Virus record (IMG/VR): IMGVR_UViG_3300032290_001086
Strand: one strand, 5' to 3'
DNA length: 64,000 bases
Source of the DNA: a virus
Taxonomy: Duplodnaviria > Caudoviricetes
A program made the position numbers and the translations under genes. Under the pieces are notes generated by a model, which saw nothing but the letters and a program-made list of their open reading frames with translations, was not told the DNA's origin and searched no databases. This document shows, one piece after another, positions 1 through 64,000 of the stretch; within the stretch, counting starts at the first letter, position 1; every line of letters starts with the position of its first letter.

Positions 1-1
1 A

Positions 2-154
2 GATTTCGTCAAATGTCGTAATCAAAAAGAGTGGGTTTGTGATAATTGTATGAAATGTGGTGATAGAGATTGTTGCTCTGGAAATCACATTATGTTTAGA
101 GTTCCTAAAACTGATGATTGTCTCTGTTCTATTTGCTTGAAGGTATTGAAATGA
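2..154 (+). CDS. Cys-rich hypothetical protein, 5'-truncated
   Basis: Open frame DFVKCRNQKEWVCDNCMKCGDRDCCSGNH...CLCSICLKVLK* ends in TGA overlapping the next ATG (ATGA at 151-154); not in the ORF track. Confidence 0.55.
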   Translation, partial: DFVKCRNQKEWVCDNCMKCGDRDCCSGNHIMFRVPKTDDCLCSICLKVLK

Positions 155-336
155 CTGAACGAGTAAAATTCAAAAGTATCACACGAGTAATCGACCCAAA
201 GACACGCATTCATTATCTTGATGCTGTTGATGAGAATGGATACCACTGGTCTGCTCAAATGACCCACCAAGAAGAACCTTGGATTATCTACAAAGAAATT
301 TGGAAAAAAGACCCACAACAACCTTACGACCTATGA
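151..336 (+). CDS. hypothetical phage protein
   Basis: ORF 118..336 trimmed to ATG 151, which has an ATGA overlap with the upstream stop. Confidence 0.65.
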   Translation: MTERVKFKSITRVIDPKTRIHYLDAVDENGYHWSAQMTHQEEPWIIYKEIWKKDPQQPYDL

Positions 337-953
337 CTGAAACTATTCAACAACTCAAAGAAGATATTGCTATTCTTCAAGAGAAACTCAATAAACTTGA
401 AGAAGCAGAAAAAGAACCTGATATGATGCTGATGCGTCAGGGTAAAGTTGATATAGTAGATTATGATACAAAAACATATTACAGAATTGAATATACAGAT
501 AGTTTTTCTGGTGCTTATGTGTGGTTTGTGCGAAGAAGGGGAGAAGATTATATCCGTCAGGTCAGAGATGTAAATGTATATGGAGTTCTTGAAAATTACT
601 ACCAGAAGCAAGTTATGAAACAAATAGAAGAGTATCCTTATAAAAAATATACACCAGATGAAGTTGCTGATGAAGTAGAGTGGGATGAGAAAGATAATCC
701 TGCTTCAATTGGATTCAAAATTGCCGATGAGGTTGTGAATAAGTTGATAAAACAACACCAAGCACAAAAACTTTTTAATAGATTGGTATATGAACTTGGT
801 TATGATTTTGATGCTTGTAATGATATTGTAGATTTGGTGGAAGACTGGATTTTGGATGAACAATCTGCTGACGGTTCGCAGAATGTGAACACCGAACTAC
901 TTGTGGAGGGGTTCAATGACGCAATACGCAAAATCAAGGAGATGTTACGATGA
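333..953 (+). CDS. hypothetical phage protein with N-terminal coiled coil
   Basis: ORF 279..953 trimmed to ATG 333 (ATGA overlap). Confidence 0.7.
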   Translation: MTETIQQLKEDIAILQEKLNKLEEAEKEPDMMLMRQGKVDIVDYDTKTYYRIEYTDSFSGAYVWFVRRRGEDYIRQVRDVNVYGVLENYYQKQVMKQIEEYPYKKYTPDEVADEVEWDEKDNPASIGFKIADEVVNKLIKQHQAQKLFNRLVYELGYDFDACNDIVDLVEDWILDEQSADGSQNVNTELLVEGFNDAIRKIKEMLR

Positions 954-1132
954 CCAAAGACACCTGGAAAAGGTGGAACATCTATACCTCAATCCATCTC
1001 TTTGAGTATTGTGTGTATTCTTGGAGAAATCATATGTGGAACCATCTTGATGGATATCCTAATGAAGAAAGAATGAGAAAACTGTTCTGGTATTATTTGA
1101 ACTACGGACACGCAAACACTTATTATGACTGA
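950..1132 (+). CDS. hypothetical aromatic-rich phage protein
   Basis: ORF coupled to its neighbours by overlaps. Confidence 0.6.
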   Translation: MTKDTWKRWNIYTSIHLFEYCVYSWRNHMWNHLDGYPNEERMRKLFWYYLNYGHANTYYD

Positions 1133-1307
1133 ACGAAACCTAAAACAACAACTCCAGTATTCCTACTATGAGGATATGGAGGATGGTAGAACAACTGAAA
1201 CGATTGATTATGATGCCTTGATTGAAATTATTGATGATTTGTATGATAAAATTGAAACACTTCAAAGGGATAATGAACTCTTGAAATCTTATGCTTGGGA
1301 ACCATGA
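1125..1307 (+). CDS. hypothetical acidic coiled-coil protein
   Basis: ORF in the tightly packed + strand array. Confidence 0.6.
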   Translation: MTERNLKQQLQYSYYEDMEDGRTTETIDYDALIEIIDDLYDKIETLQRDNELLKSYAWEP

Positions 1308-1711
1308 ACGATGATATGCCTTGGGTTAATCTCACTCAAGAAGAAGTAGAAGAACTTCGCAAACAAAAATACGAAATTACTGAATACGCCAAAGAGAAAC
1401 TGAGGAAACTTATGAACAATCAAGAACCTTATCCTGATGAAATATTTGAAGAAGCAGCGAAACGAGAAGCAGCAAACAAAGCAGCATTAGAATCACTTGG
1501 TATTGATTACGAATCTTTCGGACAGAAACCTTGGAATGAAGGTGATTTGGATTATGAAGCACCAAATGGAGACTACATCAAAAACTATCCACTTATCAAT
1601 CGTGTAGAAGTGATTGGTAAGAATGGACGAGAGTATGTTCAATATGATTGCTCTAATGTCCAAGTGTCAGAACAAGATGAAGGACGCACACTTAAGGTAT
1701 TTCTATCATGA
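1304..1711 (+). CDS. hypothetical phage protein
   Basis: ORF 1295..1711 trimmed to ATG 1304 (ATGA overlap). Confidence 0.65.
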   Translation: MNDDMPWVNLTQEEVEELRKQKYEITEYAKEKLRKLMNNQEPYPDEIFEEAAKREAANKAALESLGIDYESFGQKPWNEGDLDYEAPNGDYIKNYPLINRVEVIGKNGREYVQYDCSNVQVSEQDEGRTLKVFLS

Positions 1712-2292
1712 CTAAAATTGACCCCTATCAAGTAAAAAAAGAAGCGATTGATGAATATCTTGAAGACCAAAGAATTGAAGTAATGAAAACTGCTGTTGGT
1801 GCTGTTGGTAAGTATTCTGACCAACTCAAAGAACTTAATGAAACAGAAAAAGTAGAACTACGAGCAGAACTGGAAGCAAAGAAGAAAGAAAACTTCCAAC
1901 TGGTTGCTGATGCTTGTATGAAAAAATACGAGGAGAAGTATCAGCGTGATGTATTCCCAGTAGATGAGTATTGGGTTTATATGATTGCTGATTATTTTGC
2001 TACTGGTGAGGGTCACACCACATGTATTATGATGACACAGGCAACACCAAACTGCAAAGAGGATTTTGAAAACTCAGAAAATAAGTATGTTGCCACCACA
2101 TCTAAACAATATCGTGCTGTTCGCAAGTTCCACGAAGAGTTTGGCACCTGGATGCTGTATGGTCTGAAGTTCCTGAGCAAAGAAGATTTCCTTACGGAAT
2201 GTGCTTACTTCATCCCACCTGTGATGATGAAACTATCTAATGCCAAGTGCTTCAAAGAATTCCACACCTGTGTACATTATAACTTCTCCTAA
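1708..2292 (+). CDS. hypothetical phage protein
   Basis: 194-aa ORF with ATGA overlap. Confidence 0.7.
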   Translation: MTKIDPYQVKKEAIDEYLEDQRIEVMKTAVGAVGKYSDQLKELNETEKVELRAELEAKKKENFQLVADACMKKYEEKYQRDVFPVDEYWVYMIADYFATGEGHTTCIMMTQATPNCKEDFENSENKYVATTSKQYRAVRKFHEEFGTWMLYGLKFLSKEDFLTECAYFIPPVMMKLSNAKCFKEFHTCVHYNFS

Positions 2293-2294
2293 TC

Positions 2295-2576
2295 ATGAAA
2301 ATTAAATTTAACGGACACTCTCCCACTGACCGTGAGGTAGAGTTCACACAAAATGAAATACCAATGACCGACAAAGAACTCTACAACCCCGATGAGTTTG
2401 TGCTTGACAACATCAAAGGGTATCACTATGAGGTGATGGATGAAGGGCATCATGTGTGGATGGCATTCTATTTGGAGAATGGTAGCACAGGACACTTGAA
2501 TATTTTCCTGAATGATGGTAAGATTAACACACGATATGAGGAATGGCATGACGAGCAATCCACTGAAACTAAATGA
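2295..2576 (+). CDS. hypothetical phage protein
   Basis: ORF in the packed array. Confidence 0.6.
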   Translation: MKIKFNGHSPTDREVEFTQNEIPMTDKELYNPDEFVLDNIKGYHYEVMDEGHHVWMAFYLENGSTGHLNIFLNDGKINTRYEEWHDEQSTETK

Positions 2577-2853
2577 AGAAGCACCAGCATTCTCATACAC
2601 ACGAGAAGAGCTATTCAATACGATTATGTGTATTGTAGCACACCCACATAAAACACTCACAGAGCATGACAAAGCTCGTGCTATGGCAATCTTTCTAACC
2701 TTTGGTGATTATCTTGGTAATTACACCGAGAGTGACAACAACGGTGGACATTATGTTTATGAAAGTGATGTCACTGACTTTGAGGGTTTAGTGATGGAAA
2801 TGCTAGATGAAGAAATGTATGGGTCCATCACAGCAACGGATGTTCTCAAATGA
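2548..2853 (+). CDS. hypothetical phage protein
   Basis: ORF 2512..2853; likely start ATG 2548 after GAGG. Confidence 0.6.
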   Translation: MTSNPLKLNEEAPAFSYTREELFNTIMCIVAHPHKTLTEHDKARAMAIFLTFGDYLGNYTESDNNGGHYVYESDVTDFEGLVMEMLDEEMYGSITATDVLK

Positions 2854-3080
2854 AACCAACTGAAGCAGGATTTGATGGAGAAAAAGGTTTAAACCTTAAT
2901 ATGTCACATCTGCCCAATGGGGGAATATATAAACTGCGACGTGGTTCTACTCCTCCATGGACATTTAATTCTAATTTTAGAAATCAATTGATGTGGCAAC
3001 AAACAACACCACCTAGACTTTTATATTGTAACTCAGACAACCTGTGGTTTGAATTGGACTTTATTCCTATAGAAACATGA
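2850..3080 (+). CDS. hypothetical phage protein
   Basis: ATGA overlaps at both ends. Confidence 0.55.
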   Translation: MKPTEAGFDGEKGLNLNMSHLPNGGIYKLRRGSTPPWTFNSNFRNQLMWQQTTPPRLLYCNSDNLWFELDFIPIET

Positions 3081-3430
3081 TTCCTCTCATAAACAAATGG
3101 ATAATCGGATTTAAACCGATTAGATATACTGCATTCTGGTATTGGTATCGTTTGTGTTGTCATGATGATTATCGACTCGATGATAGACATTTGTGTGCAG
3201 ATTTCTGGTATCAATTAAACTATGGCTGGTGGACTATGGAATATGATACATTCATTGAAAATACTAATGAAAGTGATATGTTCATAAGTTCTCCTGATGA
3301 GATTCCAGAGACCATCTACTTGACAGAGGAGGCTTTTGACTCTATGATGGAGAAGATAAACAACCCAGCCCCACCCACGCCATTTCTACGCCAACTACTC
3401 TCTCGACCTGCACCTTGGGACAATGACTGA
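3077..3430 (+). CDS. hypothetical phage protein
   Basis: ORF with ATGA overlap. Confidence 0.6.
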   Translation: MIPLINKWIIGFKPIRYTAFWYWYRLCCHDDYRLDDRHLCADFWYQLNYGWWTMEYDTFIENTNESDMFISSPDEIPETIYLTEEAFDSMMEKINNPAPPTPFLRQLLSRPAPWDND

Positions 3431-3635
3431 CCTTGAACGACTCAAAGCTTACGATGATGAGCTTTCCAAAGTAATGCCACCTGACTTCAAAGATTGGTGG
3501 CAAGGTAGTAAGAATGAGTGGCCTGAGATTGCTGCTGCTGTCATTACAAGTTTGCGTGAGCGTGAAGAGCTTGCATGGTTGCATTTTGAACAATGTCGGG
3601 ATGAAATGTTTAGGAGGGAACTCGATGAAAGTTAA
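3423..3635 (+). CDS. hypothetical phage protein
   Basis: ORF in the packed array. Confidence 0.6.
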   Translation: MTDLERLKAYDDELSKVMPPDFKDWWQGSKNEWPEIAAAVITSLREREELAWLHFEQCRDEMFRRELDES

Positions 3636-3810
3636 AACTCGTGTTATTCTAGAACAAGCTATTGAAGAAGGTGTCCGTCGTGGTTGGCACCTCGCACACA
3701 AACATGTAGAGAATCCTGCTCCTAGTGCTGTCATGGAGCGTATTGACGACGCTGTAATGGCTCAAATCTACGAATACTTTACTTTTGATGATGAACTACA
3801 CATTTCCTGA
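3625..3810 (+). CDS. hypothetical phage protein (MKVKTRVILEQAIEEG...)
   Basis: ORF 3514..3810 trimmed to ATG 3625, preceded by SD AGGAGG. Confidence 0.65.
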   Translation: MKVKTRVILEQAIEEGVRRGWHLAHKHVENPAPSAVMERIDDAVMAQIYEYFTFDDELHIS

Positions 3811-4954
3811 AATCAATCACATTGATGATGTTCTTCTACAGATTGAAGACAAGCCAGAATTTAAAGTAATGGACAAAGGTTGGTACACTGTTATCAACTA
3901 CATGGTGGCATTTGAAGATACATTTTCACTCATTCGCCATCGCACACATTACAACATGTGGATGCGTCGTGAATGTCGTGGACTTATCTTTAATACTGCT
4001 ACTGGTGAACTTATTTCTCGTCCATACCATAAGTTCTTTAATGTTGGTGAGCGTGATGAAACTCAGATTGATACACTCAACTTGAGTGCTTCACATGTAG
4101 TTCTGGAGAAGTTAGATGGTTCGATGATTCGACCTATTCCAACTACAGAAGGTTTTCGTTTAGGTACAAAAGCTGGTATTACTGATGTTGCAATGAATGC
4201 AGAAGTATTCATTGGAGATAAACCACAATATGGTACTTTCATTCGTGCCATGATTGATGGTGGAATGACACCTATCTTTGAATGGTGTTCACGAAAAAAT
4301 CGTATTGTAGTTGATTATCCTGAAGACCAACTCATTCTCACTGGTATTCGTAACCTCACTAAAGGTAACTATCTACCATACTTCAACATGGTAGAACTTG
4401 CATCACACTATGACATTCCATGTGTAAAAGCATATTCTAAAGGTGTTCCTACTAGCGAAGATTTAATCAATCATATTCGTACATGGGATGATGGTGAAGG
4501 TGTAGTCATTCGCTTTGATGATGGTCATATGGTCAAAATCAAAGCTGATGAATATATTCTTCGCCATCGGTCAAAGGAACAAATTAATTCAGAGAAGAAT
4601 ATCATTCAAGTTATCATCAATGATGCAGTAGATGATATGATTCCTCTGCTCACTGAGGATGATTCTGCTCGACTACGAAAGTTCCAGGCTGAGTTTTGGA
4701 GTGCAGTTGATGAAGTGGCACAAGACCTTACCACCATCTTTGAAGGTGGTAATAGAATGTATCCAGATAAAAAGGAGTTTGCCGTTGAGTTTGTAAATCG
4801 AATGCTTCTTCCTATGCATCGTCCATTCATGTTTGGCATGAAACAGGGCAAAGAATGCAAACAACTTTTGATTGATTCAATCGAAAAGTCTCTCACTTCA
4901 CAAACCAAACTAAACGATTCTCGCTGGATGTTCGGAGGTATTTCATGGAACTGA
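3785..4954 (+). CDS. rnlA: T4 Rnl1-type RNA ligase
   Basis: Rnl1 motifs ECRGLIF, RPYHKFFNVGE, adenylation motif EKLDGS (KxDG), FE, EGVV and KIK. Confidence 0.9.
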   Translation: MMMNYTFPEINHIDDVLLQIEDKPEFKVMDKGWYTVINYMVAFEDTFSLIRHRTHYNMWMRRECRGLIFNTATGELISRPYHKFFNVGERDETQIDTLNLSASHVVLEKLDGSMIRPIPTTEGFRLGTKAGITDVAMNAEVFIGDKPQYGTFIRAMIDGGMTPIFEWCSRKNRIVVDYPEDQLILTGIRNLTKGNYLPYFNMVELASHYDIPCVKAYSKGVPTSEDLINHIRTWDDGEGVVIRFDDGHMVKIKADEYILRHRSKEQINSEKNIIQVIINDAVDDMIPLLTEDDSARLRKFQAEFWSAVDEVAQDLTTIFEGGNRMYPDKKEFAVEFVNRMLLPMHRPFMFGMKQGKECKQLLIDSIEKSLTSQTKLNDSRWMFGGISWN

Positions 4955-5445
4955 TTATGATGTGTGGCATTCCTTGTTCAGGTAAGTCTACCTACATTCG
5001 CAGGGGAGTTGAGAATACAGATTACTTTGATGAATATGTAATTCTCTCTACCGATAATTACATTGAGAATATTGCAAAAGAAAACAACACAACTTACAAT
5101 GAAATCTTTCAAGATGTGATTGAAGAAGCTACAGTTAAAATGTACCAAGACCTTGACCTTGCTATTCAGCGAGGCAAATCAATTATCTGGGACCAAACAA
5201 ATCTATCTAAGAAAACTCGCAAGAAGAAACTTAAAAAGATTCCATGTGAATATACTAAAACTGCAATAATTCTTCCTCTTACTCTTGAAGAAGCTTTCAT
5301 TCGCAATTCGCAAAGAGCGAATAAGTTTATTGCACGTTCTGTTATTCATCGCATGTATCATCAATTTGAACTTCCAACTGAAGATGAAGGATTTGATGTT
5401 ATCATGACTCATGATGGTTCTCATCTTAAGATGGAAGTTGCTTGA
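4945..5445 (+). CDS. P-loop polynucleotide 5'-kinase (PseT/Pnk N-terminal-like, AAA_33)
   Basis: Walker A GIPCSGKST, DQTN motif, lid arginines (RNSQR); directly downstream of the RNA ligase. Confidence 0.8.
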   Translation: MELIMMCGIPCSGKSTYIRRGVENTDYFDEYVILSTDNYIENIAKENNTTYNEIFQDVIEEATVKMYQDLDLAIQRGKSIIWDQTNLSKKTRKKKLKKIPCEYTKTAIILPLTLEEAFIRNSQRANKFIARSVIHRMYHQFELPTEDEGFDVIMTHDGSHLKMEVA

Positions 5446-5822
5446 TGATTTCTGATTCGATTTTTGACCAAGCAATTGCAACTGCAAAGTCTTCGCCATC
5501 TAAAAAGCAAGTTGGTGCTCTGCTACTGAATAAAAATAAAGTAGTTGTTGCAGCCACCAATCTAGAAACTAAATCACATCCATTGCAGGCTAAATTTGCA
5601 AAACGAGTTGGTCTTGACCCAAAAATATATCTTCATGCAGAAATCGCTGCGCTTGTTAAGTGTCGTGAAGAAGCAGATACTATCATTGTTGCAAGAGTCA
5701 ATCCTCAAGGTAAACTACGAATGGCTCGCCCGTGTCCTATTTGCGAACTAGCTCTTAAGGAAGCTGGTATTACTCACATTCATTATACTACTAATCATGG
5801 ATTTCTCTACGAATACTCCTAA
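5442..5822 (+). CDS. Zn-dependent cytidine/deoxycytidylate deaminase-fold protein
   Basis: HAE...PCPIC Zn-binding signature of the CDA superfamily. Confidence 0.85.
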   Translation: MMISDSIFDQAIATAKSSPSKKQVGALLLNKNKVVVAATNLETKSHPLQAKFAKRVGLDPKIYLHAEIAALVKCREEADTIIVARVNPQGKLRMARPCPICELALKEAGITHIHYTTNHGFLYEYS

Positions 5823-6270
5823 AGAAAAATGTATTATTTTTGACCTAGATGGTACTCTATGCGATGTGACAAATCGTAGACAATTTGTTGCAACCAAACC
5901 TCGTAACTGGGACGCATGGAATAAAGGTATCTCTAATGATAAACCTATAAAGCAAGTGCTTGCAATTTTTCATGCATTGAAGTATTTCTATGCTGTTTTC
6001 TTTGTGAGTGGCCGTTCTGATGATTATCGGAATGTAACTCTTGAATGGTTTGAAAAGCATAGTATCATGGATGATGATTATAATGGTCTATACATGAGAA
6101 AGTATCAAGACCATCGTGATGATGCTATTGTAAAGGCAGAAATTGCGAATGAAATTGAAAAACAGTATCAAATCTTTGCAGTCTTTGATGACCGTAAAAG
6201 AGTATTGACAATGTGGCAGGAGCGTGGTATATTTACTTTTGATGTCTCCCAAGGTAAAGGTGATTTCTAA
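5797..6270 (+). CDS. HAD-family polynucleotide 3'-phosphatase (PseT C-terminal-like)
   Basis: DLDGT, VSGR, LYMR..D.R.D..VK and FDDR motifs typical of the PNKP phosphatase domain. Confidence 0.85.
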   Translation: MDFSTNTPKEKCIIFDLDGTLCDVTNRRQFVATKPRNWDAWNKGISNDKPIKQVLAIFHALKYFYAVFFVSGRSDDYRNVTLEWFEKHSIMDDDYNGLYMRKYQDHRDDAIVKAEIANEIEKQYQIFAVFDDRKRVLTMWQERGIFTFDVSQGKGDF

Positions 6271-6635
6271 TGGGAATGTTTGATAGAGTTCGTTGTTCAT
6301 ATAAAATCAACGAACATTTTAATTCTAACATACTGCAGACCAAAGGATTAAAGTGTGCATTATCTGAATATTGGATTAGTCCTGCTGGTGAATTATTTGA
6401 AGTTGATGATTGTATCACTGCAGACTTCATAGAAGTTGATGATGAAACACTTCCACCTTGGGCTAGATTTCAATGGATTCCCAATGGCAATCATGGTAAA
6501 GTAACACCTGTGTACATTACAGATTGTATTGAAGTTTATCCAGAACAAAATCCCAAGCATACATGGGAACACTGGCCACGATGTAATATATGTTTTAAAT
6601 TAGGTAAGATTACACACGTTGAAATACTTAGATGA
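6270..6635 (+). CDS. hypothetical phage protein (MGMFD.. family)
   Basis: ORF with TAATG overlap. Confidence 0.7.
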   Translation: MGMFDRVRCSYKINEHFNSNILQTKGLKCALSEYWISPAGELFEVDDCITADFIEVDDETLPPWARFQWIPNGNHGKVTPVYITDCIEVYPEQNPKHTWEHWPRCNICFKLGKITHVEILR

Positions 6636-6934
6636 GTGATTTCCCATACGAAGGATTTCCATACAGGTTAGAATACACTGATGGAAAGGAAGACAGAATT
6701 TGTTGGTTTACATGTCAAGAACATCTTCAAAAACATATTGATAGACACAAACCAACAAATGCAAGTATTCAAACAATCAAACAAAAAACAAAAGAAAAGA
6801 AACAAGAACTGTTTTCATCTCTAGACACATTTTTTACATCAAATGAAGAACCAGTGGTGGCACCTTTGGGCACTCGCACTAGGAGAAAAAGCCCACAAAA
6901 ACGACAAAGTAGCAGACAAAGTAGCAACAGTTAG
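6632..6934 (+). CDS. hypothetical cyanophage protein
   Basis: ORF with ATGA overlap. Confidence 0.6.
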   Translation: MSDFPYEGFPYRLEYTDGKEDRICWFTCQEHLQKHIDRHKPTNASIQTIKQKTKEKKQELFSSLDTFFTSNEEPVVAPLGTRTRRKSPQKRQSSRQSSNS

Positions 6935-7166
6935 GTCTATCATTTTTGCTACATATCTCATTACAAATGCTTTTATTGTGGCAGGAGTGATAAGACACTG
7001 GAATGATAGAGAAATTAAAGTTGAGGTAGAAATCTATGAAAATTCAAACTATGCAGAAAAACTTTACTCAGAAGGACGGAACTACTTGGGAGTGGACAGA
7101 AACACCCGAATTGAGGGAATATATTCGTCAGGAACAATCAAGAACCGCACTGGAGAATTTGAATGA
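6843..7166 (+). CDS. hypothetical membrane protein
   Basis: WWHLWALALGEKA start and hydrophobic segment SIIFATYLITNAFIVAGVI. Confidence 0.6.
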   Translation: MKNQWWHLWALALGEKAHKNDKVADKVATVRSIIFATYLITNAFIVAGVIRHWNDREIKVEVEIYENSNYAEKLYSEGRNYLGVDRNTRIEGIYSSGTIKNRTGEFE

Positions 7167-7399
7167 CAAACCAAAACGAGCATCCTGAAATTGCTGAGGT
7201 AGATTGGATTGATGATACATTTCGTGTTGAGCAATCTCGTTGGAAAACTTGGAAGAGTTTTCATAAGAATGGGGACTCACTTATTACTTCTCTCTCACGG
7301 GAAACTTGCATCAATGCAACAAGATTCTATCTTAAAGGTAAACAAGAAGGGTTTACAGAAAGTACACGTTATGAAGGTACGGTAGGTGGAAAACTCTAA
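7163..7399 (+). CDS. hypothetical cyanophage protein
   Basis: ORF with ATGA overlap, ends YEGTVGGKL. Confidence 0.65.
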   Translation: MTNQNEHPEIAEVDWIDDTFRVEQSRWKTWKSFHKNGDSLITSLSRETCINATRFYLKGKQEGFTESTRYEGTVGGKL

Positions 7400-7553
7400 T
7401 GATGTACCAGTTCACGTACTGGACCCAACGACACCCTGGTATGAGTTTTTGTCCTATACTGAGGTCTGTTGGAGCTTGAATCCACCAGGACATCCATCAC
7501 TTACAAGGTTTATGCGTTATCATGATTATCTCAAGGAGGTTGGTCTGAAATGA
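7386..7553 (+). CDS. small hypothetical protein (55 aa; ..VHVLDPTTPWYEFLSY..)
   Basis: GTG start; the open frame fills the gap and ends in an ATGA overlap with the next gene; not in the ORF track. Confidence 0.55.
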   Translation: MENSNDVPVHVLDPTTPWYEFLSYTEVCWSLNPPGHPSLTRFMRYHDYLKEVGLK

Positions 7554-7732
7554 ATGAAGTTACAATTACATCTGACAAATATACAGATGCAGAACTTGAT
7601 GCGATGTGTTTGTATTCTGAAAATGTTGAACTGAAACGAAAGATTCAGATTCTTGAAGATGAGAATCTAAAACTCAAAAATGAACTACTTGAACTCTCTA
7701 CACAAATGGAAGGTATGATTTATGAAGCCTGA
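7550..7732 (+). CDS. hypothetical coiled-coil protein
   Basis: SD AGGAGG upstream; heptad pattern. Confidence 0.65.
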   Translation: MNEVTITSDKYTDAELDAMCLYSENVELKRKIQILEDENLKLKNELLELSTQMEGMIYEA

Positions 7733-8126
7733 TAATACTATTCGCAATTTTCTGATTGTTGGTAGTTCTTTCTTTGTCTCACTCATTGTTATCAGTTCTA
7801 TTGCTGGTCCAATGTATAATGTGTGGGCACAATCTCTTGCTGGTAAGGCAGAATTGCAAAAAGCAGAATATACTCGTCAGGTAGCAGTTCTAGAAGCACA
7901 AGCAAAGAAAGATTCAGCACAACAACTTGCTGATGCTGAAATCATTCGTGCTACTGGTGTTGCCAAAGCAAACCAAATCATTGGTAATTCACTGAAAGAT
8001 AACCGTGAGTATCTTCAGTATCTGTATATTACTGGTCTAGAAGAAGGTGCAAACAAAGGTAACGTGACCATTTATGTACCAACAGAAGGTGGAATGCCAG
8101 TTCCAACACTTCAAATGAATAAGTGA
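7722..8126 (+). CDS. membrane-anchored SPFH/band-7-like coiled-coil protein
   Basis: N-terminal TM helix, then AE-rich coiled coil (EAQAKK..ADAEIIRATGVAKAN) and YLQYLYI tail typical of prohibitin-like C-termini. Confidence 0.6.
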   Translation: MKPDNTIRNFLIVGSSFFVSLIVISSIAGPMYNVWAQSLAGKAELQKAEYTRQVAVLEAQAKKDSAQQLADAEIIRATGVAKANQIIGNSLKDNREYLQYLYITGLEEGANKGNVTIYVPTEGGMPVPTLQMNK

Positions 8127-8130
8127 TTCT

Positions 8131-8157
8131 AGAGGGGCGAAAGCCCCTCTTTTTTTC
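8131..8157 (+). terminator. Rho-independent terminator
   Basis: AGAGGGGC-GAAA-GCCCCTCT followed by a T-run. Confidence 0.9.
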
Positions 8158-8184
8158 TAAATATTTAAAATTTGACTAACTCCA

Positions 8185-9732
8185 ATGGCAGCAACTACAG
8201 CAAAAGAAAACTTAATGTGTTTAGCTTTTGCATATTTTATGGATACTAGACCAAGTATAAAAGGTAACGAAGAACATTTTAGTACATGGGAAAAAATGTT
8301 CAATGACTTTAAAGTAAATGAAGTGAAGTCAAAGTATAAATCTTATCTTGAATATGGATTTGATTATTCTGGCATTAAAACCGCATATAGTTACACTAAA
8401 AAAGCTTCACATGCACATGTTGTAGTAGCATATAAACAAATTGAAAAGTTATATTATTCTGGAATCATATCAAAGTCTAAAAACTATAGAATTTACACTC
8501 AAAGTAGTTCATTCACAAAAACAGTTAAAGATGCATGTCTGAAGAAACTAAAGCAGATATTTGATATAAAAGGTGATGCTCAGATTTTATCTCCTGTTGA
8601 TTTCTTTATTGTGAACTACCCAGAAAAATCTGATATAGAAAAACAGTTTAGAGATAATATTTTAAATGTTAAGAGTGACCAAGAAATACTCATAAACTAC
8701 CACAAGAATAAAACCAAAACATATGAACATATAATTGCAAAGTTGTTTAAATCTCAAGACTTAATTGGTGTATCTCATAAGATGTTAGGAAGTAAATCTA
8801 GTGTTCCTACAGTTAAAGTTGCAGGAAATATTAGAAAACTTGGAAAGTATGATGCAAAATATATTGACCCATATTCTCAATTTGTTCTTTTATTGAAAGA
8901 CAAAAGACCATCTGAAGTTCAAAGATTAATTGATGAAGTAATTGAAGTAAAGTATAACTTATGGAATGTTAGAGAGAATCTAGACTCTTCTAGTTGGAAA
9001 TTAGTATTTGATTTTAATTACAATAAAATAAACAAACAGTTTGAAGATAGTAGATTCAATCTAGAACCACTCCCATCTGGAGGTTCTGGTAGTTACAATG
9101 GAAAGTTTGATATTAAGAAGGGAGCTGCAGCTAAAACTCCATGGGTGGCAGGAATGTCACCTAAAACATTAGAACCCATGTTATCTTCATATCCTGGATA
9201 TGATAGTATTATGGAATTATTATCTAGAAGGCGTGTTGCTGCATTTTTAAAAGTATCCGATGTTCAAAAGGAAACTGATATAACAACACCAGAAGGAAGA
9301 AAGGCATTAACATTTATAAAGAAACGACAATTTCATTCATATAAAGAATTGAAGAAAACGTTAGAACCATATTTTGAACAATTAGGGAACTCAACTTTAT
9401 TAGATTCTTATTTGAGAGAATGTGTTAAGACTATTCGTGAAGAAGGAAAATATACTGCAAATCTTGACATCGTAAGAACTGAAAAGATTCTATCAAATCA
9501 TTATACTTCTCTTCAGATGTCATATTTTTGGCTTGCGGGTGGAAGAGAGTTTAGACTATATCTAAAGAAACAAATATTCTTTACTATATTTGGTGCAATT
9601 ACTAAACGTTCTTTTGCTGGTGTAACTGGTTCCAATGTATTGGTAGATGCATTAAGTAAGCAAGTATTAACTGAAAAAAATAGAGAAGTTAAAGTATCAG
9701 TAACATCTGCTCCACATATTATAATGATGTAG
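8185..9732 (+). CDS. large basic protein, possible PD-(D/E)XK nuclease
   Basis: 515-aa Lys-rich ORF; SPVDFF...LIGVSHK resembles a PD...(D/E/S)xK core; CTAAATA late-like promoter at 8157-8163. Confidence 0.6.
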   Translation: MAATTAKENLMCLAFAYFMDTRPSIKGNEEHFSTWEKMFNDFKVNEVKSKYKSYLEYGFDYSGIKTAYSYTKKASHAHVVVAYKQIEKLYYSGIISKSKNYRIYTQSSSFTKTVKDACLKKLKQIFDIKGDAQILSPVDFFIVNYPEKSDIEKQFRDNILNVKSDQEILINYHKNKTKTYEHIIAKLFKSQDLIGVSHKMLGSKSSVPTVKVAGNIRKLGKYDAKYIDPYSQFVLLLKDKRPSEVQRLIDEVIEVKYNLWNVRENLDSSSWKLVFDFNYNKINKQFEDSRFNLEPLPSGGSGSYNGKFDIKKGAAAKTPWVAGMSPKTLEPMLSSYPGYDSIMELLSRRRVAAFLKVSDVQKETDITTPEGRKALTFIKKRQFHSYKELKKTLEPYFEQLGNSTLLDSYLRECVKTIREEGKYTANLDIVRTEKILSNHYTSLQMSYFWLAGGREFRLYLKKQIFFTIFGAITKRSFAGVTGSNVLVDALSKQVLTEKNREVKVSVTSAPHIIMM

Positions 9733-9735
9733 ATG

Positions 9736-9765
9736 TTGACAGGTCTGGGTCTGCCATGGTATGGT
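9736..9765 (+). promoter_or_regulatory. sigma70-type early promoter
   Basis: TTGACA-18 bp-TATGGT, 51 nt before ATG 9787. Confidence 0.6.
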
Positions 9766-9786
9766 GGACCCATTCGACCATTTGCC

Positions 9787-11028
9787 ATGAAGCTCCGTCC
9801 CCACCAAGCCCGCAGCCTCACCAAGATGGAACTGGTTCGCATGGGTCAGGTGTATGTTCCCACTGGTGGTGGCAAAACGTTGATTATGATTCGTGACCTC
9901 ATGCGTAGGTTAGAAGAATCCGAGAAACCTTTTACTGCACTGATTGTTGCTCCTCGCATTCTGCTTGCGAACCAATTGTGTGTAGAGTTTACACAAGAAA
10001 TCAAGAATGCTGTAGTTGCTCACGTTCACTCTGGGGAGACTAGGCATTTTTCTACCACTAATCCTGACCATATCACCATGTTTCATAACATGGTTAAAGA
10101 AAGCAATGAACACCAACTACTTTTTACTACTTATCATTCTCTTCATCGTATTATTGACAGTGGAATACACATTGATACAGTCTACTTTGATGAGGCTCAC
10201 AATGCCTGCAAGCGAGACTTCTTTGTTTCTACTGCAATGATGTCTCAACATGCAGAGTCTGCATACTATTTCACTGCAACACCTAAACTGTCGCAGAATC
10301 CCAAAGGTCGTGGCATGAATAACTCTATTGTGTTTGGTCAGGTGATTGAGAATGTACCTGCACCTGAGCTGATTGAGAATGGTAGCATCATTCCTCCCAT
10401 GGTTCAAGTTTATGAAGTAGATGGAGAGCGTGTGAAAGATGAAGCAGCGAAACATGATGCTAAGACTCTACTTGGTATTCTTGATGGACTTGATGATGAT
10501 AAGTCACAGAAAGTTCTAGTTGCTGCACCTAGCACTAAAGTATTGTGCCAAATGTTATTTCGTACTGATGTGATGCACCAGTTCAAACAACGTGGATATG
10601 ATATTCTTCATATTACATCGAAAGAAGGTGCATATGTCAATGACAAGAAAGTGAATCGTGAAGTATTCTTTGACACCATGACTAAGTGGGGTCAAGACAA
10701 GCACAAGAAATTTGTATTGTTTCACTATTCTATTTTGTCTGAAGGTATCAACTGTCCTGGGTTGACTCATTGTGTTCTGCTACGAAATCTGAATGTTATC
10801 GAAATGTGTCAAACCATTGGTCGAGTGATTCGTGTAGACCGTGATGATGCTAAGGATATTGCTGAGGGTCGTCTGACTCCTGGAGATTACATGTCTTATC
10901 GCAAGACTCATGGGTTTGTCACGGTTCCTGTTCACAAAAATTATGGAAAGAACACGCAGCAACGGCTGCAAAGTGTGGTAGACTTTGTTTTCAGGCAGGG
11001 CATTCCTCCTGAATACTACGTTGATTGA
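9787..11028 (+). CDS. superfamily 2 DExH helicase (type III Res-like)
   Basis: LRPHQ Q-motif, PTGGGKT, DEAH, TATP, LSEGIN, QTIGRVIR; start trimmed to MKLRPHQ. Confidence 0.9.
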   Translation: MKLRPHQARSLTKMELVRMGQVYVPTGGGKTLIMIRDLMRRLEESEKPFTALIVAPRILLANQLCVEFTQEIKNAVVAHVHSGETRHFSTTNPDHITMFHNMVKESNEHQLLFTTYHSLHRIIDSGIHIDTVYFDEAHNACKRDFFVSTAMMSQHAESAYYFTATPKLSQNPKGRGMNNSIVFGQVIENVPAPELIENGSIIPPMVQVYEVDGERVKDEAAKHDAKTLLGILDGLDDDKSQKVLVAAPSTKVLCQMLFRTDVMHQFKQRGYDILHITSKEGAYVNDKKVNREVFFDTMTKWGQDKHKKFVLFHYSILSEGINCPGLTHCVLLRNLNVIEMCQTIGRVIRVDRDDAKDIAEGRLTPGDYMSYRKTHGFVTVPVHKNYGKNTQQRLQSVVDFVFRQGIPPEYYVD

Positions 11029-11037
11029 TTCTGAACT

Positions 11038-11289
11038 ATGGCACTTCACAACCAACACAAAGCTATTGGCAACCTCGGCAAGGGGGCAGACGGGTTAAAG
11101 GGCTCTGTAGCCGTTGGAGGTGGCCCTGGAAGCGGCAGGGGAATGACCATTACCCCTGTCACTGGTCTGGGAGCCTACATGCCCAAGGACCTGGATGGCA
11201 TCGTTGTTCGCTACATCGAGCAGGCCAAAGAGGACCGCAAAGCTGCAGCCAGGGAACGTGCAGCTGAGCGACTGTCACAATGGTATTGA
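11038..11289 (+). CDS. hypothetical Gly-rich protein
   Basis: 83-aa ORF with GC-rich codons. Confidence 0.6.
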   Translation: MALHNQHKAIGNLGKGADGLKGSVAVGGGPGSGRGMTITPVTGLGAYMPKDLDGIVVRYIEQAKEDRKAAARERAAERLSQWY

Positions 11290-11314
11290 CAAACTGACCA
11301 ATCCATCCTAGATT
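11258..11314 (+). promoter_or_regulatory. early promoter with upstream imperfect palindrome
   Basis: GTGCAGCTGAGCGACTGTCACA, then TTGACA(11286)-17 bp-TAGATT. Confidence 0.7.
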
Positions 11315-11338
11315 CTCTTTGTTCACACCTAATTAAAC

Positions 11339-11599
11339 ATGACACGTTCTCACCGAAGGATTATGAACAAAACAAATTATACCTGGGCAGAACTCCTAGG
11401 TGCTGGTGTTGCTATTATTGGCATTGTAGCAGTTGCATTTGCTGTAGGTGCAGTTCTAATGATTATTCCTGCATGGATTGGTCATTGGATTCTTGTAAAT
11501 CTATTCAACTATACTGTACTCTCACTGTGGCAAGTATGGGGAATTCTAATTGGTCTCCGTCTTGCATTTGGTGGTATCGTTACTATTAACAAAAACTGA
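11339..11599 (+). CDS. hypothetical membrane protein
   Basis: 2-3 hydrophobic helices. Confidence 0.65.
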   Translation: MTRSHRRIMNKTNYTWAELLGAGVAIIGIVAVAFAVGAVLMIIPAWIGHWILVNLFNYTVLSLWQVWGILIGLRLAFGGIVTINKN

Positions 11600-11601
11600 T
11601 T

Positions 11602-11835
11602 ATGGAAACTGGTGACATCACTGTGACTCTCACTGAGTCTCAACATGAAATGCTTCTTGATATTATCATGAATTCGCTTGATTCATTTCAATTTGCAGCT
11701 CCATATGATGATGGAATGCACGAACTGCCACTTGACAATCCCATCATTCAGCGGTATGATACACTGGACACGCTTCGACAGACATTTGTGACTCTTTGGA
11801 GTGACCGTTTTCATCCTTATTCTGAGGAAAATTGA
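11602..11835 (+). CDS. hypothetical protein
   Basis: ORF in the array. Confidence 0.6.
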   Translation: METGDITVTLTESQHEMLLDIIMNSLDSFQFAAPYDDGMHELPLDNPIIQRYDTLDTLRQTFVTLWSDRFHPYSEEN

Positions 11836-12011
11836 TGATTGCTTTTCTTCTCGCTTCTGTTGTTCAGTATGATTTCTTATCGACTCCTGTTCCTGAAAGT
11901 GTTGCAAGGAAATGTGCCGCTGATGTTGGCATTCCTTACGCTAGTGATGCTTTTAGTGATACTGAATGGCAAGAGTTCAAGCGTTGTATCATCTATCGCA
12001 TGAGTCGCTAA
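11835..12011 (+). CDS. small hypothetical protein (58 aa, MIAFLLASVVQ..)
   Basis: TGATG overlap; fills the gap; not in the ORF track. Confidence 0.55.
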   Translation: MIAFLLASVVQYDFLSTPVPESVARKCAADVGIPYASDAFSDTEWQEFKRCIIYRMSR

Positions 12012-12012
12012 C

Positions 12013-12342
12013 ATGGCACACTATTGGAAAGCACTTATTCTGACACAATCTAATGTGTTTCAGAATATTGAATTTGAAACTCCTGGACCTTGGCGTGAAG
12101 ATGCAATTGCTCAAGTCAAATCAACATATGGAGCAAAGGAAGTCAGATTTTGCAATCCTATTTCAAAGTCTAGCTCTGTCTCTTCTAGTCAATCTGGGGA
12201 TTCTTCTTCTAGTTCTGATGGCTCTTGGGCTGGACTCTTAATTGTTCTTGCTGTGATTGCAATTTGGGCTTTTCGATACATTATTCTTGCTGCCATTGTA
12301 TTTGGTGGCATCTATTTACTATACAAATGGCTTAAGAAATGA
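12013..12342 (+). CDS. hypothetical protein with Ser-rich linker and C-terminal TM helices
   Basis: ORF translation. Confidence 0.65.
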   Translation: MAHYWKALILTQSNVFQNIEFETPGPWREDAIAQVKSTYGAKEVRFCNPISKSSSVSSSQSGDSSSSSDGSWAGLLIVLAVIAIWAFRYIILAAIVFGGIYLLYKWLKK

Positions 12343-12953
12343 AAAGTATTCGCTTCATTGGTGATGTTCATGGTAACTGGAAAAGATACAAGAAAATCAT
12401 CAATGAATGCGATACTTCGATTCAGGTTGGTGATTTTGGTGTAGGATTCTCTGGTCATTCAAACCCACCACATGACCACATGAACAAGGGCAACCACAAG
12501 TTTATTCGTGGTAATCATGATAATCCAAATGTATGCCAAATGCATCCATTTTGGATACCAGATGGTACTATGATTCATGATAAGATATTCTGTATTGGTG
12601 GTGCCAAATCTATTGATGCACACATGAGAACAGAAGGGTTGAACTGGTGGAATGATGAAGAGTTGTCGTATGCTCAGTTTCTCAAGTTGTGCGATGAGTA
12701 TGAAAAACTGAAGCCAGAAGTAGTAGTAGCACATGAAATGCCAGAGAGCTTAACATACATAGTGTGCTCCAAGTGTAATCTTACGAAATATGACGATAAA
12801 TCTATCACTCGTCAATTTCTTGATAATCTACTGGAGATACACAGACCAGATTTATTCATTCATGGACATTGGCATGTTGACCACCATACTATCTTCAATG
12901 GTGTTGAATATATTGGTCTGGGTGAGTTAAATTTTATAGACTTAGAGTTATGA
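12339..12953 (+). CDS. calcineurin-like metallophosphoesterase
   Basis: GDVHG, GDFG, RGNHD, AH and HGHWH motifs. Confidence 0.9.
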   Translation: MKSIRFIGDVHGNWKRYKKIINECDTSIQVGDFGVGFSGHSNPPHDHMNKGNHKFIRGNHDNPNVCQMHPFWIPDGTMIHDKIFCIGGAKSIDAHMRTEGLNWWNDEELSYAQFLKLCDEYEKLKPEVVVAHEMPESLTYIVCSKCNLTKYDDKSITRQFLDNLLEIHRPDLFIHGHWHVDHHTIFNGVEYIGLGELNFIDLEL

Positions 12954-13094
12954 ACAACGAAGACTGGACTAATCTCAATAACATGCACAAAGAGTTGACA
13001 ACTAACCACTTAGCAGCTTATGATACGGCATATCTTGAGAAGTATGCAGAACTTCTTGCAAAATCACTTGAAGGGAAAGGAGACCCACATCATA

Positions 13095-13316
13095 ATGACA
13101 GAAACTGATTATTCTATTTTTCTCTCTCATACAAATGCTATGCAGAGAATGGAACAATTCAATAAACGTGCAGTGAAGGCTAAAACCCATAAAACAATGT
13201 ACAAACACTTTCGCAATGCTGATGCAGTCTATGCAGAGTATCGTGAACTGATTGAAGAAGAACCAAACTACATTACACTTTGTCTCGACCACATCGAAGG
13301 TATCATCAATGATTGA
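13095..13316 (+). CDS. hypothetical protein (start uncertain, 13095 or 13140)
   Basis: ORF 13020..13316 trimmed. Confidence 0.5.
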   Translation: MTETDYSIFLSHTNAMQRMEQFNKRAVKAKTHKTMYKHFRNADAVYAEYRELIEEEPNYITLCLDHIEGIIND

Positions 13317-13494
13317 ATCCACTACTTTTCCCACTGACATTAACGCTGTTGCAGCTGTTGCTGGTTTGGCTGGTGCTCTGGTTGTGATTGTTTATTCTTT
13401 CACACGGAATCATCAGTATGAAATGCGGAAACGTTCCGCACGTATCAGCAAAGCTAATGAGTCAGAGGTTGACTTCCCACCACAAATCGGTTAA
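13309..13494 (+). CDS. small membrane protein
   Basis: MIESTTF.. with TM segment AVAAVAGLAGALVVIVYSF. Confidence 0.55.
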   Translation: MIESTTFPTDINAVAAVAGLAGALVVIVYSFTRNHQYEMRKRSARISKANESEVDFPPQIG

Positions 13495-13497
13495 TCT
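13444..13497 (+). promoter_or_regulatory. early promoter with LysR-type operator
   Basis: ATCAG-CAAAG-CTAAT, 10 bp, TTGACT-17 bp-TAATCT; ATG 54 nt after the -35 start. Confidence 0.7.
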
Positions 13498-13522
13498 ACA
13501 AAGGTAGTCAAGGGAACACCCC

Positions 13523-13780
13523 ATGAACGACATCATCACACTCACACCAGTCAAGCCACAGTTTCGTGAGGTGTACCATTACACCACCAGCCGCTGGGAT
13601 TGGCAAGATGGCAATGTGAATCAAATGTGGATTGAAGAGGTGGATGAGGGACAATACGTTGCCATCGCCCACAATCCAGCAAAAGGTGCTAGTATGGTGA
13701 TGTCGAACCCTCGTGGCTACCATGCCACTCTAGAGTGGGTTCGTAAGTTCTGTGCTTCATTCTGCATTCTTCCTGTTTGA
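13523..13780 (+). CDS. hypothetical early protein
   Basis: ORF directly after a promoter cassette. Confidence 0.7.
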   Translation: MNDIITLTPVKPQFREVYHYTTSRWDWQDGNVNQMWIEEVDEGQYVAIAHNPAKGASMVMSNPRGYHATLEWVRKFCASFCILPV

Positions 13781-13782
13781 TT

Positions 13783-13959
13783 ATGAAACCTTATCCACTT
13801 GGCATTGATAATCCATATCGGATTATACAAGAAATGAGTTCAACCAACTGGTCAATTTATCGAAGAGATTCATTTCAAAAGATTGCAACCTTTAAGTCAC
13901 AATATGATGCCTATGATGCTCGTCGTGCTATTCTCAAATCAGAAGGATACAACGCATGA
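13783..13959 (+). CDS. hypothetical protein (MKPYPLGIDNP..)
   Basis: ORF 13777..13959 trimmed to the ATG. Confidence 0.6.
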   Translation: MKPYPLGIDNPYRIIQEMSSTNWSIYRRDSFQKIATFKSQYDAYDARRAILKSEGYNA

Positions 13960-14111
13960 AACATCTACCATGGATTGTATGTGGATTGAGTGTTATCATT
14001 GGATGGAATGTACTTGCAGTCCTTCGTGATACCAAATCCATTGATATACAATATCGAACAGTACACCAGTTGTACTGTGCCAAACACCCACAACATCATC
14101 ACTGCAAATGA
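13956..14111 (+). CDS. small hypothetical membrane protein (51 aa)
   Basis: ATGA overlaps at both ends; not in the ORF track. Confidence 0.55.
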   Translation: MKHLPWIVCGLSVIIGWNVLAVLRDTKSIDIQYRTVHQLYCAKHPQHHHCK

Positions 14112-14374
14112 ACTTTACTGAACTGAACTTTGAGCCTCACGGGATTAAAGATGGTATTCAAGCCAAACATTTCTTTGAAAATGGTTATGGTGTATCAGTA
14201 GTTAAGTTTCCTGGTAGCTATGGCTTTGAAGAAGATTTGTATGAAGTAGCCATTCTTCAAGGCACAGAAGATGACTGGAGTATCACTTACGAAACACCAA
14301 TCACTGATGATGTATTAGGTCATCGTGATGACGAAGACATTAACATTATTCTAGAAGAGGTACAAGCACTATGA
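14108..14374 (+). CDS. hypothetical phage protein (FENGYGVSVV..GSYG..LYEVAIL family)
   Basis: Motif pattern I recognise from many tailed phages. Confidence 0.7.
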   Translation: MNFTELNFEPHGIKDGIQAKHFFENGYGVSVVKFPGSYGFEEDLYEVAILQGTEDDWSITYETPITDDVLGHRDDEDINIILEEVQAL

Positions 14375-14453
14375 CTAAATCCTATCACAACAATCCAAAG
14401 CCCAAGACTATTAAAATCTTTGGTACACTTCATACATATACCAAGCCAGCCAA

Positions 14454-14511
14454 GACCAGTTGAACCACTGGCACACTGAGCAAACACCAGGGGCAGCTTT
14501 GCCCCTATACT
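14454..14511 (+). promoter_or_regulatory. early promoter with upstream CCAGT-N6-ACTGG palindrome
   Basis: GACCAGTTGAACCACTGGCACA, then GC hairpin GGGGCA..TGCCCC and -10 TATACT (14506). Confidence 0.65.
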
Positions 14512-14538
14512 GATTTCAGTTCAAACAACACCACTCCA

Positions 14539-14997
14539 ATGGGAACTCGCTCTCGCATCGGCATCGAACTCCAGGACCGCTCCATCGTTTCCGTGTATTG
14601 TCACTGGGATGGCCATCCTGAGTTCAATGGTAAAGTGCTGAAGAAGCATTACACCACCAAAGACTCCGTGATGGAACTCATTGATGGTGGTTCTATGTCT
14701 AGTCTCCGCACTCGTGGAACTTGGAATCATGGTCGCACTCTCAAAGATGATAAAGGAGAGCACATTGTAGATTCTGAAGGGTTTATCATGTCTGAAAATG
14801 ACCGTAACCCTCAACCACTGTATCATACAGAGCGTGGTGAAGAAATCAATGTAGAACACACCAGCAAGAGAAAAGTTCTATCTGGTAAACTTGGCAGTGA
14901 AGAATATGTTTATATCTTCACTCAAAAGAACCAGTGGAAAGCTTACAAGATTGGCTGGGGTGAAACCAACACGCACGAGGTACAGATTCCAAACTGA
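14539..14997 (+). CDS. conserved hypothetical phage protein (MGTRSRIG..YCHWDG family)
   Basis: Characteristic N-terminal motif. Confidence 0.75.
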   Translation: MGTRSRIGIELQDRSIVSVYCHWDGHPEFNGKVLKKHYTTKDSVMELIDGGSMSSLRTRGTWNHGRTLKDDKGEHIVDSEGFIMSENDRNPQPLYHTERGEEINVEHTSKRKVLSGKLGSEEYVYIFTQKNQWKAYKIGWGETNTHEVQIPN

Positions 14998-15003
14998 CCC
15001 TCC

Positions 15004-15027
15004 AGCCCCCAATCAAGGGGGCTTTTC
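15004..15027 (+). terminator. Rho-independent terminator
   Basis: AGCCCCC-AATCAA-GGGGGCT-TTT. Confidence 0.75.
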
Positions 15028-15060
15028 TCTAAAATAAATAGAGTTTCCCCTAAACAAGCC

Positions 15061-15189
15061 ATGAACACTCCAAATTGGCAACACCACTCAAACAAACCCA
15101 AAACAACCAAAGGAACCTGCAAAGGAAAGCTCAAAGCTCGCAAACAATCACTGAACCATCTCAAAAATAAATTGATGAAAACCAAGTAA
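15061..15189 (+). CDS. small basic protein (42 aa, MNTPNWQHHS..)
   Basis: ORF downstream of late-type ATAAATA (15034-15040); not in the ORF track. Confidence 0.6.
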   Translation: MNTPNWQHHSNKPKTTKGTCKGKLKARKQSLNHLKNKLMKTK

Positions 15190-15275
15190 TTAAGGTCAAA
15201 AAACATCACTTTTTTGAGCTTAAATTGCCTAAGTGACCCCAGTGTTCCTTCTATGTAATTTAACATTCAAAACTC

Positions 15276-15845
15276 ATGAAACAAATCATTCCAGCAGTCA
15301 TGCCACCACTGCTACCTGAAGAAAAGCAACTGCTCACAAACAAGTCAGTGTATTCGGGAGAATCGTGTACAAGCGAAGTAATGAAATATTGCCAGATGAA
15401 AAGTCTCAATACTGCAGTACCACATATTGATGAAGGAGTTGATTTGTTGATTGAAATGAGTAGAAATAGTTGGCTTTCTGCTCAGGTGAAAAAGATTTCA
15501 TATCGTGTTGAAAAGGGAAAGTCGAGATATGCATTTAAGTTTCAAAGTGAAACAAGCAATTACTCCGAAAAGGATATTGATGTATTCTATCATGTACTAA
15601 TGACACATTATAGAACACTCATCTGGAGGTCTGATTCAAAGCATGTTCCCAGGAGAAATGATGGAGGCTTCGTAAAGAATACAAATTTAATTTTAGATAG
15701 ACCAAAGGCTAAACTAACATCAAGCACAAAATGTCAATTTCAAGAAAAGCCTGAGTTAATCTATCAAGTATATCATCCATTGGTTATTATTAAGAATCTA
15801 CAATTCTTTAATCCATCCAGTACACCAATAGAACAATATCTATGA
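15276..15845 (+). CDS. putative PD-(D/E)XK endonuclease (I-Ssp6803I-like)
   Basis: GE..V...P..DEGVDLLI....AQVKK...Y...DIDVF pattern. Confidence 0.6.
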   Translation: MKQIIPAVMPPLLPEEKQLLTNKSVYSGESCTSEVMKYCQMKSLNTAVPHIDEGVDLLIEMSRNSWLSAQVKKISYRVEKGKSRYAFKFQSETSNYSEKDIDVFYHVLMTHYRTLIWRSDSKHVPRRNDGGFVKNTNLILDRPKAKLTSSTKCQFQEKPELIYQVYHPLVIIKNLQFFNPSSTPIEQYL

Positions 15846-16024
15846 ATAAGGAAGAGAAAGAAACTTTAAGAATAGAGTTTGCTAAGATAGCACTTACACA
15901 GTTAGCAAGTAATGTAATAGAAAAGAATTTCCAGACAGCAGCATCACAAGCAGAGATGGAACCTGATGAGTTGATAGCAGCATATTGTTGGCAGATAGCA
16001 GACTCAATGATGAAGTATATGTAG
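15842..16024 (+). CDS. hypothetical protein
   Basis: ATGA overlap; LR.EFA..AL...CWQIADSMM pattern. Confidence 0.6.
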   Translation: MNKEEKETLRIEFAKIALTQLASNVIEKNFQTAASQAEMEPDELIAAYCWQIADSMMKYM

Positions 16025-16120
16025 TTCCGCATAGTTTTCCACAAGGCTGTGGAAAAAGTAGTATAATTATTAACAATTATTAAATGTAATAAAAAATATA
16101 GTTGAGAGATGTATGTAGAG

Positions 16121-16176
16121 AGAGAATTATTAAGTATATACTGTATAAAGAGATAATTATTAAGTATATACTGTAT
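16121..16176 (+). repeat. AT-rich direct repeat, 30-bp period
   Basis: AGA(G/T)AATTATTAAGTATATACTGTAT at 16121 and 16151. Confidence 0.9.
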
Positions 16177-16237
16177 GTGTCCGAGGGTGTCAGAGAAAGT
16201 ATCTGAAATGTACGGAGGTGCAGCAGTCTTGGCGAGC

Positions 16238-16266
16238 ATTATATCATCACTCGGCCAATTTGTCAA
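16238..16266 (-). promoter_or_regulatory. perfect-consensus sigma70 promoter, minus strand
   Basis: Reverse complement TTGACA-AATTGGCCGAGTGATGA (17 bp)-TATAAT. Confidence 0.85.
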
Positions 16267-16428
16267 GCCCCCAGTCCCAAAAAACCCATAAGGATTCCAA
16301 ATCATTCCGAGACCACCCATAAGGAATCCATATATAAGGACTTCAAATCACTCAGAGCCCCTTCGATAGTTTTCCACAGGGCTGTGGAAAACCTGGGGAA
16401 AACTATTATTAACAATTATTAACTATAC

Positions 16429-16457
16429 TTGACACACATCCCGAATATGTGTATAAT
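16429..16457 (+). promoter_or_regulatory. perfect-consensus sigma70 promoter
   Basis: TTGACA-17 bp-TATAAT. Confidence 0.85.
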
Positions 16458-16513
16458 GACTCTGTTAGGGGTGACAAATTATTATTAATTATTAACTATA
16501 CATCATATCATAC

Positions 16514-16567
16514 ATAAGCAACACTAATCAAAGACCCCTTGACAACCTCAGAGAAACCCCCTATAGT
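16514..16567 (+). promoter_or_regulatory. early promoter with LysR-type operator
   Basis: ATAAG-CAACA-CTAAT, 10 bp, TTGACA-17 bp-TATAGT. Confidence 0.75.
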
Positions 16568-16590
16568 GAACACGTTCACACATTGAACCC

Positions 16591-16764
16591 ATGAAATTCT
16601 CCCTCGACTCAAAGTTTCTTTACATAGGAGCTAATACTAGGGCAAAAACAGGTGATGAACAATTTGGAATTAGTATTGGTAAGTATTACTTTGGTCTATA
16701 TGATAACAGGCCATGTGCAGGTAAGCTTAACAAGTATGGTGCATTAGATATTAACAATAAGTAA
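16591..16764 (+). CDS. small hypothetical protein (57 aa, MKFSLDSKFLYIG..)
   Basis: ORF directly after a promoter; not in the ORF track. Confidence 0.6.
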   Translation: MKFSLDSKFLYIGANTRAKTGDEQFGISIGKYYFGLYDNRPCAGKLNKYGALDINNK

Positions 16765-16770
16765 ATTATT

Positions 16771-16977
16771 ATGCTTACAATGAACTATTCTGATTTGGTA
16801 CAATTCTTTCAAACTAAATCCATGCAACAAGATGAGATGATTGATTGTATTACTGCACAACTGTATAACAATAATTATAGTTTATTGGAAAAGATTATTG
16901 AGGAGTATGTGTTAGGTTTAAATGAAGAAGAATTGAATACATTAGAACATTTTATCAATACTAATCTCACTGATTAG
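16771..16977 (+). CDS. hypothetical protein
   Basis: ORF. Confidence 0.55.
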   Translation: MLTMNYSDLVQFFQTKSMQQDEMIDCITAQLYNNNYSLLEKIIEEYVLGLNEEELNTLEHFINTNLTD

Positions 16978-17027
16978 TAACACTAATGGTTCAGGGGGTT
17001 GACTTCTGACCAAATCCCTGCCATACT
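16973..17027 (+). promoter_or_regulatory. early promoter with LysR-type operator
   Basis: ATTAG-TAACA-CTAAT, 11 bp, TTGACT-17 bp-(TG)CATACT. Confidence 0.75.
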
Positions 17028-17052
17028 GAACTCGTTCACTACTGAACCACCC

Positions 17053-17229
17053 ATGGACAACTACTTCAACCAGAAGATTGTTGAGCGTCACGATGAGCAC
17101 TTTTGGCTCAACAATAGCATGGCAGAATGTTATGATTTCTGTCTTGGTATTGCTACTGGTATGCTGGATGATTCTGATTGTGTCTGGTATTATGAACAGA
17201 AAAAGTCTCACATTTGCTATGATGTATGA
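17053..17229 (+). CDS. small hypothetical early protein
   Basis: ATG 54 nt after the -35; the ORF track's TTG start is the -35 box. Confidence 0.65.
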   Translation: MDNYFNQKIVERHDEHFWLNNSMAECYDFCLGIATGMLDDSDCVWYYEQKKSHICYDV

Positions 17230-17232
17230 TTG

Positions 17233-17287
17233 ATAAGCAACCCTAATCAATCAGGGGGTTGACACCAGCCCCCATCCATGCCAAACT
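17233..17287 (+). promoter_or_regulatory. early promoter with LysR-type operator
   Basis: ATAAG-CAACC-CTAAT, 11 bp, TTGACA-17 bp-(TG)CAAACT; leader GTTCACTACTGAACCACCCATGG identical to the previous cassette. Confidence 0.75.
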
Positions 17288-17312
17288 ACGTTTGTTCACT
17301 ACTGAACCACCC

Positions 17313-17444
17313 ATGGAAAACTTCAACGACTTTGTTGACCTTGAAGCCGAAATTTACGATTGGCAGGATGACATTCTTGTTCCTGCTGATGATGTAAACG
17401 AAGAAACTTTTCTTCAATTTGTAAACTCTAAATTCGATTTCTGA
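17313..17444 (+). CDS. small highly acidic early protein
   Basis: ATG 54 nt after the -35; D/E-rich, 43 aa. Confidence 0.6.
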   Translation: MENFNDFVDLEAEIYDWQDDILVPADDVNEETFLQFVNSKFDF

Positions 17445-17451
17445 AATTATT

Positions 17452-17586
17452 ATGTCTAAAGAAGTTCTCGTTTCAATGCTAAGCAAAGGTCAGAATGGTA
17501 ATGAAATTCTCACCATTCTCGACATGATTGTAGGCTCTGATGATACAAACTCTACAGAGCCTACACTAGAAGAAATCGACTTCTGA
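17452..17586 (+). CDS. small hypothetical protein (44 aa, MSKEVLVSMLSKGQNGNEIL..)
   Basis: Fills the gap; not in the ORF track. Confidence 0.6.
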   Translation: MSKEVLVSMLSKGQNGNEILTILDMIVGSDDTNSTEPTLEEIDF

Positions 17587-17639
17587 TTAGCATTCCTAAT
17601 CAATCGGGGGTTGACAACTCAACCCCCATCCTGTAAATT
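17586..17639 (+). promoter_or_regulatory. early promoter with LysR-type operator
   Basis: ATTAG-CATTC-CTAAT, 10 bp, TTGACA-17 bp-TAAATT; GGGGTTGA..TCAACCCC hairpin over the -35. Confidence 0.75.
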
Positions 17640-17664
17640 ATCATTGTTAATTCAAAGAAACATC

Positions 17665-17928
17665 ATGACTATTGCAATTTCCCCCGTTCACCGTCAGTTT
17701 ACCAAGGAACAATCCAGCGCCATTCACTCTATCACTGTAGATGGTACTGATGTTGTAGTTATCTGGCACAACAATGTAGACAAAGCCTATGCTTTCACCT
17801 GCAGTGAGAACTATGCACAATTCCTCAGCGATTTGCTCACCAATGATGCAATGCTAGAAAAGGTTAGCATTGGTTCTACAATTGCAGACGGTCGAAAGAC
17901 TGACGAACTGCAGCAGGTGACTGTCTGA
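17665..17928 (+). CDS. hypothetical early protein
   Basis: ATG 54 nt after the -35. Confidence 0.7.
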   Translation: MTIAISPVHRQFTKEQSSAIHSITVDGTDVVVIWHNNVDKAYAFTCSENYAQFLSDLLTNDAMLEKVSIGSTIADGRKTDELQQVTV

Positions 17929-18049
17929 TATGATTCTGGGGGCTTCACCAGCCCCCACCAAACAAACATTACAAATTGTAAATGTCTGGAATCATTCTCT
18001 TTCTTTTTGCTCTAGCATTGTTTCGTAGTTTTGAAAGAAAGTTTCTCTA

Positions 18050-18241
18050 ATGGACACCATGATTTCAGTCAAGCCTATCTCAAAGAAAGCCAAAAACAGG
18101 TTCGCTAATGTAATGGAATCATGTGAACTTTGCATTGTAGAACAACACAAAGGAGATAAAGTCTTCCTGCGTAGTCTAAATGGCAGGAACTTCTTCTGGG
18201 TTAATGTACATAAAGACCAGGATTGGCTGCTGGAGATGTAA
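18050..18241 (+). CDS. hypothetical cyanophage protein (V.PISKKAKNRFAN.M family)
   Basis: ORF after an 8-2-8 repeat promoter. Confidence 0.7.
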   Translation: MDTMISVKPISKKAKNRFANVMESCELCIVEQHKGDKVFLRSLNGRNFFWVNVHKDQDWLLEM

Positions 18242-18242
18242 T

Positions 18243-18294
18243 ATTTCATTTTGTTACAAGGGTGGGCTCCAGGGCTCACCCGATGCTGTAGGAT
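18243..18294 (+). promoter_or_regulatory. early promoter with HLR1-like direct repeat
   Basis: ATTTCATT-TT-GTTACAAG, GC hairpin, -10 TAGGAT (18289). Confidence 0.6.
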
Positions 18295-18317
18295 TCTGAG
18301 GCAGTCGCAACCGACCA

Positions 18318-18563
18318 ATGCTCACCACCGAACACCTCCCTGGAATCGGACCCGATGCTAGCCAGGCCACCATCGCCGCCGAAATGTTTCGGGTCAGGGC
18401 TGGGGCCAAGCAGGCTCAGCTAGAGCAGGATGAGACCCTAGTGTGGGTGGAAGGCCACCTAATCACCACAGCCCAGTGGGAGCAGTTTAAGACTGACCGC
18501 TTCCACAAGTGGCACAGCGAGGGCTGGGTGATGAGCATGGACCACTGGGTAACCCAGCATTAA
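18318..18563 (+). CDS. hypothetical early protein
   Basis: GC-rich ORF after a promoter. Confidence 0.7.
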   Translation: MLTTEHLPGIGPDASQATIAAEMFRVRAGAKQAQLEQDETLVWVEGHLITTAQWEQFKTDRFHKWHSEGWVMSMDHWVTQH

Positions 18564-18607
18564 GTTTTGTAACAGGGGCCAATTCTGGCCCCACCATCCT
18601 GTAGAAT
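18559..18607 (+). promoter_or_regulatory. early promoter with HLR1-like direct repeat
   Basis: ATTAAGTT-TT-GTAACAGG, hairpin GGGGCCA..TGGCCCC, -10 TAGAAT (18602). Confidence 0.6.
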
Positions 18608-18633
18608 TCTCTCAAGTTCACCACCCCGAACCG

Positions 18634-19302
18634 ATGAACACTGCACTCACCCTGGTTTCCAGCAACGCCAAGACTGGCCCCATCCCCACCAGCACCAGCA
18701 GCCGTGAGACCTGCCCTGCAACCTGCCCTTTCTACAATAAAGGTTGCTACGCTAAATCTGGCCCCCAAAACATTCACTGGAAGAAAGTTACTGAGGGTGA
18801 GCGAGGTGTAAACTTTCAGGAGTTTACTTCTGCAGTTCGTAAACTCCAGCGTGGCCAACTCTGGCGCCACAATGTATCTGGTGACCTCCCCCACGTTCTG
18901 GGTGACATTAATGCTCCCATGGTATCTGCACTGGCTGATGCAAACAAAGGCCGCAAAGGGTATACCTACACCCACCACGTTCTCAACAGCCACAACCTGG
19001 AAGTAATCAAAGAAGCTAACTCTAAAGGCTTCACAATCAATGCTTCCACTGAGGATGTTGAGGTGGCTGATGCTATCATGACTGAGCACAACATTCCTGC
19101 AGTTGCTGTTGTCAAGTCTGACAAAACCGAACGATTCTACAAAACAGAATCAGGTCGTAAAGTTATCACCTGCCCCGCTACGATTCATGAAAACGTAACG
19201 TGTGCAACTTGTGGCCTTTGTGCAAAGGCTGATCGTGACTTTATCATTGCATTTCCTGCACATGGTAATGCTAAGAAAACAGTCAACGAAATCGTAGCCT
19301 AA
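18634..19302 (+). CDS. Cys-rich putative metal/Fe-S protein (GP88-like)
   Basis: SNAKTG..TCPATCPF...GCYA, RHNVSGD, YTYTH, CPA..TCATCGLC motifs. Confidence 0.7.
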   Translation: MNTALTLVSSNAKTGPIPTSTSSRETCPATCPFYNKGCYAKSGPQNIHWKKVTEGERGVNFQEFTSAVRKLQRGQLWRHNVSGDLPHVLGDINAPMVSALADANKGRKGYTYTHHVLNSHNLEVIKEANSKGFTINASTEDVEVADAIMTEHNIPAVAVVKSDKTERFYKTESGRKVITCPATIHENVTCATCGLCAKADRDFIIAFPAHGNAKKTVNEIVA

Positions 19303-19311
19303 AGTATAATT

Positions 19312-19372
19312 ATTTCAGTTTGTTACAAGTCGGGTCTGGGGGATCGACACCCCCCACCCGATGGTCTACAAT
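19312..19372 (+). promoter_or_regulatory. early promoter with HLR1-like direct repeat
   Basis: ATTTCAGT-TT-GTTACAAG; TCGACA (19344)-17 bp-TACAAT. Confidence 0.65.
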
Positions 19373-19416
19373 ACATTCACGGGGGCGAGAGAAGCCCCCA
19401 CCACTTTCCGAGAATC

Positions 19417-19731
19417 ATGACCCGCTCCGACCGTCTGACCAGCACCAGCATCCCCACCGTGGTGGCTGTGGCCGTGGCCCGTGTGACCATTCGCCACGCC
19501 CAGGTGATTGGCCGCCACCGTGCTCAGTGGCTGTTTGACCTGGCCACCTCTGAGACTGCTCTCAAGGCTGAGCGCCAGCTGGGCCGCAAGGCTCTCCAGG
19601 TTGCCGCCGATGCAGCAGGCCGCAGTTCCGTCACCTTGGCCGATGGCCGCACCATCGGGGACCGTGTGTTCAGCAAGGCCAGCAACCGCAGGCTCCGCAA
19701 CTGGAGCCAGGACCGCAACACCCCTGTGTGA
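19417..19731 (+). CDS. hypothetical basic early protein
   Basis: GC3-rich ORF after a promoter. Confidence 0.7.
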   Translation: MTRSDRLTSTSIPTVVAVAVARVTIRHAQVIGRHRAQWLFDLATSETALKAERQLGRKALQVAADAAGRSSVTLADGRTIGDRVFSKASNRRLRNWSQDRNTPV

Positions 19732-19788
19732 CGGATTGTGAACATTCGGGCCAGCCAGCCACAGCTGGCCCTTCCTAGCCTGTAGAAT
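19728..19788 (+). promoter_or_regulatory. early promoter with degenerate 8-2-8 repeat
   Basis: GTGACGGA-TT-GTGAACAT; -10 TAGAAT (19783). Confidence 0.5.
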
Positions 19789-19813
19789 TACAGAGTCAAC
19801 CGAACCGAGACCG

Positions 19814-19990
19814 ATGCCCGCCACCGTCACCCTGACCGCAGCAGAAGCCACCATCGCCCGCCAGATGGTGATGTCTGGTCTGATTGCTGCAGACCACAAC
19901 AACGGACGCCATCAGCCCTGGCAGCTGCTAATGGAACGGGCCGAAGCCGAAGCCCTTCTGGCCAAGCTGCTGGGCAGCACCGCCGACTGA
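19814..19990 (+). CDS. small hypothetical early protein (58 aa, MPATVTLTAAEATIARQ..)
   Basis: GC3-rich ORF after a promoter; not in the ORF track. Confidence 0.65.
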   Translation: MPATVTLTAAEATIARQMVMSGLIAADHNNGRHQPWQLLMERAEAEALLAKLLGSTAD

Positions 19991-20190
19991 TAAGCTCAAC
20001 GGGGGGCTGAGTCCCCCCATCCATCAGCAGTTCTGATACATCAGCAGTCCTAATGGGAGCAGTGGGCAGTTATAAGGGCCGTTTATGTCCCGCCCCCCGT
20101 GGCCCGTATTAAAAGTGTTGGGTCCCAGTAAGCTATAAAACTTTGAAATCGACTGATATATAGTTAATCAACCCAAAAATTTTTTCCGAA

Positions 20191-20270
20191 AACCTCCAAG
20201 GTCCTCCAAGGTCCTCCAAAATTCTTCAAGTTTGCCCCAAGTGACTCAAAAATTCTCCAAAATTGACACA
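20191..20270 (+). repeat. degenerate 10-bp tandem repeat
   Basis: aacctccaag/gtcctccaag/gtcctccaaa/attcttcaag/tttgccccaa/gtgactcaaa/aattctccaa. Confidence 0.8.
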
Positions 20271-20423
20271 AAAACAACAACATCCGAGGAATTTTCATAT
20301 ATTTTCATGACCATCAGAGAACTTTTGAAAATAATCGGACAAAATTTCACCGAAAAATTCAAAAAACACTGAAAAAAATCAAAAAATTTTTTTTTCATAT
20401 ATAATGTAAACATTTATACAATT

Positions 20424-20603
20424 ATGTCACCATTTTCTTGCACCACTGAAGTACAATTTGATGAAAAATCAGGTGATTACTTCGTTACATTCCCTGAAGA
20501 ACTCCTAGAAGAGATGCAATGGGTCGAAGGAGACACATTAGAATGGGAATTCTTTGAACATCATGATAGTCCAGGTATTCGTATACATAAAGTAGGAGAT
20601 TAG
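20424..20603 (+). CDS. AbrB/MazE-fold small protein (59 aa)
   Basis: GDYFVTFPEELLEEMQWVEGDTLEW is a swapped-hairpin signature; not in the ORF track. Confidence 0.75.
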   Translation: MSPFSCTTEVQFDEKSGDYFVTFPEELLEEMQWVEGDTLEWEFFEHHDSPGIRIHKVGD

Positions 20604-20614
20604 TTTACAAAAGT

Positions 20615-23600
20615 ATGGGTAATTGCAGGCCAAAAAAAGAAATAATTCAAAAAACGATAAGTCATTGGTATATTCCAACAGGACAAGCTCAGTATGTATC
20701 CTCTCCGAAAGCACCATTTGACTACAAAGTATGGCATGAAGTAGGGGGTCAGAATGATAATCTTAGACTTATTGGAAATGGCAGTAAATTAGAAAAGTTA
20801 TACAGAACTAGATTGTATTCACCACGAGGAGAGACTACCGATGGTGATGTAGACTACAATTGGGAATATGTATATCAGCAAAAATATGAAGTTAAGATCA
20901 TGGACAAAAATGATCTTAACGATAAAGAACTAGCACCACTTGAAGACCCTGAGAACGAATATACTATTCCTGGATATGATGGTGAAGGAGCATTTGAAGA
21001 TGGAGATCCCATCTACTACAACAAACCAATTTTTAAAAGACAGTGTAAAGCAAATACTGTTTATGATGAACAGTATTTTTATCATGTTTTTTATTGGCCC
21101 ACCACGAGCATCTCTGTAAGCAGAGCAGTCAATGGTATTATTAAGACTACTACCACAACTACTTCGTCTGGTGCAGGAGGTGGAGGTGGAGCAAGTACAA
21201 CTGTAATTACAGATACATATGCAGCTGCTCCAGGAACCGTTTCAGGAACCGTTTCAATACAAGGAGTTGCTAGTTCGGTAGAAAATCCTCCTGAAGGATT
21301 AATTTATTACCATGGTGGAAGTTTTGATGATAAAATGTTTTTTACATATGAACCAGATGCAAATAGTGATGGAACACTTAAAGTTATTGCTGAAGGAGAT
21401 ACTGTAAACGGATGGACTATCAGTAAAGTTGTTAACTACGTAACCGATAAAGCTCTCAGAAGAAGAGTATCAAAATATTCTAAGAGGAATAAAACTCCTT
21501 CTTATGTGTTTGTAAATGACTTAGTAGATCCTAAAGGAAAAGTAAGTAGCGTTTCAAGTTTACCTGCATCCTATGCTGGTAGTATTGATGACTATTACAT
21601 TGTTGATGACGATGAAGATACATTAAATCAATTATACTATCAATGGAATGGTACAGCTTGGACTGGTCCAGTAAATGTTACTGGTATTTTAGTTGGAGAT
21701 AAAGTAAAAGGCAAAGGAATTTCTAGTGGTACAACAGTAACTCAAATTAAAGGAAGAAAAATATTTCTAAGTAATTCCATTAGAAGTCGCAAAATACGTA
21801 AAGTTACTTTTGTAAATAATGTTGTAAACAAAGTAAATGCATCAACAGTTTGTTATGCAGAAATTTCTGGGGGAAGCTCAAACTTTACTAGAGATGGTAG
21901 CTACACCACCACAAACGGATGCAAGATTAAAGTTGTAGCAGGAAAAGGAATTCAAACTCGTTCTGCTATTGTAGGAGTTTATGCAGCAAGAAATAAGCGT
22001 TATCTAGAATATAGTCCTATTTTTTATACCAGAGATAATGATTGTGAAAAGATTTATATTGAAGACTCTAATGCAAAATACCTAATTGGAGATGTTATTC
22101 TTGAAGATGAAACACTATACTTAAATGATGTTGAACTAGTAGCAGAACCTAAAACAGATATTGCATACAGAATTAATAACATATACTGGAATAATTTTAA
22201 TATGCCAGTATCAAAAACAGAATTAGAAAATATTCTTAAAAAATATCCAGATGATAATAAATTTTTAGAATTGGAGCAATATGTTATTGATACAATTAAG
22301 GGATCATTAAATTCTAAAAAAGTATCAAGAGTATTAGATTCAACTTGTAATGATCCAATTTATCCTTCTGTTGAAAAAATATATTATCCATATGAAGAAC
22401 TGAATCAACTTCAAGATTCTTTTAGCTCACTTGTGAATAATACATCAGATCCTTGTTTAGATATTAAATCAAACGCTGCATTTACTACAGAAGAACTTCA
22501 ACAGTATATTAATACTAATCTTTCTAAAGTAATATCTTCTTCTTCAATGATATTACCAGAAGAAATGTATAAATTAGTAGTTTCTAATGAAAACTCAATG
22601 CTGAATAGATTAACATCTGCAGTTAGTACTATTGAGCAATCCGTTTCAAAAATTCAGCAAATTCCTAATCTTCCTCCTATGTTGGAGGGAGAAAATGAAG
22701 CTCCTATTAATTTGACTATTGAAACTATTCGCAGAATGCCACCCAAATTTGGAAATATAGAATTTTTAGTCAATGATGTTATATTTGATAGTGATAATAG
22801 TTTAAATCCAAATGCAGTTGAAAATAATCCATTTTTAACTATTAGATCTATACCTGTATTTACAGGTACATTTAGTTGTAATAATCCTGATATGACATTG
22901 AATACTGTTACTAAGACAGTAGGAACTATTACGAATGCAGTTGATTATGTAGAATTAACTAATGCTGCTCCACAACCACCGCCACCACCGCCACCAATTG
23001 CTGGATCTACTTCAACTTCTACTAGAGTTTGGGTTGAACCTGGACCAGAAGGAACTTTAGGAGCAAATGAAGATGATAACAAGCAATTTAGTAAACATAA
23101 AACTTGCACTGGTGCTAGACCATATCCAAACATAATTTGGAAATCTGAACTTAGTTATCAAACTAAATTTACTAAAATTGCAAATTTCAGAGTAAATGAA
23201 ATAAGTAATGCTGTTTCAGAAGCTCTTGCAAATAAAGGTAATCCATATCAGGATGATCCAGTATACGCAGAACTTTCCGAAGACATAACTTCATCCAGTA
23301 CTTCAATTAAGATTAAAGGTAGTACTGCAAACTTCATGAACAGTGGATATTTATTACTTCCAAAATTTGTTACAAAACAATCTGAATCTGATTTAAAAAA
23401 TTCATCAAAACATTATTATTATCTTGGCGAAGAGATTATTTACTATGGAAATAAAACTGCAAATTCATTTGAAAATTGTATTCGTGCTCAATTTGGAACA
23501 AACTCAACATTTGAAGTTATAGTTCCAGCTGGAGATATTGAAAGTGGATTTTTATATACAATTCAAACTATAGGCAATACTAATTGGTTAGAACTTGGTG

Positions 23601-23806
23601 CTCCAGAAGGATACGCTGTAGGAACTACTTTTAAATCTACTAAAGATGGTATAGATAGCACTGGTACTGCTTATGTTTTTGGAAGTACCCTAAAACCATT
23701 TGATAATGCACCACCAGTCAATACAGTGTTCCATAGTTATCAAAAAAGAAACTATATAGTTCAGTTCTGGCCATATAAGTTAAGAACTGATTCAAGTAGT
23801 ATCTAG
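20615..23806 (+). CDS. large putative virion (baseplate/tail-associated) protein
   Basis: 1063 aa, S/T/G/N-rich; C-terminal EEIIYY..KT...F..C.R.QFGT module shared with gp7/VrlC; precedes PAAR. Confidence 0.7.
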   Translation: MGNCRPKKEIIQKTISHWYIPTGQAQYVSSPKAPFDYKVWHEVGGQNDNLRLIGNGSKLEKLYRTRLYSPRGETTDGDVDYNWEYVYQQKYEVKIMDKNDLNDKELAPLEDPENEYTIPGYDGEGAFEDGDPIYYNKPIFKRQCKANTVYDEQYFYHVFYWPTTSISVSRAVNGIIKTTTTTTSSGAGGGGGASTTVITDTYAAAPGTVSGTVSIQGVASSVENPPEGLIYYHGGSFDDKMFFTYEPDANSDGTLKVIAEGDTVNGWTISKVVNYVTDKALRRRVSKYSKRNKTPSYVFVNDLVDPKGKVSSVSSLPASYAGSIDDYYIVDDDEDTLNQLYYQWNGTAWTGPVNVTGILVGDKVKGKGISSGTTVTQIKGRKIFLSNSIRSRKIRKVTFVNNVVNKVNASTVCYAEISGGSSNFTRDGSYTTTNGCKIKVVAGKGIQTRSAIVGVYAARNKRYLEYSPIFYTRDNDCEKIYIEDSNAKYLIGDVILEDETLYLNDVELVAEPKTDIAYRINNIYWNNFNMPVSKTELENILKKYPDDNKFLELEQYVIDTIKGSLNSKKVSRVLDSTCNDPIYPSVEKIYYPYEELNQLQDSFSSLVNNTSDPCLDIKSNAAFTTEELQQYINTNLSKVISSSSMILPEEMYKLVVSNENSMLNRLTSAVSTIEQSVSKIQQIPNLPPMLEGENEAPINLTIETIRRMPPKFGNIEFLVNDVIFDSDNSLNPNAVENNPFLTIRSIPVFTGTFSCNNPDMTLNTVTKTVGTITNAVDYVELTNAAPQPPPPPPPIAGSTSTSTRVWVEPGPEGTLGANEDDNKQFSKHKTCTGARPYPNIIWKSELSYQTKFTKIANFRVNEISNAVSEALANKGNPYQDDPVYAELSEDITSSSTSIKIKGSTANFMNSGYLLLPKFVTKQSESDLKNSSKHYYYLGEEIIYYGNKTANSFENCIRAQFGTNSTFEVIVPAGDIESGFLYTIQTIGNTNWLELGAPEGYAVGTTFKSTKDGIDSTGTAYVFGSTLKPFDNAPPVNTVFHSYQKRNYIVQFWPYKLRTDSSSI

Positions 23807-23814
23807 GAGGTTTT

Positions 23815-24147
23815 ATGAGACCAGTAGCAGGACTAGGAAACCCAGATAATGTTTCATTTAGACCTTGTTGTGTATATCCAGTTAATACTGTCACTCCAGT
23901 AGTTTCTAAAACCTTCATTAATGGAAGACCAGTTGCAAAGGTTGGTGATGTTCTAACTCCTGCACCAGGATTTCCAGTTTGTAAAGATACGGTATGTCCT
24001 CCATTAGCAAGAACTCCTATTGCTGTCAATAAATTATTTGTTAATGGACAGTCTGTTGCTTCGGTGGGGGACTTGACAAATCCAGCTTCTCCACGTACAA
24101 TATTACCATTCCCCACCAACGTATTTGTTTCCATGCTTGGAGCATGA
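23815..24147 (+). CDS. PAAR-domain tail spike tip protein (gp5.4-like)
   Basis: TFINGRPVAKVGD and LFVNGQSVASVGD repeats; SD AGGAGG. Confidence 0.9.
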   Translation: MRPVAGLGNPDNVSFRPCCVYPVNTVTPVVSKTFINGRPVAKVGDVLTPAPGFPVCKDTVCPPLARTPIAVNKLFVNGQSVASVGDLTNPASPRTILPFPTNVFVSMLGA

Positions 24148-24197
24148 GTTGGAGGAATACCTCGGCATCTAATCTTAACAATTAATTATTTAAACAT

Positions 24198-24341
24198 ATG
24201 GCAAAAGCACCTAGTTTCAATAAGTCCAGCTATATTCCTGGCAAGCCAAAATGTACTCGTCAAGGTAGGTCAAAAAACACCAACCTTTCTGCAAGCAGCA
24301 GAAATGGTCGCAAAAAAGCATATCGTGGTCAAGGACGATAA
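24198..24341 (+). CDS. small basic protein (47 aa, ends KKAYRGQGR)
   Basis: ORF between PAAR and a terminator; not in the ORF track. Confidence 0.7.
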   Translation: MAKAPSFNKSSYIPGKPKCTRQGRSKNTNLSASSRNGRKKAYRGQGR

Positions 24342-24347
24342 TTTTAT

Positions 24348-24373
24348 AGAGAGCTTAACAGCTCTCTTTTTTT
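24348..24373 (+). terminator. Rho-independent terminator
   Basis: AGAGAGC-TTAACA-GCTCTCT followed by a T-run. Confidence 0.85.
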
Positions 24374-24455
24374 ATGCCAAACGCAACTAAATACTAAATG
24401 TGAAGGGATAGCAACCCCTTTAAAAGTTCTGTTAGACCCTTATCGGAGAAGACAG

Positions 24456-24611
24456 ATGGCAGTGAAACCAAACCCTGATCGAGATGTAAATTATATGAGA
24501 GAAATGTGGGGAACCACAAAATTGGTTACAGATTACATACCTATTAAAAAACATCGTACACGTAAATATAATTTAGATTATTGCGAGTATTTTGAAGACG
24601 TTGCTAATTAA
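24456..24611 (+). CDS. small hypothetical protein (51 aa, MAVKPNPDRD..MWGTTKLVTDY)
   Basis: SD GGAG; follows late-like CTAAATA; not in the ORF track. Confidence 0.6.
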   Translation: MAVKPNPDRDVNYMREMWGTTKLVTDYIPIKKHRTRKYNLDYCEYFEDVAN

Positions 24612-24646
24612 TTACCTATATAATATAACATATTAACATAGGATAA

Positions 24647-25063
24647 ATGTCAACTGTTTCGGAAGAACTAGGAAAAATTTCTAGGTCTTTTAAAGACATT
24701 AGTTTTAGTTTTTTTAAGAATCCAATAACTAATGATGTTGTTGTATTAAAAAATGAAGAAGCAATTAAACAATCAGTAAAAAATTTAGTTTTAACAAAAC
24801 TTGGAGAAAGATTGTTTAGTCCTTTAATTGGAACTAATACCAGTTCATACCTTTTTGAGTTGACAACTTCATTTTCTATTAATACTTTAATTCAAGAAAT
24901 TGAAGATATAATAAAAAATTTTGAATCCCGTGTTAGATTAAGTAATATTACTATAAACTCAGAAGAAGATTCAAATGAATTTAATGTTTATATTGAGTAT
25001 TATATTGTAGGTCTTCCTCAATCATTACAAAACGTAGAATTTTTACTCGTAAGAGAAAGCTAG
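24647..25063 (+). CDS. g25: baseplate wedge subunit gp25
   Basis: FKDIS..F..NP.T.D....KNEEAIKQSVKNLVLT..GER.F.P..G motif; synteny. Confidence 0.92.
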   Translation: MSTVSEELGKISRSFKDISFSFFKNPITNDVVVLKNEEAIKQSVKNLVLTKLGERLFSPLIGTNTSSYLFELTTSFSINTLIQEIEDIIKNFESRVRLSNITINSEEDSNEFNVYIEYYIVGLPQSLQNVEFLLVRES

Positions 25064-25066
25064 TAC

Positions 25067-27202
25067 ATGGAACTACCATCAGTTGCTGCTCTTGAATTTG
25101 AGCAGATAAAAGCATCTATTAAAAATTACATAAAGACTAAAACAGACTTTCAAGATTATGATTTTGAAGGTTCAAACCTTTCAATGCTTGTTGATGTACT
25201 AGCTTACAATACGATGTACACATCGTATAATGCAAACATGATTGCAAACGAGTTAAATCTCGATACTGCAGTCATCCGTGATAACGTAGTATCACATGCT
25301 AAAAAATTAGGATATACTCCGAATTCATATACGTCTTCTAAACTTAGCTGTAATATTTCCGTTACTGGAGTTTCATTGTATGATTCAATAAAAATATTAG
25401 CAGGTCCAGTATTCTCAATAGTTCAAAATAATCAATCATATACTTATATTTTACGTGATGATATTTTAATTAATACTAATAGAAATAATACAGTAAACTT
25501 TGAAAATATTACTTTTCAGGAAGGACTTGAATTTACAATTTCATATGTTGTAGACGAAAATAACGAAAATCAAAGATTTTTTGTTCCCAACAACTTTGTT
25601 GATGTATCTTCTATTACAGTTTCCATTATTGCCGATGAAACTGGAGTTACTCTGAATCAACAAGAATCAGTAGAAGATTTCTACACAAGAAAAACCTCAA
25701 TTGTAGGAGTTTCTTCATCAGATAAAGTATTTTTCATAGAAGAGATTCAAGATCAAAAATACGAAATTGTATTTGGCGATAATGTAATTGGAAGAAAATT
25801 AGAAAATGGTGAAATTGTAATTATTAGATATGTTGTAACTAATGGTTCTGTTTGTAATAATTTTACAATTCTTCCTACTAATTTTGTTGGTACTGTTGTA
25901 GGTTCTAGAACTAGAAATGTAGTACCAGATGAAATTATTCCATCTTCAAATATTGTACCTGCAATATTAGGTAAAACCGATGGAGGTTCTGAATTTGAAG
26001 ACATCAAATCAATTAAATACAGAGCGCCTCGATGGTATTCTGCACAACAACGAGCAGTAACTCCATCTGACTATGAAAGTATTATTCAAACTATCTACGC
26101 AAATTCAGAATTGATTAATATTACAGGTGGAGAGAAACTTTCCCCACCTCAATTTGGAAAAGTAATTATTTGCATTAAACCAAAGGTAGGAGATCTTATA
26201 AGTCAGGGAGAAAAAATTAGAATAGTAAATGAGATTAAAAATTATATTGTAGGATCAATCACTCCTGTAATTATTGATGCAATTCCTTTCTATATTGAAG
26301 TTGAACCTGTAATTGTATATGATCAAACTAAAACTAGAAAAAATTCAGCTCAAATAAAGAGTCTGATTGATAGTGCAATATTAAACTTTAATTTCAGTGA
26401 TGAATTTAAAAATTTTGGTGGAGTTTATTCTTCTTCCAAACTACTTTGTGATTTAGAAGCAATTGATTCATCTATTAAATATATTTTAATTAGAACTTTA
26501 TACAGAAGAGTAATTAATTTATACAATAATATAGAATTTAAATATGAAGTAGATTTTTATACAAAAATTAAGAGTAAACTTTCATCAAAGTATACTCTAA
26601 TTAGTGATTTATTTTGTGTTAAAGGAATCGCTGAGCCAGTATTTTTATGTTCATTAAGCGATGATTTTTCTGGTTGTGATGTGGATAAAAATATTTACTT
26701 ATCTACTGTATCTGGAAGAATAATTTCTAAGGTTGGAGAAATTGATTATGATAGTGGAAAAATTAATTTTACTCTAACTTCATGCCAAGACACTCCAATA
26801 AATATCTATGTAATTCCTGTTTTCCCAGATCTTACTACTGGATTTGATACCTTCCCAGTTCTTGAACAATATCAGTATGAAATTATTGATGTAAATGATG
26901 CTAATAATGATACATTAAATCCAGAACCTGTATTGCCAACTCCATCAAATGATTCAAATGGAGACTCATCTGGCAATTCTCCATTCGATGATGTTCCTGG
27001 AACTACTGTTGTAAATCCAGATGGAAGTGTTACTACAGTAAATCCAGATGGGAGTACAACTACTACGAATCCAGATGGAAGTACATTTACATCTCCACCA
27101 TCCGATGGTGGAACTGGTGGAGAAGGAGATCCAGGAACAGATCCAAATATTAACCCAACACTTGATACATTCACTCCAGAGACTACAAATATCTGCTCAT
27201 GA
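25067..27202 (+). CDS. g6: baseplate wedge subunit gp6
   Basis: DFQDYDFEGSNLS.L.DVLAYNT, FGDNVIG, QQRAVT..DY motifs. Confidence 0.93.
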   Translation: MELPSVAALEFEQIKASIKNYIKTKTDFQDYDFEGSNLSMLVDVLAYNTMYTSYNANMIANELNLDTAVIRDNVVSHAKKLGYTPNSYTSSKLSCNISVTGVSLYDSIKILAGPVFSIVQNNQSYTYILRDDILINTNRNNTVNFENITFQEGLEFTISYVVDENNENQRFFVPNNFVDVSSITVSIIADETGVTLNQQESVEDFYTRKTSIVGVSSSDKVFFIEEIQDQKYEIVFGDNVIGRKLENGEIVIIRYVVTNGSVCNNFTILPTNFVGTVVGSRTRNVVPDEIIPSSNIVPAILGKTDGGSEFEDIKSIKYRAPRWYSAQQRAVTPSDYESIIQTIYANSELINITGGEKLSPPQFGKVIICIKPKVGDLISQGEKIRIVNEIKNYIVGSITPVIIDAIPFYIEVEPVIVYDQTKTRKNSAQIKSLIDSAILNFNFSDEFKNFGGVYSSSKLLCDLEAIDSSIKYILIRTLYRRVINLYNNIEFKYEVDFYTKIKSKLSSKYTLISDLFCVKGIAEPVFLCSLSDDFSGCDVDKNIYLSTVSGRIISKVGEIDYDSGKINFTLTSCQDTPINIYVIPVFPDLTTGFDTFPVLEQYQYEIIDVNDANNDTLNPEPVLPTPSNDSNGDSSGNSPFDDVPGTTVVNPDGSVTTVNPDGSTTTTNPDGSTFTSPPSDGGTGGEGDPGTDPNINPTLDTFTPETTNICS

Positions 27203-30200
27203 GAAACTTAGAAGAAAACCTAGTAGACCTTTCAACTTTAATTGGAAGTCAATTTCCATCTTTTGTTTCACAAAATAATAGAAAATTTATATCATTCTTG
27301 ACTTCGTATTACGAGTCTCTAGAATCTAAATATCAGCCTCTAGATGTTATTTCTAATCTTTTAGATTACTATAACATTAAAAATTTTACTGCGACTGAAC
27401 TAACCGAATATACCGAATTACAAAGTGCAGTATCGTTAACTGATACTATTATTACTGCAGCAAGCACTAAAGGATTTCCCGCAAATAATGGGTACATTAA
27501 AATCAATGGAGAAATAATATTTTACCGATCAAAAACATTAACCACGTTCAATGGTTGTGTAAGGGGAACCAGTGCATTCGTATTGGAAACAGTTCCTTCT
27601 ACAAATGTAATTTTACAAGATAGTGAATTAAATTTAGATACTAAAACAAAAATACATCAGCATAGTGTTGGAGATAAAGTAGAAAATATTGCATCTACTT
27701 TTACATCAGAATTTCTGAGAAGAGTAACTGCGGAGATTTCACCAAATCTTCCAAAAAAATTAGTATCGGATTTAAATCTAAGCAGTTTCTTAACTCAAGT
27801 AAAAAGTTTTTATACTTCAAAAGGAAGTTTAAACTCACATAAAATTTTATTCCGAATTTTATTCAATGATAAGAAGATTAAACTTCGTGTAAGAAATAGA
27901 GGTCGTGGAGCAAAAATAGTTCTAACCAATTACAGTGGAGGGGTTGGATTTCAGCTTCCAGATATTTTAAAAACAAATACTCAAAATGTTTCTGTCGGAG
28001 CAATTAAAATTTATTTAAATTCTGTTGATAATATTGAAGTAAATGATCAAGTAATCAATACTTCACTACAAGAAGAAACTATAGTACTTTCAAAAAATAC
28101 AACTGAAAATTCTATTACAATAAACAATCCAGCAAAATTTACAATTCCTTCCAGCTCTCAAATAAAAATTGTAAGGATTGTTGGGTATTCTATTATTAAT
28201 GGTGGACAAGATTATGATAATAGAAAAGATTCATTTGGAAATTTAATAAATCCGCCAAAAATTGAAGTAATTGGATCTGGATTTGGAATTAAAAATGATA
28301 CAACTAATATTATTCCTCAAACAGCCACAGTAAAAGTTACTGATATTGACTCTTCTGGAGCTATTACTCAAATTAACATTTTTAATAGAGGAATCAGTTA
28401 CGTAGGTCCTATTACATGTAGAGTAAGTGAAAGAACTTTTAATCAAGACCAAATTGTATATAATGAATCAAATACTGGTTCTGGAAGAGTTGAATTCTGG
28501 GACGCTGGTTCAAATGAATTAACTTTATATAATACGTCAGGATATTTCAGAGTAGACGATGAATTAATTGGAGAAGGATTTGAAGAGCCTAGGGCTTTTA
28601 TTTCAAAAGCGTATCCAAGAACAGATATCAATAGAAAGGGCAATCCATCCGTACAAATTATTTCTTTAGATCCTGAACTAGAATTTCCTAAAAACAATAC
28701 TATTAAACCATCTTCATCCACATATTATGGTAAAAAAATTATTCATGGTAAGATAGTAAAAAATAACTTATATAAAACTGTAAATAATACCGTAGTCATA
28801 CCTAGATTACTTTCTATAATTCAACAACAAGATTTAGAGAGTGGAATTAAAGGAGTAAATTTAGAAGTAACTGAATTTAGCAATATTTCAACAGATATAT
28901 TTGAATTTTCAATAGAAGCTAATGCAGATTATAAAAATATTGTTGCTGTACCTTCAACTAAAGTAGTAATTGAAAGAACTGGTACATATAGTCTAATATT
29001 TGGAGGAATTAAATTTGAAACTATTACTGTAGATGACGCAACTGGATTTCCACTAGAACAAGGTTATATCTTTATTGATGGCAGAGTATTCTTCTATCAA
29101 TCTCGTAGTGCAAATCAATTTTTTAATTGTGTCTATGTTAGTGATTATACTAATTCTTTTGTAATTCCAGTAAATACTGAAGTTTATGCATATGGAAAGA
29201 ATACAAAAACTATTCCATTCAATGCAAATGAACCAATAAAAGAAGGTGACTATAGATATGTTGGGAATTATTACTATATTGCATTAAACTCTGGAACTAC
29301 TAGTATTGCATCTCCGTCTCACACTTCTGGAGTTAGAAATATAGATGGAATTTTATGGGAATATAAAGGAAAAAATCTTATTCCATATTTCTTAGACATT
29401 TACACTGATGGTGATTTTACTCAAGAACCAGTACAAATATTACCCCTTGGTTTGATTTCTGATGTAACAGTTGAATCTACAGGATCTTTGTATTCTTCTA
29501 CATCATATGAATTTAATTCAACATTAGAAAATAAGATTACACTACCATCTATAACTTCTTGGAATTTAAATTTAGATTTTACTATTACTTCTAGTACATT
29601 ACCATCATACGAAAATACTACAGGAGTAAACTCTGTATATGTTTATGACGGGTTTTCTTATGTAACTTCTTCTGGAATTCCTCCATACCTACAATCAATC
29701 GTAGGAAGAAAAAATTGCTATAATCAAAAACTTTTAAGAAGAATTCCAATAAGTGTACAAAAAGGAAAAGGAGTAATAACAGAATCTAAAAGAAATGTTG
29801 GAATTACTATAGATGGTATTGAAATACAATCTCCAAAAGGGAATAAGATAAATTATGGTTATTTAAATAAAATTTTTATTGGAAATCCTGGAAACTATAA
29901 AGTTCCCATTTCAAGTTCTGGTGGATATACTCAATTTAATTATCTTAAATATCCAGTAATTCTTGTAGAAGGAAGTAATACAGTACTTACAAATACCTCC
30001 ACAAGAACTCTTTTATATATTTCTAGTAGTCTTTCCAAAGTAGACATTACAAAATTAAGTACATCAGTCTTAACTGGATATACATCAAAGCCAAGAATTG
30101 AAATTATTAATAATAATCCAGCAAATGTAAAAACATTTAATGAATCCAACTTAGATACATTTTTTAGTCTTGTAAATATTACAAATCATGGATTTACTAC

Positions 30201-33200
30201 TGGAGAAAAAATAACATTTACAAGTTCTATAGAAGAGATTGGTCAATTAAGAAATAATTTTATATATTATGTTGGTGATATTACAAATAATTCATTTAGA
30301 TTGTACTTTAATAAGGATGACGCAGTAGAAGGTGGAAATACATTTGTTTCATTTAGAAATAATTTTACTATATTAAATCTAACTGGAGCTATAAAAACTG
30401 ATACTAGAAACCCTGTAGATTTTGAACAAATTGATTTAGATTTAAGTTTTAACGAAACTACAAATATTATTGATAACATTATCATTAAGAATCCAGGAAA
30501 AGGATATTTAAATTCACCAACAATACGAATTGTTGGTGGCGGAAAGAATGCTCAGACTCTTCCACTAGCTACGGCAGATGCAGATATATTCACTTTCCGT
30601 GGAGAATTAATTTCGGGTGCAAATTTTGATAAAGATAATAAACAGGAAATTGATGTATATGGGCTCATAACAACCAGATTTAGAACTACCCCAAGATTAA
30701 CTATTAGTGCAGGATCAAATGCATCTTTTACTGTATTTACTGCAAATGGATCTATAACTTCAGTACCAATAGATAATGCAGGGTTATATTATTTTACTGA
30801 ACCTTCTGTTCAAATTGATGGTGTAGGTACAGGAGCAATTTTACGAGCTAGAAATGATGTTTCTACTGGAAGAATTACTTCAATTGATATCATTAATCCT
30901 GGAACTGGATATACTATATCTCCTGTTGTCCGAATTATTCCCTCTGGAAGCGGTGGTAGTGCATCAGCAGAATTAAGATCTTGGACTTTTAATTTAAGTA
31001 ATAGACTTACTTCAGATGATTATGGTGGATATCTATATAACGTTACAGATGATGATCCAAAACCTACAAATACTCCATCTGATACATTATTAATACCACA
31101 TTTAAATAAAAATAATTTACCTACTGCATTATTTGATGCTCAATATTTAATTTTAAAATCAACAACAAATTTAAATAATTTCTATAATGTTTCTTCTGCA
31201 TCACATTCTCAAATCATAGGGTGGGCATATGATGGAAACCCAATTTATGGAAAGTATGCATATTCTAGTGAATTTGATACTACATCAAATATAGTTAAAA
31301 TGACAACATCATGGAAACTAAGAACAACTAGGGTTGGTGGTCATACTACATCACAGTATCCATTGGGAGTCTTTGTTGAAGATTATGAATATGTAAAAGA
31401 CTATGGAACTTTGGACGAATATAATGGAAGATATTGTATAACTCCAGAATTTCCAAATGGAACCTATGCATATTTTGTAACCGATGAATTTCCATACTTT
31501 GTTGGACTTGAATATTATTCAACTTTGGATCAATTTAACATTTGTAGCGATAGAAGAAATGATAAAGTACCATCTAAATTTACTAGAATTAATCAACAAT
31601 TAAATTCATATTATCCAAAAGAATTCAAAACTACTTCACGTTCTATTGTTAATGTAAATAAAATTACTCCTGGTGGAGTCGATAAAATTGTTGTTGAAGC
31701 TGGAGGAAGTAATTATAAAATTGGAGATAAATTAATTGTAAATAATAGAGAAACTAAAGGAAGTAGTGCCGCTGGGTATGTTTCAAGAATAAAAGGAAAA
31801 AATATATTAGATTACGCATTGTTATCTCTTCAAGATGAAGGAGAAAACTCTGTAAATTATGTTGAAGTAACTACACAAAGTTCTCACGGTCTTGCACTAG
31901 GAGATACAGTGTATTTTGATTTCGCAAAAGATCAAACTGTATATCAAAATATAACCTTACAAGGAAATACCGTATTTTTAAATAGAGCCAAAAATGTAAA
32001 AATTAACACCGCATTTACTTCAAATGCAATCTTTTATTATGACATTGAAGGTCAATTAGTTTATATGGATTCAAATGCAATAAAATTTGAATCTGATGGA
32101 ATAAAAATAAAAACAGATTTAATTCCAGAAATTCTATACCTACTGGTCAATACCAATTTGTACGAGGTAAGAGCAATTGATTATGCAATAAAAGGTCCTC
32201 AAGAAGTTATTAAAATTATTAGTTATAATAAATTTAGAGTACTAAAACCAACTGATTTCTCCGAAGAAGGTATAGATGAAATTTTTTACACCACAGATTC
32301 AATTAATACCATAGGTGAAATTTATACAGCTTCAATTTCAAATAGTGGTTCAAATTATATTTCACTTCCAGAAATTTCTGGTGTCTCCAGCAATACTGGA
32401 AGTGGGGCGTTGTTACAATTTGATTCCAATACTATAGGGCAGTTAAAGAAATTTAATTATTCAATAGTCGGAGAAAAATTTACTACTAATAAAACTATAC
32501 AATATGATTTAGATATTCCGTATGTTGCAAAAATTCTAGGTAACTTTGAAATTTATGAAGTTGAGATAGTTTATGGTGGAGTTGATTATATTTCAACAGA
32601 TAAAATTAAAGTCAACGGTCAAATAAATCCTAATTTTGAATTCAATGTAATCGCAAACCGAGGCACTATTCTTTCAGTTGAAGTTATTAGAGGTGGATTT
32701 AATTTAACATCAATTCCAACATTAACTGTAGATTCTTTAACTGGTACTGGAGCAGTGCTAACTGCAAAGATAAGAAGAAAAAGAATATTCGCTAATGACA
32801 TATTGAAATTAGGAAATAATACAAATGAATCCACTGCTAGTATTAAAAACTTTGATCCATACGGATCCACATTAGAATTTAAAGTACTTTCGGGAGAAGT
32901 TCAAGAATTTGATACTGTATACACATCTGATGGATTTCCATATGGAAAAATAGCTCATATAAGAAAAGCATCTGCATCTGCAAGATCTAATTCATATTCT
33001 TCTATAGCTCCAGAATTTTTAAATAATTATGGATTCCTTAATGATAGTACTCAGAAAATTTTAGATAGTAATTATTATCAAGATTGGTCGTATACATTAT
33101 CTTCTCAGCAAAATATAACTGATTGGAAGCCTGAAGTAGAAAATAATACCCATGCTGCAGGATTTAAAGTTTTTGGTAAAAAGGCAATTCAATCAAGAAA

Positions 33201-36200
33201 ATCAAGATTTGAAAGAACAGAAGATATTGTAAAGAGTTCTGTAGTATTTTCTGCCAATTTCTGGAGTTCTGCTACTACACCAGTTAATTTAGGACTTAAA
33301 CTTTCAAAATGTACCGAACAATATATTGCAATTACTAGAATTGATGGGTTTAATGTTGGTGATTACATTTATGGAGCTTCTAGTGGAGCAAAAGGAAAAA
33401 TTTCTTCTATTGAAGAAAATTATATGGAAGTTCAACTTATTGCTGGGATTGAATTTGAGATAGGAGAATATGTTTCAACTGTTACCATTGATTTTATTAA
33501 TGGGATTGATGAAGAAACTAAATCTAGTTTACTATTTTATAGTGGTATTTTACAACAACCTTTTGTTGCATATTCAGTTTCTGACACTAATATTATTCCA
33601 AAATTTATTGTTAATGACGAAGATGAACTAACTTTGTATACAATTCAAGGAAAATTTGATGTGTTAGATGTTTATGCTGCAAATACTGGTAGTACTATTC
33701 CTCTTACAGCAATTGGACTTCCATTTACTCCTGCAAATAAACAACATTTATTAATCTCGGTAAACGGTATCGTTCAAAATACTTCTGACATTACTTTAAA
33801 CGGTAACATTATCACTATTACAGAATCTTTAAGTAGGGGATCTAGATGTTTCATTTTACATACAAATACTTTAAACCAATTAATATTAACTAGAGTAAAT
33901 TCAACAACATATACAATAAATTATACTCCATCTACATCTCAACAATTAGTATTATTTGTACGTGGTGTCGGTCAGTCCCATCTATTAACTGATTATACGG
34001 TATCTGGAAATCAAATAACATTATCTGAGTCAATTGAAGGTGAGATATTTGGATGGTTTATTAATGAGCCTGTAACTGCACAAAGAATTTTAGCACAAGA
34101 TTTAAATGATAGAAAAATTCTAGATTCAAGAAATTGTACTATTGCAAGGGTAACAGAGTTTATAGAATCTTCTAAAATTGATTATGATTATGGTAGAGAT
34201 TCTATATACGAAGTTAATAAACAATTGATTGATGGAACTTTAGTATCAGATTCGGATAATCAAACTGTATTTGGATTTGACACTAAATTTAAACTTACTA
34301 CTCCAGAATATTCATCAAGTTACGGTGAAGTAATAAATCCTATAGTATTTAATGGAGTAAATACCACTTATGCAATGACTTTCTCTGATGGTAAGCCATA
34401 TACTCCAAAAAATGGAAAAAATTCAGTTATTGTTAATGTCGATAACAAAGTTTTAGATTCTACTCAATATAACATTAGTGGTTCTAATATAACATTTAGC
34501 ACAGTATATAGTTCTTCAAATTATTGTACTGTTACTGACTATATTAGCTCTCATATAGTAAATGATGGAAACCTTTCTAGTGCTAAATTAGATGATCTTC
34601 AAGTATCATTTAATGGAACTAGAAAAACATTTAATTTATCATATAAGGGAGTTCCTCAGTATGTAAGGAATACTACTGATGTGTTTACGATTAAAAATAA
34701 CCTATTTTTGATCCCAGACACAACTTCTCATACAGTAGCTCAAAATAAGATAACATTAACTCAAGCTCCAACTTCTTCTGATAATATTAAATTTGCATAT
34801 TTTAATAGACAATTAGGATTGACTCCAAACACCAATTTAATTATTGATCCTATTCAAACTTTTGACGGAAATTTAGATACATTCCCTATAACTATTGATG
34901 GTGTCCTGTTTACACCTGTTAGTGTTTATAATTTATATGTAATTCGTTCTGGTGTATATCAAAGACCAAATATTGATTTTACTACTAGTACTTCAAATAT
35001 AACATTCTCGCAAGCTCCAGTTACTGGCGAAGAGATTATAATATTCTACTCATACAACAACTTAAATATAAATCAATATCTTACTGATTTTATATCTAAT
35101 GGTAGTTCAAGCACAGTAAATCTTGGAATGATTCCTCCAAATGAAGATGATTTATTTGTACTAAGAAATGGAGTATTTCAAAATCCATTGATTGATTTTA
35201 CTTTAAGTAGTAGTAATTTGACATTTACTACCCCATTAATTTCAGGTGAACCTATTTTTATAATGTATACTACAGCATCAATTAAAATTGGAGTTACAAG
35301 TGCGGTAAATAATACAATTGTATTAAATACTATGGATTATAATACACATATTAATGGTGTGTTAAGTCAAATTCAATCAATGATTTTATATGTAAATGGT
35401 GTTCCAAAAATTTACAACAAAGACTACACCATAAGTGGCACTACAATTACTTTACTCGGACCAGCTATAGATTCAACTACTACTGTATTTGTAATTAAAT
35501 ACCCCAATTTAACATTTGTTGATGATATTGAATATTTCCCTGATGGAAACAGAACGAGATTTAAGCTTCTCTATAATGGTCAAAACTTAACTCAATCTGA
35601 AATATTAAGTGATGCTGATATTTTAATTAGTAAAAATGGAATTATACTAGATCCTGGAACTCAATATAATATTAATGTAGCTAGAACTTTTGTTGATTTT
35701 ACTATTGCTCCTCTTGCAAATGATAATTTAGTTGCAATTAAAATGAATAATAGTGTTCATGTTCCTTTAACATTAGTAAATGGAAATACTTACTCTACTA
35801 CTGCAAATATCACAAGTTATAACTTAAAAAATGTCGTAATATTTTCAAACAATACCTGGAAATTTTATGATGCTGGCGATTTCACATACAACTTCACCAA
35901 TTCTAGATTTACTTTATCCTCTTCACATACAACAGGAGTTTTATTTGGAATTATTTTTGATGGGGATTTTAAATATCTAGATCAACTTAATACTCCATTT
36001 AATGGAACAAATAACTTATTCAATATGTTTATAGGTGAAGAGAATTTTATTCCAGATACATATACAAGTTTAACCCCTGTCGCTTCAAATATTGTAATTA
36101 ATAAAAATGGTAAAATTCTAGATCCAGGTGTTGAGTATACATTGAACGGAACCATTGGAAGTCAAGTTCAATTTTCTGTTGCTCCTATAAGTTCAGATAA

Positions 36201-37662
36201 AATTGAAATACGTTCTATTGGGCATTTTGTAAAACTTGATTCTATAACTTCTAATATTGCTGGTAATACTACATTTAATTTAAGATTGAATGGAACTCCA
36301 TATTATCCAAATGGAACTATTGAAAGACCAAGAAAACATGAGAATCAATTAATTGTATATAAAGATGGAAATATTCAAAGTCCTTTATATGATTATTATG
36401 TTGACAATGATAAATTAATTTTTATAAATCCTTTCACTGCGTCTAAGTTAGTAATATTAGATTATGTTGGTACATATAAAGATGTAGAAATTACTGATAC
36501 CAACTATACAATATCAGTTGGAGATAAAATTCAACTTGGTGGTGAATTTGAAAGTAGAAAAGTTACTGAAATAGTATCCCCAACAATATTAAAAACTGAA
36601 ACTTATACAGGAAGAAAAGCATCTGGTTTTTCTGCTATTGCGGCTGTCAATTCTAGTTCTAGAAAACTTACTGGTATTACCATCATATCAGGTGGAAGTG
36701 GTTATAGTTATCCCGTGATATTAAGAACTAAGGGTATCGGAATTAGTGCAAAAGCAGTAGCAAATGTTGATCAAATTAAAGGTAACGCAATAACTACTCC
36801 AGTAACAATTGAATATAATGGAAGAAATCTATTTGGAACTCCATCTCTAATTCCAACTACATATGGATATGTGTATAATAAAAATATTCTTGAATCATCA
36901 TCGGTATCAATTTCTACTATATTAAGAACTTCGCTTAATAATTCTTCTGAAATTATTAAATTAAGAAATTGCTTAAACTTCCCTCAAAATCCTCCTGTAA
37001 TCGAAGTAGTAACATTATTAGGATATCCTGGAGGCTCTGGTGCTGTTTTCAGAGCATTTGTAAGCAAAAATAGAATACGAAAGGTTGAAGTTGTTAGTGG
37101 AGGAAGTGGGTATAATGAAAAATATACCGTATTAAATGTTACTGGTGGTGGAGGATTTGGTTGTCTATTAGTTCCTACTATTAATACTACCACAGGAGAA
37201 ATACTATCTGTTTCAGTTAAAAATGAAGGAGAAAGCTATGACACATTTAAAGCAATAATTTATGATGATACAAATACTATTCAATCTGAAACTATAGAAT
37301 ATACCTATAGTTCTCATATTAGTAATACAATAGTTGTAACAAATTACACTGGCAACGGAACTACAACAGTAACTGCATCTGTTGCTTCCACCTCTGGATT
37401 TACAATTGGTGATATAATTACTATTTCTGGTGCTTCTGGAACTCAGCAAGAAAAGTTGAATGGAAGTTGGTTAATTGCATCAGTAAATACTAGTAACAAT
37501 ACATTCACATTTGTTGTAAATTCTTCAGTAACTTCTGGAATATATTCAGAAGATTTGGGAGTAAGTACACGAACTGTTGATACATTATTTGGTTGTACAA
37601 GATCATCTTCTCCAATTAGTCATGATTTGAACTCCAAAATTTATTCTGATAATTATCTATAA
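27199..37662 (+). CDS. g7: baseplate wedge initiator gp7-like giant virion protein with YHYH-type domain and repeated beta modules
   Basis: N-terminal QFP.FV..FL..YY, FY.SKGS..SHKILFR; HSQIIGWAYDGNPIYG..LDEYNGRYCITPEFPNGTYAYF; YYQDWSY; lies between g6 and g8. Confidence 0.8.
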   Translation: MRNLEENLVDLSTLIGSQFPSFVSQNNRKFISFLTSYYESLESKYQPLDVISNLLDYYNIKNFTATELTEYTELQSAVSLTDTIITAASTKGFPANNGYIKINGEIIFYRSKTLTTFNGCVRGTSAFVLETVPSTNVILQDSELNLDTKTKIHQHSVGDKVENIASTFTSEFLRRVTAEISPNLPKKLVSDLNLSSFLTQVKSFYTSKGSLNSHKILFRILFNDKKIKLRVRNRGRGAKIVLTNYSGGVGFQLPDILKTNTQNVSVGAIKIYLNSVDNIEVNDQVINTSLQEETIVLSKNTTENSITINNPAKFTIPSSSQIKIVRIVGYSIINGGQDYDNRKDSFGNLINPPKIEVIGSGFGIKNDTTNIIPQTATVKVTDIDSSGAITQINIFNRGISYVGPITCRVSERTFNQDQIVYNESNTGSGRVEFWDAGSNELTLYNTSGYFRVDDELIGEGFEEPRAFISKAYPRTDINRKGNPSVQIISLDPELEFPKNNTIKPSSSTYYGKKIIHGKIVKNNLYKTVNNTVVIPRLLSIIQQQDLESGIKGVNLEVTEFSNISTDIFEFSIEANADYKNIVAVPSTKVVIERTGTYSLIFGGIKFETITVDDATGFPLEQGYIFIDGRVFFYQSRSANQFFNCVYVSDYTNSFVIPVNTEVYAYGKNTKTIPFNANEPIKEGDYRYVGNYYYIALNSGTTSIASPSHTSGVRNIDGILWEYKGKNLIPYFLDIYTDGDFTQEPVQILPLGLISDVTVESTGSLYSSTSYEFNSTLENKITLPSITSWNLNLDFTITSSTLPSYENTTGVNSVYVYDGFSYVTSSGIPPYLQSIVGRKNCYNQKLLRRIPISVQKGKGVITESKRNVGITIDGIEIQSPKGNKINYGYLNKIFIGNPGNYKVPISSSGGYTQFNYLKYPVILVEGSNTVLTNTSTRTLLYISSSLSKVDITKLSTSVLTGYTSKPRIEIINNNPANVKTFNESNLDTFFSLVNITNHGFTTGEKITFTSSIEEIGQLRNNFIYYVGDITNNSFRLYFNKDDAVEGGNTFVSFRNNFTILNLTGAIKTDTRNPVDFEQIDLDLSFNETTNIIDNIIIKNPGKGYLNSPTIRIVGGGKNAQTLPLATADADIFTFRGELISGANFDKDNKQEIDVYGLITTRFRTTPRLTISAGSNASFTVFTANGSITSVPIDNAGLYYFTEPSVQIDGVGTGAILRARNDVSTGRITSIDIINPGTGYTISPVVRIIPSGSGGSASAELRSWTFNLSNRLTSDDYGGYLYNVTDDDPKPTNTPSDTLLIPHLNKNNLPTALFDAQYLILKSTTNLNNFYNVSSASHSQIIGWAYDGNPIYGKYAYSSEFDTTSNIVKMTTSWKLRTTRVGGHTTSQYPLGVFVEDYEYVKDYGTLDEYNGRYCITPEFPNGTYAYFVTDEFPYFVGLEYYSTLDQFNICSDRRNDKVPSKFTRINQQLNSYYPKEFKTTSRSIVNVNKITPGGVDKIVVEAGGSNYKIGDKLIVNNRETKGSSAAGYVSRIKGKNILDYALLSLQDEGENSVNYVEVTTQSSHGLALGDTVYFDFAKDQTVYQNITLQGNTVFLNRAKNVKINTAFTSNAIFYYDIEGQLVYMDSNAIKFESDGIKIKTDLIPEILYLLVNTNLYEVRAIDYAIKGPQEVIKIISYNKFRVLKPTDFSEEGIDEIFYTTDSINTIGEIYTASISNSGSNYISLPEISGVSSNTGSGALLQFDSNTIGQLKKFNYSIVGEKFTTNKTIQYDLDIPYVAKILGNFEIYEVEIVYGGVDYISTDKIKVNGQINPNFEFNVIANRGTILSVEVIRGGFNLTSIPTLTVDSLTGTGAVLTAKIRRKRIFANDILKLGNNTNESTASIKNFDPYGSTLEFKVLSGEVQEFDTVYTSDGFPYGKIAHIRKASASARSNSYSSIAPEFLNNYGFLNDSTQKILDSNYYQDWSYTLSSQQNITDWKPEVENNTHAAGFKVFGKKAIQSRKSRFERTEDIVKSSVVFSANFWSSATTPVNLGLKLSKCTEQYIAITRIDGFNVGDYIYGASSGAKGKISSIEENYMEVQLIAGIEFEIGEYVSTVTIDFINGIDEETKSSLLFYSGILQQPFVAYSVSDTNIIPKFIVNDEDELTLYTIQGKFDVLDVYAANTGSTIPLTAIGLPFTPANKQHLLISVNGIVQNTSDITLNGNIITITESLSRGSRCFILHTNTLNQLILTRVNSTTYTINYTPSTSQQLVLFVRGVGQSHLLTDYTVSGNQITLSESIEGEIFGWFINEPVTAQRILAQDLNDRKILDSRNCTIARVTEFIESSKIDYDYGRDSIYEVNKQLIDGTLVSDSDNQTVFGFDTKFKLTTPEYSSSYGEVINPIVFNGVNTTYAMTFSDGKPYTPKNGKNSVIVNVDNKVLDSTQYNISGSNITFSTVYSSSNYCTVTDYISSHIVNDGNLSSAKLDDLQVSFNGTRKTFNLSYKGVPQYVRNTTDVFTIKNNLFLIPDTTSHTVAQNKITLTQAPTSSDNIKFAYFNRQLGLTPNTNLIIDPIQTFDGNLDTFPITIDGVLFTPVSVYNLYVIRSGVYQRPNIDFTTSTSNITFSQAPVTGEEIIIFYSYNNLNINQYLTDFISNGSSSTVNLGMIPPNEDDLFVLRNGVFQNPLIDFTLSSSNLTFTTPLISGEPIFIMYTTASIKIGVTSAVNNTIVLNTMDYNTHINGVLSQIQSMILYVNGVPKIYNKDYTISGTTITLLGPAIDSTTTVFVIKYPNLTFVDDIEYFPDGNRTRFKLLYNGQNLTQSEILSDADILISKNGIILDPGTQYNINVARTFVDFTIAPLANDNLVAIKMNNSVHVPLTLVNGNTYSTTANITSYNLKNVVIFSNNTWKFYDAGDFTYNFTNSRFTLSSSHTTGVLFGIIFDGDFKYLDQLNTPFNGTNNLFNMFIGEENFIPDTYTSLTPVASNIVINKNGKILDPGVEYTLNGTIGSQVQFSVAPISSDKIEIRSIGHFVKLDSITSNIAGNTTFNLRLNGTPYYPNGTIERPRKHENQLIVYKDGNIQSPLYDYYVDNDKLIFINPFTASKLVILDYVGTYKDVEITDTNYTISVGDKIQLGGEFESRKVTEIVSPTILKTETYTGRKASGFSAIAAVNSSSRKLTGITIISGGSGYSYPVILRTKGIGISAKAVANVDQIKGNAITTPVTIEYNGRNLFGTPSLIPTTYGYVYNKNILESSSVSISTILRTSLNNSSEIIKLRNCLNFPQNPPVIEVVTLLGYPGGSGAVFRAFVSKNRIRKVEVVSGGSGYNEKYTVLNVTGGGGFGCLLVPTINTTTGEILSVSVKNEGESYDTFKAIIYDDTNTIQSETIEYTYSSHISNTIVVTNYTGNGTTTVTASVASTSGFTIGDIITISGASGTQQEKLNGSWLIASVNTSNNTFTFVVNSSVTSGIYSEDLGVSTRTVDTLFGCTRSSSPISHDLNSKIYSDNYL

Positions 37663-37706
37663 TAAATAGACAAAGAACTAACAAACAAATTTAGGGACTA
37701 CAAATA

Positions 37707-39314
37707 ATGCCAGCATTAGTAACTGACAATTTCAGAGTCTTTGCCGCAGAGCAATTTATTGAGTCATTGGAAGAACCATATAATAGTTTACAAAATCCAG
37801 TAGCAGATGAATTGAGTGCTGCGGCGCAAAAATATAGAAGTAAAATTTATTTATTTATTGGTCGTTCGTATAATTGGAATGCAGAAAAATATGATGGAAT
37901 TTCATCGGTTGATGAATTTAATCCACCAGATCCAGTAGATTCATATGATGAAGTAAGTGAAATTTATGACGATATGATTTCACTCAAGAGAGTTACTAGA
38001 AGTGATGTTTCTCAAGTTATTAGAAGAAGAACTTGGCAGGCTAATACTGTATATGATATGTACAGAAATAATTATAGTCCTTCAAATTTATCAGCAACTG
38101 GACAATCAAAACTGTATGATTGTCAATTTTATGTAATGAACAGTAACTATGATGTATATAAGTGTATTTACAATGGACAGAATCCAGAATATCCAAATGG
38201 AAGACCTTGTACATTAGAGCCAACAGGAAATAGCACAAGTATTATTGATAATGTTTCAGTTGATGGGTATAAGTGGAAATATATGTATACATTATCAATT
38301 TCAGATTATATTAAATTCGTATCTACAGATTTTATTCCAGTAAAAACAAATACTACTGTGCAATCTGCTGCTGTAGATGGTGCAATTAATCAAGTAGTAA
38401 TTAAACAAAGAGGATTATCAATTTCTGCTGGTACATATTATGCTCCAGTTATTGGAGATGGTGGACTTGGAAATAATGACACAAAAGCTATTGTTCGTAT
38501 TGTGGTCCCAGCATCAGGAACTAATAATCAAACAATAGATGTTGCTGAAATTTATCAAGCTGGAAGTGGTTATACATATGGAAAAATTGATTTAGAAGAA
38601 TGTTACACTACTGAAGCTGCAGCGTTAGCAAGAAACGTAGCAAAAACAAGTATTGGAACTTCTGGAAGCATTGAGGTAATAATTTCTCCACCAGGAGGTC
38701 ATGGTTCTAATGTTGTCAAAGAACTTGGTGCTTATCGTGTAATGGTACATAAGAGTTTAGACTTCTTAGATGGTAATGGTGATATTCCAGTTGATATGGA
38801 ATTTAGAAGATTTGGACTAATTTCAGATCCTCAAACTACAGCAGATATAGATTACATTGAAAATACTGCTACAGTATGTAAAGCCATCAAGTTCCCATCA
38901 ATTTCTACTAAAAATTTCTTAAACGGAGAAATAATTCGTCAATCTTCTACTGGAGCAAGAGGAAGAGTTATTCACTGGGACTCAACTACTAAAATTCTTA
39001 GATACTATCAAAATGAATATATCAGTGCTACTCAAACTAGTAGCCCAACAGTAAATAATCCAGATCTGAACAAAAATAAATCAATTCCTTTTTCTGGAGA
39101 AAACGAAATTACTGGATTGACTAGCAATATAACACTAACTCCAGATATTACTTCTGCAGGTACTGTTACTTTATCTGGTATTTCTTTTGTTACTGGATAT
39201 GCAAATAGTGAAATTAAAAAGTACAGTGGTGAAATTCTTTACGTAGAGAATAGAAAGGCAGTAATTAGATCTAATGACCAGATTGAAGACGTAAAACTTG
39301 TTCTAGAATTTTAA
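37707..39314 (+). CDS. g8: baseplate wedge subunit gp8
   Basis: MPALVTDNFR, YVMNS.Y.VYKCIYN, DGYKWKYMYT, SGEILYVENR..QIEDVKLVLEF. Confidence 0.92.
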   Translation: MPALVTDNFRVFAAEQFIESLEEPYNSLQNPVADELSAAAQKYRSKIYLFIGRSYNWNAEKYDGISSVDEFNPPDPVDSYDEVSEIYDDMISLKRVTRSDVSQVIRRRTWQANTVYDMYRNNYSPSNLSATGQSKLYDCQFYVMNSNYDVYKCIYNGQNPEYPNGRPCTLEPTGNSTSIIDNVSVDGYKWKYMYTLSISDYIKFVSTDFIPVKTNTTVQSAAVDGAINQVVIKQRGLSISAGTYYAPVIGDGGLGNNDTKAIVRIVVPASGTNNQTIDVAEIYQAGSGYTYGKIDLEECYTTEAAALARNVAKTSIGTSGSIEVIISPPGGHGSNVVKELGAYRVMVHKSLDFLDGNGDIPVDMEFRRFGLISDPQTTADIDYIENTATVCKAIKFPSISTKNFLNGEIIRQSSTGARGRVIHWDSTTKILRYYQNEYISATQTSSPTVNNPDLNKNKSIPFSGENEITGLTSNITLTPDITSAGTVTLSGISFVTGYANSEIKKYSGEILYVENRKAVIRSNDQIEDVKLVLEF

Positions 39315-39360
39315 ACTAAATAATATCGAGGAACGTACTAAACTCTGAAGGTTTAAATAC

Positions 39361-42300
39361 ATGCAAAATACTAAGACTAATTTATCTCCATATTTTGATG
39401 ATTTTGATAGATCTAAAAACTATCAAAGAGTACTCTTCAAGCCAGGAACTTCAGTTCAATCGAGAGAACTAACTACACTACAAAGTATTTTACAAAATCA
39501 AATTGAACGATTTGGTCAGCATGTATTTAAAGAAGGATCTGTAGTAATTCCTGGTCAGGTTGGGTACGATCTATTATATAATGCTGTATTAATTCAGCCA
39601 TTAATTATTGGAAATAGTGTAGAAAATATTAGAGAATCTTTAGTAGGAAAAACTTTAAGAGGAACCCTTTCAAACGTAAAGGCAAAAGTAGTTAATACAA
39701 TTAGTGCAGAAGAATCAGAAAAAAATTATATTACATTTTATGTAAAATATACAGCATCTGGAAATATTGTAAATAATGTACAACAGACAAAATTTCAAAA
39801 TAATGAAGTTTTGGTAGATGAAAATAATAATCAAGTAGCAGTTACTGCGGTAAGAAATGCTAGTGATTATACTGGTAGTGCAGCATTCATTACTAATGGA
39901 GTATATTTTATCCGAGGATTTTTTGTAGAAGTACCAGAGCAAAATATAATTTTAGATCAATATAGTAATCTTCCAAGATATAAAGTTGGATTGGATGTAA
40001 TAGAAAGCATTATTACTGCAGAAGAAGATAGTACAATATATGATAATGCAGTAGGTTCTTCAAATTTTTCTGCTCCTGGTGCAGATAGATTACAAATTAG
40101 AACAATATTTACTAAAAAAGATTTTAATTTTAACGATACCTCTTCATTCGTTGAACTTTTACGTTTTGACGGAGAAAAAGTAATTCCAGTTACAAAACTG
40201 GCAGAAAATTCTGTGTATGCAGAATTAGAAAAAAATCTAGCAAGAAGAACATATGATGAATCTGGTAATTATACAATTAAAGGATTTAATTTAAAAATTA
40301 GAGAAACTTATAATAATGGTGAAAATAATGGGGTTTATAATTTTAATGAAGTAACTCCAACAGGGGAGAAAGTTTTAAATAGAATTCCAAATCAAACTGA
40401 TGGTTTGGCTATTGATGGTAGAGATTACTATACAGTAGAAATTTCTCCAGGTAAAGCATACATCAAAGGATATGAAATTGATAATAGAGATAAAAAATAT
40501 TTAACCATTCCAAAACCAAAGAAATCTTCATCTGTAAATAATAGAGGTATTGTATCTTCATATGGTACATATTTTGAATTAAATACTTCTAGTATTAGAG
40601 GTATAGTTCAACCAGGAAATACCGTATTTGTAAAAAGTACTACAAATAATGTAGATACAACTTTAGGAAAAGCAAGAGTTTTATCTTTATTAGCTGATGG
40701 AAAATTATTTGTTATTGATTTAACTTTATATGTCATAATTACGGTAAATGTAAATCTTCAGAATACTTTACAAGTAGGAGATTTCATTATTAGTAATCAA
40801 GGTGCTCAAGGAATTATTGAATCAGTTAGCCCTGGAACTTCAAATAGCACAATTACTTTACGACAAGTAACAGGAACTTTCTATCAAGGTAATACTATTA
40901 AAAATAGTAGAAATACTACTACATATTCAATCGCTAGTGTAAAAGCAAATAAAATTGAAGAAGCTTCAAAAGTAACATCAACCTCATATAATTTTACTGC
41001 AAATCTTGCATTGGAGCAAGTAAGTTTAAGTGGAACAAGTTTTAGAGTTAATAATAATGTCTTGACTGGAAGTTCAACGAATTTTCAAAATGAAATAACA
41101 ACTCCAATGAAGGTATTAATTGGGGATACAATTTCCATTGCGGTCACAAAAGGAGCTGAATCCTTAACTTTAGATAATACTGCAACAAATGGAACTTATT
41201 ACAATGTTAAGAAGTTAGTCCCTACATTAAAGAATTTAAACCCAACTCAATTCTTAAAAATTTTAGATACTGCTATTAAGTCTACATCTGACTTTACATA
41301 CTATAGAACAGTTACTGAAGTTAAAGTAGTAGATGTAGGAGGAATATTTACAATTTCTCCTACAGAAGATGTTACATTAGTAACAGAAGGAATTTTAGTT
41401 ACTAATGTAAATGGAATAGTTGCTCATGCTGCTACGTTAATAAGCTCATCTAGTATGAGAATTCAAGTTGCATCTAATCTACAAGGAACTGAAGTATTTG
41501 TAACGTATAAGAAAAGAATTAATAATCCTTCATTAAGAACAAAAACAGCAAGAAAATTTAAGTTCTTACAAGTTTCAAAAAGTATTACAGATTCTGCAGT
41601 TTATGGAACTAGACTAGTTGATAATGAAATTTCATTGAAATTTCCAGACGTATATAAAATTCATGCCATTCATGAAGCAACTAGATCAGATATCCAACAA
41701 ACAGAATTTATTGATAATATTTCAGTAAACGATTCAAGTGATATTAATCCTGGAGATATATTAACCAAGGATGATATTTCTGCAAAGGTAATTTCCAAAG
41801 ATGGTTTAAAGTTATACGTAAAATATGCTAATGAAACTAAAAAATTTCCTGTAGGAAGTAATTTAGCTATTCAGATTGTAGTATCTACTAACAGACAAGT
41901 TACAGGTAGATATATAACATCTTCAGTATATGGAAAATATAGAGATATTACAAGTAGTTTTCACCTAGTTAAAAATGATTCTGGAGAAGCATATAATGTA
42001 TCAAAATTAGTAAGAACTACAAATAGTCCAACACCTATTAATAAATTTGTTGTAATCTATGATTATTTTGAACATTTTAATAATACTAATGATTTTTATA
42101 CCGTAAATTCTTATAGTATTCAAGAAGTTAATTATGAAAATATAACTCTAACCTCAGATGGATACCCTTATACTGATATTGTAGATTTCAGACATGAAGT
42201 TCAAAGTGGATCTACTTCTGGAGGTACACTAGAATCTCCATATGAAGAAAATACTTCAGCATTGGATTACTATTCCATTCCTAGAATAGTTACTTCATTC

Positions 42301-45300
42301 TCATATCCTGGAGAAGTTATAAGTTTAGATTATGATTGTTATCTGGGAAGAATTGATAAACTTTATATTGATGAAAATGGTCAACTAACAGTCATCAAAG
42401 GAGCAGATTCATTAACTCCTAAAGAACCAAATGAAGTATCAGATAATTTACTAATCTCCACAATTAGTATACCACCATATATGAAAAATGTATATGATGT
42501 TAAAGTGAAATTTGAAACTAATCCAAGATATACTATGAAAGATATTTCAGTTCTGGAATCTAGAATTAGAACTATCGAAGATACTACATCATTGAACCTA
42601 TTAGAAGTAAATACTAATACTCTTAATATTACAGATGCAGATGGAAATAATAGATTTAAAAACGGATTTGTAGCTGATAATTTTAAGTCTCTTAATTTTG
42701 CAGATATGAATAATCCTAGTTATTCTGCATCTATTGACATTGAAAAGGGTGAGATGAGACCATATCCTTATATTAACAATGTCAACTTAGATTATGATGA
42801 AAGTATATCTACTACTTTAAAAGTAGGAACGACAGTAACTCTACCATTTACAGAAATTTTATATGCAATTCAGGATTATGCAAGTAGAGTAGAAAATTTA
42901 CAACCATTTGAAACTGTAAACTGGACTGGAGAAATCACAGTTACTCCAGATAGAGATGTATGGTTTGATACCATCCGAACTCAAGGAGAAGCTCAAGAAT
43001 TAGACTTAGAAACTCCATTTAGAGCACTATTAGATGCTAGTGGTGGCGTTGGAGATGTTTGGGGAGAGTGGGAAACTAATCAAATTAATCAAAACCGAGG
43101 CTGGGGCTGGGGCTGGGGCGGTTGGTGGTGGAACTGGTGGGGTTGGGGCGGCGGTCCTACATTCTCTGAAACCCAGACTAGAGATGGAAGAAGAAATACA
43201 TTTACTCCAACAAATCAAGATATTCAATTGGGTGATACATTCAATGGAATGACAAACATTAGATTTGCAAGATCTAGAATTATTGATTTTCTTGCAGAGA
43301 AAATGAAGCCAGAAACATTCTTCTACTTCTTTGCTGATGGAAATGCTGCAGATACTATTGTATATCCTAAAGATATGACAGGATTGACTGATAGATCTGG
43401 AACATTTGTAGTTGGGGAAACAGTTAGAATGTATCCATTTGCTACTTTTGGTGCTAATGCTCCATTTATTACAGCAACTGTTGTAGCATCACCATTTGGT
43501 ACTTATGGAACGACTTCAACATATTTAAGTCTTGGAGTTATAAACACTCCAGATTCAAGTCAAGTTAATCCTACAAATATCGGAAGCAATATTATTATTG
43601 TAGGCCAAAATTCTAATGCTACGGGAAGATTACAATTAACTACTCCTAGATTAAAATCTAATGCAGTTGGAGTAATCCGAGCATTTGTATTATTACCACC
43701 AGAAACATATGAGACTGGAGATATTAAATTTGCAGTAAATGACACTCTTCAAACTGAAGTAGGAGGAATTTCTAATTCAAGTGCTGAAACTACATATTCA
43801 ACTGAAGGCACACAAGTTCAACTAACAAGTAATGTATTATCAGTTTCTAGTGCAGAGATTACCAGTACGCCATTACCAACACAAACAAGAACTTTACAAG
43901 CAGCAAATCCTTGGTGGAATCCACCAAATAGAGACCCAATCGCACAATCATTCTTTGTAGAAGAAGAAGGTGGAATCTTTATTTCTTCGATTGAAGTATA
44001 TTTCCAGACTAAGGATAATTCTGTTCCAGTTTCTGTTGAATTGAGAACCATGGAAAATGGTACAATTACAGAAACTGTAATTCCATATAGTGTAGTAACT
44101 CTTTCCGCAAGTCAAGTAACTAGTTCTTCTGATGCAAGACTTGGAACAAGATTTACTTTCCCAAGTCCTGTATATTTAAAGCAGCAAACAAATTATGCTT
44201 TTATTGTAAGAAGTACGTCAAAAAATTATAAAATCTGGGTATCTAGACTTGCTGAACAAGATGTAGCTACTGGAGTTTTCATTGATAAGCAACCATTTAT
44301 TGGATCTTTGTTTAAATCGCAAAATATGGTTACATGGACAGAAGATCAATTTGAAGATATTAAATTTAAACTTTACAGGGCAAAATTTGATACAAATGTA
44401 ACCAAGAAGTGTGTATTAAAAAATATTGCAATTCCTGATATAGATCTTCGTTCAAATCCACTTTCATTTACACAAAATAGCAGCAGCATTACTGTTTTCC
44501 ATTCAAATCATGGTCTACATGGAAATAATAATTTTGTAAAATTATCTGGTGCAATTTCTATTGCTCCTGAAACTACATTAGTAAATGCAATTTCTTCTGG
44601 AAGTCAAGTTGGAGCATTTCAAATTGGTAGTACAAATGATTCTACAGAATGGACAAAAATTAATAATGTAAATATCTCTGCCTCAAATCCAGGATACATT
44701 GTAATTGAAAATGAAATTATTCGTTATAATTTAATTAATGGTAATTTAATTACAATTCCAGATGGAGGAAGAGGACAATTTGGTACTACTGCTTCTCCTC
44801 ATGCTGCAGGATCAACAGTTTATTGTTATAATTTAAATGGAATTCCATTAAATGCACTTAATACAGTACATCAAATCACTGAGGTAATTGATTTAGATAG
44901 TTATAAAATTTCTGTTCCACAAAGAGCGAATACTACTGTAATTTCTGGAGGGAACAATATAAAAGCAAGCAGAAATATTCCTTACGAGCAACTATATGCT
45001 AATGTAAACATGATTGTTCCTGCATCATGTGATGCTAATATGACATTTGATAGTGTAAGAAGTAATAGCATTTATGGTTCTAATACCTCATTTGCTAGAA
45101 TCACAGGTGAATCAATTCAAAATAGAACTACAAAAGAATTAACTGAATCTAGAGCAGTTCTTTCCGAAATTAATAAAGGAACATACTTTTCTAATATTAA
45201 TGGAAGTTTAACAGTCTCTGTTAATCTTTCTACTAATTCAGATAATGTAAGTCCAATTATTGATGTTACTGGTTCTTCTGTAACTACAATTTCAAATAGA

Positions 45301-45723
45301 ATTAGAAAGAAAGTAACTTTAACTGGAGATCTAGATATATCAGAAGAAATTACTCCACTATCTGGAAGAAATGCTTCTTATATCAGTAAAAAAGTTACTC
45401 TTACAAATTCTTCTACATCAGTTAAAGTATTATTTGATGCTATAAGAAAACAAGGACTTGGTGGAGATTATCCAGAAATTAAAGTATTTGCAAAAATTAA
45501 TTCTGATAATAATTTAGGATCTTTTAATAATATTAATTATATTGAACTTCCTGCAATTTCTTATCCGTTCTCAAAAAATTCTACTGAATATAAAGCATTT
45601 GATTTTGAAATTAAGAATTTACCTGAATTTAAAGAATTTTCAGTTAAAATTGTAATGGTAAGTTCAGATCAAGCAAATGTACCTATCATTAAAAACTTTA
45701 GAGCTATAGCATTGGCAGTATGA
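39361..45723 (+). CDS. VrlC-like (DUF4815-type) large virion structural protein
   Basis: PYFDDFD..KNY.RVLFKPG..VQSRELTTLQSILQNQIE, APGADR, LARRTYDESG, RFKNGF, DPIAQSF, GSLFKSQN motifs. Confidence 0.88.
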   Translation: MQNTKTNLSPYFDDFDRSKNYQRVLFKPGTSVQSRELTTLQSILQNQIERFGQHVFKEGSVVIPGQVGYDLLYNAVLIQPLIIGNSVENIRESLVGKTLRGTLSNVKAKVVNTISAEESEKNYITFYVKYTASGNIVNNVQQTKFQNNEVLVDENNNQVAVTAVRNASDYTGSAAFITNGVYFIRGFFVEVPEQNIILDQYSNLPRYKVGLDVIESIITAEEDSTIYDNAVGSSNFSAPGADRLQIRTIFTKKDFNFNDTSSFVELLRFDGEKVIPVTKLAENSVYAELEKNLARRTYDESGNYTIKGFNLKIRETYNNGENNGVYNFNEVTPTGEKVLNRIPNQTDGLAIDGRDYYTVEISPGKAYIKGYEIDNRDKKYLTIPKPKKSSSVNNRGIVSSYGTYFELNTSSIRGIVQPGNTVFVKSTTNNVDTTLGKARVLSLLADGKLFVIDLTLYVIITVNVNLQNTLQVGDFIISNQGAQGIIESVSPGTSNSTITLRQVTGTFYQGNTIKNSRNTTTYSIASVKANKIEEASKVTSTSYNFTANLALEQVSLSGTSFRVNNNVLTGSSTNFQNEITTPMKVLIGDTISIAVTKGAESLTLDNTATNGTYYNVKKLVPTLKNLNPTQFLKILDTAIKSTSDFTYYRTVTEVKVVDVGGIFTISPTEDVTLVTEGILVTNVNGIVAHAATLISSSSMRIQVASNLQGTEVFVTYKKRINNPSLRTKTARKFKFLQVSKSITDSAVYGTRLVDNEISLKFPDVYKIHAIHEATRSDIQQTEFIDNISVNDSSDINPGDILTKDDISAKVISKDGLKLYVKYANETKKFPVGSNLAIQIVVSTNRQVTGRYITSSVYGKYRDITSSFHLVKNDSGEAYNVSKLVRTTNSPTPINKFVVIYDYFEHFNNTNDFYTVNSYSIQEVNYENITLTSDGYPYTDIVDFRHEVQSGSTSGGTLESPYEENTSALDYYSIPRIVTSFSYPGEVISLDYDCYLGRIDKLYIDENGQLTVIKGADSLTPKEPNEVSDNLLISTISIPPYMKNVYDVKVKFETNPRYTMKDISVLESRIRTIEDTTSLNLLEVNTNTLNITDADGNNRFKNGFVADNFKSLNFADMNNPSYSASIDIEKGEMRPYPYINNVNLDYDESISTTLKVGTTVTLPFTEILYAIQDYASRVENLQPFETVNWTGEITVTPDRDVWFDTIRTQGEAQELDLETPFRALLDASGGVGDVWGEWETNQINQNRGWGWGWGGWWWNWWGWGGGPTFSETQTRDGRRNTFTPTNQDIQLGDTFNGMTNIRFARSRIIDFLAEKMKPETFFYFFADGNAADTIVYPKDMTGLTDRSGTFVVGETVRMYPFATFGANAPFITATVVASPFGTYGTTSTYLSLGVINTPDSSQVNPTNIGSNIIIVGQNSNATGRLQLTTPRLKSNAVGVIRAFVLLPPETYETGDIKFAVNDTLQTEVGGISNSSAETTYSTEGTQVQLTSNVLSVSSAEITSTPLPTQTRTLQAANPWWNPPNRDPIAQSFFVEEEGGIFISSIEVYFQTKDNSVPVSVELRTMENGTITETVIPYSVVTLSASQVTSSSDARLGTRFTFPSPVYLKQQTNYAFIVRSTSKNYKIWVSRLAEQDVATGVFIDKQPFIGSLFKSQNMVTWTEDQFEDIKFKLYRAKFDTNVTKKCVLKNIAIPDIDLRSNPLSFTQNSSSITVFHSNHGLHGNNNFVKLSGAISIAPETTLVNAISSGSQVGAFQIGSTNDSTEWTKINNVNISASNPGYIVIENEIIRYNLINGNLITIPDGGRGQFGTTASPHAAGSTVYCYNLNGIPLNALNTVHQITEVIDLDSYKISVPQRANTTVISGGNNIKASRNIPYEQLYANVNMIVPASCDANMTFDSVRSNSIYGSNTSFARITGESIQNRTTKELTESRAVLSEINKGTYFSNINGSLTVSVNLSTNSDNVSPIIDVTGSSVTTISNRIRKKVTLTGDLDISEEITPLSGRNASYISKKVTLTNSSTSVKVLFDAIRKQGLGGDYPEIKVFAKINSDNNLGSFNNINYIELPAISYPFSKNSTEYKAFDFEIKNLPEFKEFSVKIVMVSSDQANVPIIKNFRAIALAV

Positions 45724-45726
45724 TAT

Positions 45727-45933
45727 ATGGAAAAACTTAATGTTGAAGGACATCCAAATCTATACCGAGATTTGAAAAGCGGAGCTATTGTAAATGAAAA
45801 TTCATTAGAATATGAAAATTATATGAAAACGTATAGGAAGAAACAGCATCAATCTGAAAGAATAGATAAACTAGAAAATGAATTATTTGAAATTAAAAAT
45901 TTACTGTATAAAATTTTAGAAAACCATGAATGA
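45727..45933 (+). CDS. conserved small cyanomyovirus protein
   Basis: VEGHPNLYRD..SGAIVN plus a coiled coil. Confidence 0.75.
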   Translation: MEKLNVEGHPNLYRDLKSGAIVNENSLEYENYMKTYRKKQHQSERIDKLENELFEIKNLLYKILENHE

Positions 45934-46090
45934 ACTTCCTTTAGCAAAAGCATTTTCTCTTCAAAAAATTTTAAATGATATTGATACTTTAAATGAAGAA
46001 GATGCAAAAAGAATAGCAAAAGATTTTGCTAGATTATATTTCACTACGCAACAAACTTGGATTAATTTTACATCCTGGAAAACAAAATAA
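45926..46090 (+). CDS. NblA-like small protein (54 aa)
   Basis: ELPLAKAFSLQKILNDIDTLNEEDAKRIAKDFARLY fits the NblA helix-loop-helix pattern; not in the ORF track. Confidence 0.5.
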   Translation: MNELPLAKAFSLQKILNDIDTLNEEDAKRIAKDFARLYFTTQQTWINFTSWKTK

Positions 46091-46096
46091 AAAGAT

Positions 46097-46139
46097 AGTC
46101 TCCTTATAAATACTAAGGAGACTTCTTATTATATAAATA
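46097..46139 (+). promoter_or_regulatory. tandem T4-type late promoters, the first within a 10-bp inverted repeat
   Basis: AGTCTCCTTA-TAAATAC-TAAGGAGACT containing TATAAATA (46105); second TATAAATA at 46132. Confidence 0.8.
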
Positions 46140-46146
46140 ACTTTAA

Positions 46147-46482
46147 ATGGCATCTGCTCACAATTTATACATTGATCAAGGTGCAGATTTTAATGCACAA
46201 ATTCAAATTTTTGATGACAACAACGCTCCTTGGAATTTGACTGGCTATACAGGTCAGGCAAAAATTAAAAAATCTTATTATAGTACTACGTCTGTTGATT
46301 TTACAGTTTCTTTCACTAGTGATAGGACTACTGGAAATATTATTTTAGATTTATCTTCTGTGCAAACATCGCAATTGGAACAGGGCAGATATTTATATGA
46401 TGTTGTTATTATCAATCCAGCGTCCAAAAAAACTAGAGTATTAGAAGGAATAGTTACTATCAATCCAGGGGTAACAAAATGA
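46147..46482 (+). CDS. virion structural adaptor-like protein
   Basis: NLYIDQGADF..LTGYT..A.IKK..GRYLYDV..RVLEG.VTI.PGVT pattern; late promoter. Confidence 0.75.
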   Translation: MASAHNLYIDQGADFNAQIQIFDDNNAPWNLTGYTGQAKIKKSYYSTTSVDFTVSFTSDRTTGNIILDLSSVQTSQLEQGRYLYDVVIINPASKKTRVLEGIVTINPGVTK

Positions 46483-46712
46483 TAACTAGAGTAACAGTAC
46501 CTAATCAATCACATTCTGCGGTAACTGTTTCTAATCAACCACAAGTAATAACAGTAGCTGCAAATGCAGCTCAAAAATTAACATCACTTGGTGATGTAAC
46601 AGGAACCCCACAAAATGGTTCATTATTACAATATGATTCTTCTACCAATAGTTGGGTTGTATCTAATATTATTGAAAGACCTGGCTTAATTATAAATTGC
46701 GGTAATTACTAA
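46479..46712 (+). CDS. small virion-associated protein
   Basis: L..LGDV...NGSLLQYD..W fibre-like motif; ends INCGNY. Confidence 0.65.
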   Translation: MITRVTVPNQSHSAVTVSNQPQVITVAANAAQKLTSLGDVTGTPQNGSLLQYDSSTNSWVVSNIIERPGLIINCGNY

Positions 46713-46735
46713 ACCAATTAGGGAACGTTACAAAA

Positions 46736-48811
46736 ATGGCAACTATCATTAAAATTAAAAGGTCATCTGGAACTACTACGCCAAATCTTGGTCAAGGTGA
46801 ATTAGGTTACTCCTGGGGTTCTTCTAGTTATATAGATAATCAAGGAGCATCAGTAACATCTTATGGTAAGTTGTTTCTTGGTACAGGAACAGAATCTGGT
46901 GGTGTTGCCGCTAATATTGAAGTAATCGGTGGTAGATATTTCACCGATATGCTGGATCACGGTCACGGAACCTTAACTGCAAACTCTGCAGTGATCGTAG
47001 ATTCTACAAATAAAATTAATATTTGGAACGTAGATAATTTAACATTGGATGGAAATACGATTTCATCTACAAATACAGATGGAGATATTAATTTAGATCC
47101 AAATGGAAGTGGAGAAATTGTAATCCCAGATGATACATATTTAACATTTGGTACTAGTAAGGATACCAAAATCAAATATGATGAAGCAACAGACGATAGA
47201 TTAGAAGTAACTGGTGCAGATTGGAATTTTGCATCTGGTGTTGCAATCAGTATTAGTGATACAACTGCATCCACAACTACAACATCTGGGGCATTGGTTG
47301 TATCTGGTGGTGTTGGTATTGGAGGAAATTTAGTAGTTGGTGGATCTTTAAGTGTAGGATCATCTACTGCTTCAGATTTTACAGTTACTGGTGATTTAAC
47401 AGTACAGGGTGGAGATATTAATGTATCTCAAACTGCAACTAATATTGAAATTAAAGATAATACTTCTGGTGCTCTTGTAATTAAAGAGGGAACAAATCAA
47501 TATTTAAACATTACAACTACAAATGGTTCTGAATTAGTTACATTTTCTACCGCAAATGTAGTAATTAATAATGATCTGCAGATTAAAGGTGGAGATTTAA
47601 CAACAAATCAAACTACATTTAATCTTTTAAATGCAACCGCAACCACTGTTAATGCATTTGGTGCAGCAACTACAGTTGAAATTGGTGCAGCTACAGGAAC
47701 CACCAACATCAATAATAATTTAGACGTTGATGGAGATGTCAACATTGATGGTGGAGACTTAACTGTATCTACTACCACATTCAATTTAGTAAATACTAAC
47801 GCTACCACTGTAAACTTTGCAGGAGCAGCAACTACAGTTGAAATCGGTGCTGCAACAGGTACTACTAATATTAATAACAACCTTGATGTTGATGGGGATG
47901 TTAATATTGATGGTGGTGATCTTACAGTATCAACTTCTACATTCAATTTAGCCAATACAGCAGCAACAACTGTTAATGCTTTTGGTGCAGCAACTACCAT
48001 TAACTTTGGTACTGCAGCTACTACTACTGACTTCGGAGATCTAAAAATTAATGGTTCAACAATTTTTGGGGATACAAATGGCCAAACTATTACCCTTGAT
48101 CCTTATCCTGGTGGTGGAGATGCTGGCGGCGATGTTGTTGTCAGGGGTAACTTTAAGGTAACAGGAACAACAACTACGGTAAATTCTACCGTAATGACTG
48201 TAAATGATCCAGTATTTACTCTTGGTGATGCAATTAGTGAAAAAGTACTGACTGCATCTGCTTCTAACGGAGCAACCACACTAACACTAGATAATACAAC
48301 TGGTTTAAATACTGGCGATATTGTTAGTGGAAATGCAAACATTTCTGCAAACACTACAATTACAGTTGTTAGTGCAACTCAAGTAACTCTTAGTGCTGCA
48401 TTAACTGGTGGAATTGCATCTGGTATTACTCTAACCTTTACCCAAGGTGCAGACGATAATATGGATCGTGGTATCGAATACAGATACTATCGTGAAAGTC
48501 TAAAGACTGGATTCTTCGGTTATGATGAATCTGGCATTTCTGAAGATGTAATAACCTACTACTTCACATATATTCCAGATGCTACAAACAGTGGAAATGT
48601 ATTTAGCGGAACCAGAGGTAGTGCATACTTCAAGACTGTAAAGCTAGATGATGGAATTACTAATGGAATTCCATTCTTTGATGCATACAAGAGAATTACC
48701 ACAACAGTTGCAGCAGGAACTGCTGATGCAACAACATCAAACCAAATTCTCACAGTAAATGGTTCTGGTGTTCCTGTTTGGACTACAACTCTTGATGGTG
48801 GAACCTATTGA
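46736..48811 (+). CDS. tail/neck fibre protein with 54-aa tandem repeats
   Basis: MATIIKIKRS..L.QGELGY fibre N-terminus; T/G-rich; ends LDGGTY; wac-like position before g13. Confidence 0.8.
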   Translation: MATIIKIKRSSGTTTPNLGQGELGYSWGSSSYIDNQGASVTSYGKLFLGTGTESGGVAANIEVIGGRYFTDMLDHGHGTLTANSAVIVDSTNKINIWNVDNLTLDGNTISSTNTDGDINLDPNGSGEIVIPDDTYLTFGTSKDTKIKYDEATDDRLEVTGADWNFASGVAISISDTTASTTTTSGALVVSGGVGIGGNLVVGGSLSVGSSTASDFTVTGDLTVQGGDINVSQTATNIEIKDNTSGALVIKEGTNQYLNITTTNGSELVTFSTANVVINNDLQIKGGDLTTNQTTFNLLNATATTVNAFGAATTVEIGAATGTTNINNNLDVDGDVNIDGGDLTVSTTTFNLVNTNATTVNFAGAATTVEIGAATGTTNINNNLDVDGDVNIDGGDLTVSTSTFNLANTAATTVNAFGAATTINFGTAATTTDFGDLKINGSTIFGDTNGQTITLDPYPGGGDAGGDVVVRGNFKVTGTTTTVNSTVMTVNDPVFTLGDAISEKVLTASASNGATTLTLDNTTGLNTGDIVSGNANISANTTITVVSATQVTLSAALTGGIASGITLTFTQGADDNMDRGIEYRYYRESLKTGFFGYDESGISEDVITYYFTYIPDATNSGNVFSGTRGSAYFKTVKLDDGITNGIPFFDAYKRITTTVAAGTADATTSNQILTVNGSGVPVWTTTLDGGTY
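47588..48010 (+). repeat. 162-bp (54-aa) tandem repeat, about 2.6 copies
   Basis: GGDLT...FNL...ATTVN..GAATTVEIGAATGTTNINNNLDVDGDVNID units start at 47588, 47750 and 47912. Confidence 0.9.
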
Positions 48812-48837
48812 TAAATAATTAAAACTATGAGGTAGTT

Positions 48838-49053
48838 ATGAACTCTGATGAAGTAAACAATTTGTTGTCAGTAATGCAAAAGAAAATAAATGAACTGACA
48901 TCACAAAATATAATGCTTGAAGCTAAAGTGATTTATCTTAATAATGTTATAACTTCATTGCAAAAGCAAGTTCCAGTATCGGATGGAGGATCTTTTGGTG
49001 AATCTTCTGAGGTAGGAACAAAAGAAACCGTAAAATCTAGAAGGTCCGCATAA
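48838..49053 (+). CDS. small coiled-coil protein
   Basis: SD GAGG; ATAAATA upstream. Confidence 0.7.
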   Translation: MNSDEVNNLLSVMQKKINELTSQNIMLEAKVIYLNNVITSLQKQVPVSDGGSFGESSEVGTKETVKSRRSA

Positions 49054-49874
49054 TGGCAAAACCAAGTAGTAGAGTACAATTAAAAGAATATTGTCTTCGT
49101 AAACTTGGTAAGCCAGTGATTGAAATTAACGTGGACGATGATCAAATTGAAGATCTAATTGATGATACCATTCAACTCTTTAATGAAAGAGCATATAATG
49201 GTATGGAAAGAACTTATTTAAAATATAAACTTACACAAGAAGATATTGATAACGGAAAGAAAAGAAATATTACTATTACTCAAACAGATACTAATGAATC
49301 TGATAACTCAAGAACTTTAAATTTTGAAGAAGGTAGAGGATATTTAACAGTTCCCGATCACGTTATTGGTGTACAAGGAATTTTTAAAGTATCTAATGCT
49401 TTTGTTAATAACATGTTTGGCTTTAGATATCAATTTTTCCTGAATGATTTTTATAATTTTTATTCATATGATATTATGAATTATTATATGGTATTAACTT
49501 ACCTTGAAACCCTTGACTTTATGTTAGAAGGTAATAAAGATATTAGATATAATAAAGTTCAAAATAAATTATATATTGATCTCGACTGGGGTATGCAATC
49601 TGTTGGGGATTTTATTGTTGTGGATTGCTATAGAGCGTTAAATCCAATTGAGTTTACTAAACTTTACGACGAAATTTGGGTTAAAAAATATTTGACCGCA
49701 TTAATTAAAAAGCAGTGGGGTCAAAATTTAATTAAATTTGAAGGAATTCAAATGCCAGGTGGAGTTACTTTTAATGGCAGACAATTTTATGATGATGCAG
49801 AAGCAGAAATAGATAAGTTATATGGTGAACTATTAAGTACTTACGAATTACCACCATTGGATATGGTAGGCTAA
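49053..49874 (+). CDS. g13: neck protein gp13
   Basis: LKEYCLRKLGKPVIEINVDDDQ, KQWGQNLIKF.G.QMPGGVTFNG. Confidence 0.95.
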   Translation: MAKPSSRVQLKEYCLRKLGKPVIEINVDDDQIEDLIDDTIQLFNERAYNGMERTYLKYKLTQEDIDNGKKRNITITQTDTNESDNSRTLNFEEGRGYLTVPDHVIGVQGIFKVSNAFVNNMFGFRYQFFLNDFYNFYSYDIMNYYMVLTYLETLDFMLEGNKDIRYNKVQNKLYIDLDWGMQSVGDFIVVDCYRALNPIEFTKLYDEIWVKKYLTALIKKQWGQNLIKFEGIQMPGGVTFNGRQFYDDAEAEIDKLYGELLSTYELPPLDMVG

Positions 49875-49875
49875 T

Positions 49876-50973
49876 ATGAAGAATGTTTATTTTTCTCACG
49901 GAACTAATTCAGAACAAAGATTATACGAAGACTTAATTATAGAGTCTTTGAAAATCTATGGACATGATGTATATTATCTTCCTAGAGAAATAGTAAATAC
50001 CCCAGATGGAATTTATGGAGAAGATGTTCTCTCCAAATTTGATGAAAATTATTTAATAGAAATGTATCTTGCAGATGTCCAAGGATTTGGAGGTGATGGC
50101 ACACTTCTAACAAAATTTGGTGTGCGAATTGCCGACGAAGCAACATTTATAATTTCCAAAAGAAGATGGGAAGATTTAATTTCATCCTCAAATAATTTAG
50201 TTACTTCTATTCGTCCAAATGAAGGAGACGTAATTTATTTTCCTCTTACAAATCAATTATTTCAAATTAAATTTGTTGAGCACAATAAACCATTTAGACA
50301 ATTAAATCAAATTACAACATATCAATTAGTATGTGAAGTAATGGAAGATTCCAGTGAAAGATTTGAAACTGGCATTGATGAAATTGATAATATTAGAAGA
50401 GAAGAAGGATTCTCAATTACATTCTCTATTACAAAAGGTATTAAGCAAGTTAACATTGGTAGTGGCGGCAGTAATTATGGAGCGAATACTACTGTTTCTT
50501 TTGGTACTGTGACTGGTTCAACTCCTGCATCTGCAAATGTATCAGTAACCAATGGAGTGATTACATCCATTAACATAATACAACCAGGAGAAAATTATAG
50601 TACTGCTCCTGGTGTTGTTATAACTGGTTCTGGAAATGGAGCATCTGCAACAGCAATACTGGCTCCAACTGGAACATATAAAATGAATGAATTAGTAACT
50701 GGTTCAGTTAGTGGAGCGACAGGAAAAGTAATACGATATGATGTAACAAATAAAGAGCTTGAGCTTATAGATATAGTAGGGAAATTTAAGGACAATGAAA
50801 CTTTAATTGGAGACCAAAGCAATGCAGAATGGGTAATTAATACCTTTAGTTCTATAGAAAATCAAAATGATGATTTTAATGAGAATAAATGGTTTGAAGA
50901 TGAAGGAAATCAAATTGTAAATTGGTCAGAAAAAAATCCATTTGGTGAATATACAAATATGGGAGTATTCTAA
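49876..50973 (+). CDS. g14: neck protein gp14
   Basis: EQRLYEDLIIESLKIYG.DVYYLPR, RPNEGDVIYFP, SEKNPFG. Confidence 0.95.
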   Translation: MKNVYFSHGTNSEQRLYEDLIIESLKIYGHDVYYLPREIVNTPDGIYGEDVLSKFDENYLIEMYLADVQGFGGDGTLLTKFGVRIADEATFIISKRRWEDLISSSNNLVTSIRPNEGDVIYFPLTNQLFQIKFVEHNKPFRQLNQITTYQLVCEVMEDSSERFETGIDEIDNIRREEGFSITFSITKGIKQVNIGSGGSNYGANTTVSFGTVTGSTPASANVSVTNGVITSINIIQPGENYSTAPGVVITGSGNGASATAILAPTGTYKMNELVTGSVSGATGKVIRYDVTNKELELIDIVGKFKDNETLIGDQSNAEWVINTFSSIENQNDDFNENKWFEDEGNQIVNWSEKNPFGEYTNMGVF

Positions 50974-51776
50974 TGTTAGGCAGACACTTTTATAACGAAT
51001 CTATAAGAAGAACTATTATTGGTTTTGGTACATTATTCAATAATATAGAGCTTCAAAGAAAGGACAAAAATAATAATACAATTCAAACTATAAAAGTTCC
51101 TTTTGCGTATGGACCAAAAGAGAAATTTTTAGCGAGGGTAGAGGCGGAACCAGATTTAGATAAGCGTAGACCAACACAAATACAATTACCAAGAATTTCT
51201 TTTGAGTTGAACAGTATTTCATATGACGCTTCTAGAAAATTAGGTCCAGTTCAAGTATGCAGAACTCCAAAGTCTGGAGACACTGATAAGTCATATTCTC
51301 ATTACATGCCAGTTCCTTATAATTTAGATTTTGAGTTGGCAATTATAAGTAAAAATAATGAGGATGCTGTTCAAATACTTGAACAAATTCTTCCATATTT
51401 TCAACCACTATTTAATGTTACAGTGAAAATGTTGGACGAAACAAATGAGTATAAAGATATTCCAATTATATTAAATAATGTTTCTATTCAGGATGACTAT
51501 GAAGGAAGCTTTGTAACAAGAAGAACTATTATATACGTATTACAGTTCACAGTAAAGAGTTATGTATACGGTCCACTCACCACATCTGAAGTTATCAAAA
51601 AAGTTAACGTTGATATTGGTACAGCTATTAATGCTAATAGATATATTAGATACAGTGCTACCCCAAAAGCACTTGAAGATATAAATGATGATGGTCAAAT
51701 AAATGCTGCAGATGATTTACTAGTTGAAGCGGAGGATGATTTTGGATTTAATGAAATTTGGACTATGACAGAATAA
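50973..51776 (+). CDS. g15: tail sheath stabiliser/terminator gp15
   Basis: FGTLFNNI, VP.AYGPKEKFL, LPRISFE, QILEQILPYFQP. Confidence 0.95.
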   Translation: MLGRHFYNESIRRTIIGFGTLFNNIELQRKDKNNNTIQTIKVPFAYGPKEKFLARVEAEPDLDKRRPTQIQLPRISFELNSISYDASRKLGPVQVCRTPKSGDTDKSYSHYMPVPYNLDFELAIISKNNEDAVQILEQILPYFQPLFNVTVKMLDETNEYKDIPIILNNVSIQDDYEGSFVTRRTIIYVLQFTVKSYVYGPLTTSEVIKKVNVDIGTAINANRYIRYSATPKALEDINDDGQINAADDLLVEAEDDFGFNEIWTMTE

Positions 51777-51778
51777 CC

Positions 51779-52216
51779 ATGGCTACTTTTGATGAATTAG
51801 ATAAAACATTTAACATTACTCCAGTAGAGGAAGAAGTAACAGAAGTTGAAGTAGTTTCTTCAACTGAATCTTCATTATCTACTGATAAAAAGTCTGATTT
51901 GGACGCAGATTATGAACACAGCAGAAAACAAATTTATGATTTAATTGAAACTGGTCAACAAGCAATAAAAGGAATAATGGATGTAGCAACTCAAACAGAT
52001 CATCCAAGAGCTTACGAAGTTGCTTTTCAAGGTATTAAAAATGTATCAGAACTTGCAGACAAATTAGTAGATCTACAGAAAAAAATGAAGACCATTGAAG
52101 AAGATACTCCTTCCAGAAAAGGTCCATCTACTGTAAACAATACAATGTTTATCGGAAGCACCGCAGAACTTCAAAAGTTTCTAAAACAATCCAAAATAAA
52201 TAATACGGAAGAATGA
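51779..52216 (+). CDS. g16: terminase small subunit gp16
   Basis: DYEHSR, HPRAYEVA, NNTMFIGSTAELQKFL; start trimmed to the ATG. Confidence 0.92.
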   Translation: MATFDELDKTFNITPVEEEVTEVEVVSSTESSLSTDKKSDLDADYEHSRKQIYDLIETGQQAIKGIMDVATQTDHPRAYEVAFQGIKNVSELADKLVDLQKKMKTIEEDTPSRKGPSTVNNTMFIGSTAELQKFLKQSKINNTEE

Positions 52217-52236
52217 TAACAATTCGGAGAATTTAA

Positions 52237-52785
52237 ATGTCAGTCATTAAAGTTGTACAAGATTTACCTATAGTAGATACTACAGATACTACAGATACTC
52301 AATCTACTGCATTCATCGTCAATAGTGGTGTAATTCGTTTTATTGCTGATATTGCAAAAGGTCCAGCAAGAATTGCATGGGGAGGAAACCCTCTAGCAGC
52401 AAACAGCACACTTTACATCCATGATGGGTATGAGATTGTAGTCAAGGTTGCTTCCGTAAAAAGAGCTGCTATTGCTAGTATTACTAAGGGTGCGAGTACA
52501 ACTGTTCTAAATATGAGACAAGATGTTGGTCGTCCAGCACATTCGTTTGTTGTTGGTGATTATGTTACTCTAACTGGCTCTTTGGTTGCTGCATATAATA
52601 CTGGCGTTGCACACCTAGCAGTAACTGCAGTAACAGATACTTCAATTTCGGTTGCTCTTAACTCTTCTGGTTATGCTGATTTTACTGGAACTGCCACTCT
52701 AAATAATAGTCTTAAGTATGCTACAATTGCTGGAAATGGTGGTTCTAAAGTATATGCAACAGAAATTCAAATTGTTGGTGGTTGA
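52237..52785 (+). CDS. hypothetical late/virion protein
   Basis: SD GGAG; AATAAATA upstream; ITKGA.T...HSFVVGDYVTLTG module. Confidence 0.75.
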   Translation: MSVIKVVQDLPIVDTTDTTDTQSTAFIVNSGVIRFIADIAKGPARIAWGGNPLAANSTLYIHDGYEIVVKVASVKRAAIASITKGASTTVLNMRQDVGRPAHSFVVGDYVTLTGSLVAAYNTGVAHLAVTAVTDTSISVALNSSGYADFTGTATLNNSLKYATIAGNGGSKVYATEIQIVGG

Positions 52786-52788
52786 TAG

Positions 52789-54342
52789 ATGGCAAAGTTT
52801 TACCGTTCAGACCAATCACTAGCTAGTGATAATAATGATGAGTATGAAGTGATGATGCTTGCCAATAAGGATGGCGACCCTATTGACCAAAGCAACCCAC
52901 TTCATGTTTCTCTGGGAACAGAAAGTGTTACCATTACTGGAACAGTAAATGTAGGAACAGAAGTTAAAGTAAACAATACAACTGCTCAGGGTATTCCCAT
53001 TAAGAATGATAATGGTGGTGCTTTGAGTGTTTCTGTATCTAATTTTCCAGCAACTCAAACAGTATCTGGTAGTGTTAATATCGGCACGATGCCAGAAGTG
53101 GAAATTAAAAATGATTTAAACAATCCAATTCCCGTAACTGGAACATTTGTAACTACAGCACCAACAGGAACTACGGATGCTTTTGGTCGTCAAAGAGTAT
53201 CAGCACCTCTTACTCTTTTTGATAGTTCCCACAGATACAGAGATAATAACCTGTGGTCAACTGCTACCACTGGCACTGCTTCTGCTACTTTTAGTGCTAA
53301 TGAAGGTCTGATTAATCTAACAGTGAATAATGCTTCTGGAACACAGATTATTCGTGAGACCACAAAAGTATTTTCGTATCAGCCAGGTAAATCTTTGCTT
53401 GTGATGAATACCTTTGTTCCTGCCACACCAAAAGCAAACTTGAGACAGAGAGTTGGATATTTTGGTGCTGATAATGGAATGTATTTTGAGATTAATGGCA
53501 CGACACCTTACTTTGTAGAAAGGAGTTTATCTACTGGAACTCAAACAGAAGTAGCACAAGCAAATTGGAATGGTGATAAGTTAAATGGAACTGGTCCGTC
53601 TGGTATTACATTAGATACTACCAAAGCACAAATCCTTTGGATGGATATTGAATGGTTGGGTCTTGGTACTGTAAGAATGGGATTTGTAATAAACGGACAG
53701 TTTATCCTCTGCCATTCATTCCACCACGCAAACTTAATCGCTTCAACTTATATTACAACAGCATCACTTCCTTTGAGATATGAGCTTACTAATACTGGTG
53801 CTACAAGTGGTAGTAGCACGATGAAGCAAGTTTGCTCTACTGTCATTTCCGAAGGTGGTTATGAACTTCGTGGATTGCAACAGGCAGTTAATATTCCAGT
53901 TAATACTCCAAGAACATTAGGAACTGCTGGAACATATTATCCTGTAGTTGGATTGCGTTTAAAAGCAACTAATTTAGATGCTATTGTAATTCTTACAGCA
54001 ATTTCTATGATGCCAATTTCTACTGGTGCTTATGGGTGGCAGGTGAGAGCAAGTGGAACTGTGAATGGCGGTTCTTGGGTGAGTGCTGGTGGTGATAGTT
54101 CAGTTGAATATAATATCACAGGAACTTCTGTTACTGATGGAAGAATACTAGCAAGTGGATTTTTTAATGCTTCAAATCAAGGAGTAACTCAAGTTGATAT
54201 TCTAAAAGAAGCACTCTTCAAATTCCAGTTAGAACGAAATGGATTAACTGGAGTTCCTTATGAACTCGCACTCGTCATTACTTCTGATGGTGCTAATGAT
54301 ACTGTTGTGGCATCCGTAGACTGGGAGGAAATTAGCAGATGA
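52789..54342 (+). CDS. hypothetical virion structural protein
   Basis: 517 aa, beta-rich; DAFGRQRVS, YQPGKS, EWLGLG.VR.GF motifs. Confidence 0.75.
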   Translation: MAKFYRSDQSLASDNNDEYEVMMLANKDGDPIDQSNPLHVSLGTESVTITGTVNVGTEVKVNNTTAQGIPIKNDNGGALSVSVSNFPATQTVSGSVNIGTMPEVEIKNDLNNPIPVTGTFVTTAPTGTTDAFGRQRVSAPLTLFDSSHRYRDNNLWSTATTGTASATFSANEGLINLTVNNASGTQIIRETTKVFSYQPGKSLLVMNTFVPATPKANLRQRVGYFGADNGMYFEINGTTPYFVERSLSTGTQTEVAQANWNGDKLNGTGPSGITLDTTKAQILWMDIEWLGLGTVRMGFVINGQFILCHSFHHANLIASTYITTASLPLRYELTNTGATSGSSTMKQVCSTVISEGGYELRGLQQAVNIPVNTPRTLGTAGTYYPVVGLRLKATNLDAIVILTAISMMPISTGAYGWQVRASGTVNGGSWVSAGGDSSVEYNITGTSVTDGRILASGFFNASNQGVTQVDILKEALFKFQLERNGLTGVPYELALVITSDGANDTVVASVDWEEISR

Positions 54343-55340
54343 AAAAGAGAGTTCCCACAGAGCAAGAGATTGTTAAGAAGCATGGTGTTTCACTTGACTA
54401 TGTTACTCGTCAAGCAGAGATTGGTTCTACTGTAGAGCGAGAGCATGTCACTACACATGAAGAAGCTTATGGTATTGCCCTTCAACATCTAGACGAATTC
54501 CCAGACTACTACAAGCACTTACTCAAGATGGAAAAGAAACTTAAATCCGAATGGAAAAACGGTAAAAAATCCGTCAAAGAAGAGAAACAAGAAGTTCGTT
54601 ATTGTCATCTTTGTGAAAAGAAAGAAACTAAATCACAATGTTCATATGGTCCAAGCGCATGGGAAATGTATACTCGTAAATTAAACATTGAAGAGGATCA
54701 TAAAGAAATTGCTTCTGGTAAAAAATTAGATGATGAAGGTTACATGGCGAACCTTGAATTGGATCAAATGCAAAGATCTATTGACATGCTTCGCAAAGTT
54801 ATTCGTAAATCAAATCAGCAACTTCCTGCATGGGTCCAATCTAAGATTACAAGAGCCGCAGACTTTGTAGATACTGCTGCAGAATATCTGGCATCAGATG
54901 AGAAAATTGATGAAGGAGTACTTAGCAGAATTGTAGATAGATTGAAGAATAGAGTAGATACTGGCGAGAGAACTGGAAGTGGTGGAAAAATCTATACGCC
55001 TCGCAAACCAGCTTCGTCAAAAGTTAAGTATAAATCAAGCACCAAGCCAGTTAATAAGCCAAATGATTCAGATAAAGATCCTTGGCTTAAAGGTGCTAGA
55101 GCTTCTGGTGGAGCAGAATTAAAAGCTCATTATCGTCAACTAAGAGGTGAATCAAAGTCTTTCTCTGAGTTTATGAATGAGGCAGATAATGTAAGTTTTC
55201 AAATTGGTTCTGGACATAGTGCTGCTAAGAGACAAGCAAAGATTAGAAATCTTGCAGATAGAACAACAAGTGCAGGAGAACAATCTGCAGCAAAAGCAAA
55301 ATTAAAAGGTCCCGATTGGCAAAAACCAAAATTAAAATAA
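54339..55340 (+). CDS. hypothetical modular charged protein (possible internal head protein)
   Basis: G..VE.EH..A..IALQHLDE.PDYY..L.KME and LPAWVQSKIT modules separated by VKEE/IEE/IDE/MNE sites. Confidence 0.7.
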   Translation: MKKRVPTEQEIVKKHGVSLDYVTRQAEIGSTVEREHVTTHEEAYGIALQHLDEFPDYYKHLLKMEKKLKSEWKNGKKSVKEEKQEVRYCHLCEKKETKSQCSYGPSAWEMYTRKLNIEEDHKEIASGKKLDDEGYMANLELDQMQRSIDMLRKVIRKSNQQLPAWVQSKITRAADFVDTAAEYLASDEKIDEGVLSRIVDRLKNRVDTGERTGSGGKIYTPRKPASSKVKYKSSTKPVNKPNDSDKDPWLKGARASGGAELKAHYRQLRGESKSFSEFMNEADNVSFQIGSGHSAAKRQAKIRNLADRTTSAGEQSAAKAKLKGPDWQKPKLK

Positions 55341-55346
55341 TTTATT

Positions 55347-57065
55347 ATGAGTGAAAGATCTAGTTATAAAGGTAATCCTAACCTCAAACCTTCTAACGTA
55401 CAAATACAATTTACTTCTGAACAGTTAGAAGAGTATTTGACATGTCAGGAAGATCCAATTTACTTTGCAAAAAAATACATCAAAATTGTTTCTCTTGATG
55501 AAGGTCTAGTCCCATTTAAAATGTGGGACTTCCAAGAAAAATTGATTGACAATTTTCATAGGCATAGATTTAATATCGCAAAGCTCCCAAGACAGACTGG
55601 AAAATCAACTACGGTTGTTTCCTACCTGCTACATTACGCTTTGTTCAATCCAAATGTAAAAATCGCAATTCTTGCAAACAAAGCAGAGACCTCAAGGGAA
55701 CTTCTATCCAGATTGCAGTTATCATACGAAAATCTACCTAAATGGTTACAGCAGGGCGTGGGTTCTTGGAACCGTGGATCACTGGAGCTAGAGAACGGAT
55801 CCAAGATTATTGCCGCTTCTACCTCATCATCTGCTGTTCGTGGTAATTCATTTAACATCATCTTCCTAGACGAATTTGCATTCGTTCCGAATCATATTGC
55901 AGAGCAGTTCTTCTCTTCTGTATATCCTACTATCTCATCTGGTAAGACAACCAAAGTTATTATTATTTCTACCCCACAGGGTATGAATATGTTTTATAAG
56001 TTCTGGCATGATGCAGAACGTGGAAAAAATAGTTATACTCCTCTTGAAGTTAATTGGTGGGATGTTCCAGGAAGAGATCAGAAATGGAAAGAAGAAACTA
56101 TTGCAAACACTTCTCAACGTCAGTTTGAACAAGAATTTGAATGTAACTTTTTAGGATCTGTAGATACTCTCATCAATCCAAATAAACTTCGTGTAATGGT
56201 GTATGAAGACCCAGCTAAACGTAGTGCTGGATTGGATGTATATGAAGAGGTTATTGAAGGTCATGATTATGTAATGACCGTTGACGTAGCTAGAGGAGTG
56301 GGAAATGATTACTCTGCATTTACAGTAATGGATGTTACCACCATTCCATATAAATTAGTTGCAAAATATAAAAATAATGAAATAAAACCAATCTTGTTTC
56401 CAAATATTATTGACACAGTAGGACGTAATTATAACAATGCAAATGTTTTAGTGGAAGTAAATGATATTGGCGGACAAGTTGCAGACATTCTTCAATTTGA
56501 TCTTGAATATGATAATCTTCTTATGTGTGCAATGAAAGGTCGTGCAGGACAAATCGTAGGAACTGGATTCTCCAACAAAGCACAGCTGGGAGTAAAAATG
56601 ACTAAAGCTGTCAAGAAGTATGGATGTGCTAACTTAAAAGCTTTGATTGAAGATGATAAATTAATAATTTCAGATTATGATGTTATCAGTGAACTTACAA
56701 CTTTTATTCAAAAAAGTGATACGTTTTCTGCTGAAGATGGATGTAATGATGACCTTGCTATGTGTTTGGTTATTTTCTCTTGGTTAGCAACTCAACCTTA
56801 TTTCAGGGAGCTTACTTCAAATGATGTCAGGAAAAGAATTTTTGAAGATCAGAGAGAAGCTATCGAGCAGGATATGGCTCCATTTGGTTTTATATTGGAT
56901 GGCTTAACTGATCCAGAAGCAGAATTTGTCGATTCAAATGGAGATTATTGGATGGTTGCAGATAACACTAGATATTATGGTGATACTGTAGATACTCCTA
57001 TTAGAGGTGGTGGATGGAATGCTGATGAATATGGAGATAAGTCGTATATGTGGGAATATCAATAG
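55347..57065 (+). CDS. g17: terminase large subunit gp17
   Basis: PRQTGKSTT Walker A, IFLDEFAF Walker B, DVARG and DDLAM nuclease motifs. Confidence 0.97.
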   Translation: MSERSSYKGNPNLKPSNVQIQFTSEQLEEYLTCQEDPIYFAKKYIKIVSLDEGLVPFKMWDFQEKLIDNFHRHRFNIAKLPRQTGKSTTVVSYLLHYALFNPNVKIAILANKAETSRELLSRLQLSYENLPKWLQQGVGSWNRGSLELENGSKIIAASTSSSAVRGNSFNIIFLDEFAFVPNHIAEQFFSSVYPTISSGKTTKVIIISTPQGMNMFYKFWHDAERGKNSYTPLEVNWWDVPGRDQKWKEETIANTSQRQFEQEFECNFLGSVDTLINPNKLRVMVYEDPAKRSAGLDVYEEVIEGHDYVMTVDVARGVGNDYSAFTVMDVTTIPYKLVAKYKNNEIKPILFPNIIDTVGRNYNNANVLVEVNDIGGQVADILQFDLEYDNLLMCAMKGRAGQIVGTGFSNKAQLGVKMTKAVKKYGCANLKALIEDDKLIISDYDVISELTTFIQKSDTFSAEDGCNDDLAMCLVIFSWLATQPYFRELTSNDVRKRIFEDQREAIEQDMAPFGFILDGLTDPEAEFVDSNGDYWMVADNTRYYGDTVDTPIRGGGWNADEYGDKSYMWEYQ

Positions 57066-57123
57066 TTAAAATATAAAGATAAATAAATAGTTTTGAGAAA
57101 AAAATCTCATAGAGGTAATAAAC

Positions 57124-59166
57124 ATGTCGTTTGCTTCACCTGGAGTAACTATAAAAGAGGTTGATTTAACAGCAACCATTAATGTATCAGATCAGAATGT
57201 AGCACTTGTTGTAATTGCTGCAGAAACTGGTCCTGTTGATACCGTAACTTATATCTCTAGCGAGAAAGAGCTAGTAGATACATTTGGAAAACCAAATGAT
57301 AATAACTATGAGTCATGGTATGCAGCATTAACAATTATTCAATATGGAGGAATTGCTGCAGTAATCAGACCAACAAGTTCTGCTATTACATTAAAGACTG
57401 CATATAATGCATCTACTTCACTAACTGATTTTATCATCAAAAATCAATTTGATTTTGAAAATTATACTGGAACTGCATTTTACTTTGCTGGAAGAAATGC
57501 TGGGTCTAAGTTTAATTCACTCAAGGTAGCAGCAGTAGATCACGGTGCAGATCAAATTGTAACTTACACTGGTACTGATCCTACAGTAGTAGCTGGAGAC
57601 GCAATTAGAATTTTAACTGGTACTACTCTAGTTGGTACTGGATGGATCTATAAAGTAGATTCTACTGGAAGTGGTGGTAAGCTATGGATTACCCTAGCAG
57701 ATAGCACCAAAAAGCTTCCTACATCTGGTCTTACTACATATAGTATTACAGATAATTCTGGTACTCCTGTAGAACTATTAGCAGCAGGTACTATTTCTAA
57801 TGTAGATAATTCATACTACGATAGTCTTGAATATGCAACTGGACAAAAGTGGAGAGATATTGCACCACAGCCAGGTACTTCTGCAAGCGTTGCTGCAAAG
57901 GGTGGCAAGTTTGATGAAATGCATATTGTTGTAATAGACGAGGAAGGAATTGTTACTGGAACTCCTAATACAGTTCTAGAAAAGTATACCTACGTTTCAA
58001 AAGCTAAGGATGCTTCAAACTTAGATGGAACAGTGTCTTACTTCCATAGCACTATGGCTGCAAAGTCATCATATGTGTATCCTGGTACTGGAACTGGAGT
58101 AGATTTTATTGGCACAACTAATAGAGTCCGTCTAGAAGGTGGTGGATTTGAAACTTCTGATGCAAGTATTGGTCTCGCAAATAGTGCAAATAAAGTTTAT
58201 CCTTTAATTGCAGTATCTGGGGCTCCATCAGTAGAATTTTCTCTAGGTAATGGAACTGATTATGACTTTGCAAATGATGCAACAGATATTGAAACTGCAG
58301 TAACAAACGGATATGAACTAGTAAGAGATTCCGAAACTTTCAATGATATTGATTTCCTAGTTCCTGGAAAAATTAGCACTGCAAGGGCTCTAAAACTAAT
58401 TGATATTGCTGAAACTAGAAAGGACTGCATGGCAGTTATTTCTCCAAGAAGAAGTGATGTAATTAACGGAAATTCCAGCACTTCAAAAACTGATAGTATC
58501 ATTGATTTCTTTAATGGAATCTCAAGCAGCTCTTATGCAACCTTTGATTCTGGATATAAGTATATTTACGATAAGTTTAACGATACTTATAGATACATTC
58601 CTTGTGCAGCTGACGTTGCTGGTCTTTGCATCAGCACAACAATTAATTCTGAAACTTGGTTCTCACCAGCAGGTTATAACAGAGGCAATCTAAAAAATGC
58701 AACTAAACTTGCATATTCACCAAAGCAATCAGAAAGAGACAGACTATATTCTGCAAGAGTAAATCCTGTTGTTTCTTTCCCAGGCCAAGGTATTGTCCTA
58801 TTTGGTGATAAGACAGGTCTTTCATCTCCTAGTGCATTTAACAGAATTAATGTTCGTAGACTGTTCATTGAACTTGAGAAGAACATTGCAAGATTCTCCA
58901 AATATCAACTATTTGAAATTAATGATGAAATTACCAGAAGTTCATTTAAGTCTGCAGTTGAACCATATCTCAGGAATGTTCAAGGCAGAAGAGGAATTTA
59001 TGATTTCCTTGTCGTATGTGATGAATCCAATAATACAGCGGATATAATTGACGCAAATGAATTTTATGCTGAAATTTATATTAAACCAGCAAGAAGTATC
59101 AACTTTATTACTATCACCTTTGTTGCTACTAGAACTGGTGTTTCTTTTGGTGAATTAACAAACTAA
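57124..59166 (+). CDS. g18: tail sheath protein gp18
   Basis: SPGV.IKEVDLT, WFSPAG.NRG, FGDKT..SAFNRINVRRLF, KPARSINFI. Confidence 0.97.
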   Translation: MSFASPGVTIKEVDLTATINVSDQNVALVVIAAETGPVDTVTYISSEKELVDTFGKPNDNNYESWYAALTIIQYGGIAAVIRPTSSAITLKTAYNASTSLTDFIIKNQFDFENYTGTAFYFAGRNAGSKFNSLKVAAVDHGADQIVTYTGTDPTVVAGDAIRILTGTTLVGTGWIYKVDSTGSGGKLWITLADSTKKLPTSGLTTYSITDNSGTPVELLAAGTISNVDNSYYDSLEYATGQKWRDIAPQPGTSASVAAKGGKFDEMHIVVIDEEGIVTGTPNTVLEKYTYVSKAKDASNLDGTVSYFHSTMAAKSSYVYPGTGTGVDFIGTTNRVRLEGGGFETSDASIGLANSANKVYPLIAVSGAPSVEFSLGNGTDYDFANDATDIETAVTNGYELVRDSETFNDIDFLVPGKISTARALKLIDIAETRKDCMAVISPRRSDVINGNSSTSKTDSIIDFFNGISSSSYATFDSGYKYIYDKFNDTYRYIPCAADVAGLCISTTINSETWFSPAGYNRGNLKNATKLAYSPKQSERDRLYSARVNPVVSFPGQGIVLFGDKTGLSSPSAFNRINVRRLFIELEKNIARFSKYQLFEINDEITRSSFKSAVEPYLRNVQGRRGIYDFLVVCDESNNTADIIDANEFYAEIYIKPARSINFITITFVATRTGVSFGELTN

Positions 59167-59200
59167 TTTAATTCTATAGAAAACCTAGGAGATTAAAACA

Positions 59201-59842
59201 ATGGCAAGGAGTATTTCAGAATTTAAATCAAAGCTCACGAAAGGAGGAGCTAGACCTAATCTGTTCCTAGTAAGACTAAATTTCCCTACTCTACAAGGAA
59301 TTGTAGATATTCAAGGAACAAGTGTTGCTGGTAATGGACCAACAGAACAGGCAGAATTTCTAGTAAAGACTGCACAGATTCCTGCATCAAATATTGGAAC
59401 AATTGAAGTTCCTTTCAGAGGAAGAATGCTGAAGGTGGCTGGAGACAGAACCTTTGAGCCATGGTCAGTCACAGTTATCAACGATGGTAACTTTGAAGTT
59501 CGTAAGGCGTTTGAAATCTGGTCAAGAGGAATCAATGCTCTAACAGAAAACGTATCACAACTTGGATATAGCAGCGGAAAGGGTGGCGCACTCTCCTACT
59601 GTGCTGATATGGTTGTATACCAGCTAGGAAGAGATGGAGTTTCACCAGATAAGACTCCTTCTTCTGCCAACGCTACTGGCACAGATGCAAAAATGGATGT
59701 TGTTCGTGCATATAAATTCTATGATGCATGGCCTTCTTCACTTTCTGCAATTGATCTTTCATACGATGCAAATGATCAAATTGAAGAGTTCACAGTAGAA
59801 TTCCAATATAACTTCTTTGAAGTAACCACTCCAAAACTTTAA
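59201..59842 (+). CDS. g19: tail tube protein gp19
   Basis: GGARPNLF, VPFRGR.LKVAGDRTFEPW, IEEFTVEFQY. Confidence 0.97.
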   Translation: MARSISEFKSKLTKGGARPNLFLVRLNFPTLQGIVDIQGTSVAGNGPTEQAEFLVKTAQIPASNIGTIEVPFRGRMLKVAGDRTFEPWSVTVINDGNFEVRKAFEIWSRGINALTENVSQLGYSSGKGGALSYCADMVVYQLGRDGVSPDKTPSSANATGTDAKMDVVRAYKFYDAWPSSLSAIDLSYDANDQIEEFTVEFQYNFFEVTTPKL

Positions 59843-59879
59843 ATAAATAGTTTAACGTTTAGGAAATCCCAACTATAAT

Positions 59880-61541
59880 ATGACTCAGTTATTTGGCTTT
59901 TCAATTGAAGATAGAAAGAAAAAGCCAGCAAAAGCTTTTTCACCAGCACCACCCAATGATGATGATGGCACCTCAGTTATTGCTGCGGGTGCCTATTTTG
60001 GTCAGTATTTAGATTTAGATGGTGTTGGTCAACATAATAATGAATTTGAATTAGTAAGAAAATATAGAGAAATTGCTCTTCATCCAGAAGTTGATGATGC
60101 AATTGATGATATTGTAAATGAAGCAATTAGTAGTGATTTAGATTATGCTCCAGTTTCAGTTGAACTTTCAAATCTCCAAGCAAGTGAAAAGATAAAGAAA
60201 TCAATTAGAGAAGAATTTGGAAATATTTTACGACTTTTAAATTTTGATAAAAAATGTCATAACATCTTCCGTCGTTGGTACATTGATGGAAGACTTTATT
60301 ATCATAAAATTATTGATTTTGATAATCCAAAAGAAGGAATAAAAGAATTAAGATATATTGACTCTTTAAAAATTAAAAGAGTTAGAGAAATAAAAAAAGA
60401 AAAGAACGCCGATTCTATGTTGACTAATGAAGGTCAACGATATGACTATGGGGAGTTTTTAGAATACTATATTTACTTTCCAAAAGGATTCAAAGGTTCT
60501 GATGCAAATGGAATAAAAATAGCAAACGATGCTATAAGTTATGTTCCATCTGGTCTATTTGACCATAATAGAAATATGGTTCTAAGTTATTTGTATACAG
60601 CAATTAAGTCTGTAAACCAACTTAGAATGATTGAAGATTCTCTTGTTATTTACAGATTGTCTCGTGCTCCAGAGCGTAGAATTTTCTATATTGATGTAGG
60701 TAATCTTCCAAAAGTTAAAGCAGAACAGTATCTACGTGAAGTAATGGGTAGATACAGAAATAAACTTGTTTATGATTCTGCTACTGGTGAAATTCGTGAT
60801 GACAAAAAGCATATGAGTATGCTTGAGGACTTTTGGCTACCTCGTAGAGAAGGTGGTCGTGGAACAGAAATTACTACCCTTCCAGGTGGACAGAATCTCG
60901 GAGAACTTGAAGATGTCAAATATTTTCAGAAGAAACTTTATAAATCACTAAATATTCCTCTCTCAAGACTAGAGCAGGAAAGTTCATTTACTATTGGTAG
61001 AACCAATGAAATCACCAGAGATGAACTTAAGTTTGCTAAGTTTGTTGGAAGACTTCGCAAACGTTTCAGTGATTTATTCCATGATTTACTCAGAACTCAA
61101 CTTCTTCTGAAAGGAATCATCACTGCAGATGATTGGGAAGAAATGAAAGAATATATTCAATATGATTATATTTTTGATAATCATTTTACTGAACTTAAAA
61201 ATGCGGAACTTCTAAATGACCGTCTTAATATTGTAAATCAAGTAGAGCCATATCTAGGTAAGTATTTCTCTGTTGAATATGTTCGCAGACAAATTCTCAA
61301 ACAAACTCAAGATGAGATTGAAGAAATTGACATGCAAATTGAAAAAGAAAAGGAAATTGGTATTATTCAAGATCCAAATCAAATGATGATGGACCAACAA
61401 GGTCAACTTCCCCCAGGTCAAGACCAACAAATTCCAACTGATGTAGCAGCATCTGGAGAGGCTGGTCCTGCAGGAGGAGGATTGGATTCACAGTTTAAAA
61501 ACTATATCTCACCTTCTGATTATACTAAAGGCAAATTTTAA
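59880..61541 (+). CDS. g20: portal vertex protein gp20
   Basis: NQLRMIEDSLVIYRLSRAPERRIFYIDVGNLPK, MLEDFWLPRREGGRGTEITTLPGG. Confidence 0.98.
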   Translation: MTQLFGFSIEDRKKKPAKAFSPAPPNDDDGTSVIAAGAYFGQYLDLDGVGQHNNEFELVRKYREIALHPEVDDAIDDIVNEAISSDLDYAPVSVELSNLQASEKIKKSIREEFGNILRLLNFDKKCHNIFRRWYIDGRLYYHKIIDFDNPKEGIKELRYIDSLKIKRVREIKKEKNADSMLTNEGQRYDYGEFLEYYIYFPKGFKGSDANGIKIANDAISYVPSGLFDHNRNMVLSYLYTAIKSVNQLRMIEDSLVIYRLSRAPERRIFYIDVGNLPKVKAEQYLREVMGRYRNKLVYDSATGEIRDDKKHMSMLEDFWLPRREGGRGTEITTLPGGQNLGELEDVKYFQKKLYKSLNIPLSRLEQESSFTIGRTNEITRDELKFAKFVGRLRKRFSDLFHDLLRTQLLLKGIITADDWEEMKEYIQYDYIFDNHFTELKNAELLNDRLNIVNQVEPYLGKYFSVEYVRRQILKQTQDEIEEIDMQIEKEKEIGIIQDPNQMMMDQQGQLPPGQDQQIPTDVAASGEAGPAGGGLDSQFKNYISPSDYTKGKF

Positions 61542-61581
61542 TAAATAGTTATTGTAATTTCAATAACTGATTGGAGTTTTT

Positions 61582-61812
61582 ATGTCTTTATCACAAGAAA
61601 TTGTGGATAGCATTATTGCTAGAAACAATGTCAATGCGAATGAAAAAATTTATGATGCTCTATATGGAATAGCTTCTGAGAAAGTTGGAATGAGAAAATT
61701 TGAAATTTCTCAGAATCTATTCAGCACAGATAATTATGAATCTGACGATGATTATATTGAAGATGGTGAAGGGTTTATAAATTATGAAGATAATTTAGAA
61801 GACCAAGAATAA
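61582..61812 (+). CDS. small prohead core protein (gp67/gp68 position)
   Basis: Acidic ORF between g20 and g21; SD GGAG. Confidence 0.7.
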   Translation: MSLSQEIVDSIIARNNVNANEKIYDALYGIASEKVGMRKFEISQNLFSTDNYESDDDYIEDGEGFINYEDNLEDQE

Positions 61813-61833
61813 ATTAATTATCCGTAACCAAAA

Positions 61834-62487
61834 ATGAAACTAATCACCGAGACAATTGAAAACATAAAAGTTATCACCGAAGAAAAAGGTGGTAAGAAAA
61901 ATCTGTATATTGAAGGAGTATTTCTTCAGGCAGATTTAAAAAATAGAAATGGTCGTATGTATCCATTCAATACACTAAATCGTGAGGTTGGTGCATATTG
62001 TGAAAATTATGTGAATAAAGGTCGTGCTCTTGGTGAACTTGGTCATCCAGATAGTCCAACAATTAACCTGGATAGAGTATCACATAAAATTGTTTCTCTT
62101 CGTGCAGAGGGTTCCAATTTTATTGGTAAGGCTCAGATTCTAGAAACTCCAATGGGTAAGATTGCTAAGTCTCTTCTTGAGTCTGGTGTTTGTTTAGGAG
62201 TTTCCTCAAGAGGTATTGGATCTATTGAGGAAAAAAATGGAGTCAACGTAGTAAAAGATGACTTTATGTTATCTACTGCTGCTGATATTGTTGCAGATCC
62301 TTCAGCTCCTGATGCTTTTGTTCAAGGTATCATGGAGGGTAAAGAATGGATTTGGAATAATGGAATGTTAGAAGAAAAGGTAATTAATAGTTATAGAAGA
62401 GCAATTAATACTGCATCTTCTAATAGTTTATCCGAAAGAAAACTACAAGTTTTTGAAAGTTTTCTACGTAATATAAAAATTTCATAA
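61834..62487 (+). CDS. g21: prohead protease gp21
   Basis: NRNGRMY, ALGELGHP, GVSSRG.GS, DIVADPSAPDA. Confidence 0.97.
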   Translation: MKLITETIENIKVITEEKGGKKNLYIEGVFLQADLKNRNGRMYPFNTLNREVGAYCENYVNKGRALGELGHPDSPTINLDRVSHKIVSLRAEGSNFIGKAQILETPMGKIAKSLLESGVCLGVSSRGIGSIEEKNGVNVVKDDFMLSTAADIVADPSAPDAFVQGIMEGKEWIWNNGMLEEKVINSYRRAINTASSNSLSERKLQVFESFLRNIKIS

Positions 62488-62529
62488 ATAATATTAGAAA
62501 ATATCACATATTTCTAGAGGGTTTTTTCG

Positions 62530-63675
62530 ATGTCCAATGTATTAGATACAGAATTTGACGAATTTCTAGAAGAAGGAAACGTTGTCACCGCTCACGCTAA
62601 ACCAGGAGACCGTATGCAAAAATTACAGCACAGCACTCCTGGACAGGGTGCATCACCAGAAGAACTTGGTGGTTCTTCAACAACTAAGCCAGAAGGTGAT
62701 GAGATTGGCAAAAAAGCTTCTTCAAGAGTAAAGAAGTCATCTTCTAAAGTAAATGCTGGTGCAAAGTCACCAGACGGAATGGCTCGCCTTCAAGGCTCAG
62801 CTCCTGGTCAAAAGGGAATGAGTGAGGAAGAAGAGCTAGATGATGAAGAGCTAATTTATGAAGCTCAAGAAGATGATGAAGAAGATGAAGATGAAGAGGA
62901 TGAAAAGAAGGAAGATAAGAAAAAGTCTTCTAAAAAAGAAAAAACAGAAATGAAGGCTGAGGAAATTGATATTGATGTCTCTGAAGACCTCAATGCACTC
63001 TTCCATGGAGAAGAGCTTTCCGAGCACTTCATGCAGAAAGCCGCAACTATCTTTGAAGCTGCAGTAAAGGCAAAAGTAGTTGAAGAGCTAGAAAAGTTTG
63101 AAGCACTATACGAGCAAAGACTTCAAGAAGAAATTGAAGAAATTGCAGAGTCTCTTGAGACTCGTGTAGATGCACACCTTGATTATGTTGCCGAGCAGTG
63201 GATTTCTGAGAATTCACTTGCTATTGACAACGGCATCAAGACCGAAATTGCTGAAAGTCTAATGGCTGGTCTTGCAAATCTCTTTATGGAGAACAATATC
63301 AATCTTCCTGAAGAGCAACAAGATGTAGTTGCTGATATGGCAACTAAACTAGATGAAATGGAGGAAAAACTCAACGAACAGATTGAAATCAATGTTGAGC
63401 TAAACAAAGAAATCGGTTCCTATGTTAAAAATGGAATTATTGCAGAAGTATCCGAAGGTTTAGCAGAAACACAAAAAGAAAAGCTGTTCAACCTTGCAGA
63501 AGGTGTTGAGTTTATGAGTGAAGAATCTTTCCGTGAAAAGGTTGGAACCATTAAGGAAAATTATTTCCCTAAGGCTCAATCAAATTATGTGGAAGACCTT
63601 GTTGAGAAAAATCAAGATTTTTACGAAGGACCAATGGCTGCTTATGTAAATGCAGTATCTAGATGGTCTAAGTGA
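62530..63675 (+). CDS. g22: prohead core scaffold gp22
   Basis: LSE.F..KAATIFEAAV, YVAEQW..EN.LAI, acidic coiled coil. Confidence 0.95.
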   Translation: MSNVLDTEFDEFLEEGNVVTAHAKPGDRMQKLQHSTPGQGASPEELGGSSTTKPEGDEIGKKASSRVKKSSSKVNAGAKSPDGMARLQGSAPGQKGMSEEEELDDEELIYEAQEDDEEDEDEEDEKKEDKKKSSKKEKTEMKAEEIDIDVSEDLNALFHGEELSEHFMQKAATIFEAAVKAKVVEELEKFEALYEQRLQEEIEEIAESLETRVDAHLDYVAEQWISENSLAIDNGIKTEIAESLMAGLANLFMENNINLPEEQQDVVADMATKLDEMEEKLNEQIEINVELNKEIGSYVKNGIIAEVSEGLAETQKEKLFNLAEGVEFMSEESFREKVGTIKENYFPKAQSNYVEDLVEKNQDFYEGPMAAYVNAVSRWSK

Positions 63676-63687
63676 TAATTTAGATTT

Positions 63688-63695
63688 TATAAATA
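63688..63695 (+). promoter_or_regulatory. T4-type late promoter for g23
   Basis: TATAAATA; similar ATAAATA boxes precede g8, g18, g20, g22 and other late genes. Confidence 0.85.
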
Positions 63696-63744
63696 TTTAC
63701 AGATTCCTAACAAATAAATTTAACAACCAAGGAGTTTTACCCCA

Positions 63745-64000
63745 ATGTTTAATTCAGAACAACTACAAAGAAAGTGGGCTCCAATTCTTGAGCACACTGA
63801 TCTTTCCCCAATTTCAGATAGACACCGTAAAGCAGTAACCGCAGTTCTACTTGAGAACCAAGAAGCTTTTCTTCGTGAAGAGCGTGGAGTTCTTTCAGAA
63901 GTTGCTGCTAACAGCACTGGTTCATTCACCTCTGGTGGTGCAGGTGCAGGCGCACATGGCTTCTCTGGCGGTGCTGCTGCTGGCGGTCCTGTTGCAGGTT
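63745..64000 (+). CDS. g23: major capsid protein gp23 (5' part, runs off the window)
   Basis: MFNSEQLQRKWAPILEH..HRKAVTAVLLENQE; SD AAGGAG; not in the ORF track. Confidence 0.95.
   Translation, partial: MFNSEQLQRKWAPILEHTDLSPISDRHRKAVTAVLLENQEAFLREERGVLSEVAANSTGSFTSGGAGAGAHGFSGGAAAGGPVAG

Follow-up and report, generated by a model that had tools for sequence, protein, structure and literature searches.

A palindromic box at a fixed distance from early promoters of a T4-like cyanophage group is a candidate operator for the host regulator RbcR

We identify a 15-bp dyad, ATHAG-N5-CTAAT, set at a fixed distance upstream of the -35 hexamer of predicted early promoters in a T4-like cyanomyovirus, of which a stretch of 64 kb (hereafter the window) was analysed. 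As judged from sequence comparison, the dyad appears to be a protein operator incorporated in one class of early promoters, of the sigma-70 type, in one T4-like cyanomyovirus group, and its most likely binder is RbcR, the host's single conserved LysR-type regulator; we give these two statements jointly a probability of about 0.5. Because the same palindrome occurs at the phage early promoters and at the hosts' carboxysome/RuBisCO operon, RbcR has probably been borrowed by the virus. Picocyanobacteria account for much of the carbon fixed in aquatic environments, and infection by their T4-like phages redirects carbon metabolism. Little is understood of how early transcription starts in these phages and of how light and carbon status are tied to infection; a phage promoter class served by a host carbon-fixation regulator would, if true, be a concrete molecular link open to testing, for which S-CREM1 and Synechococcus CB0101 are a cultured pair.

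In the window, ATHAG-N5-CTAAT gives 11 strand-hits, corresponding to 8 sites, against 0.86 expected, and none of 100 shuffles reaches 11 or more. The composite pattern CTAAT-N8..13-TTGAC has five matches in the 64 kb, all on the + strand and each with a gap of 10 or 11 bp, in agreement with the five boxed promoters that a preliminary description of this DNA had placed at 13444, 16514, 16973, 17233 and 17586. Downstream of each of these boxes stand TTGAC(A/T) and, after a 17-bp spacer, a hexamer resembling a -10, and a small ORF of 43-87 aa comes next. P1 (13444..13497; + strand, as are all features of the five promoters) carries the box ATCAGCAAAGCTAAT (13444-13458), a 10-bp gap, the -35 TTGACT (13469-13474), a 17-bp spacer and the -10 TAATCT (13492-13497), and its predicted target is an 85-aa ORF (13523-13780). 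P2 (16514..16567) carries the box ATAAGCAACACTAAT (16514-16528), identical copies of which occur in S-CREM1 and many viral contigs, with a 10-bp gap, the -35 TTGACA (16539-16544) and the -10 TATAGT (16562-16567), ahead of a predicted 57-aa target ORF (16591-16764). P3 (16961..17027) has the box ATTAGTAACACTAAT (16973-16987), an 11-bp gap, the -35 TTGACT (16999-17004) and the -10 CATACT (17022-17027), and its predicted target is a 58-aa ORF (17053-17229), whose S-PM2 homologue has another palindrome upstream. The TAG stop (16975-16977) of the ORF preceding P3 falls within the P3 box, and P3 is the one window promoter with an upstream CTAAT half-site (16961-16965), lying 22 bp ahead of the main box's right arm. 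P4 (17233..17287) consists of the box ATAAGCAACCCTAAT (17233-17247), an 11-bp gap, the -35 TTGACA (17259-17264) and the -10 CAAACT (17282-17287), with a predicted 43-aa target ORF (17313-17444), and P5 (17586..17639) of the box ATTAGCATTCCTAAT (17586-17600), a 10-bp gap, the -35 TTGACA (17611-17616) and the -10 TAAATT (17634-17639), with a predicted 87-aa target ORF (17665-17928). From this promoter geometry, the box centre lies at about -53. Hairpins enclosing the -35 are strong at P4 (G5/C5 stem, -15.8 kcal/mol, z -4.4) and P5 (9-bp stem, -16.9 kcal/mol, z -4.8), moderate at P3 and absent from P1 and P2.

All five boxes have the form AT.AG-N5-CTAAT; position 2 is T and position 14 is A, so that they contain the T-N11-A core and bear out the earlier claim of a fit to the LysR rule. 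The same description had the arms conserved and the spacer variable: the arms are indeed conserved, but the N5 spacer is restricted, and two subtypes prevail, ATAAGCAAC(A/G)CT(A/G)AT and ATTAGTATTACTAAT. The dyad also reaches beyond 15 bp into TG...CA flanks, with the extended form TGATNAGY-N3-RCTNATCA. The boxes do not fit a UP element, the alpha-CTD site whose consensus is an A/T-tract between -38 and -59, since the conserved positions form a dyad with G and C (ATNAG...CTNAT) and not A-tracts.

Two isolates, S-CREM1 and DSL-LC03, also carry the box-plus-promoter module, as do about 100 contigs of uncultured viruses. Its exact form ATAAGCAACRCTRAT-N10/11-TTGAC has matches in 97 viral-contig stretches, and 237 composite promoters were found in 91 further loci, 60 of which have genes in common with the window; in S-CREM1, DSL-LC03 and many IMG/VR contigs the module is conserved despite differing flanks. 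Nine phage loci contain 113 promoter-like TTGAC sites, a box scoring 8 bits or more stands at 44 of them, and the gap is 10 bp in 26 of these 44 promoters, 11 bp in 17 and 32 bp in one. In the same nine loci, permuted matrices give 0-2 such sites and the opposite strand gives 4, none of them at 10-11 bp. One complete genome (G001) has five clustered composite promoters, and another record (G003) has at least 10 exact boxes inside 6 kb. At least eight promoters of related phages have two boxes, the distal one 22-24 bp upstream of the proximal one.

The comparison with host boxes was an independent test set beforehand. In a set of Cyanobiaceae genomes that runs from Prochlorococcus to Cyanobium (30-65% GC), ATNAG-N5-CTNAT is present upstream of the csoS1-rbcL (carboxysome/RuBisCO) operon in 26/26 genomes, at -121 to -129 relative to the csoS1 start codon. 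The gap from this box to a conserved TTGAC is 43 bp in 25/26 genomes, and 16/26 also have a GTGAT half-site, 22 bp downstream of the box and 21 bp from the TTGAC. The host box is centred at about -86 and the phage box at about -53, whereas the helical face is the same (gaps of 10.5, 21, 32 and 43 bp). The right arm is preferentially CTAAT or CTGAT in the phage and mostly CTTAT in hosts, where the position is degenerate. We trained a weight matrix on the host boxes alone and ran it over the 64-kb window, and all five phage boxes are among its top six matches; the observed fifth or sixth best score was reached in 0/500 shuffles. The P4 box is the top match in the window (18.5-20.3 bits), and the boxes of P5, P2 and P1 score 16.8-18.1, 14.6-17.6 and 13.9-14.2 bits, respectively. 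The phage geometry is not used in host genomes, where 61 genomes give 6 matches against 3 control matches. The host-side result stands independently of the phage, as a dyad strictly conserved 43 bp upstream of the carboxysome-operon -35 from Prochlorococcus to Cyanobium, and, as far as we have found, this putative RbcR operator, conserved at the cso operon of alpha-cyanobacteria, is newly defined here.

Several observations point to RbcR as the reader of this box. Each host genome has one strong LysR regulator; its sequence identity within the family is 79-96%, and Prochlorococcus records call it 'RuBisCO operon transcriptional regulator'. Its best Synechocystis match shares 69% identity with it, compared with 32-33% for the other two Synechocystis LysR proteins, and the host-box matrix finds two sites upstream of Synechocystis rbcL. 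The textbook position of a LysR recognition site is near -65. According to a review (PMC13249358), the published Synechocystis RbcR motif is ATTA(G/A)-N5-(C/T)TAAT (Bolay 2022), as the preliminary description had given it; repression by RbcR is reported when it binds near the start of transcription (PMC13249358), and an activating position at about -90 is reported for Synechocystis. This consensus is matched exactly by the boxes at 16973 and 17586, and those at 13444, 16514 and 17233 deviate at position 3 alone, with C or A in place of T; host boxes are degenerate there as well. The phage box, at about -53, occupies neither of the usual activating positions (about -65, or about -90 for Synechocystis RbcR). 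Because the literature searched holds no picocyanobacterial RbcR footprint, the binding of RbcR to the host cso box is itself something we infer. The earlier proposal that the phage uses the host carbon-fixation activator is partly supported, through the shared box type (26/26 at csoS1-rbcL) and the recovery of the phage boxes by the host matrix; RbcR binding, activation of early genes and titration are predictions.

The two layouts suggest how such a promoter may work. RbcR would recognise the same dyad before the host csoS1-rbcL operon, where the putative strong site lies 43 bp and a weak half-site 21 bp upstream of the -35. In the phage, 10-11 bp separate the presumed strong dyad from the -35, and a second dyad is found at 32-33 bp in some promoters; the phage arrangement could be the host layout shifted by one helical turn towards the promoter, so that the strong site is the one next to RNA polymerase. 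LysR operators pair a recognition with an activation site some two helical turns apart, and the double-box spacing in phages, which is that of the host, would suit a LysR tetramer binding as two dimers. RbcR sitting at about -53 would help to recruit RNA polymerase to the early genes once the DNA enters the cell, possibly with no need for a co-inducer, and the many phage copies of the box could pull RbcR off the host operon. The sign of the effect is likewise presumed; the phage -35 hexamers match the consensus already and might do without an activator. The fullest form of this reading is that a widespread T4-like cyanophage group, probably freshwater or estuarine, has wired its first-expressed genes to RbcR through a high-affinity cso-type operator one helical turn from the -35, with early infection reading the carbon-fixation state and hundreds of replicated copies stripping RbcR from the carboxysome/RuBisCO operon; we regard it as tentative, and somewhat doubtful as a whole.

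The dyad could instead be the operator of a protein other than RbcR, either a small unrecognised regulator encoded by the phage or delivered with the virion, or another host factor, which might coordinate the early cassettes or switch them off, and might act on the host cso promoter too. The -53 position, the 17-bp tandem arrays described below and the strong conservation of the spacers are atypical of a classic LysR site, and the spacer conservation in the phage subtypes could point to another reader. S-PM2 and Syn9 have no such box, the Syn9 genome containing zero ATNAG-N5-CTAAT, and carry the palindrome GTGACA-N10-TGNCAC at equivalent places, which suggests that each lineage has its own regulator. 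Known folds are missing from most early ORFs, and small ORFan phage proteins could be the binder. However, this explanation needs a coincidence, as the operator matches the host carboxysome dyad in arms, spacing and flanks and also matches the published RbcR motif, and promoters active right after injection require a factor that is already there. No LysR helix-turn-helix is encoded in the whole records G001, S-CREM1 and DSL-LC03 or in the partial contigs G003 and G005, and 0/20 small early ORFs give a meaningful Pfam match, to LysR or to any other Pfam DNA-binding domain. We consider a non-RbcR reader unlikely, though it deserves serious attention.

It is also conceivable, at distinctly long odds, that RbcR binds the boxes and that these serve mainly as decoys drawing it off the carboxysome/RuBisCO operon, or as a brake or sensor that links early transcription to carbon or light. 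The early region ends in conserved arrays without a promoter (20023-20086 and homologues), G001 and G003 have several boxes per genome against essentially one strong host site, at the cso operon, and both the consensus -35 hexamers and the repression reported near the transcription start (PMC13249358) would suit such a role. Against this, 43 of the 44 promoter boxes stand at one helix-phased distance from the -35, which fits contact with RNA polymerase better, and carboxysomes probably persist for long compared with a lytic cycle, so that transcriptional titration may matter little. That no protein reads the box is very improbable; it would then be kept within a mobile promoter-terminator cassette of the PeSL (promoter-early stem-loop) kind, spread by recombination, and because its clustered stop codons (TGA, TAA, TAG) end the upstream gene. 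The cassettes do resemble PeSLs (PMC4122927), since small ORFs of a variable region are preceded in both by a sigma-70 promoter with a stem-loop, and upstream ORFs terminate in or at the box (TAG 16975-16977, TGA 17584-17586). Yet conservation is dyad-shaped, the arms and gap length being fixed while the gap sequence, hairpin and flanks vary; two of the five window promoters have no hairpin, and the orphan arrays, the 22-bp double boxes and the match to the host cso box would be left unexplained.

With RbcR as the preferred binder, the phage boxes share with RbcR/CbbR-type LysR operators of cyanobacterial RuBisCO and CCM genes a 15-bp dyad and a T-N11-A core, and layouts with two sites 22 bp apart occur at some phage promoters. 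They differ in their viral location, in a dyad at about -53 instead of about -86 to -90 that is paired with a consensus -35, and in their many copies per genome and promoter-less arrays. The 2016 ISME J study of Doron et al. is said to describe a non-T4-like 'novel regulatory element' that controls early genes in Syn9 and related marine T4-like cyanophages; since the Syn9 genome has no ATNAG-N5-CTAAT, that element is not the same sequence element as the box. Sites of host nutrient or metabolic regulators before a T4-like cyanophage's own genes, of which the box is a candidate example, have been predicted for NtcA in 16 cyanomyoviruses (PMC3037559) and validated by gel shift for PhoB (Pho boxes) in S-PM2d (PMC10976474). 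The NtcA and PhoB sites are scattered before metabolic and replication genes, whereas the box belongs to a repeated early-promoter cassette with strict geometry and, as proposed, to another regulator and another signal, carbon fixation; if true, RbcR would be the third host regulator exploited by cyanophages, after NtcA and PhoB. The PeSL cassettes of T4-type phages (PMC2839356, PMC4122927) are likewise repeated units of a sigma-70-like promoter and a stem-loop before small ORFs in a variable region, a definition (PMC4122927) that covers the window cassettes, and they share the G-run/C-run stems, as in RB49 and phi1. They have a generic AT-rich upstream tract where the window promoters have a specific dyad at a fixed distance, and the window stem-loop, which two of the five promoters lack, encloses the -35.

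Other box-like sites occur in the window. The tandem sites reported earlier at 20023 and 20040 are present and are joined by a third at 20072, so that an orphan array on the + strand (20023..20086) consists of ATCAGCAGTTCTGAT (20023), ATCAGCAGTCCTAAT (20040) and ATAAGGGCCGTTTAT (20072), spaced by 17 and 32 bp and without a -35. The last early gene and a GC hairpin lie before it, and the baseplate module comes after it. Homologous arrays of two to five boxes with the same 17- or 32-bp spacing are found in the loci L277, L278, L279 and L002, and the array is kept at the same genomic position in four related phages. The three ATAAG-N5-CA(A/T)AT variants noted earlier near 16300 (16288, 16319 and 16334, spanning 16288..16348, no strand assigned) are present but weak, at about 5-7.5 bits against 13-20 for the promoter boxes. 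The first of them, at 16288, is 21 bp from a minus-strand TTGACA (16266-16261), and the counterparts of these degenerate boxes in relatives adjoin full boxes; their function is uncertain. The sites at 34474 and 40297, within structural genes, look like chance matches. A possible sixth site on the + strand (3284..3348; 16.5-16.9 bits) is intragenic, within the ORF at 3077-3430, and has the box ATAAGTTCTCCTGAT (3284-3298), a 21-bp gap, TTGACA (3320-3325), a 17-bp spacer and TATGAT (3343-3348).

The window is a portion of a T4-like cyanomyovirus, with genes for an RNA ligase, a P-loop kinase, a UvsW-like helicase and a phosphoesterase in its first 13 kb, a small-ORF cluster at 13.4-20 kb, and baseplate, head-closure, terminase, sheath, portal and scaffold genes from 20.6 kb onward. 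DNA-level matches to known Synechococcus phages (DSL-LC03, S-CREM1 and S-PM2) are only patchy, Pfam gave no meaningful match for 20 small early ORFs, and Rfam gave no credible match for 12500-20700. The palindrome ATHAG-N5-CTAAT (the box), described previously upstream of early -35 hexamers, gives 11 strand-hits in the window versus 0.86 expected. Its fixed distance from the -35 is confirmed, as CTAAT-N8..13-TTGAC occurs exactly five times in the window, only on the + strand and with a gap of 10 or 11 bp, the boxes lying at 13444 (P1), 16514 (P2), 16973 (P3), 17233 (P4) and 17586 (P5). Downstream of every box come TTGAC(A/T), a -10-like hexamer (TAATCT, TATAGT, CATACT, CAAACT or TAAATT) set off from it by a 17-bp spacer, and an ORF of 43-87 aa; we refer to a box joined to such a TTGAC promoter as a composite promoter. 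The dyad is prolonged outward by TG...CA flanks. A strong G-run/C-run hairpin encloses the -35 at P4 and P5 (-15.8 and -16.9 kcal/mol), is weaker at P3 and is absent at P1 and P2, so the constant feature is the box and not the hairpin. The preliminary description also took the arms as fixed and the N5 as free, which does not hold for the N5, where two subtypes dominate, ATAAGCAAC(A/G)CT(A/G)AT and ATTAGTATTACTAAT. Two upstream small ORFs have their stop codons (16975-16977 and 17584-17586) inside or directly against the left arm of the box (TGATTAG, TGATAAG), and the operator thus doubles as a gene end.

We reached the host side through the phage psbA gene, the nearest match of which is in Cyanobium, and collected the rbcL loci of 31 genomes of the family of Cyanobium. 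ATNAG-N5-CTNAT is found at -121 to -129 from the start codon of csoS1, at the head of the carboxysome/RuBisCO operon, in all 26 genomes in which csoS1 could be located, most commonly as ATAAG-N5-CTTAT, and as ATAAGCAATACTAAT and ATCAGCAACGCTGAT in one genome each. A conserved TTGAC(G/T) follows the host box after 43 bp in 25 of the 26, the sole exception arising from an overlapping TTGAC, and a conserved GTGAT half-site ends 21 bp ahead of TTGAC in 16 of the 26. Because these genomes span from ~30% to 65% GC and the flanks of the box have diverged, the host box is under selection. When the 26 host boxes were made into a symmetrised matrix, the five phage boxes were all among its six best-scoring sites in the entire window, and none of 500 shuffles attained the observed fifth or sixth best score. 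Across 61 host genomes, counts of the strict ATTAG-N5-CTAAT are near the control level and carry no information, and the phage geometry gives six matches versus three in the control, indicating that it is unused in host genomes. The surroundings of the host LysR gene yielded no box, and there is hence no sign of autoregulation. The carboxysome promoter as a whole is strikingly conserved from Prochlorococcus to Cyanobium in these upstream regions (L236-L262, 26 Cyanobiaceae), comprising the dyad, GTGAT 22 bp downstream, TTGAC(G/T) 43 bp past the dyad, a GCATTG-like -10 and a conserved leader, CGAACATTCCACCC.

A loose-pattern scan of viral contigs returned, among the matches listed, mostly single chance matches, and only contigs with several matches were informative; several contigs carry 2-5 composite promoters apiece among those listed. 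At least three composite promoters are present in the isolate S-CREM1, whose host is Synechococcus sp. CB0101, with boxes at 5053, 12005 and 14282 in its locus L120, and two in DSL-LC03. In G001, a complete relative of 172 kb, five form a cluster at 12.6-16.3 kb and two isolated matches lie elsewhere. In a pattern-free test, we collected from nine phage loci all promoter-like TTGAC-N16-18-(-10) sites that lie on the coding strand and applied the matrix built from host sequences only to the 0-34 bp upstream of each, calling a site boxed at 8 bits or more. The results show that 44 of the 113 sites are boxed, with gaps of 10 bp (26 sites), 11 bp (17) and 32 bp (1), and the best gap is evenly scattered in the remaining 69. 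Permuted matrices gave 0-2 boxed sites, and the opposite strand gave four with scattered gaps. The matrix search also surfaced the right arms CTGAT and CTTAT, which are absent from the pattern of the preliminary description. Viral contigs contain 97 stretches with the highly specific module ATAAGCAACRCTRAT-N10/11-TTGAC, against ~1 that we estimate for chance. A total of 237 composite promoters is present in 91 newly fetched loci, and 60 of these loci have genes in common with the window, most often the helicase. The box is a conserved element.

Further copies of the box are present in the window. The tandem sites reported at 20023 and 20040 are present and have a third member at 20072, and a promoter-less array of 2-5 boxes with 17- and 32-bp spacing occupies the equivalent place in four relatives, past the last GC-rich early gene and ahead of the baseplate module. 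In the gap ahead of the first baseplate-module gene (20190-20270), CTCCAA-like repeats also recur with a 10-bp period (ctccaaggtc, ctccaaggtc, ctccaaaatt, cttcaagttt and further). The three variants reported at 16288-16348 proved weak, and their counterparts in relatives adjoin full boxes. An additional strong box at 3284 (16.5-16.9 bits with the host matrix) lies within the ORF at 3077-3430, 21 bp ahead of TTGACA-17-TATGAT; box and promoter together span 3284-3348 and may mark an internal promoter for the genes toward the RNA ligase.

We compared the geometry of the phage and host promoters. Assuming a 17-bp spacer and a start site ~7 nt past the -10, the phage box is centred at about -53, the host dyad at about -86 and the host half-site at about -64. 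The gaps seen (10-11, 21, 32-33 and 43 bp) all fall on a single helix face. A second box lies 22-24 bp upstream of the proximal one in at least eight promoters of related phages, the same spacing as between the host dyad and half-site, and P3 has a CTAAT half-site at this position. From these centres, gaps and spacings, the phage layout looks like a host layout that has been displaced toward the promoter by one turn, the strong site now being the proximal one.

The box is confined to part of the cyanomyoviruses searched. A direct search of the Syn9 genome found no boxes, the box is not enriched in S-PM2, and the early region of S-PM2 has zero boxed sites in the same matrix test. In S-PM2, the homologue of the P3 gene and the gene that follows both have a different upstream palindrome, GTGACA-N10-TG(T/G)CAC (5914-5935 and 6171-6192 in the S-PM2 locus L001), followed by a G5/C5 hairpin promoter. 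This palindrome occurs four times in S-PM2 and twice in Syn9, with none in controls, and is found in neither G001 nor S-CREM1.

Nearly every genome of the host family encodes exactly one strong LysR protein, and the small, Prochlorococcus-size genomes encode no other. This protein is 79-96% identical family-wide, and Prochlorococcus records call it the 'RuBisCO operon transcriptional regulator'; no NCBIfam model is specific for RbcR, and the protein scores under every equivalog cut-off. Its best match in Synechocystis salina is 69% identical, the other two LysR proteins there being 32-33% identical, and upstream of rbcL in this species the host matrix picks out a pair of CTAAT-type sites separated by 32 bp. 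Among other operators compared with the box, the Fur 7-1-7 and LexA box motifs were rejected on arm sequence or spacing. The same holds for NdhR (ATAG-N8-CTAT; PMC13249358), CmpR (TTA-N7/8-TAA; PMC13249358) and NtcA (GTA-N8-TAC; PMC3037559). The RbcR motif given in the preliminary description agrees with the published ATTA(G/A)-N5-(C/T)TAAT (2026 review, PMC13249358), and RbcR is reported to act as an activator from ~90 nt upstream of the start site and as a repressor from ~10 nt (PMC13249358). RbcR is the LysR regulator listed for Prochlorococcus MED4 (PMC6778093), and a preprint infers its control of the csoS1-3/rbcLS module (bioRxiv 10.64898/2026.04.15.718746); we found no published RbcR operator in these picocyanobacteria.

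One promoter class therefore has a protein-type dyad at a fixed distance from its -35. This dyad is widespread in one cyanomyovirus group and matches the dyad that is conserved at the host carboxysome operon. Mere homology of the promoter cassettes could spread such an element among related phages, but it accounts poorly for the dyad-shaped conservation and for the host match. A phage protein, or a host protein other than RbcR, could be the binder; no LysR HTH is encoded by the box-bearing phages examined. The boxes might also serve as decoys or sensors, a role for which the promoter-less arrays speak and against which the fixed distance to the -35 speaks. We infer that RbcR would bind both the phage box and the host dyad and, on the phage side, would aid RNA polymerase at promoters that are probably early, because they are of sigma-70 type and lie in the small-ORF region. 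The strong proximal site may further free activation from the co-inducer, and the many box copies and arrays may titrate RbcR. The original observation thus stands, and its RbcR interpretation is partly supported, being strengthened by the independent host evidence; a cultured phage-host pair is available for testing it. Use of host regulators by cyanophages has been predicted or known for NtcA (PMC3037559), and exploitation of PhoB was supported by gel shifts (PMC10976474). T4-type phages also carry PeSLs, repeated cassettes of a promoter and a stem-loop (PMC4122927). We did not find an RbcR-type box as a fixed part of early-promoter cassettes in the searchable literature, and the S-CREM1 genome paper does not discuss promoters.

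Other elements neighbour the boxes. A 53%-GC module at 18240-19800 has a second promoter class, with TTGTTACAA or TTGTAACA-like elements, a GC hairpin in the spacer and then TGTAGAAT or TGTAGGAT, preceding four or five consecutive small genes including that of a DUF7227 protein (18634-19302); this class may resemble RpaB/HLR1 direct repeats. At 16030-16500, the palindrome TTTTCCACA-N4-TGTGGAAAA, which is like the cyanobacterial DnaA box, occurs twice (~16037 and 16372), alongside ATTATTAAC direct repeats, a 30-bp AT-rich repeat and divergent perfect TTGACA-17-TATAAT promoters at 16429 (+) and 16266 (-). In two high-GC host genomes (L218 and L230), single ATTAG-N5-CTAAT sites adjoin TGTGGAAAA or TTTCCACA words.

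Follow-up and report, generated by a model that had tools for sequence, protein, structure and literature searches.

With a helicase and a primase of their own, T4-like phages have no obvious need for the initiator of host replication. So what are clustered sites of the host DnaA type doing in a single non-coding gap of a phage of this kind? T4-like cyanophages are among the most abundant viruses of lakes and oceans, and we know of no replication origin that has been mapped in any of them. Only a predicted single origin, for Syn9, is mentioned in PMC2984593, and our search of the literature found no paper that connects cyanophages and DnaA boxes. The locus described here offers a concrete origin candidate, namely a single-copy cassette that combines a promoter, iterons and an AT-rich block, to which sites for the host initiator appear to have been attached repeatedly, in phages ranging from marine S-PM2 to the freshwater phage analyzed here.

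The window, by which we mean the whole 64-kb stretch of DNA that was analyzed, encodes an RNA ligase A and a Dda-like helicase along with structural genes for baseplate wedge proteins, two giant structural proteins, a head-closure protein (PHROG name Hc2), the large terminase, the tail sheath, the portal and the scaffold. Judged by this gene content, it is a divergent T4-like cyanomyovirus. When compared with the records of isolates, the helicase yields 419 matches, all of them to cyanophages and the best, to S-BM3, at 59% identity, so that gene content and helicase matches alike bear out an earlier note on this DNA, which had spoken of a T4-like cyanophage. The stretch is present at 98-99% identity in lake and freshwater metagenomes of other studies; the lineage is evidently a freshwater one, and the host presumably a picocyanobacterium. 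A blastn search with the region 15800-16800 returned zero matches among isolate phages, and the flanking protein (15276-15845), used as a query, found no relatives among viral contigs.

The gap itself extends over 566 bp (16025-16590) between two small plus-strand ORFs without known family, one of 60 aa (15842-16024), in place of which most relatives have a different gene, and the other of 57 aa (16591-16764). A coding reading of the gap was considered and rejected: its sole long ORF (minus strand, 15808-16320) is closed in most relatives, and no frame is open throughout them. Scanned with Rfam (E up to 1) and for tRNAs, the gap gave nothing credible, and Pfam and PHROGs searches with 10 neighbouring small ORFs detected no DNA-binding or Rep-like protein.

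Within this gap lie all four exact copies of the 9-mer TTTTCCACA that are found in the window, at 16035(+), 16048(-), 16370(+) and 16383(-). They are arranged in two copies, 96% alike, of a 26-nt element, ATAG-TTTTCCACA-(A/G)GGC-TGTGGAAAA, at 16031-16056 and 16366-16391. In the first of these, hereafter pair 1, ATAG is followed by TTTTCCACA (16035-16043, plus strand), AGGC and TGTGGAAAA (16048-16056, a box on the minus strand), the two boxes facing each other head to head across a 4-bp spacer. The second is part of a triad (site 2, 16366-16402) that consists of TTTTCCACA (16370-16378, plus strand), GGGC, TGTGGAAAA (16383-16391), CC and TGGGGAAAA (16394-16402), the last being the fifth box, with one mismatch. 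A relaxed box, TTATACACA, is furthermore present on the minus strand at 16448-16456. The four exact boxes and the one with a single mismatch span 368 bp. The gap's own composition leads one to expect 0.0066 boxes, the probability of four or more being ~8e-11, and still ~1e-8 once corrected for 113 windows; such palindromes are expected at ~2.5e-6 per window. The two pairs are not to be taken as two independent events because one duplication may have made both. The 9-mer is the DnaA box of cyanobacteria (PMC4674748), and the boxes quite probably bind the DnaA of the host. In all these respects, that is, the two 26-bp elements with their inverted 9-mers, the fifth box, the cyanobacterial type of the 9-mer, and the gene-free gap of about 570 bp, the earlier note had described the DNA correctly, and the clustering at this one place, which it had named as support for its reading, holds for the exact copies within the 64-kb window.

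The boxes are set among putative promoters and repeats. The only two perfect (12/12) sigma-70 promoters of the 64 kb are located here, back to back: the leftward promoter P_L (minus strand, 16238-16266; TTGACA, 17 nt, TATAAT, with TG present) and the rightward promoter P_R (plus strand, 16429-16457; TTGACA, 17 nt, TATAAT), the relaxed box falling inside the spacer and -10 element of the latter. Two further candidates are read on the plus strand, P1 (16038-16067; TCCACA, 18 nt, TATAAT; 10/12), which pair 1 overlaps at the -35 element and spacer, and P3 (16539-16567; TTGACA, 17 nt, TATAGT; 11/12), ahead of the ORF at 16591-16764. P_L is directed toward two iteron-like direct repeats, an AT-rich block and pair 1, in that order. 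The repeats, of 30 bp each and 93% alike (16116-16145 and 16146-16175), both contain AATTATTAAGTATATACTGTA and the 10-bp palindrome AGTATATACT. The AT-rich block, a candidate unwinding element (16062-16101), begins 6 bp past pair 1 and is the least stable 40-mer of the window (dG -35.8 vs a mean of -48.1, sd 4.1). It includes the widely conserved AAATGTAATAAAAAATATA (16082-16100) and the first of three copies of a 24-nt AT-rich element that begins with ATTATTAACAATTATTAA (16066-16089, 16405-16428 and 16478-16501); the first two copies each come after a box pair, and copy 2 abuts the -35 element of P_R on its upstream side, which is the position of an UP element. The triad thus lies between P_L and P_R, just before the AT-rich 24-mer of the latter, and two 31-bp repeats (..CCCATAAGGAxTCCAxAT..; 16272-16333) also occupy the space between the two promoters. 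The earlier note had listed an AT-rich repeat after each pair, which is what we find, together with the third copy that was absent from its list; its direct repeat of 30 bp was located at 16116/16146, and the easily melted DNA that it had proposed next to pair 1 was recovered by the duplex-stability scan. The transcript from P_L would start with a leader (about 16176-16231, minus strand) that is conserved and can form a small nested hairpin, CCG..(UCAG..CUGA)..CGG, for which RNAalifold finds 12 pairs in nine sequences, with a compensatory AU-to-UA change at one pair in four of the nine. A role of the box palindrome as an intrinsic terminator was rejected, given that A's follow the stem on both strands and that a terminator scan found none here.

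Which of these elements belong to the core of the locus, and which do not, becomes clear from the comparison with close relatives. Twelve viral contigs encode a helicase 83-92% identical to that of the window, and the region 16061-16373 is kept in all 12, at 73-83% nucleotide identity, which is the level of the neighbouring genes. For the cassette, conservation in nine relatives amounts to 75-83%. Its alignment comprises nine distinct sequences, with the relatives counted as eight distinct ones. Conserved in it are the AT block, the iterons, the P_L block, the 31-bp repeats and the -35 element of P_R; the -35 hexamers of P_L and P_R are invariant in all relatives, the -10 region of P_L is well conserved, and most relatives have two to three copies of the iteron. 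In some relatives, the iteron palindrome AGTATATACT has given way to ACCATATACT or ACCTTATACT, in every copy simultaneously, and such concerted replacement suggests a cognate binding protein. P3 falls within an extra segment common to the relatives L242 and L245. The boxes follow a different pattern. Exact copies are absent from the cassette in six of the eight distinct relatives; pair 1 is found in the window alone, two contigs (L249 and L250) having three boxes at a similar left edge, and the triad is a ~46-bp insertion or deletion common only to the window and L245/L246. One of the six relatives without boxes, G001, is a complete genome of 172,253 bp with terminal repeats. It contains three scattered exact boxes and no box cluster anywhere in the genome, relaxed consensus included, and its cassette and AT block are single-copy, the only close matches to the iterons being the two copies in the cassette. 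Given that relatives conserve the cassette and not the boxes, the cassette forms the core and the boxes are an addition to it; as far as these genomes go, the boxes are accessory and non-essential in the lineage.

At much shorter evolutionary distances, the boxes are stable. A variant from a lake metagenome (X2), 98% identical to the window, shows 31 differences over ~1.5 kb and zero substitutions within the four exact boxes. Pair 1 is unchanged, the box at 16383-16391 has a 1-base insertion in its A-run, and a G>T change at 16396 makes the third box of the triad perfect. The loop of the triad reads GCCC instead of GGGC (16380-16381), and an inversion of the loop between 98%-identical variants is what would be expected if the inverted arms mediate flipping.

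These comparisons bear on the proposal of the earlier note that the locus is an oriC-like origin dependent on host DnaA, or, in the most demanding form, an essential origin that was copied from or modelled on that of the host. There is a likeness to cyanobacterial oriC (PMC4674748, PMC8287927), in that TTTTCCACA 9-mers are clustered beside an AT-rich block, here the least stable duplex of the window. The phage boxes, however, stand head to head rather than in tandem, and neither dnaN nor dnaA is nearby. Furthermore, the published rule for the unwinding module calls for a box (<=2 mismatches) after which, at a spacing of 0-16 nt, three or more DnaA-trios follow (NTN, read on the strand of the box), an example from S. 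elongatus being TTTTCCACA TTTTCCACA GCCC CTACTACTA (PMC8287927); a scan of both strands of 15990-16620 with this rule found no instance, that is, no box here is followed by trios. Nor did a sample of 400 other cyanobacterial genomes, drawn from across the phylum, contain the head-to-head pair with a 4-nt spacer (N4), which argues that the phage arrangement was not copied from a host origin. The sole carrier among 401 cyanobacterial genomes is the basal cyanobacterium Candidatus Cyanaurora (L446, G006:C33:6572-6706), with seven exact copies of TTTTCCACA within 135 bp, the pair included, and this cluster is probably its oriC. Because the boxes are missing from six of the eight close relatives, among them a complete genome without any cluster, a DnaA-dependent origin is not essential in the lineage, and the phage carries replication genes of its own (PMC2984593). 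Thus, the oriC-like label does not hold, and we consider a host-DnaA-dependent origin in the form in which it was proposed, like an essential origin of this kind, highly improbable.

Could the locus be an origin of another type? In T4 itself, oriF and oriG consist of a promoter and a downstream AT-rich unwinding element and are primed by an R-loop, and oriE combines an early promoter with iterons (PMC3016281). In silico, both layouts are found in the gap: as in oriF and oriG, a promoter, the 12/12 P_L, has the AT block downstream of it on the same strand, and as in oriE, direct repeats, the two of 30 bp, are present at the locus. The phage is T4-like and has T4 replisome genes, and the cassette is non-coding, single-copy and conserved. 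There are also differences from T4 origins, in that P_L belongs to the sigma-70 type of the host rather than depending on MotA, some 130-170 bp separate the start from the AT block, and DnaA boxes of the host are attached to the phage cassette, none being described for T4 in PMC3016281. Along both the window and the complete relative G001, GC skew climbs almost steadily and makes just a small turn near the cassette, without a clear signal of an origin. Taken at face value, the cassette is the best candidate for the start of phage replication.

The hypothesis that we favour, while giving it somewhat less than an even chance, is that the boxes let host DnaA dock in an accessory role and so tune a transcription-primed origin of the T4 type combined with a hub of early promoters. 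Under this hypothesis, the gap would be a single-copy early control cassette with two perfect host-type promoters back to back, of which P_L would transcribe a short structured leader, the two iterons and then the most easily melted DNA of the window. Two modules of DnaA boxes would have been added to it, pair 1 bordering the AT block on its far side and the triad between the strong promoters. Host DnaA would dock on these boxes early in infection and would either help to open, or hold open, the AT block or shift the balance of the neighbouring promoters, and the transcription-primed firing of the origin would thereby be tuned to the level of host DnaA. What the sequences show is the architecture and how far it is conserved, together with the recurrence of such sites in cyanophages and their association with dnaA in bacteria; from this we infer that DnaA binds, that it has a part in replication and in which direction its effect would run. 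The six relatives without boxes, the lack of a cluster in G001 and the missing trios all count against this reading, and so do the GC skew with its lack of a clear origin signal, the helicase and primase that T4-like phages themselves encode, and the many palindromes of other contigs that overlap a -10 element.

The distribution of the sites among viruses provides a further line of evidence. The head-to-head N4 pair was detected in at least 119 stretches of IMG/VR viral contigs, compared to six for a reversed control of the same composition; in the same contigs, a head-to-head pair with a 5-nt spacer (N5) was found in 85 stretches and the everted, tail-to-tail pair in 105, and a pair of the E. 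coli-type box TTATCCACA, TTATCCACA-N4-TGTGGATAA, in 78 (L254-L331). Phages may thus more widely carry head-to-head pairs of whichever DnaA-box type their host uses. In 71% of the 107 distinct viral contexts of the N4 pair, more boxes are present within 150 bp, which identifies the unit as the 9-mer in arrays of mixed orientation, and such arrays fit a protein that binds each box as a monomer. Among 50,697 records of isolate phages, 25 match the pair and 23 of these are cyanophages, including S-BM3, S-RIM32, S-PM2, P-TIM68 and unrelated phages of Aphanizomenon and Planktothrix; the other two matches cover just 16-21 nt of the 30-nt query. Each isolate checked has a single locus with a box cluster, which holds five of the five exact boxes of S-RIM32 (within 1.1 kb) and three of the eight of S-PM2 (within 34 bp, record positions 19231-19264). 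The boxes of S-PM2 and S-BM3 adjoin the same AT block (AAATGTAxTAAAAAATA), and this block stands beside the boxes in at least 29 of the 119 viral loci, a lower bound because the motif pattern was strict. Since homologues of window genes flank the clusters of both S-BM3 and S-PM2, the place of the boxes is syntenic with that in the window. The supposition that the boxes would be conserved in relatives accordingly holds in part: the site type recurs in cyanophages at a syntenic place, and it is absent from most of the nearest relatives.

In bacterial genomes, the head-to-head pair is common as well, with at least 119 loci. The commonest neighbouring gene cluster is dnaA (29 of 119 among the matches listed), at a median distance of 135 bp, the pair lying upstream of the gene in 22 of the 29; dnaN and then yidC rank next. 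Most of the dnaA-linked copies are triads, TTTTCCACA-N4-TGTGGAAAA-N2-3-TGTGGAAAA, and the triad is present in at least 120 bacterial genomes, chiefly of Pyrinomonadaceae. In this family and in other Acidobacteriota (L162, L139, L157), a 27-base triad is strongly conserved ~100-190 bp upstream of dnaA. The triad of L162 and site 2 of the window are identical in boxes, loop (GGGC) and CC spacer except for the single mismatch in the third box of site 2; the bacterial triad differs from that of the phage in being chromosomal and in adjoining the initiator gene.

Against this background, it seems quite improbable that the sites have nothing to do with DnaA and serve instead as the operator of a dimeric regulator of phage or host, or as a hairpin signal in RNA or DNA. 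Such an explanation could appeal to the perfection of the 9+9 inverted repeat, to the 9-bp hairpin that the palindrome forms in the folded P_L transcript, and to the flipping of the loop among close variants, which is the behaviour of cruciform-prone palindromes. Direct, inverted and everted boxes at variable spacing are all enriched, however, as befits a monomer site rather than a dimer operator or a hairpin of fixed form; the boxes match that of the host exactly, the same pair adjoins dnaA in many bacteria, and it is present in unrelated types of cyanophages.

A more serious competitor, even if we consider it unlikely, is that DnaA acts here as a transcription factor, most likely a repressor, of the cassette promoters, much as at the dnaA promoters of bacteria, with no part in phage replication. 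The overlap of pair 1 with the -35 element and spacer of the 10/12 promoter P1 speaks for such a role, as does the triad, which precedes the start of P_R by ~62 to 94 bp. In the 107 viral contexts, a -10-like hexamer often begins 1-2 or 4 nt past the pair, on 39 of the 214 sides at 1-2 nt, and palindromes that overlap a -10 element in many other contigs would fit plain repression. The 22 dnaA-linked bacterial copies that lie just upstream of dnaA are in the position of an autoregulatory operator, and optional presence suits a regulator. The difficulty is that the boxes are concentrated at one cassette and absent from many other early promoters, and that in divergent phages they accompany the AT block and not any one promoter. 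Near-consensus promoters number nine in the window and 29 in G001, so that the restriction of the boxes to one cassette points to a role specific to this locus rather than to general control of promoters. It is because the boxes occur only at the cassette, and accompany the AT block in divergent phages, that we favour accessory docking at an origin and promoter hub over control of promoters.

The triad raises the question of whether the locus could be a device directed at host DnaA itself, either a datA-like sink, as the earlier note had suggested, that titrates DnaA while phage genomes accumulate, or a DARS-like site that forces nucleotide exchange on ADP-DnaA. A datA-type sink combines a cluster of boxes with an essential IHF site that promotes the hydrolysis of DnaA-ATP, and the cassette shares the box cluster with it. 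With DARS1, the likeness is more specific. We read the core of E. coli DARS1 as TTATCCACT-N5-TGTGGATAA-N3-TGTGTATTA (MG1655 813,107-813,141, in the bioD-uvrB gap); its boxes I and II, which are head to head, are essential, box III is supportive, and the spacings are conserved (PMC6868365). Site 2 has the same order and orientation, that is, forward, reverse, reverse, with the first two boxes head to head, and with five boxes in each genome copy, infection would multiply the sites. Site 2, in contrast, has spacers of 4 and 2 bp, L245, the lake variant and S-PM2 have 4 and 3 bp, and DARS1 has 5 and 3 bp (PMC6868365). A strict geometry of the DARS type was also rejected as a general rule for phages, given that everted and N5 pairs occur about as often as N4 pairs, which argues that this geometry is not selected overall. 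We therefore regard a device of either kind as improbable. The triads of Acidobacteriota are likewise oriented as in the E. coli DARS1 core, but their first spacer is 4 bp.

For accessory docking of DnaA near phage promoters, a precedent is available in phage lambda, where host DnaA binds near promoters, pR/pO, that activate ori-lambda (PMC3985674 and references in it). In both phages, DnaA boxes are found beside promoters, and in lambda, transcription from the promoters with DnaA boxes is tied to origin firing, DnaA being a modulator and not the initiator. Lambda encodes an initiator, O, and has its iterons inside a gene, whereas for the phage studied here no initiator gene is known. If DnaA docks at the cassette, the replication state of the host, and with it perhaps the daily cycle of the host, would govern phage replication or early transcription; since relatives with and without boxes exist in nature, the effect of the boxes is measurable by comparison. 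One may go further and suppose that T4-like cyanophages of lakes and oceans have repeatedly recruited DnaA to a single cassette that would control replication, with the triad, in its likeness to the E. coli DARS1 core and to the triad that precedes dnaA in Acidobacteria, as a general DnaA-handling device that senses or resets the DnaA-ATP state of the host. This extension, which we regard as distinctly doubtful, would, if true, couple phage DNA synthesis to the replication cycle of the host through the triad.

Several features outside the cassette deserve mention. The segment 18000-20000 of the window has 54% G+C, compared to ~31-40% in its surroundings, and contains a DUF7227/GP88-like gene (18634-19302; PF23872, E 9e-88). 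Viral contigs of higher GC that carry the pair (L098, L113, L100) represent another type of phage, and in these a GP88-family gene lies 400-600 bp from the pair, in a region that also encodes a ribonucleotide reductase; one locus that was checked has a helicase there too. Two giant ORFs, 27199-37662 (3487 aa) and 39361-45723 (2120 aa), are situated among the baseplate genes of the window, where the local G+C is 28-31%. Finally, in G001, a second perfect minus-strand promoter is found at ~66,200-66,250 (L341), together with a 13-nt copy, with one mismatch, of the P_L block CAGCAGTCTTGTC; a relaxed DnaA box adjoins this promoter, possibly a partial paralogue of the P_L module.
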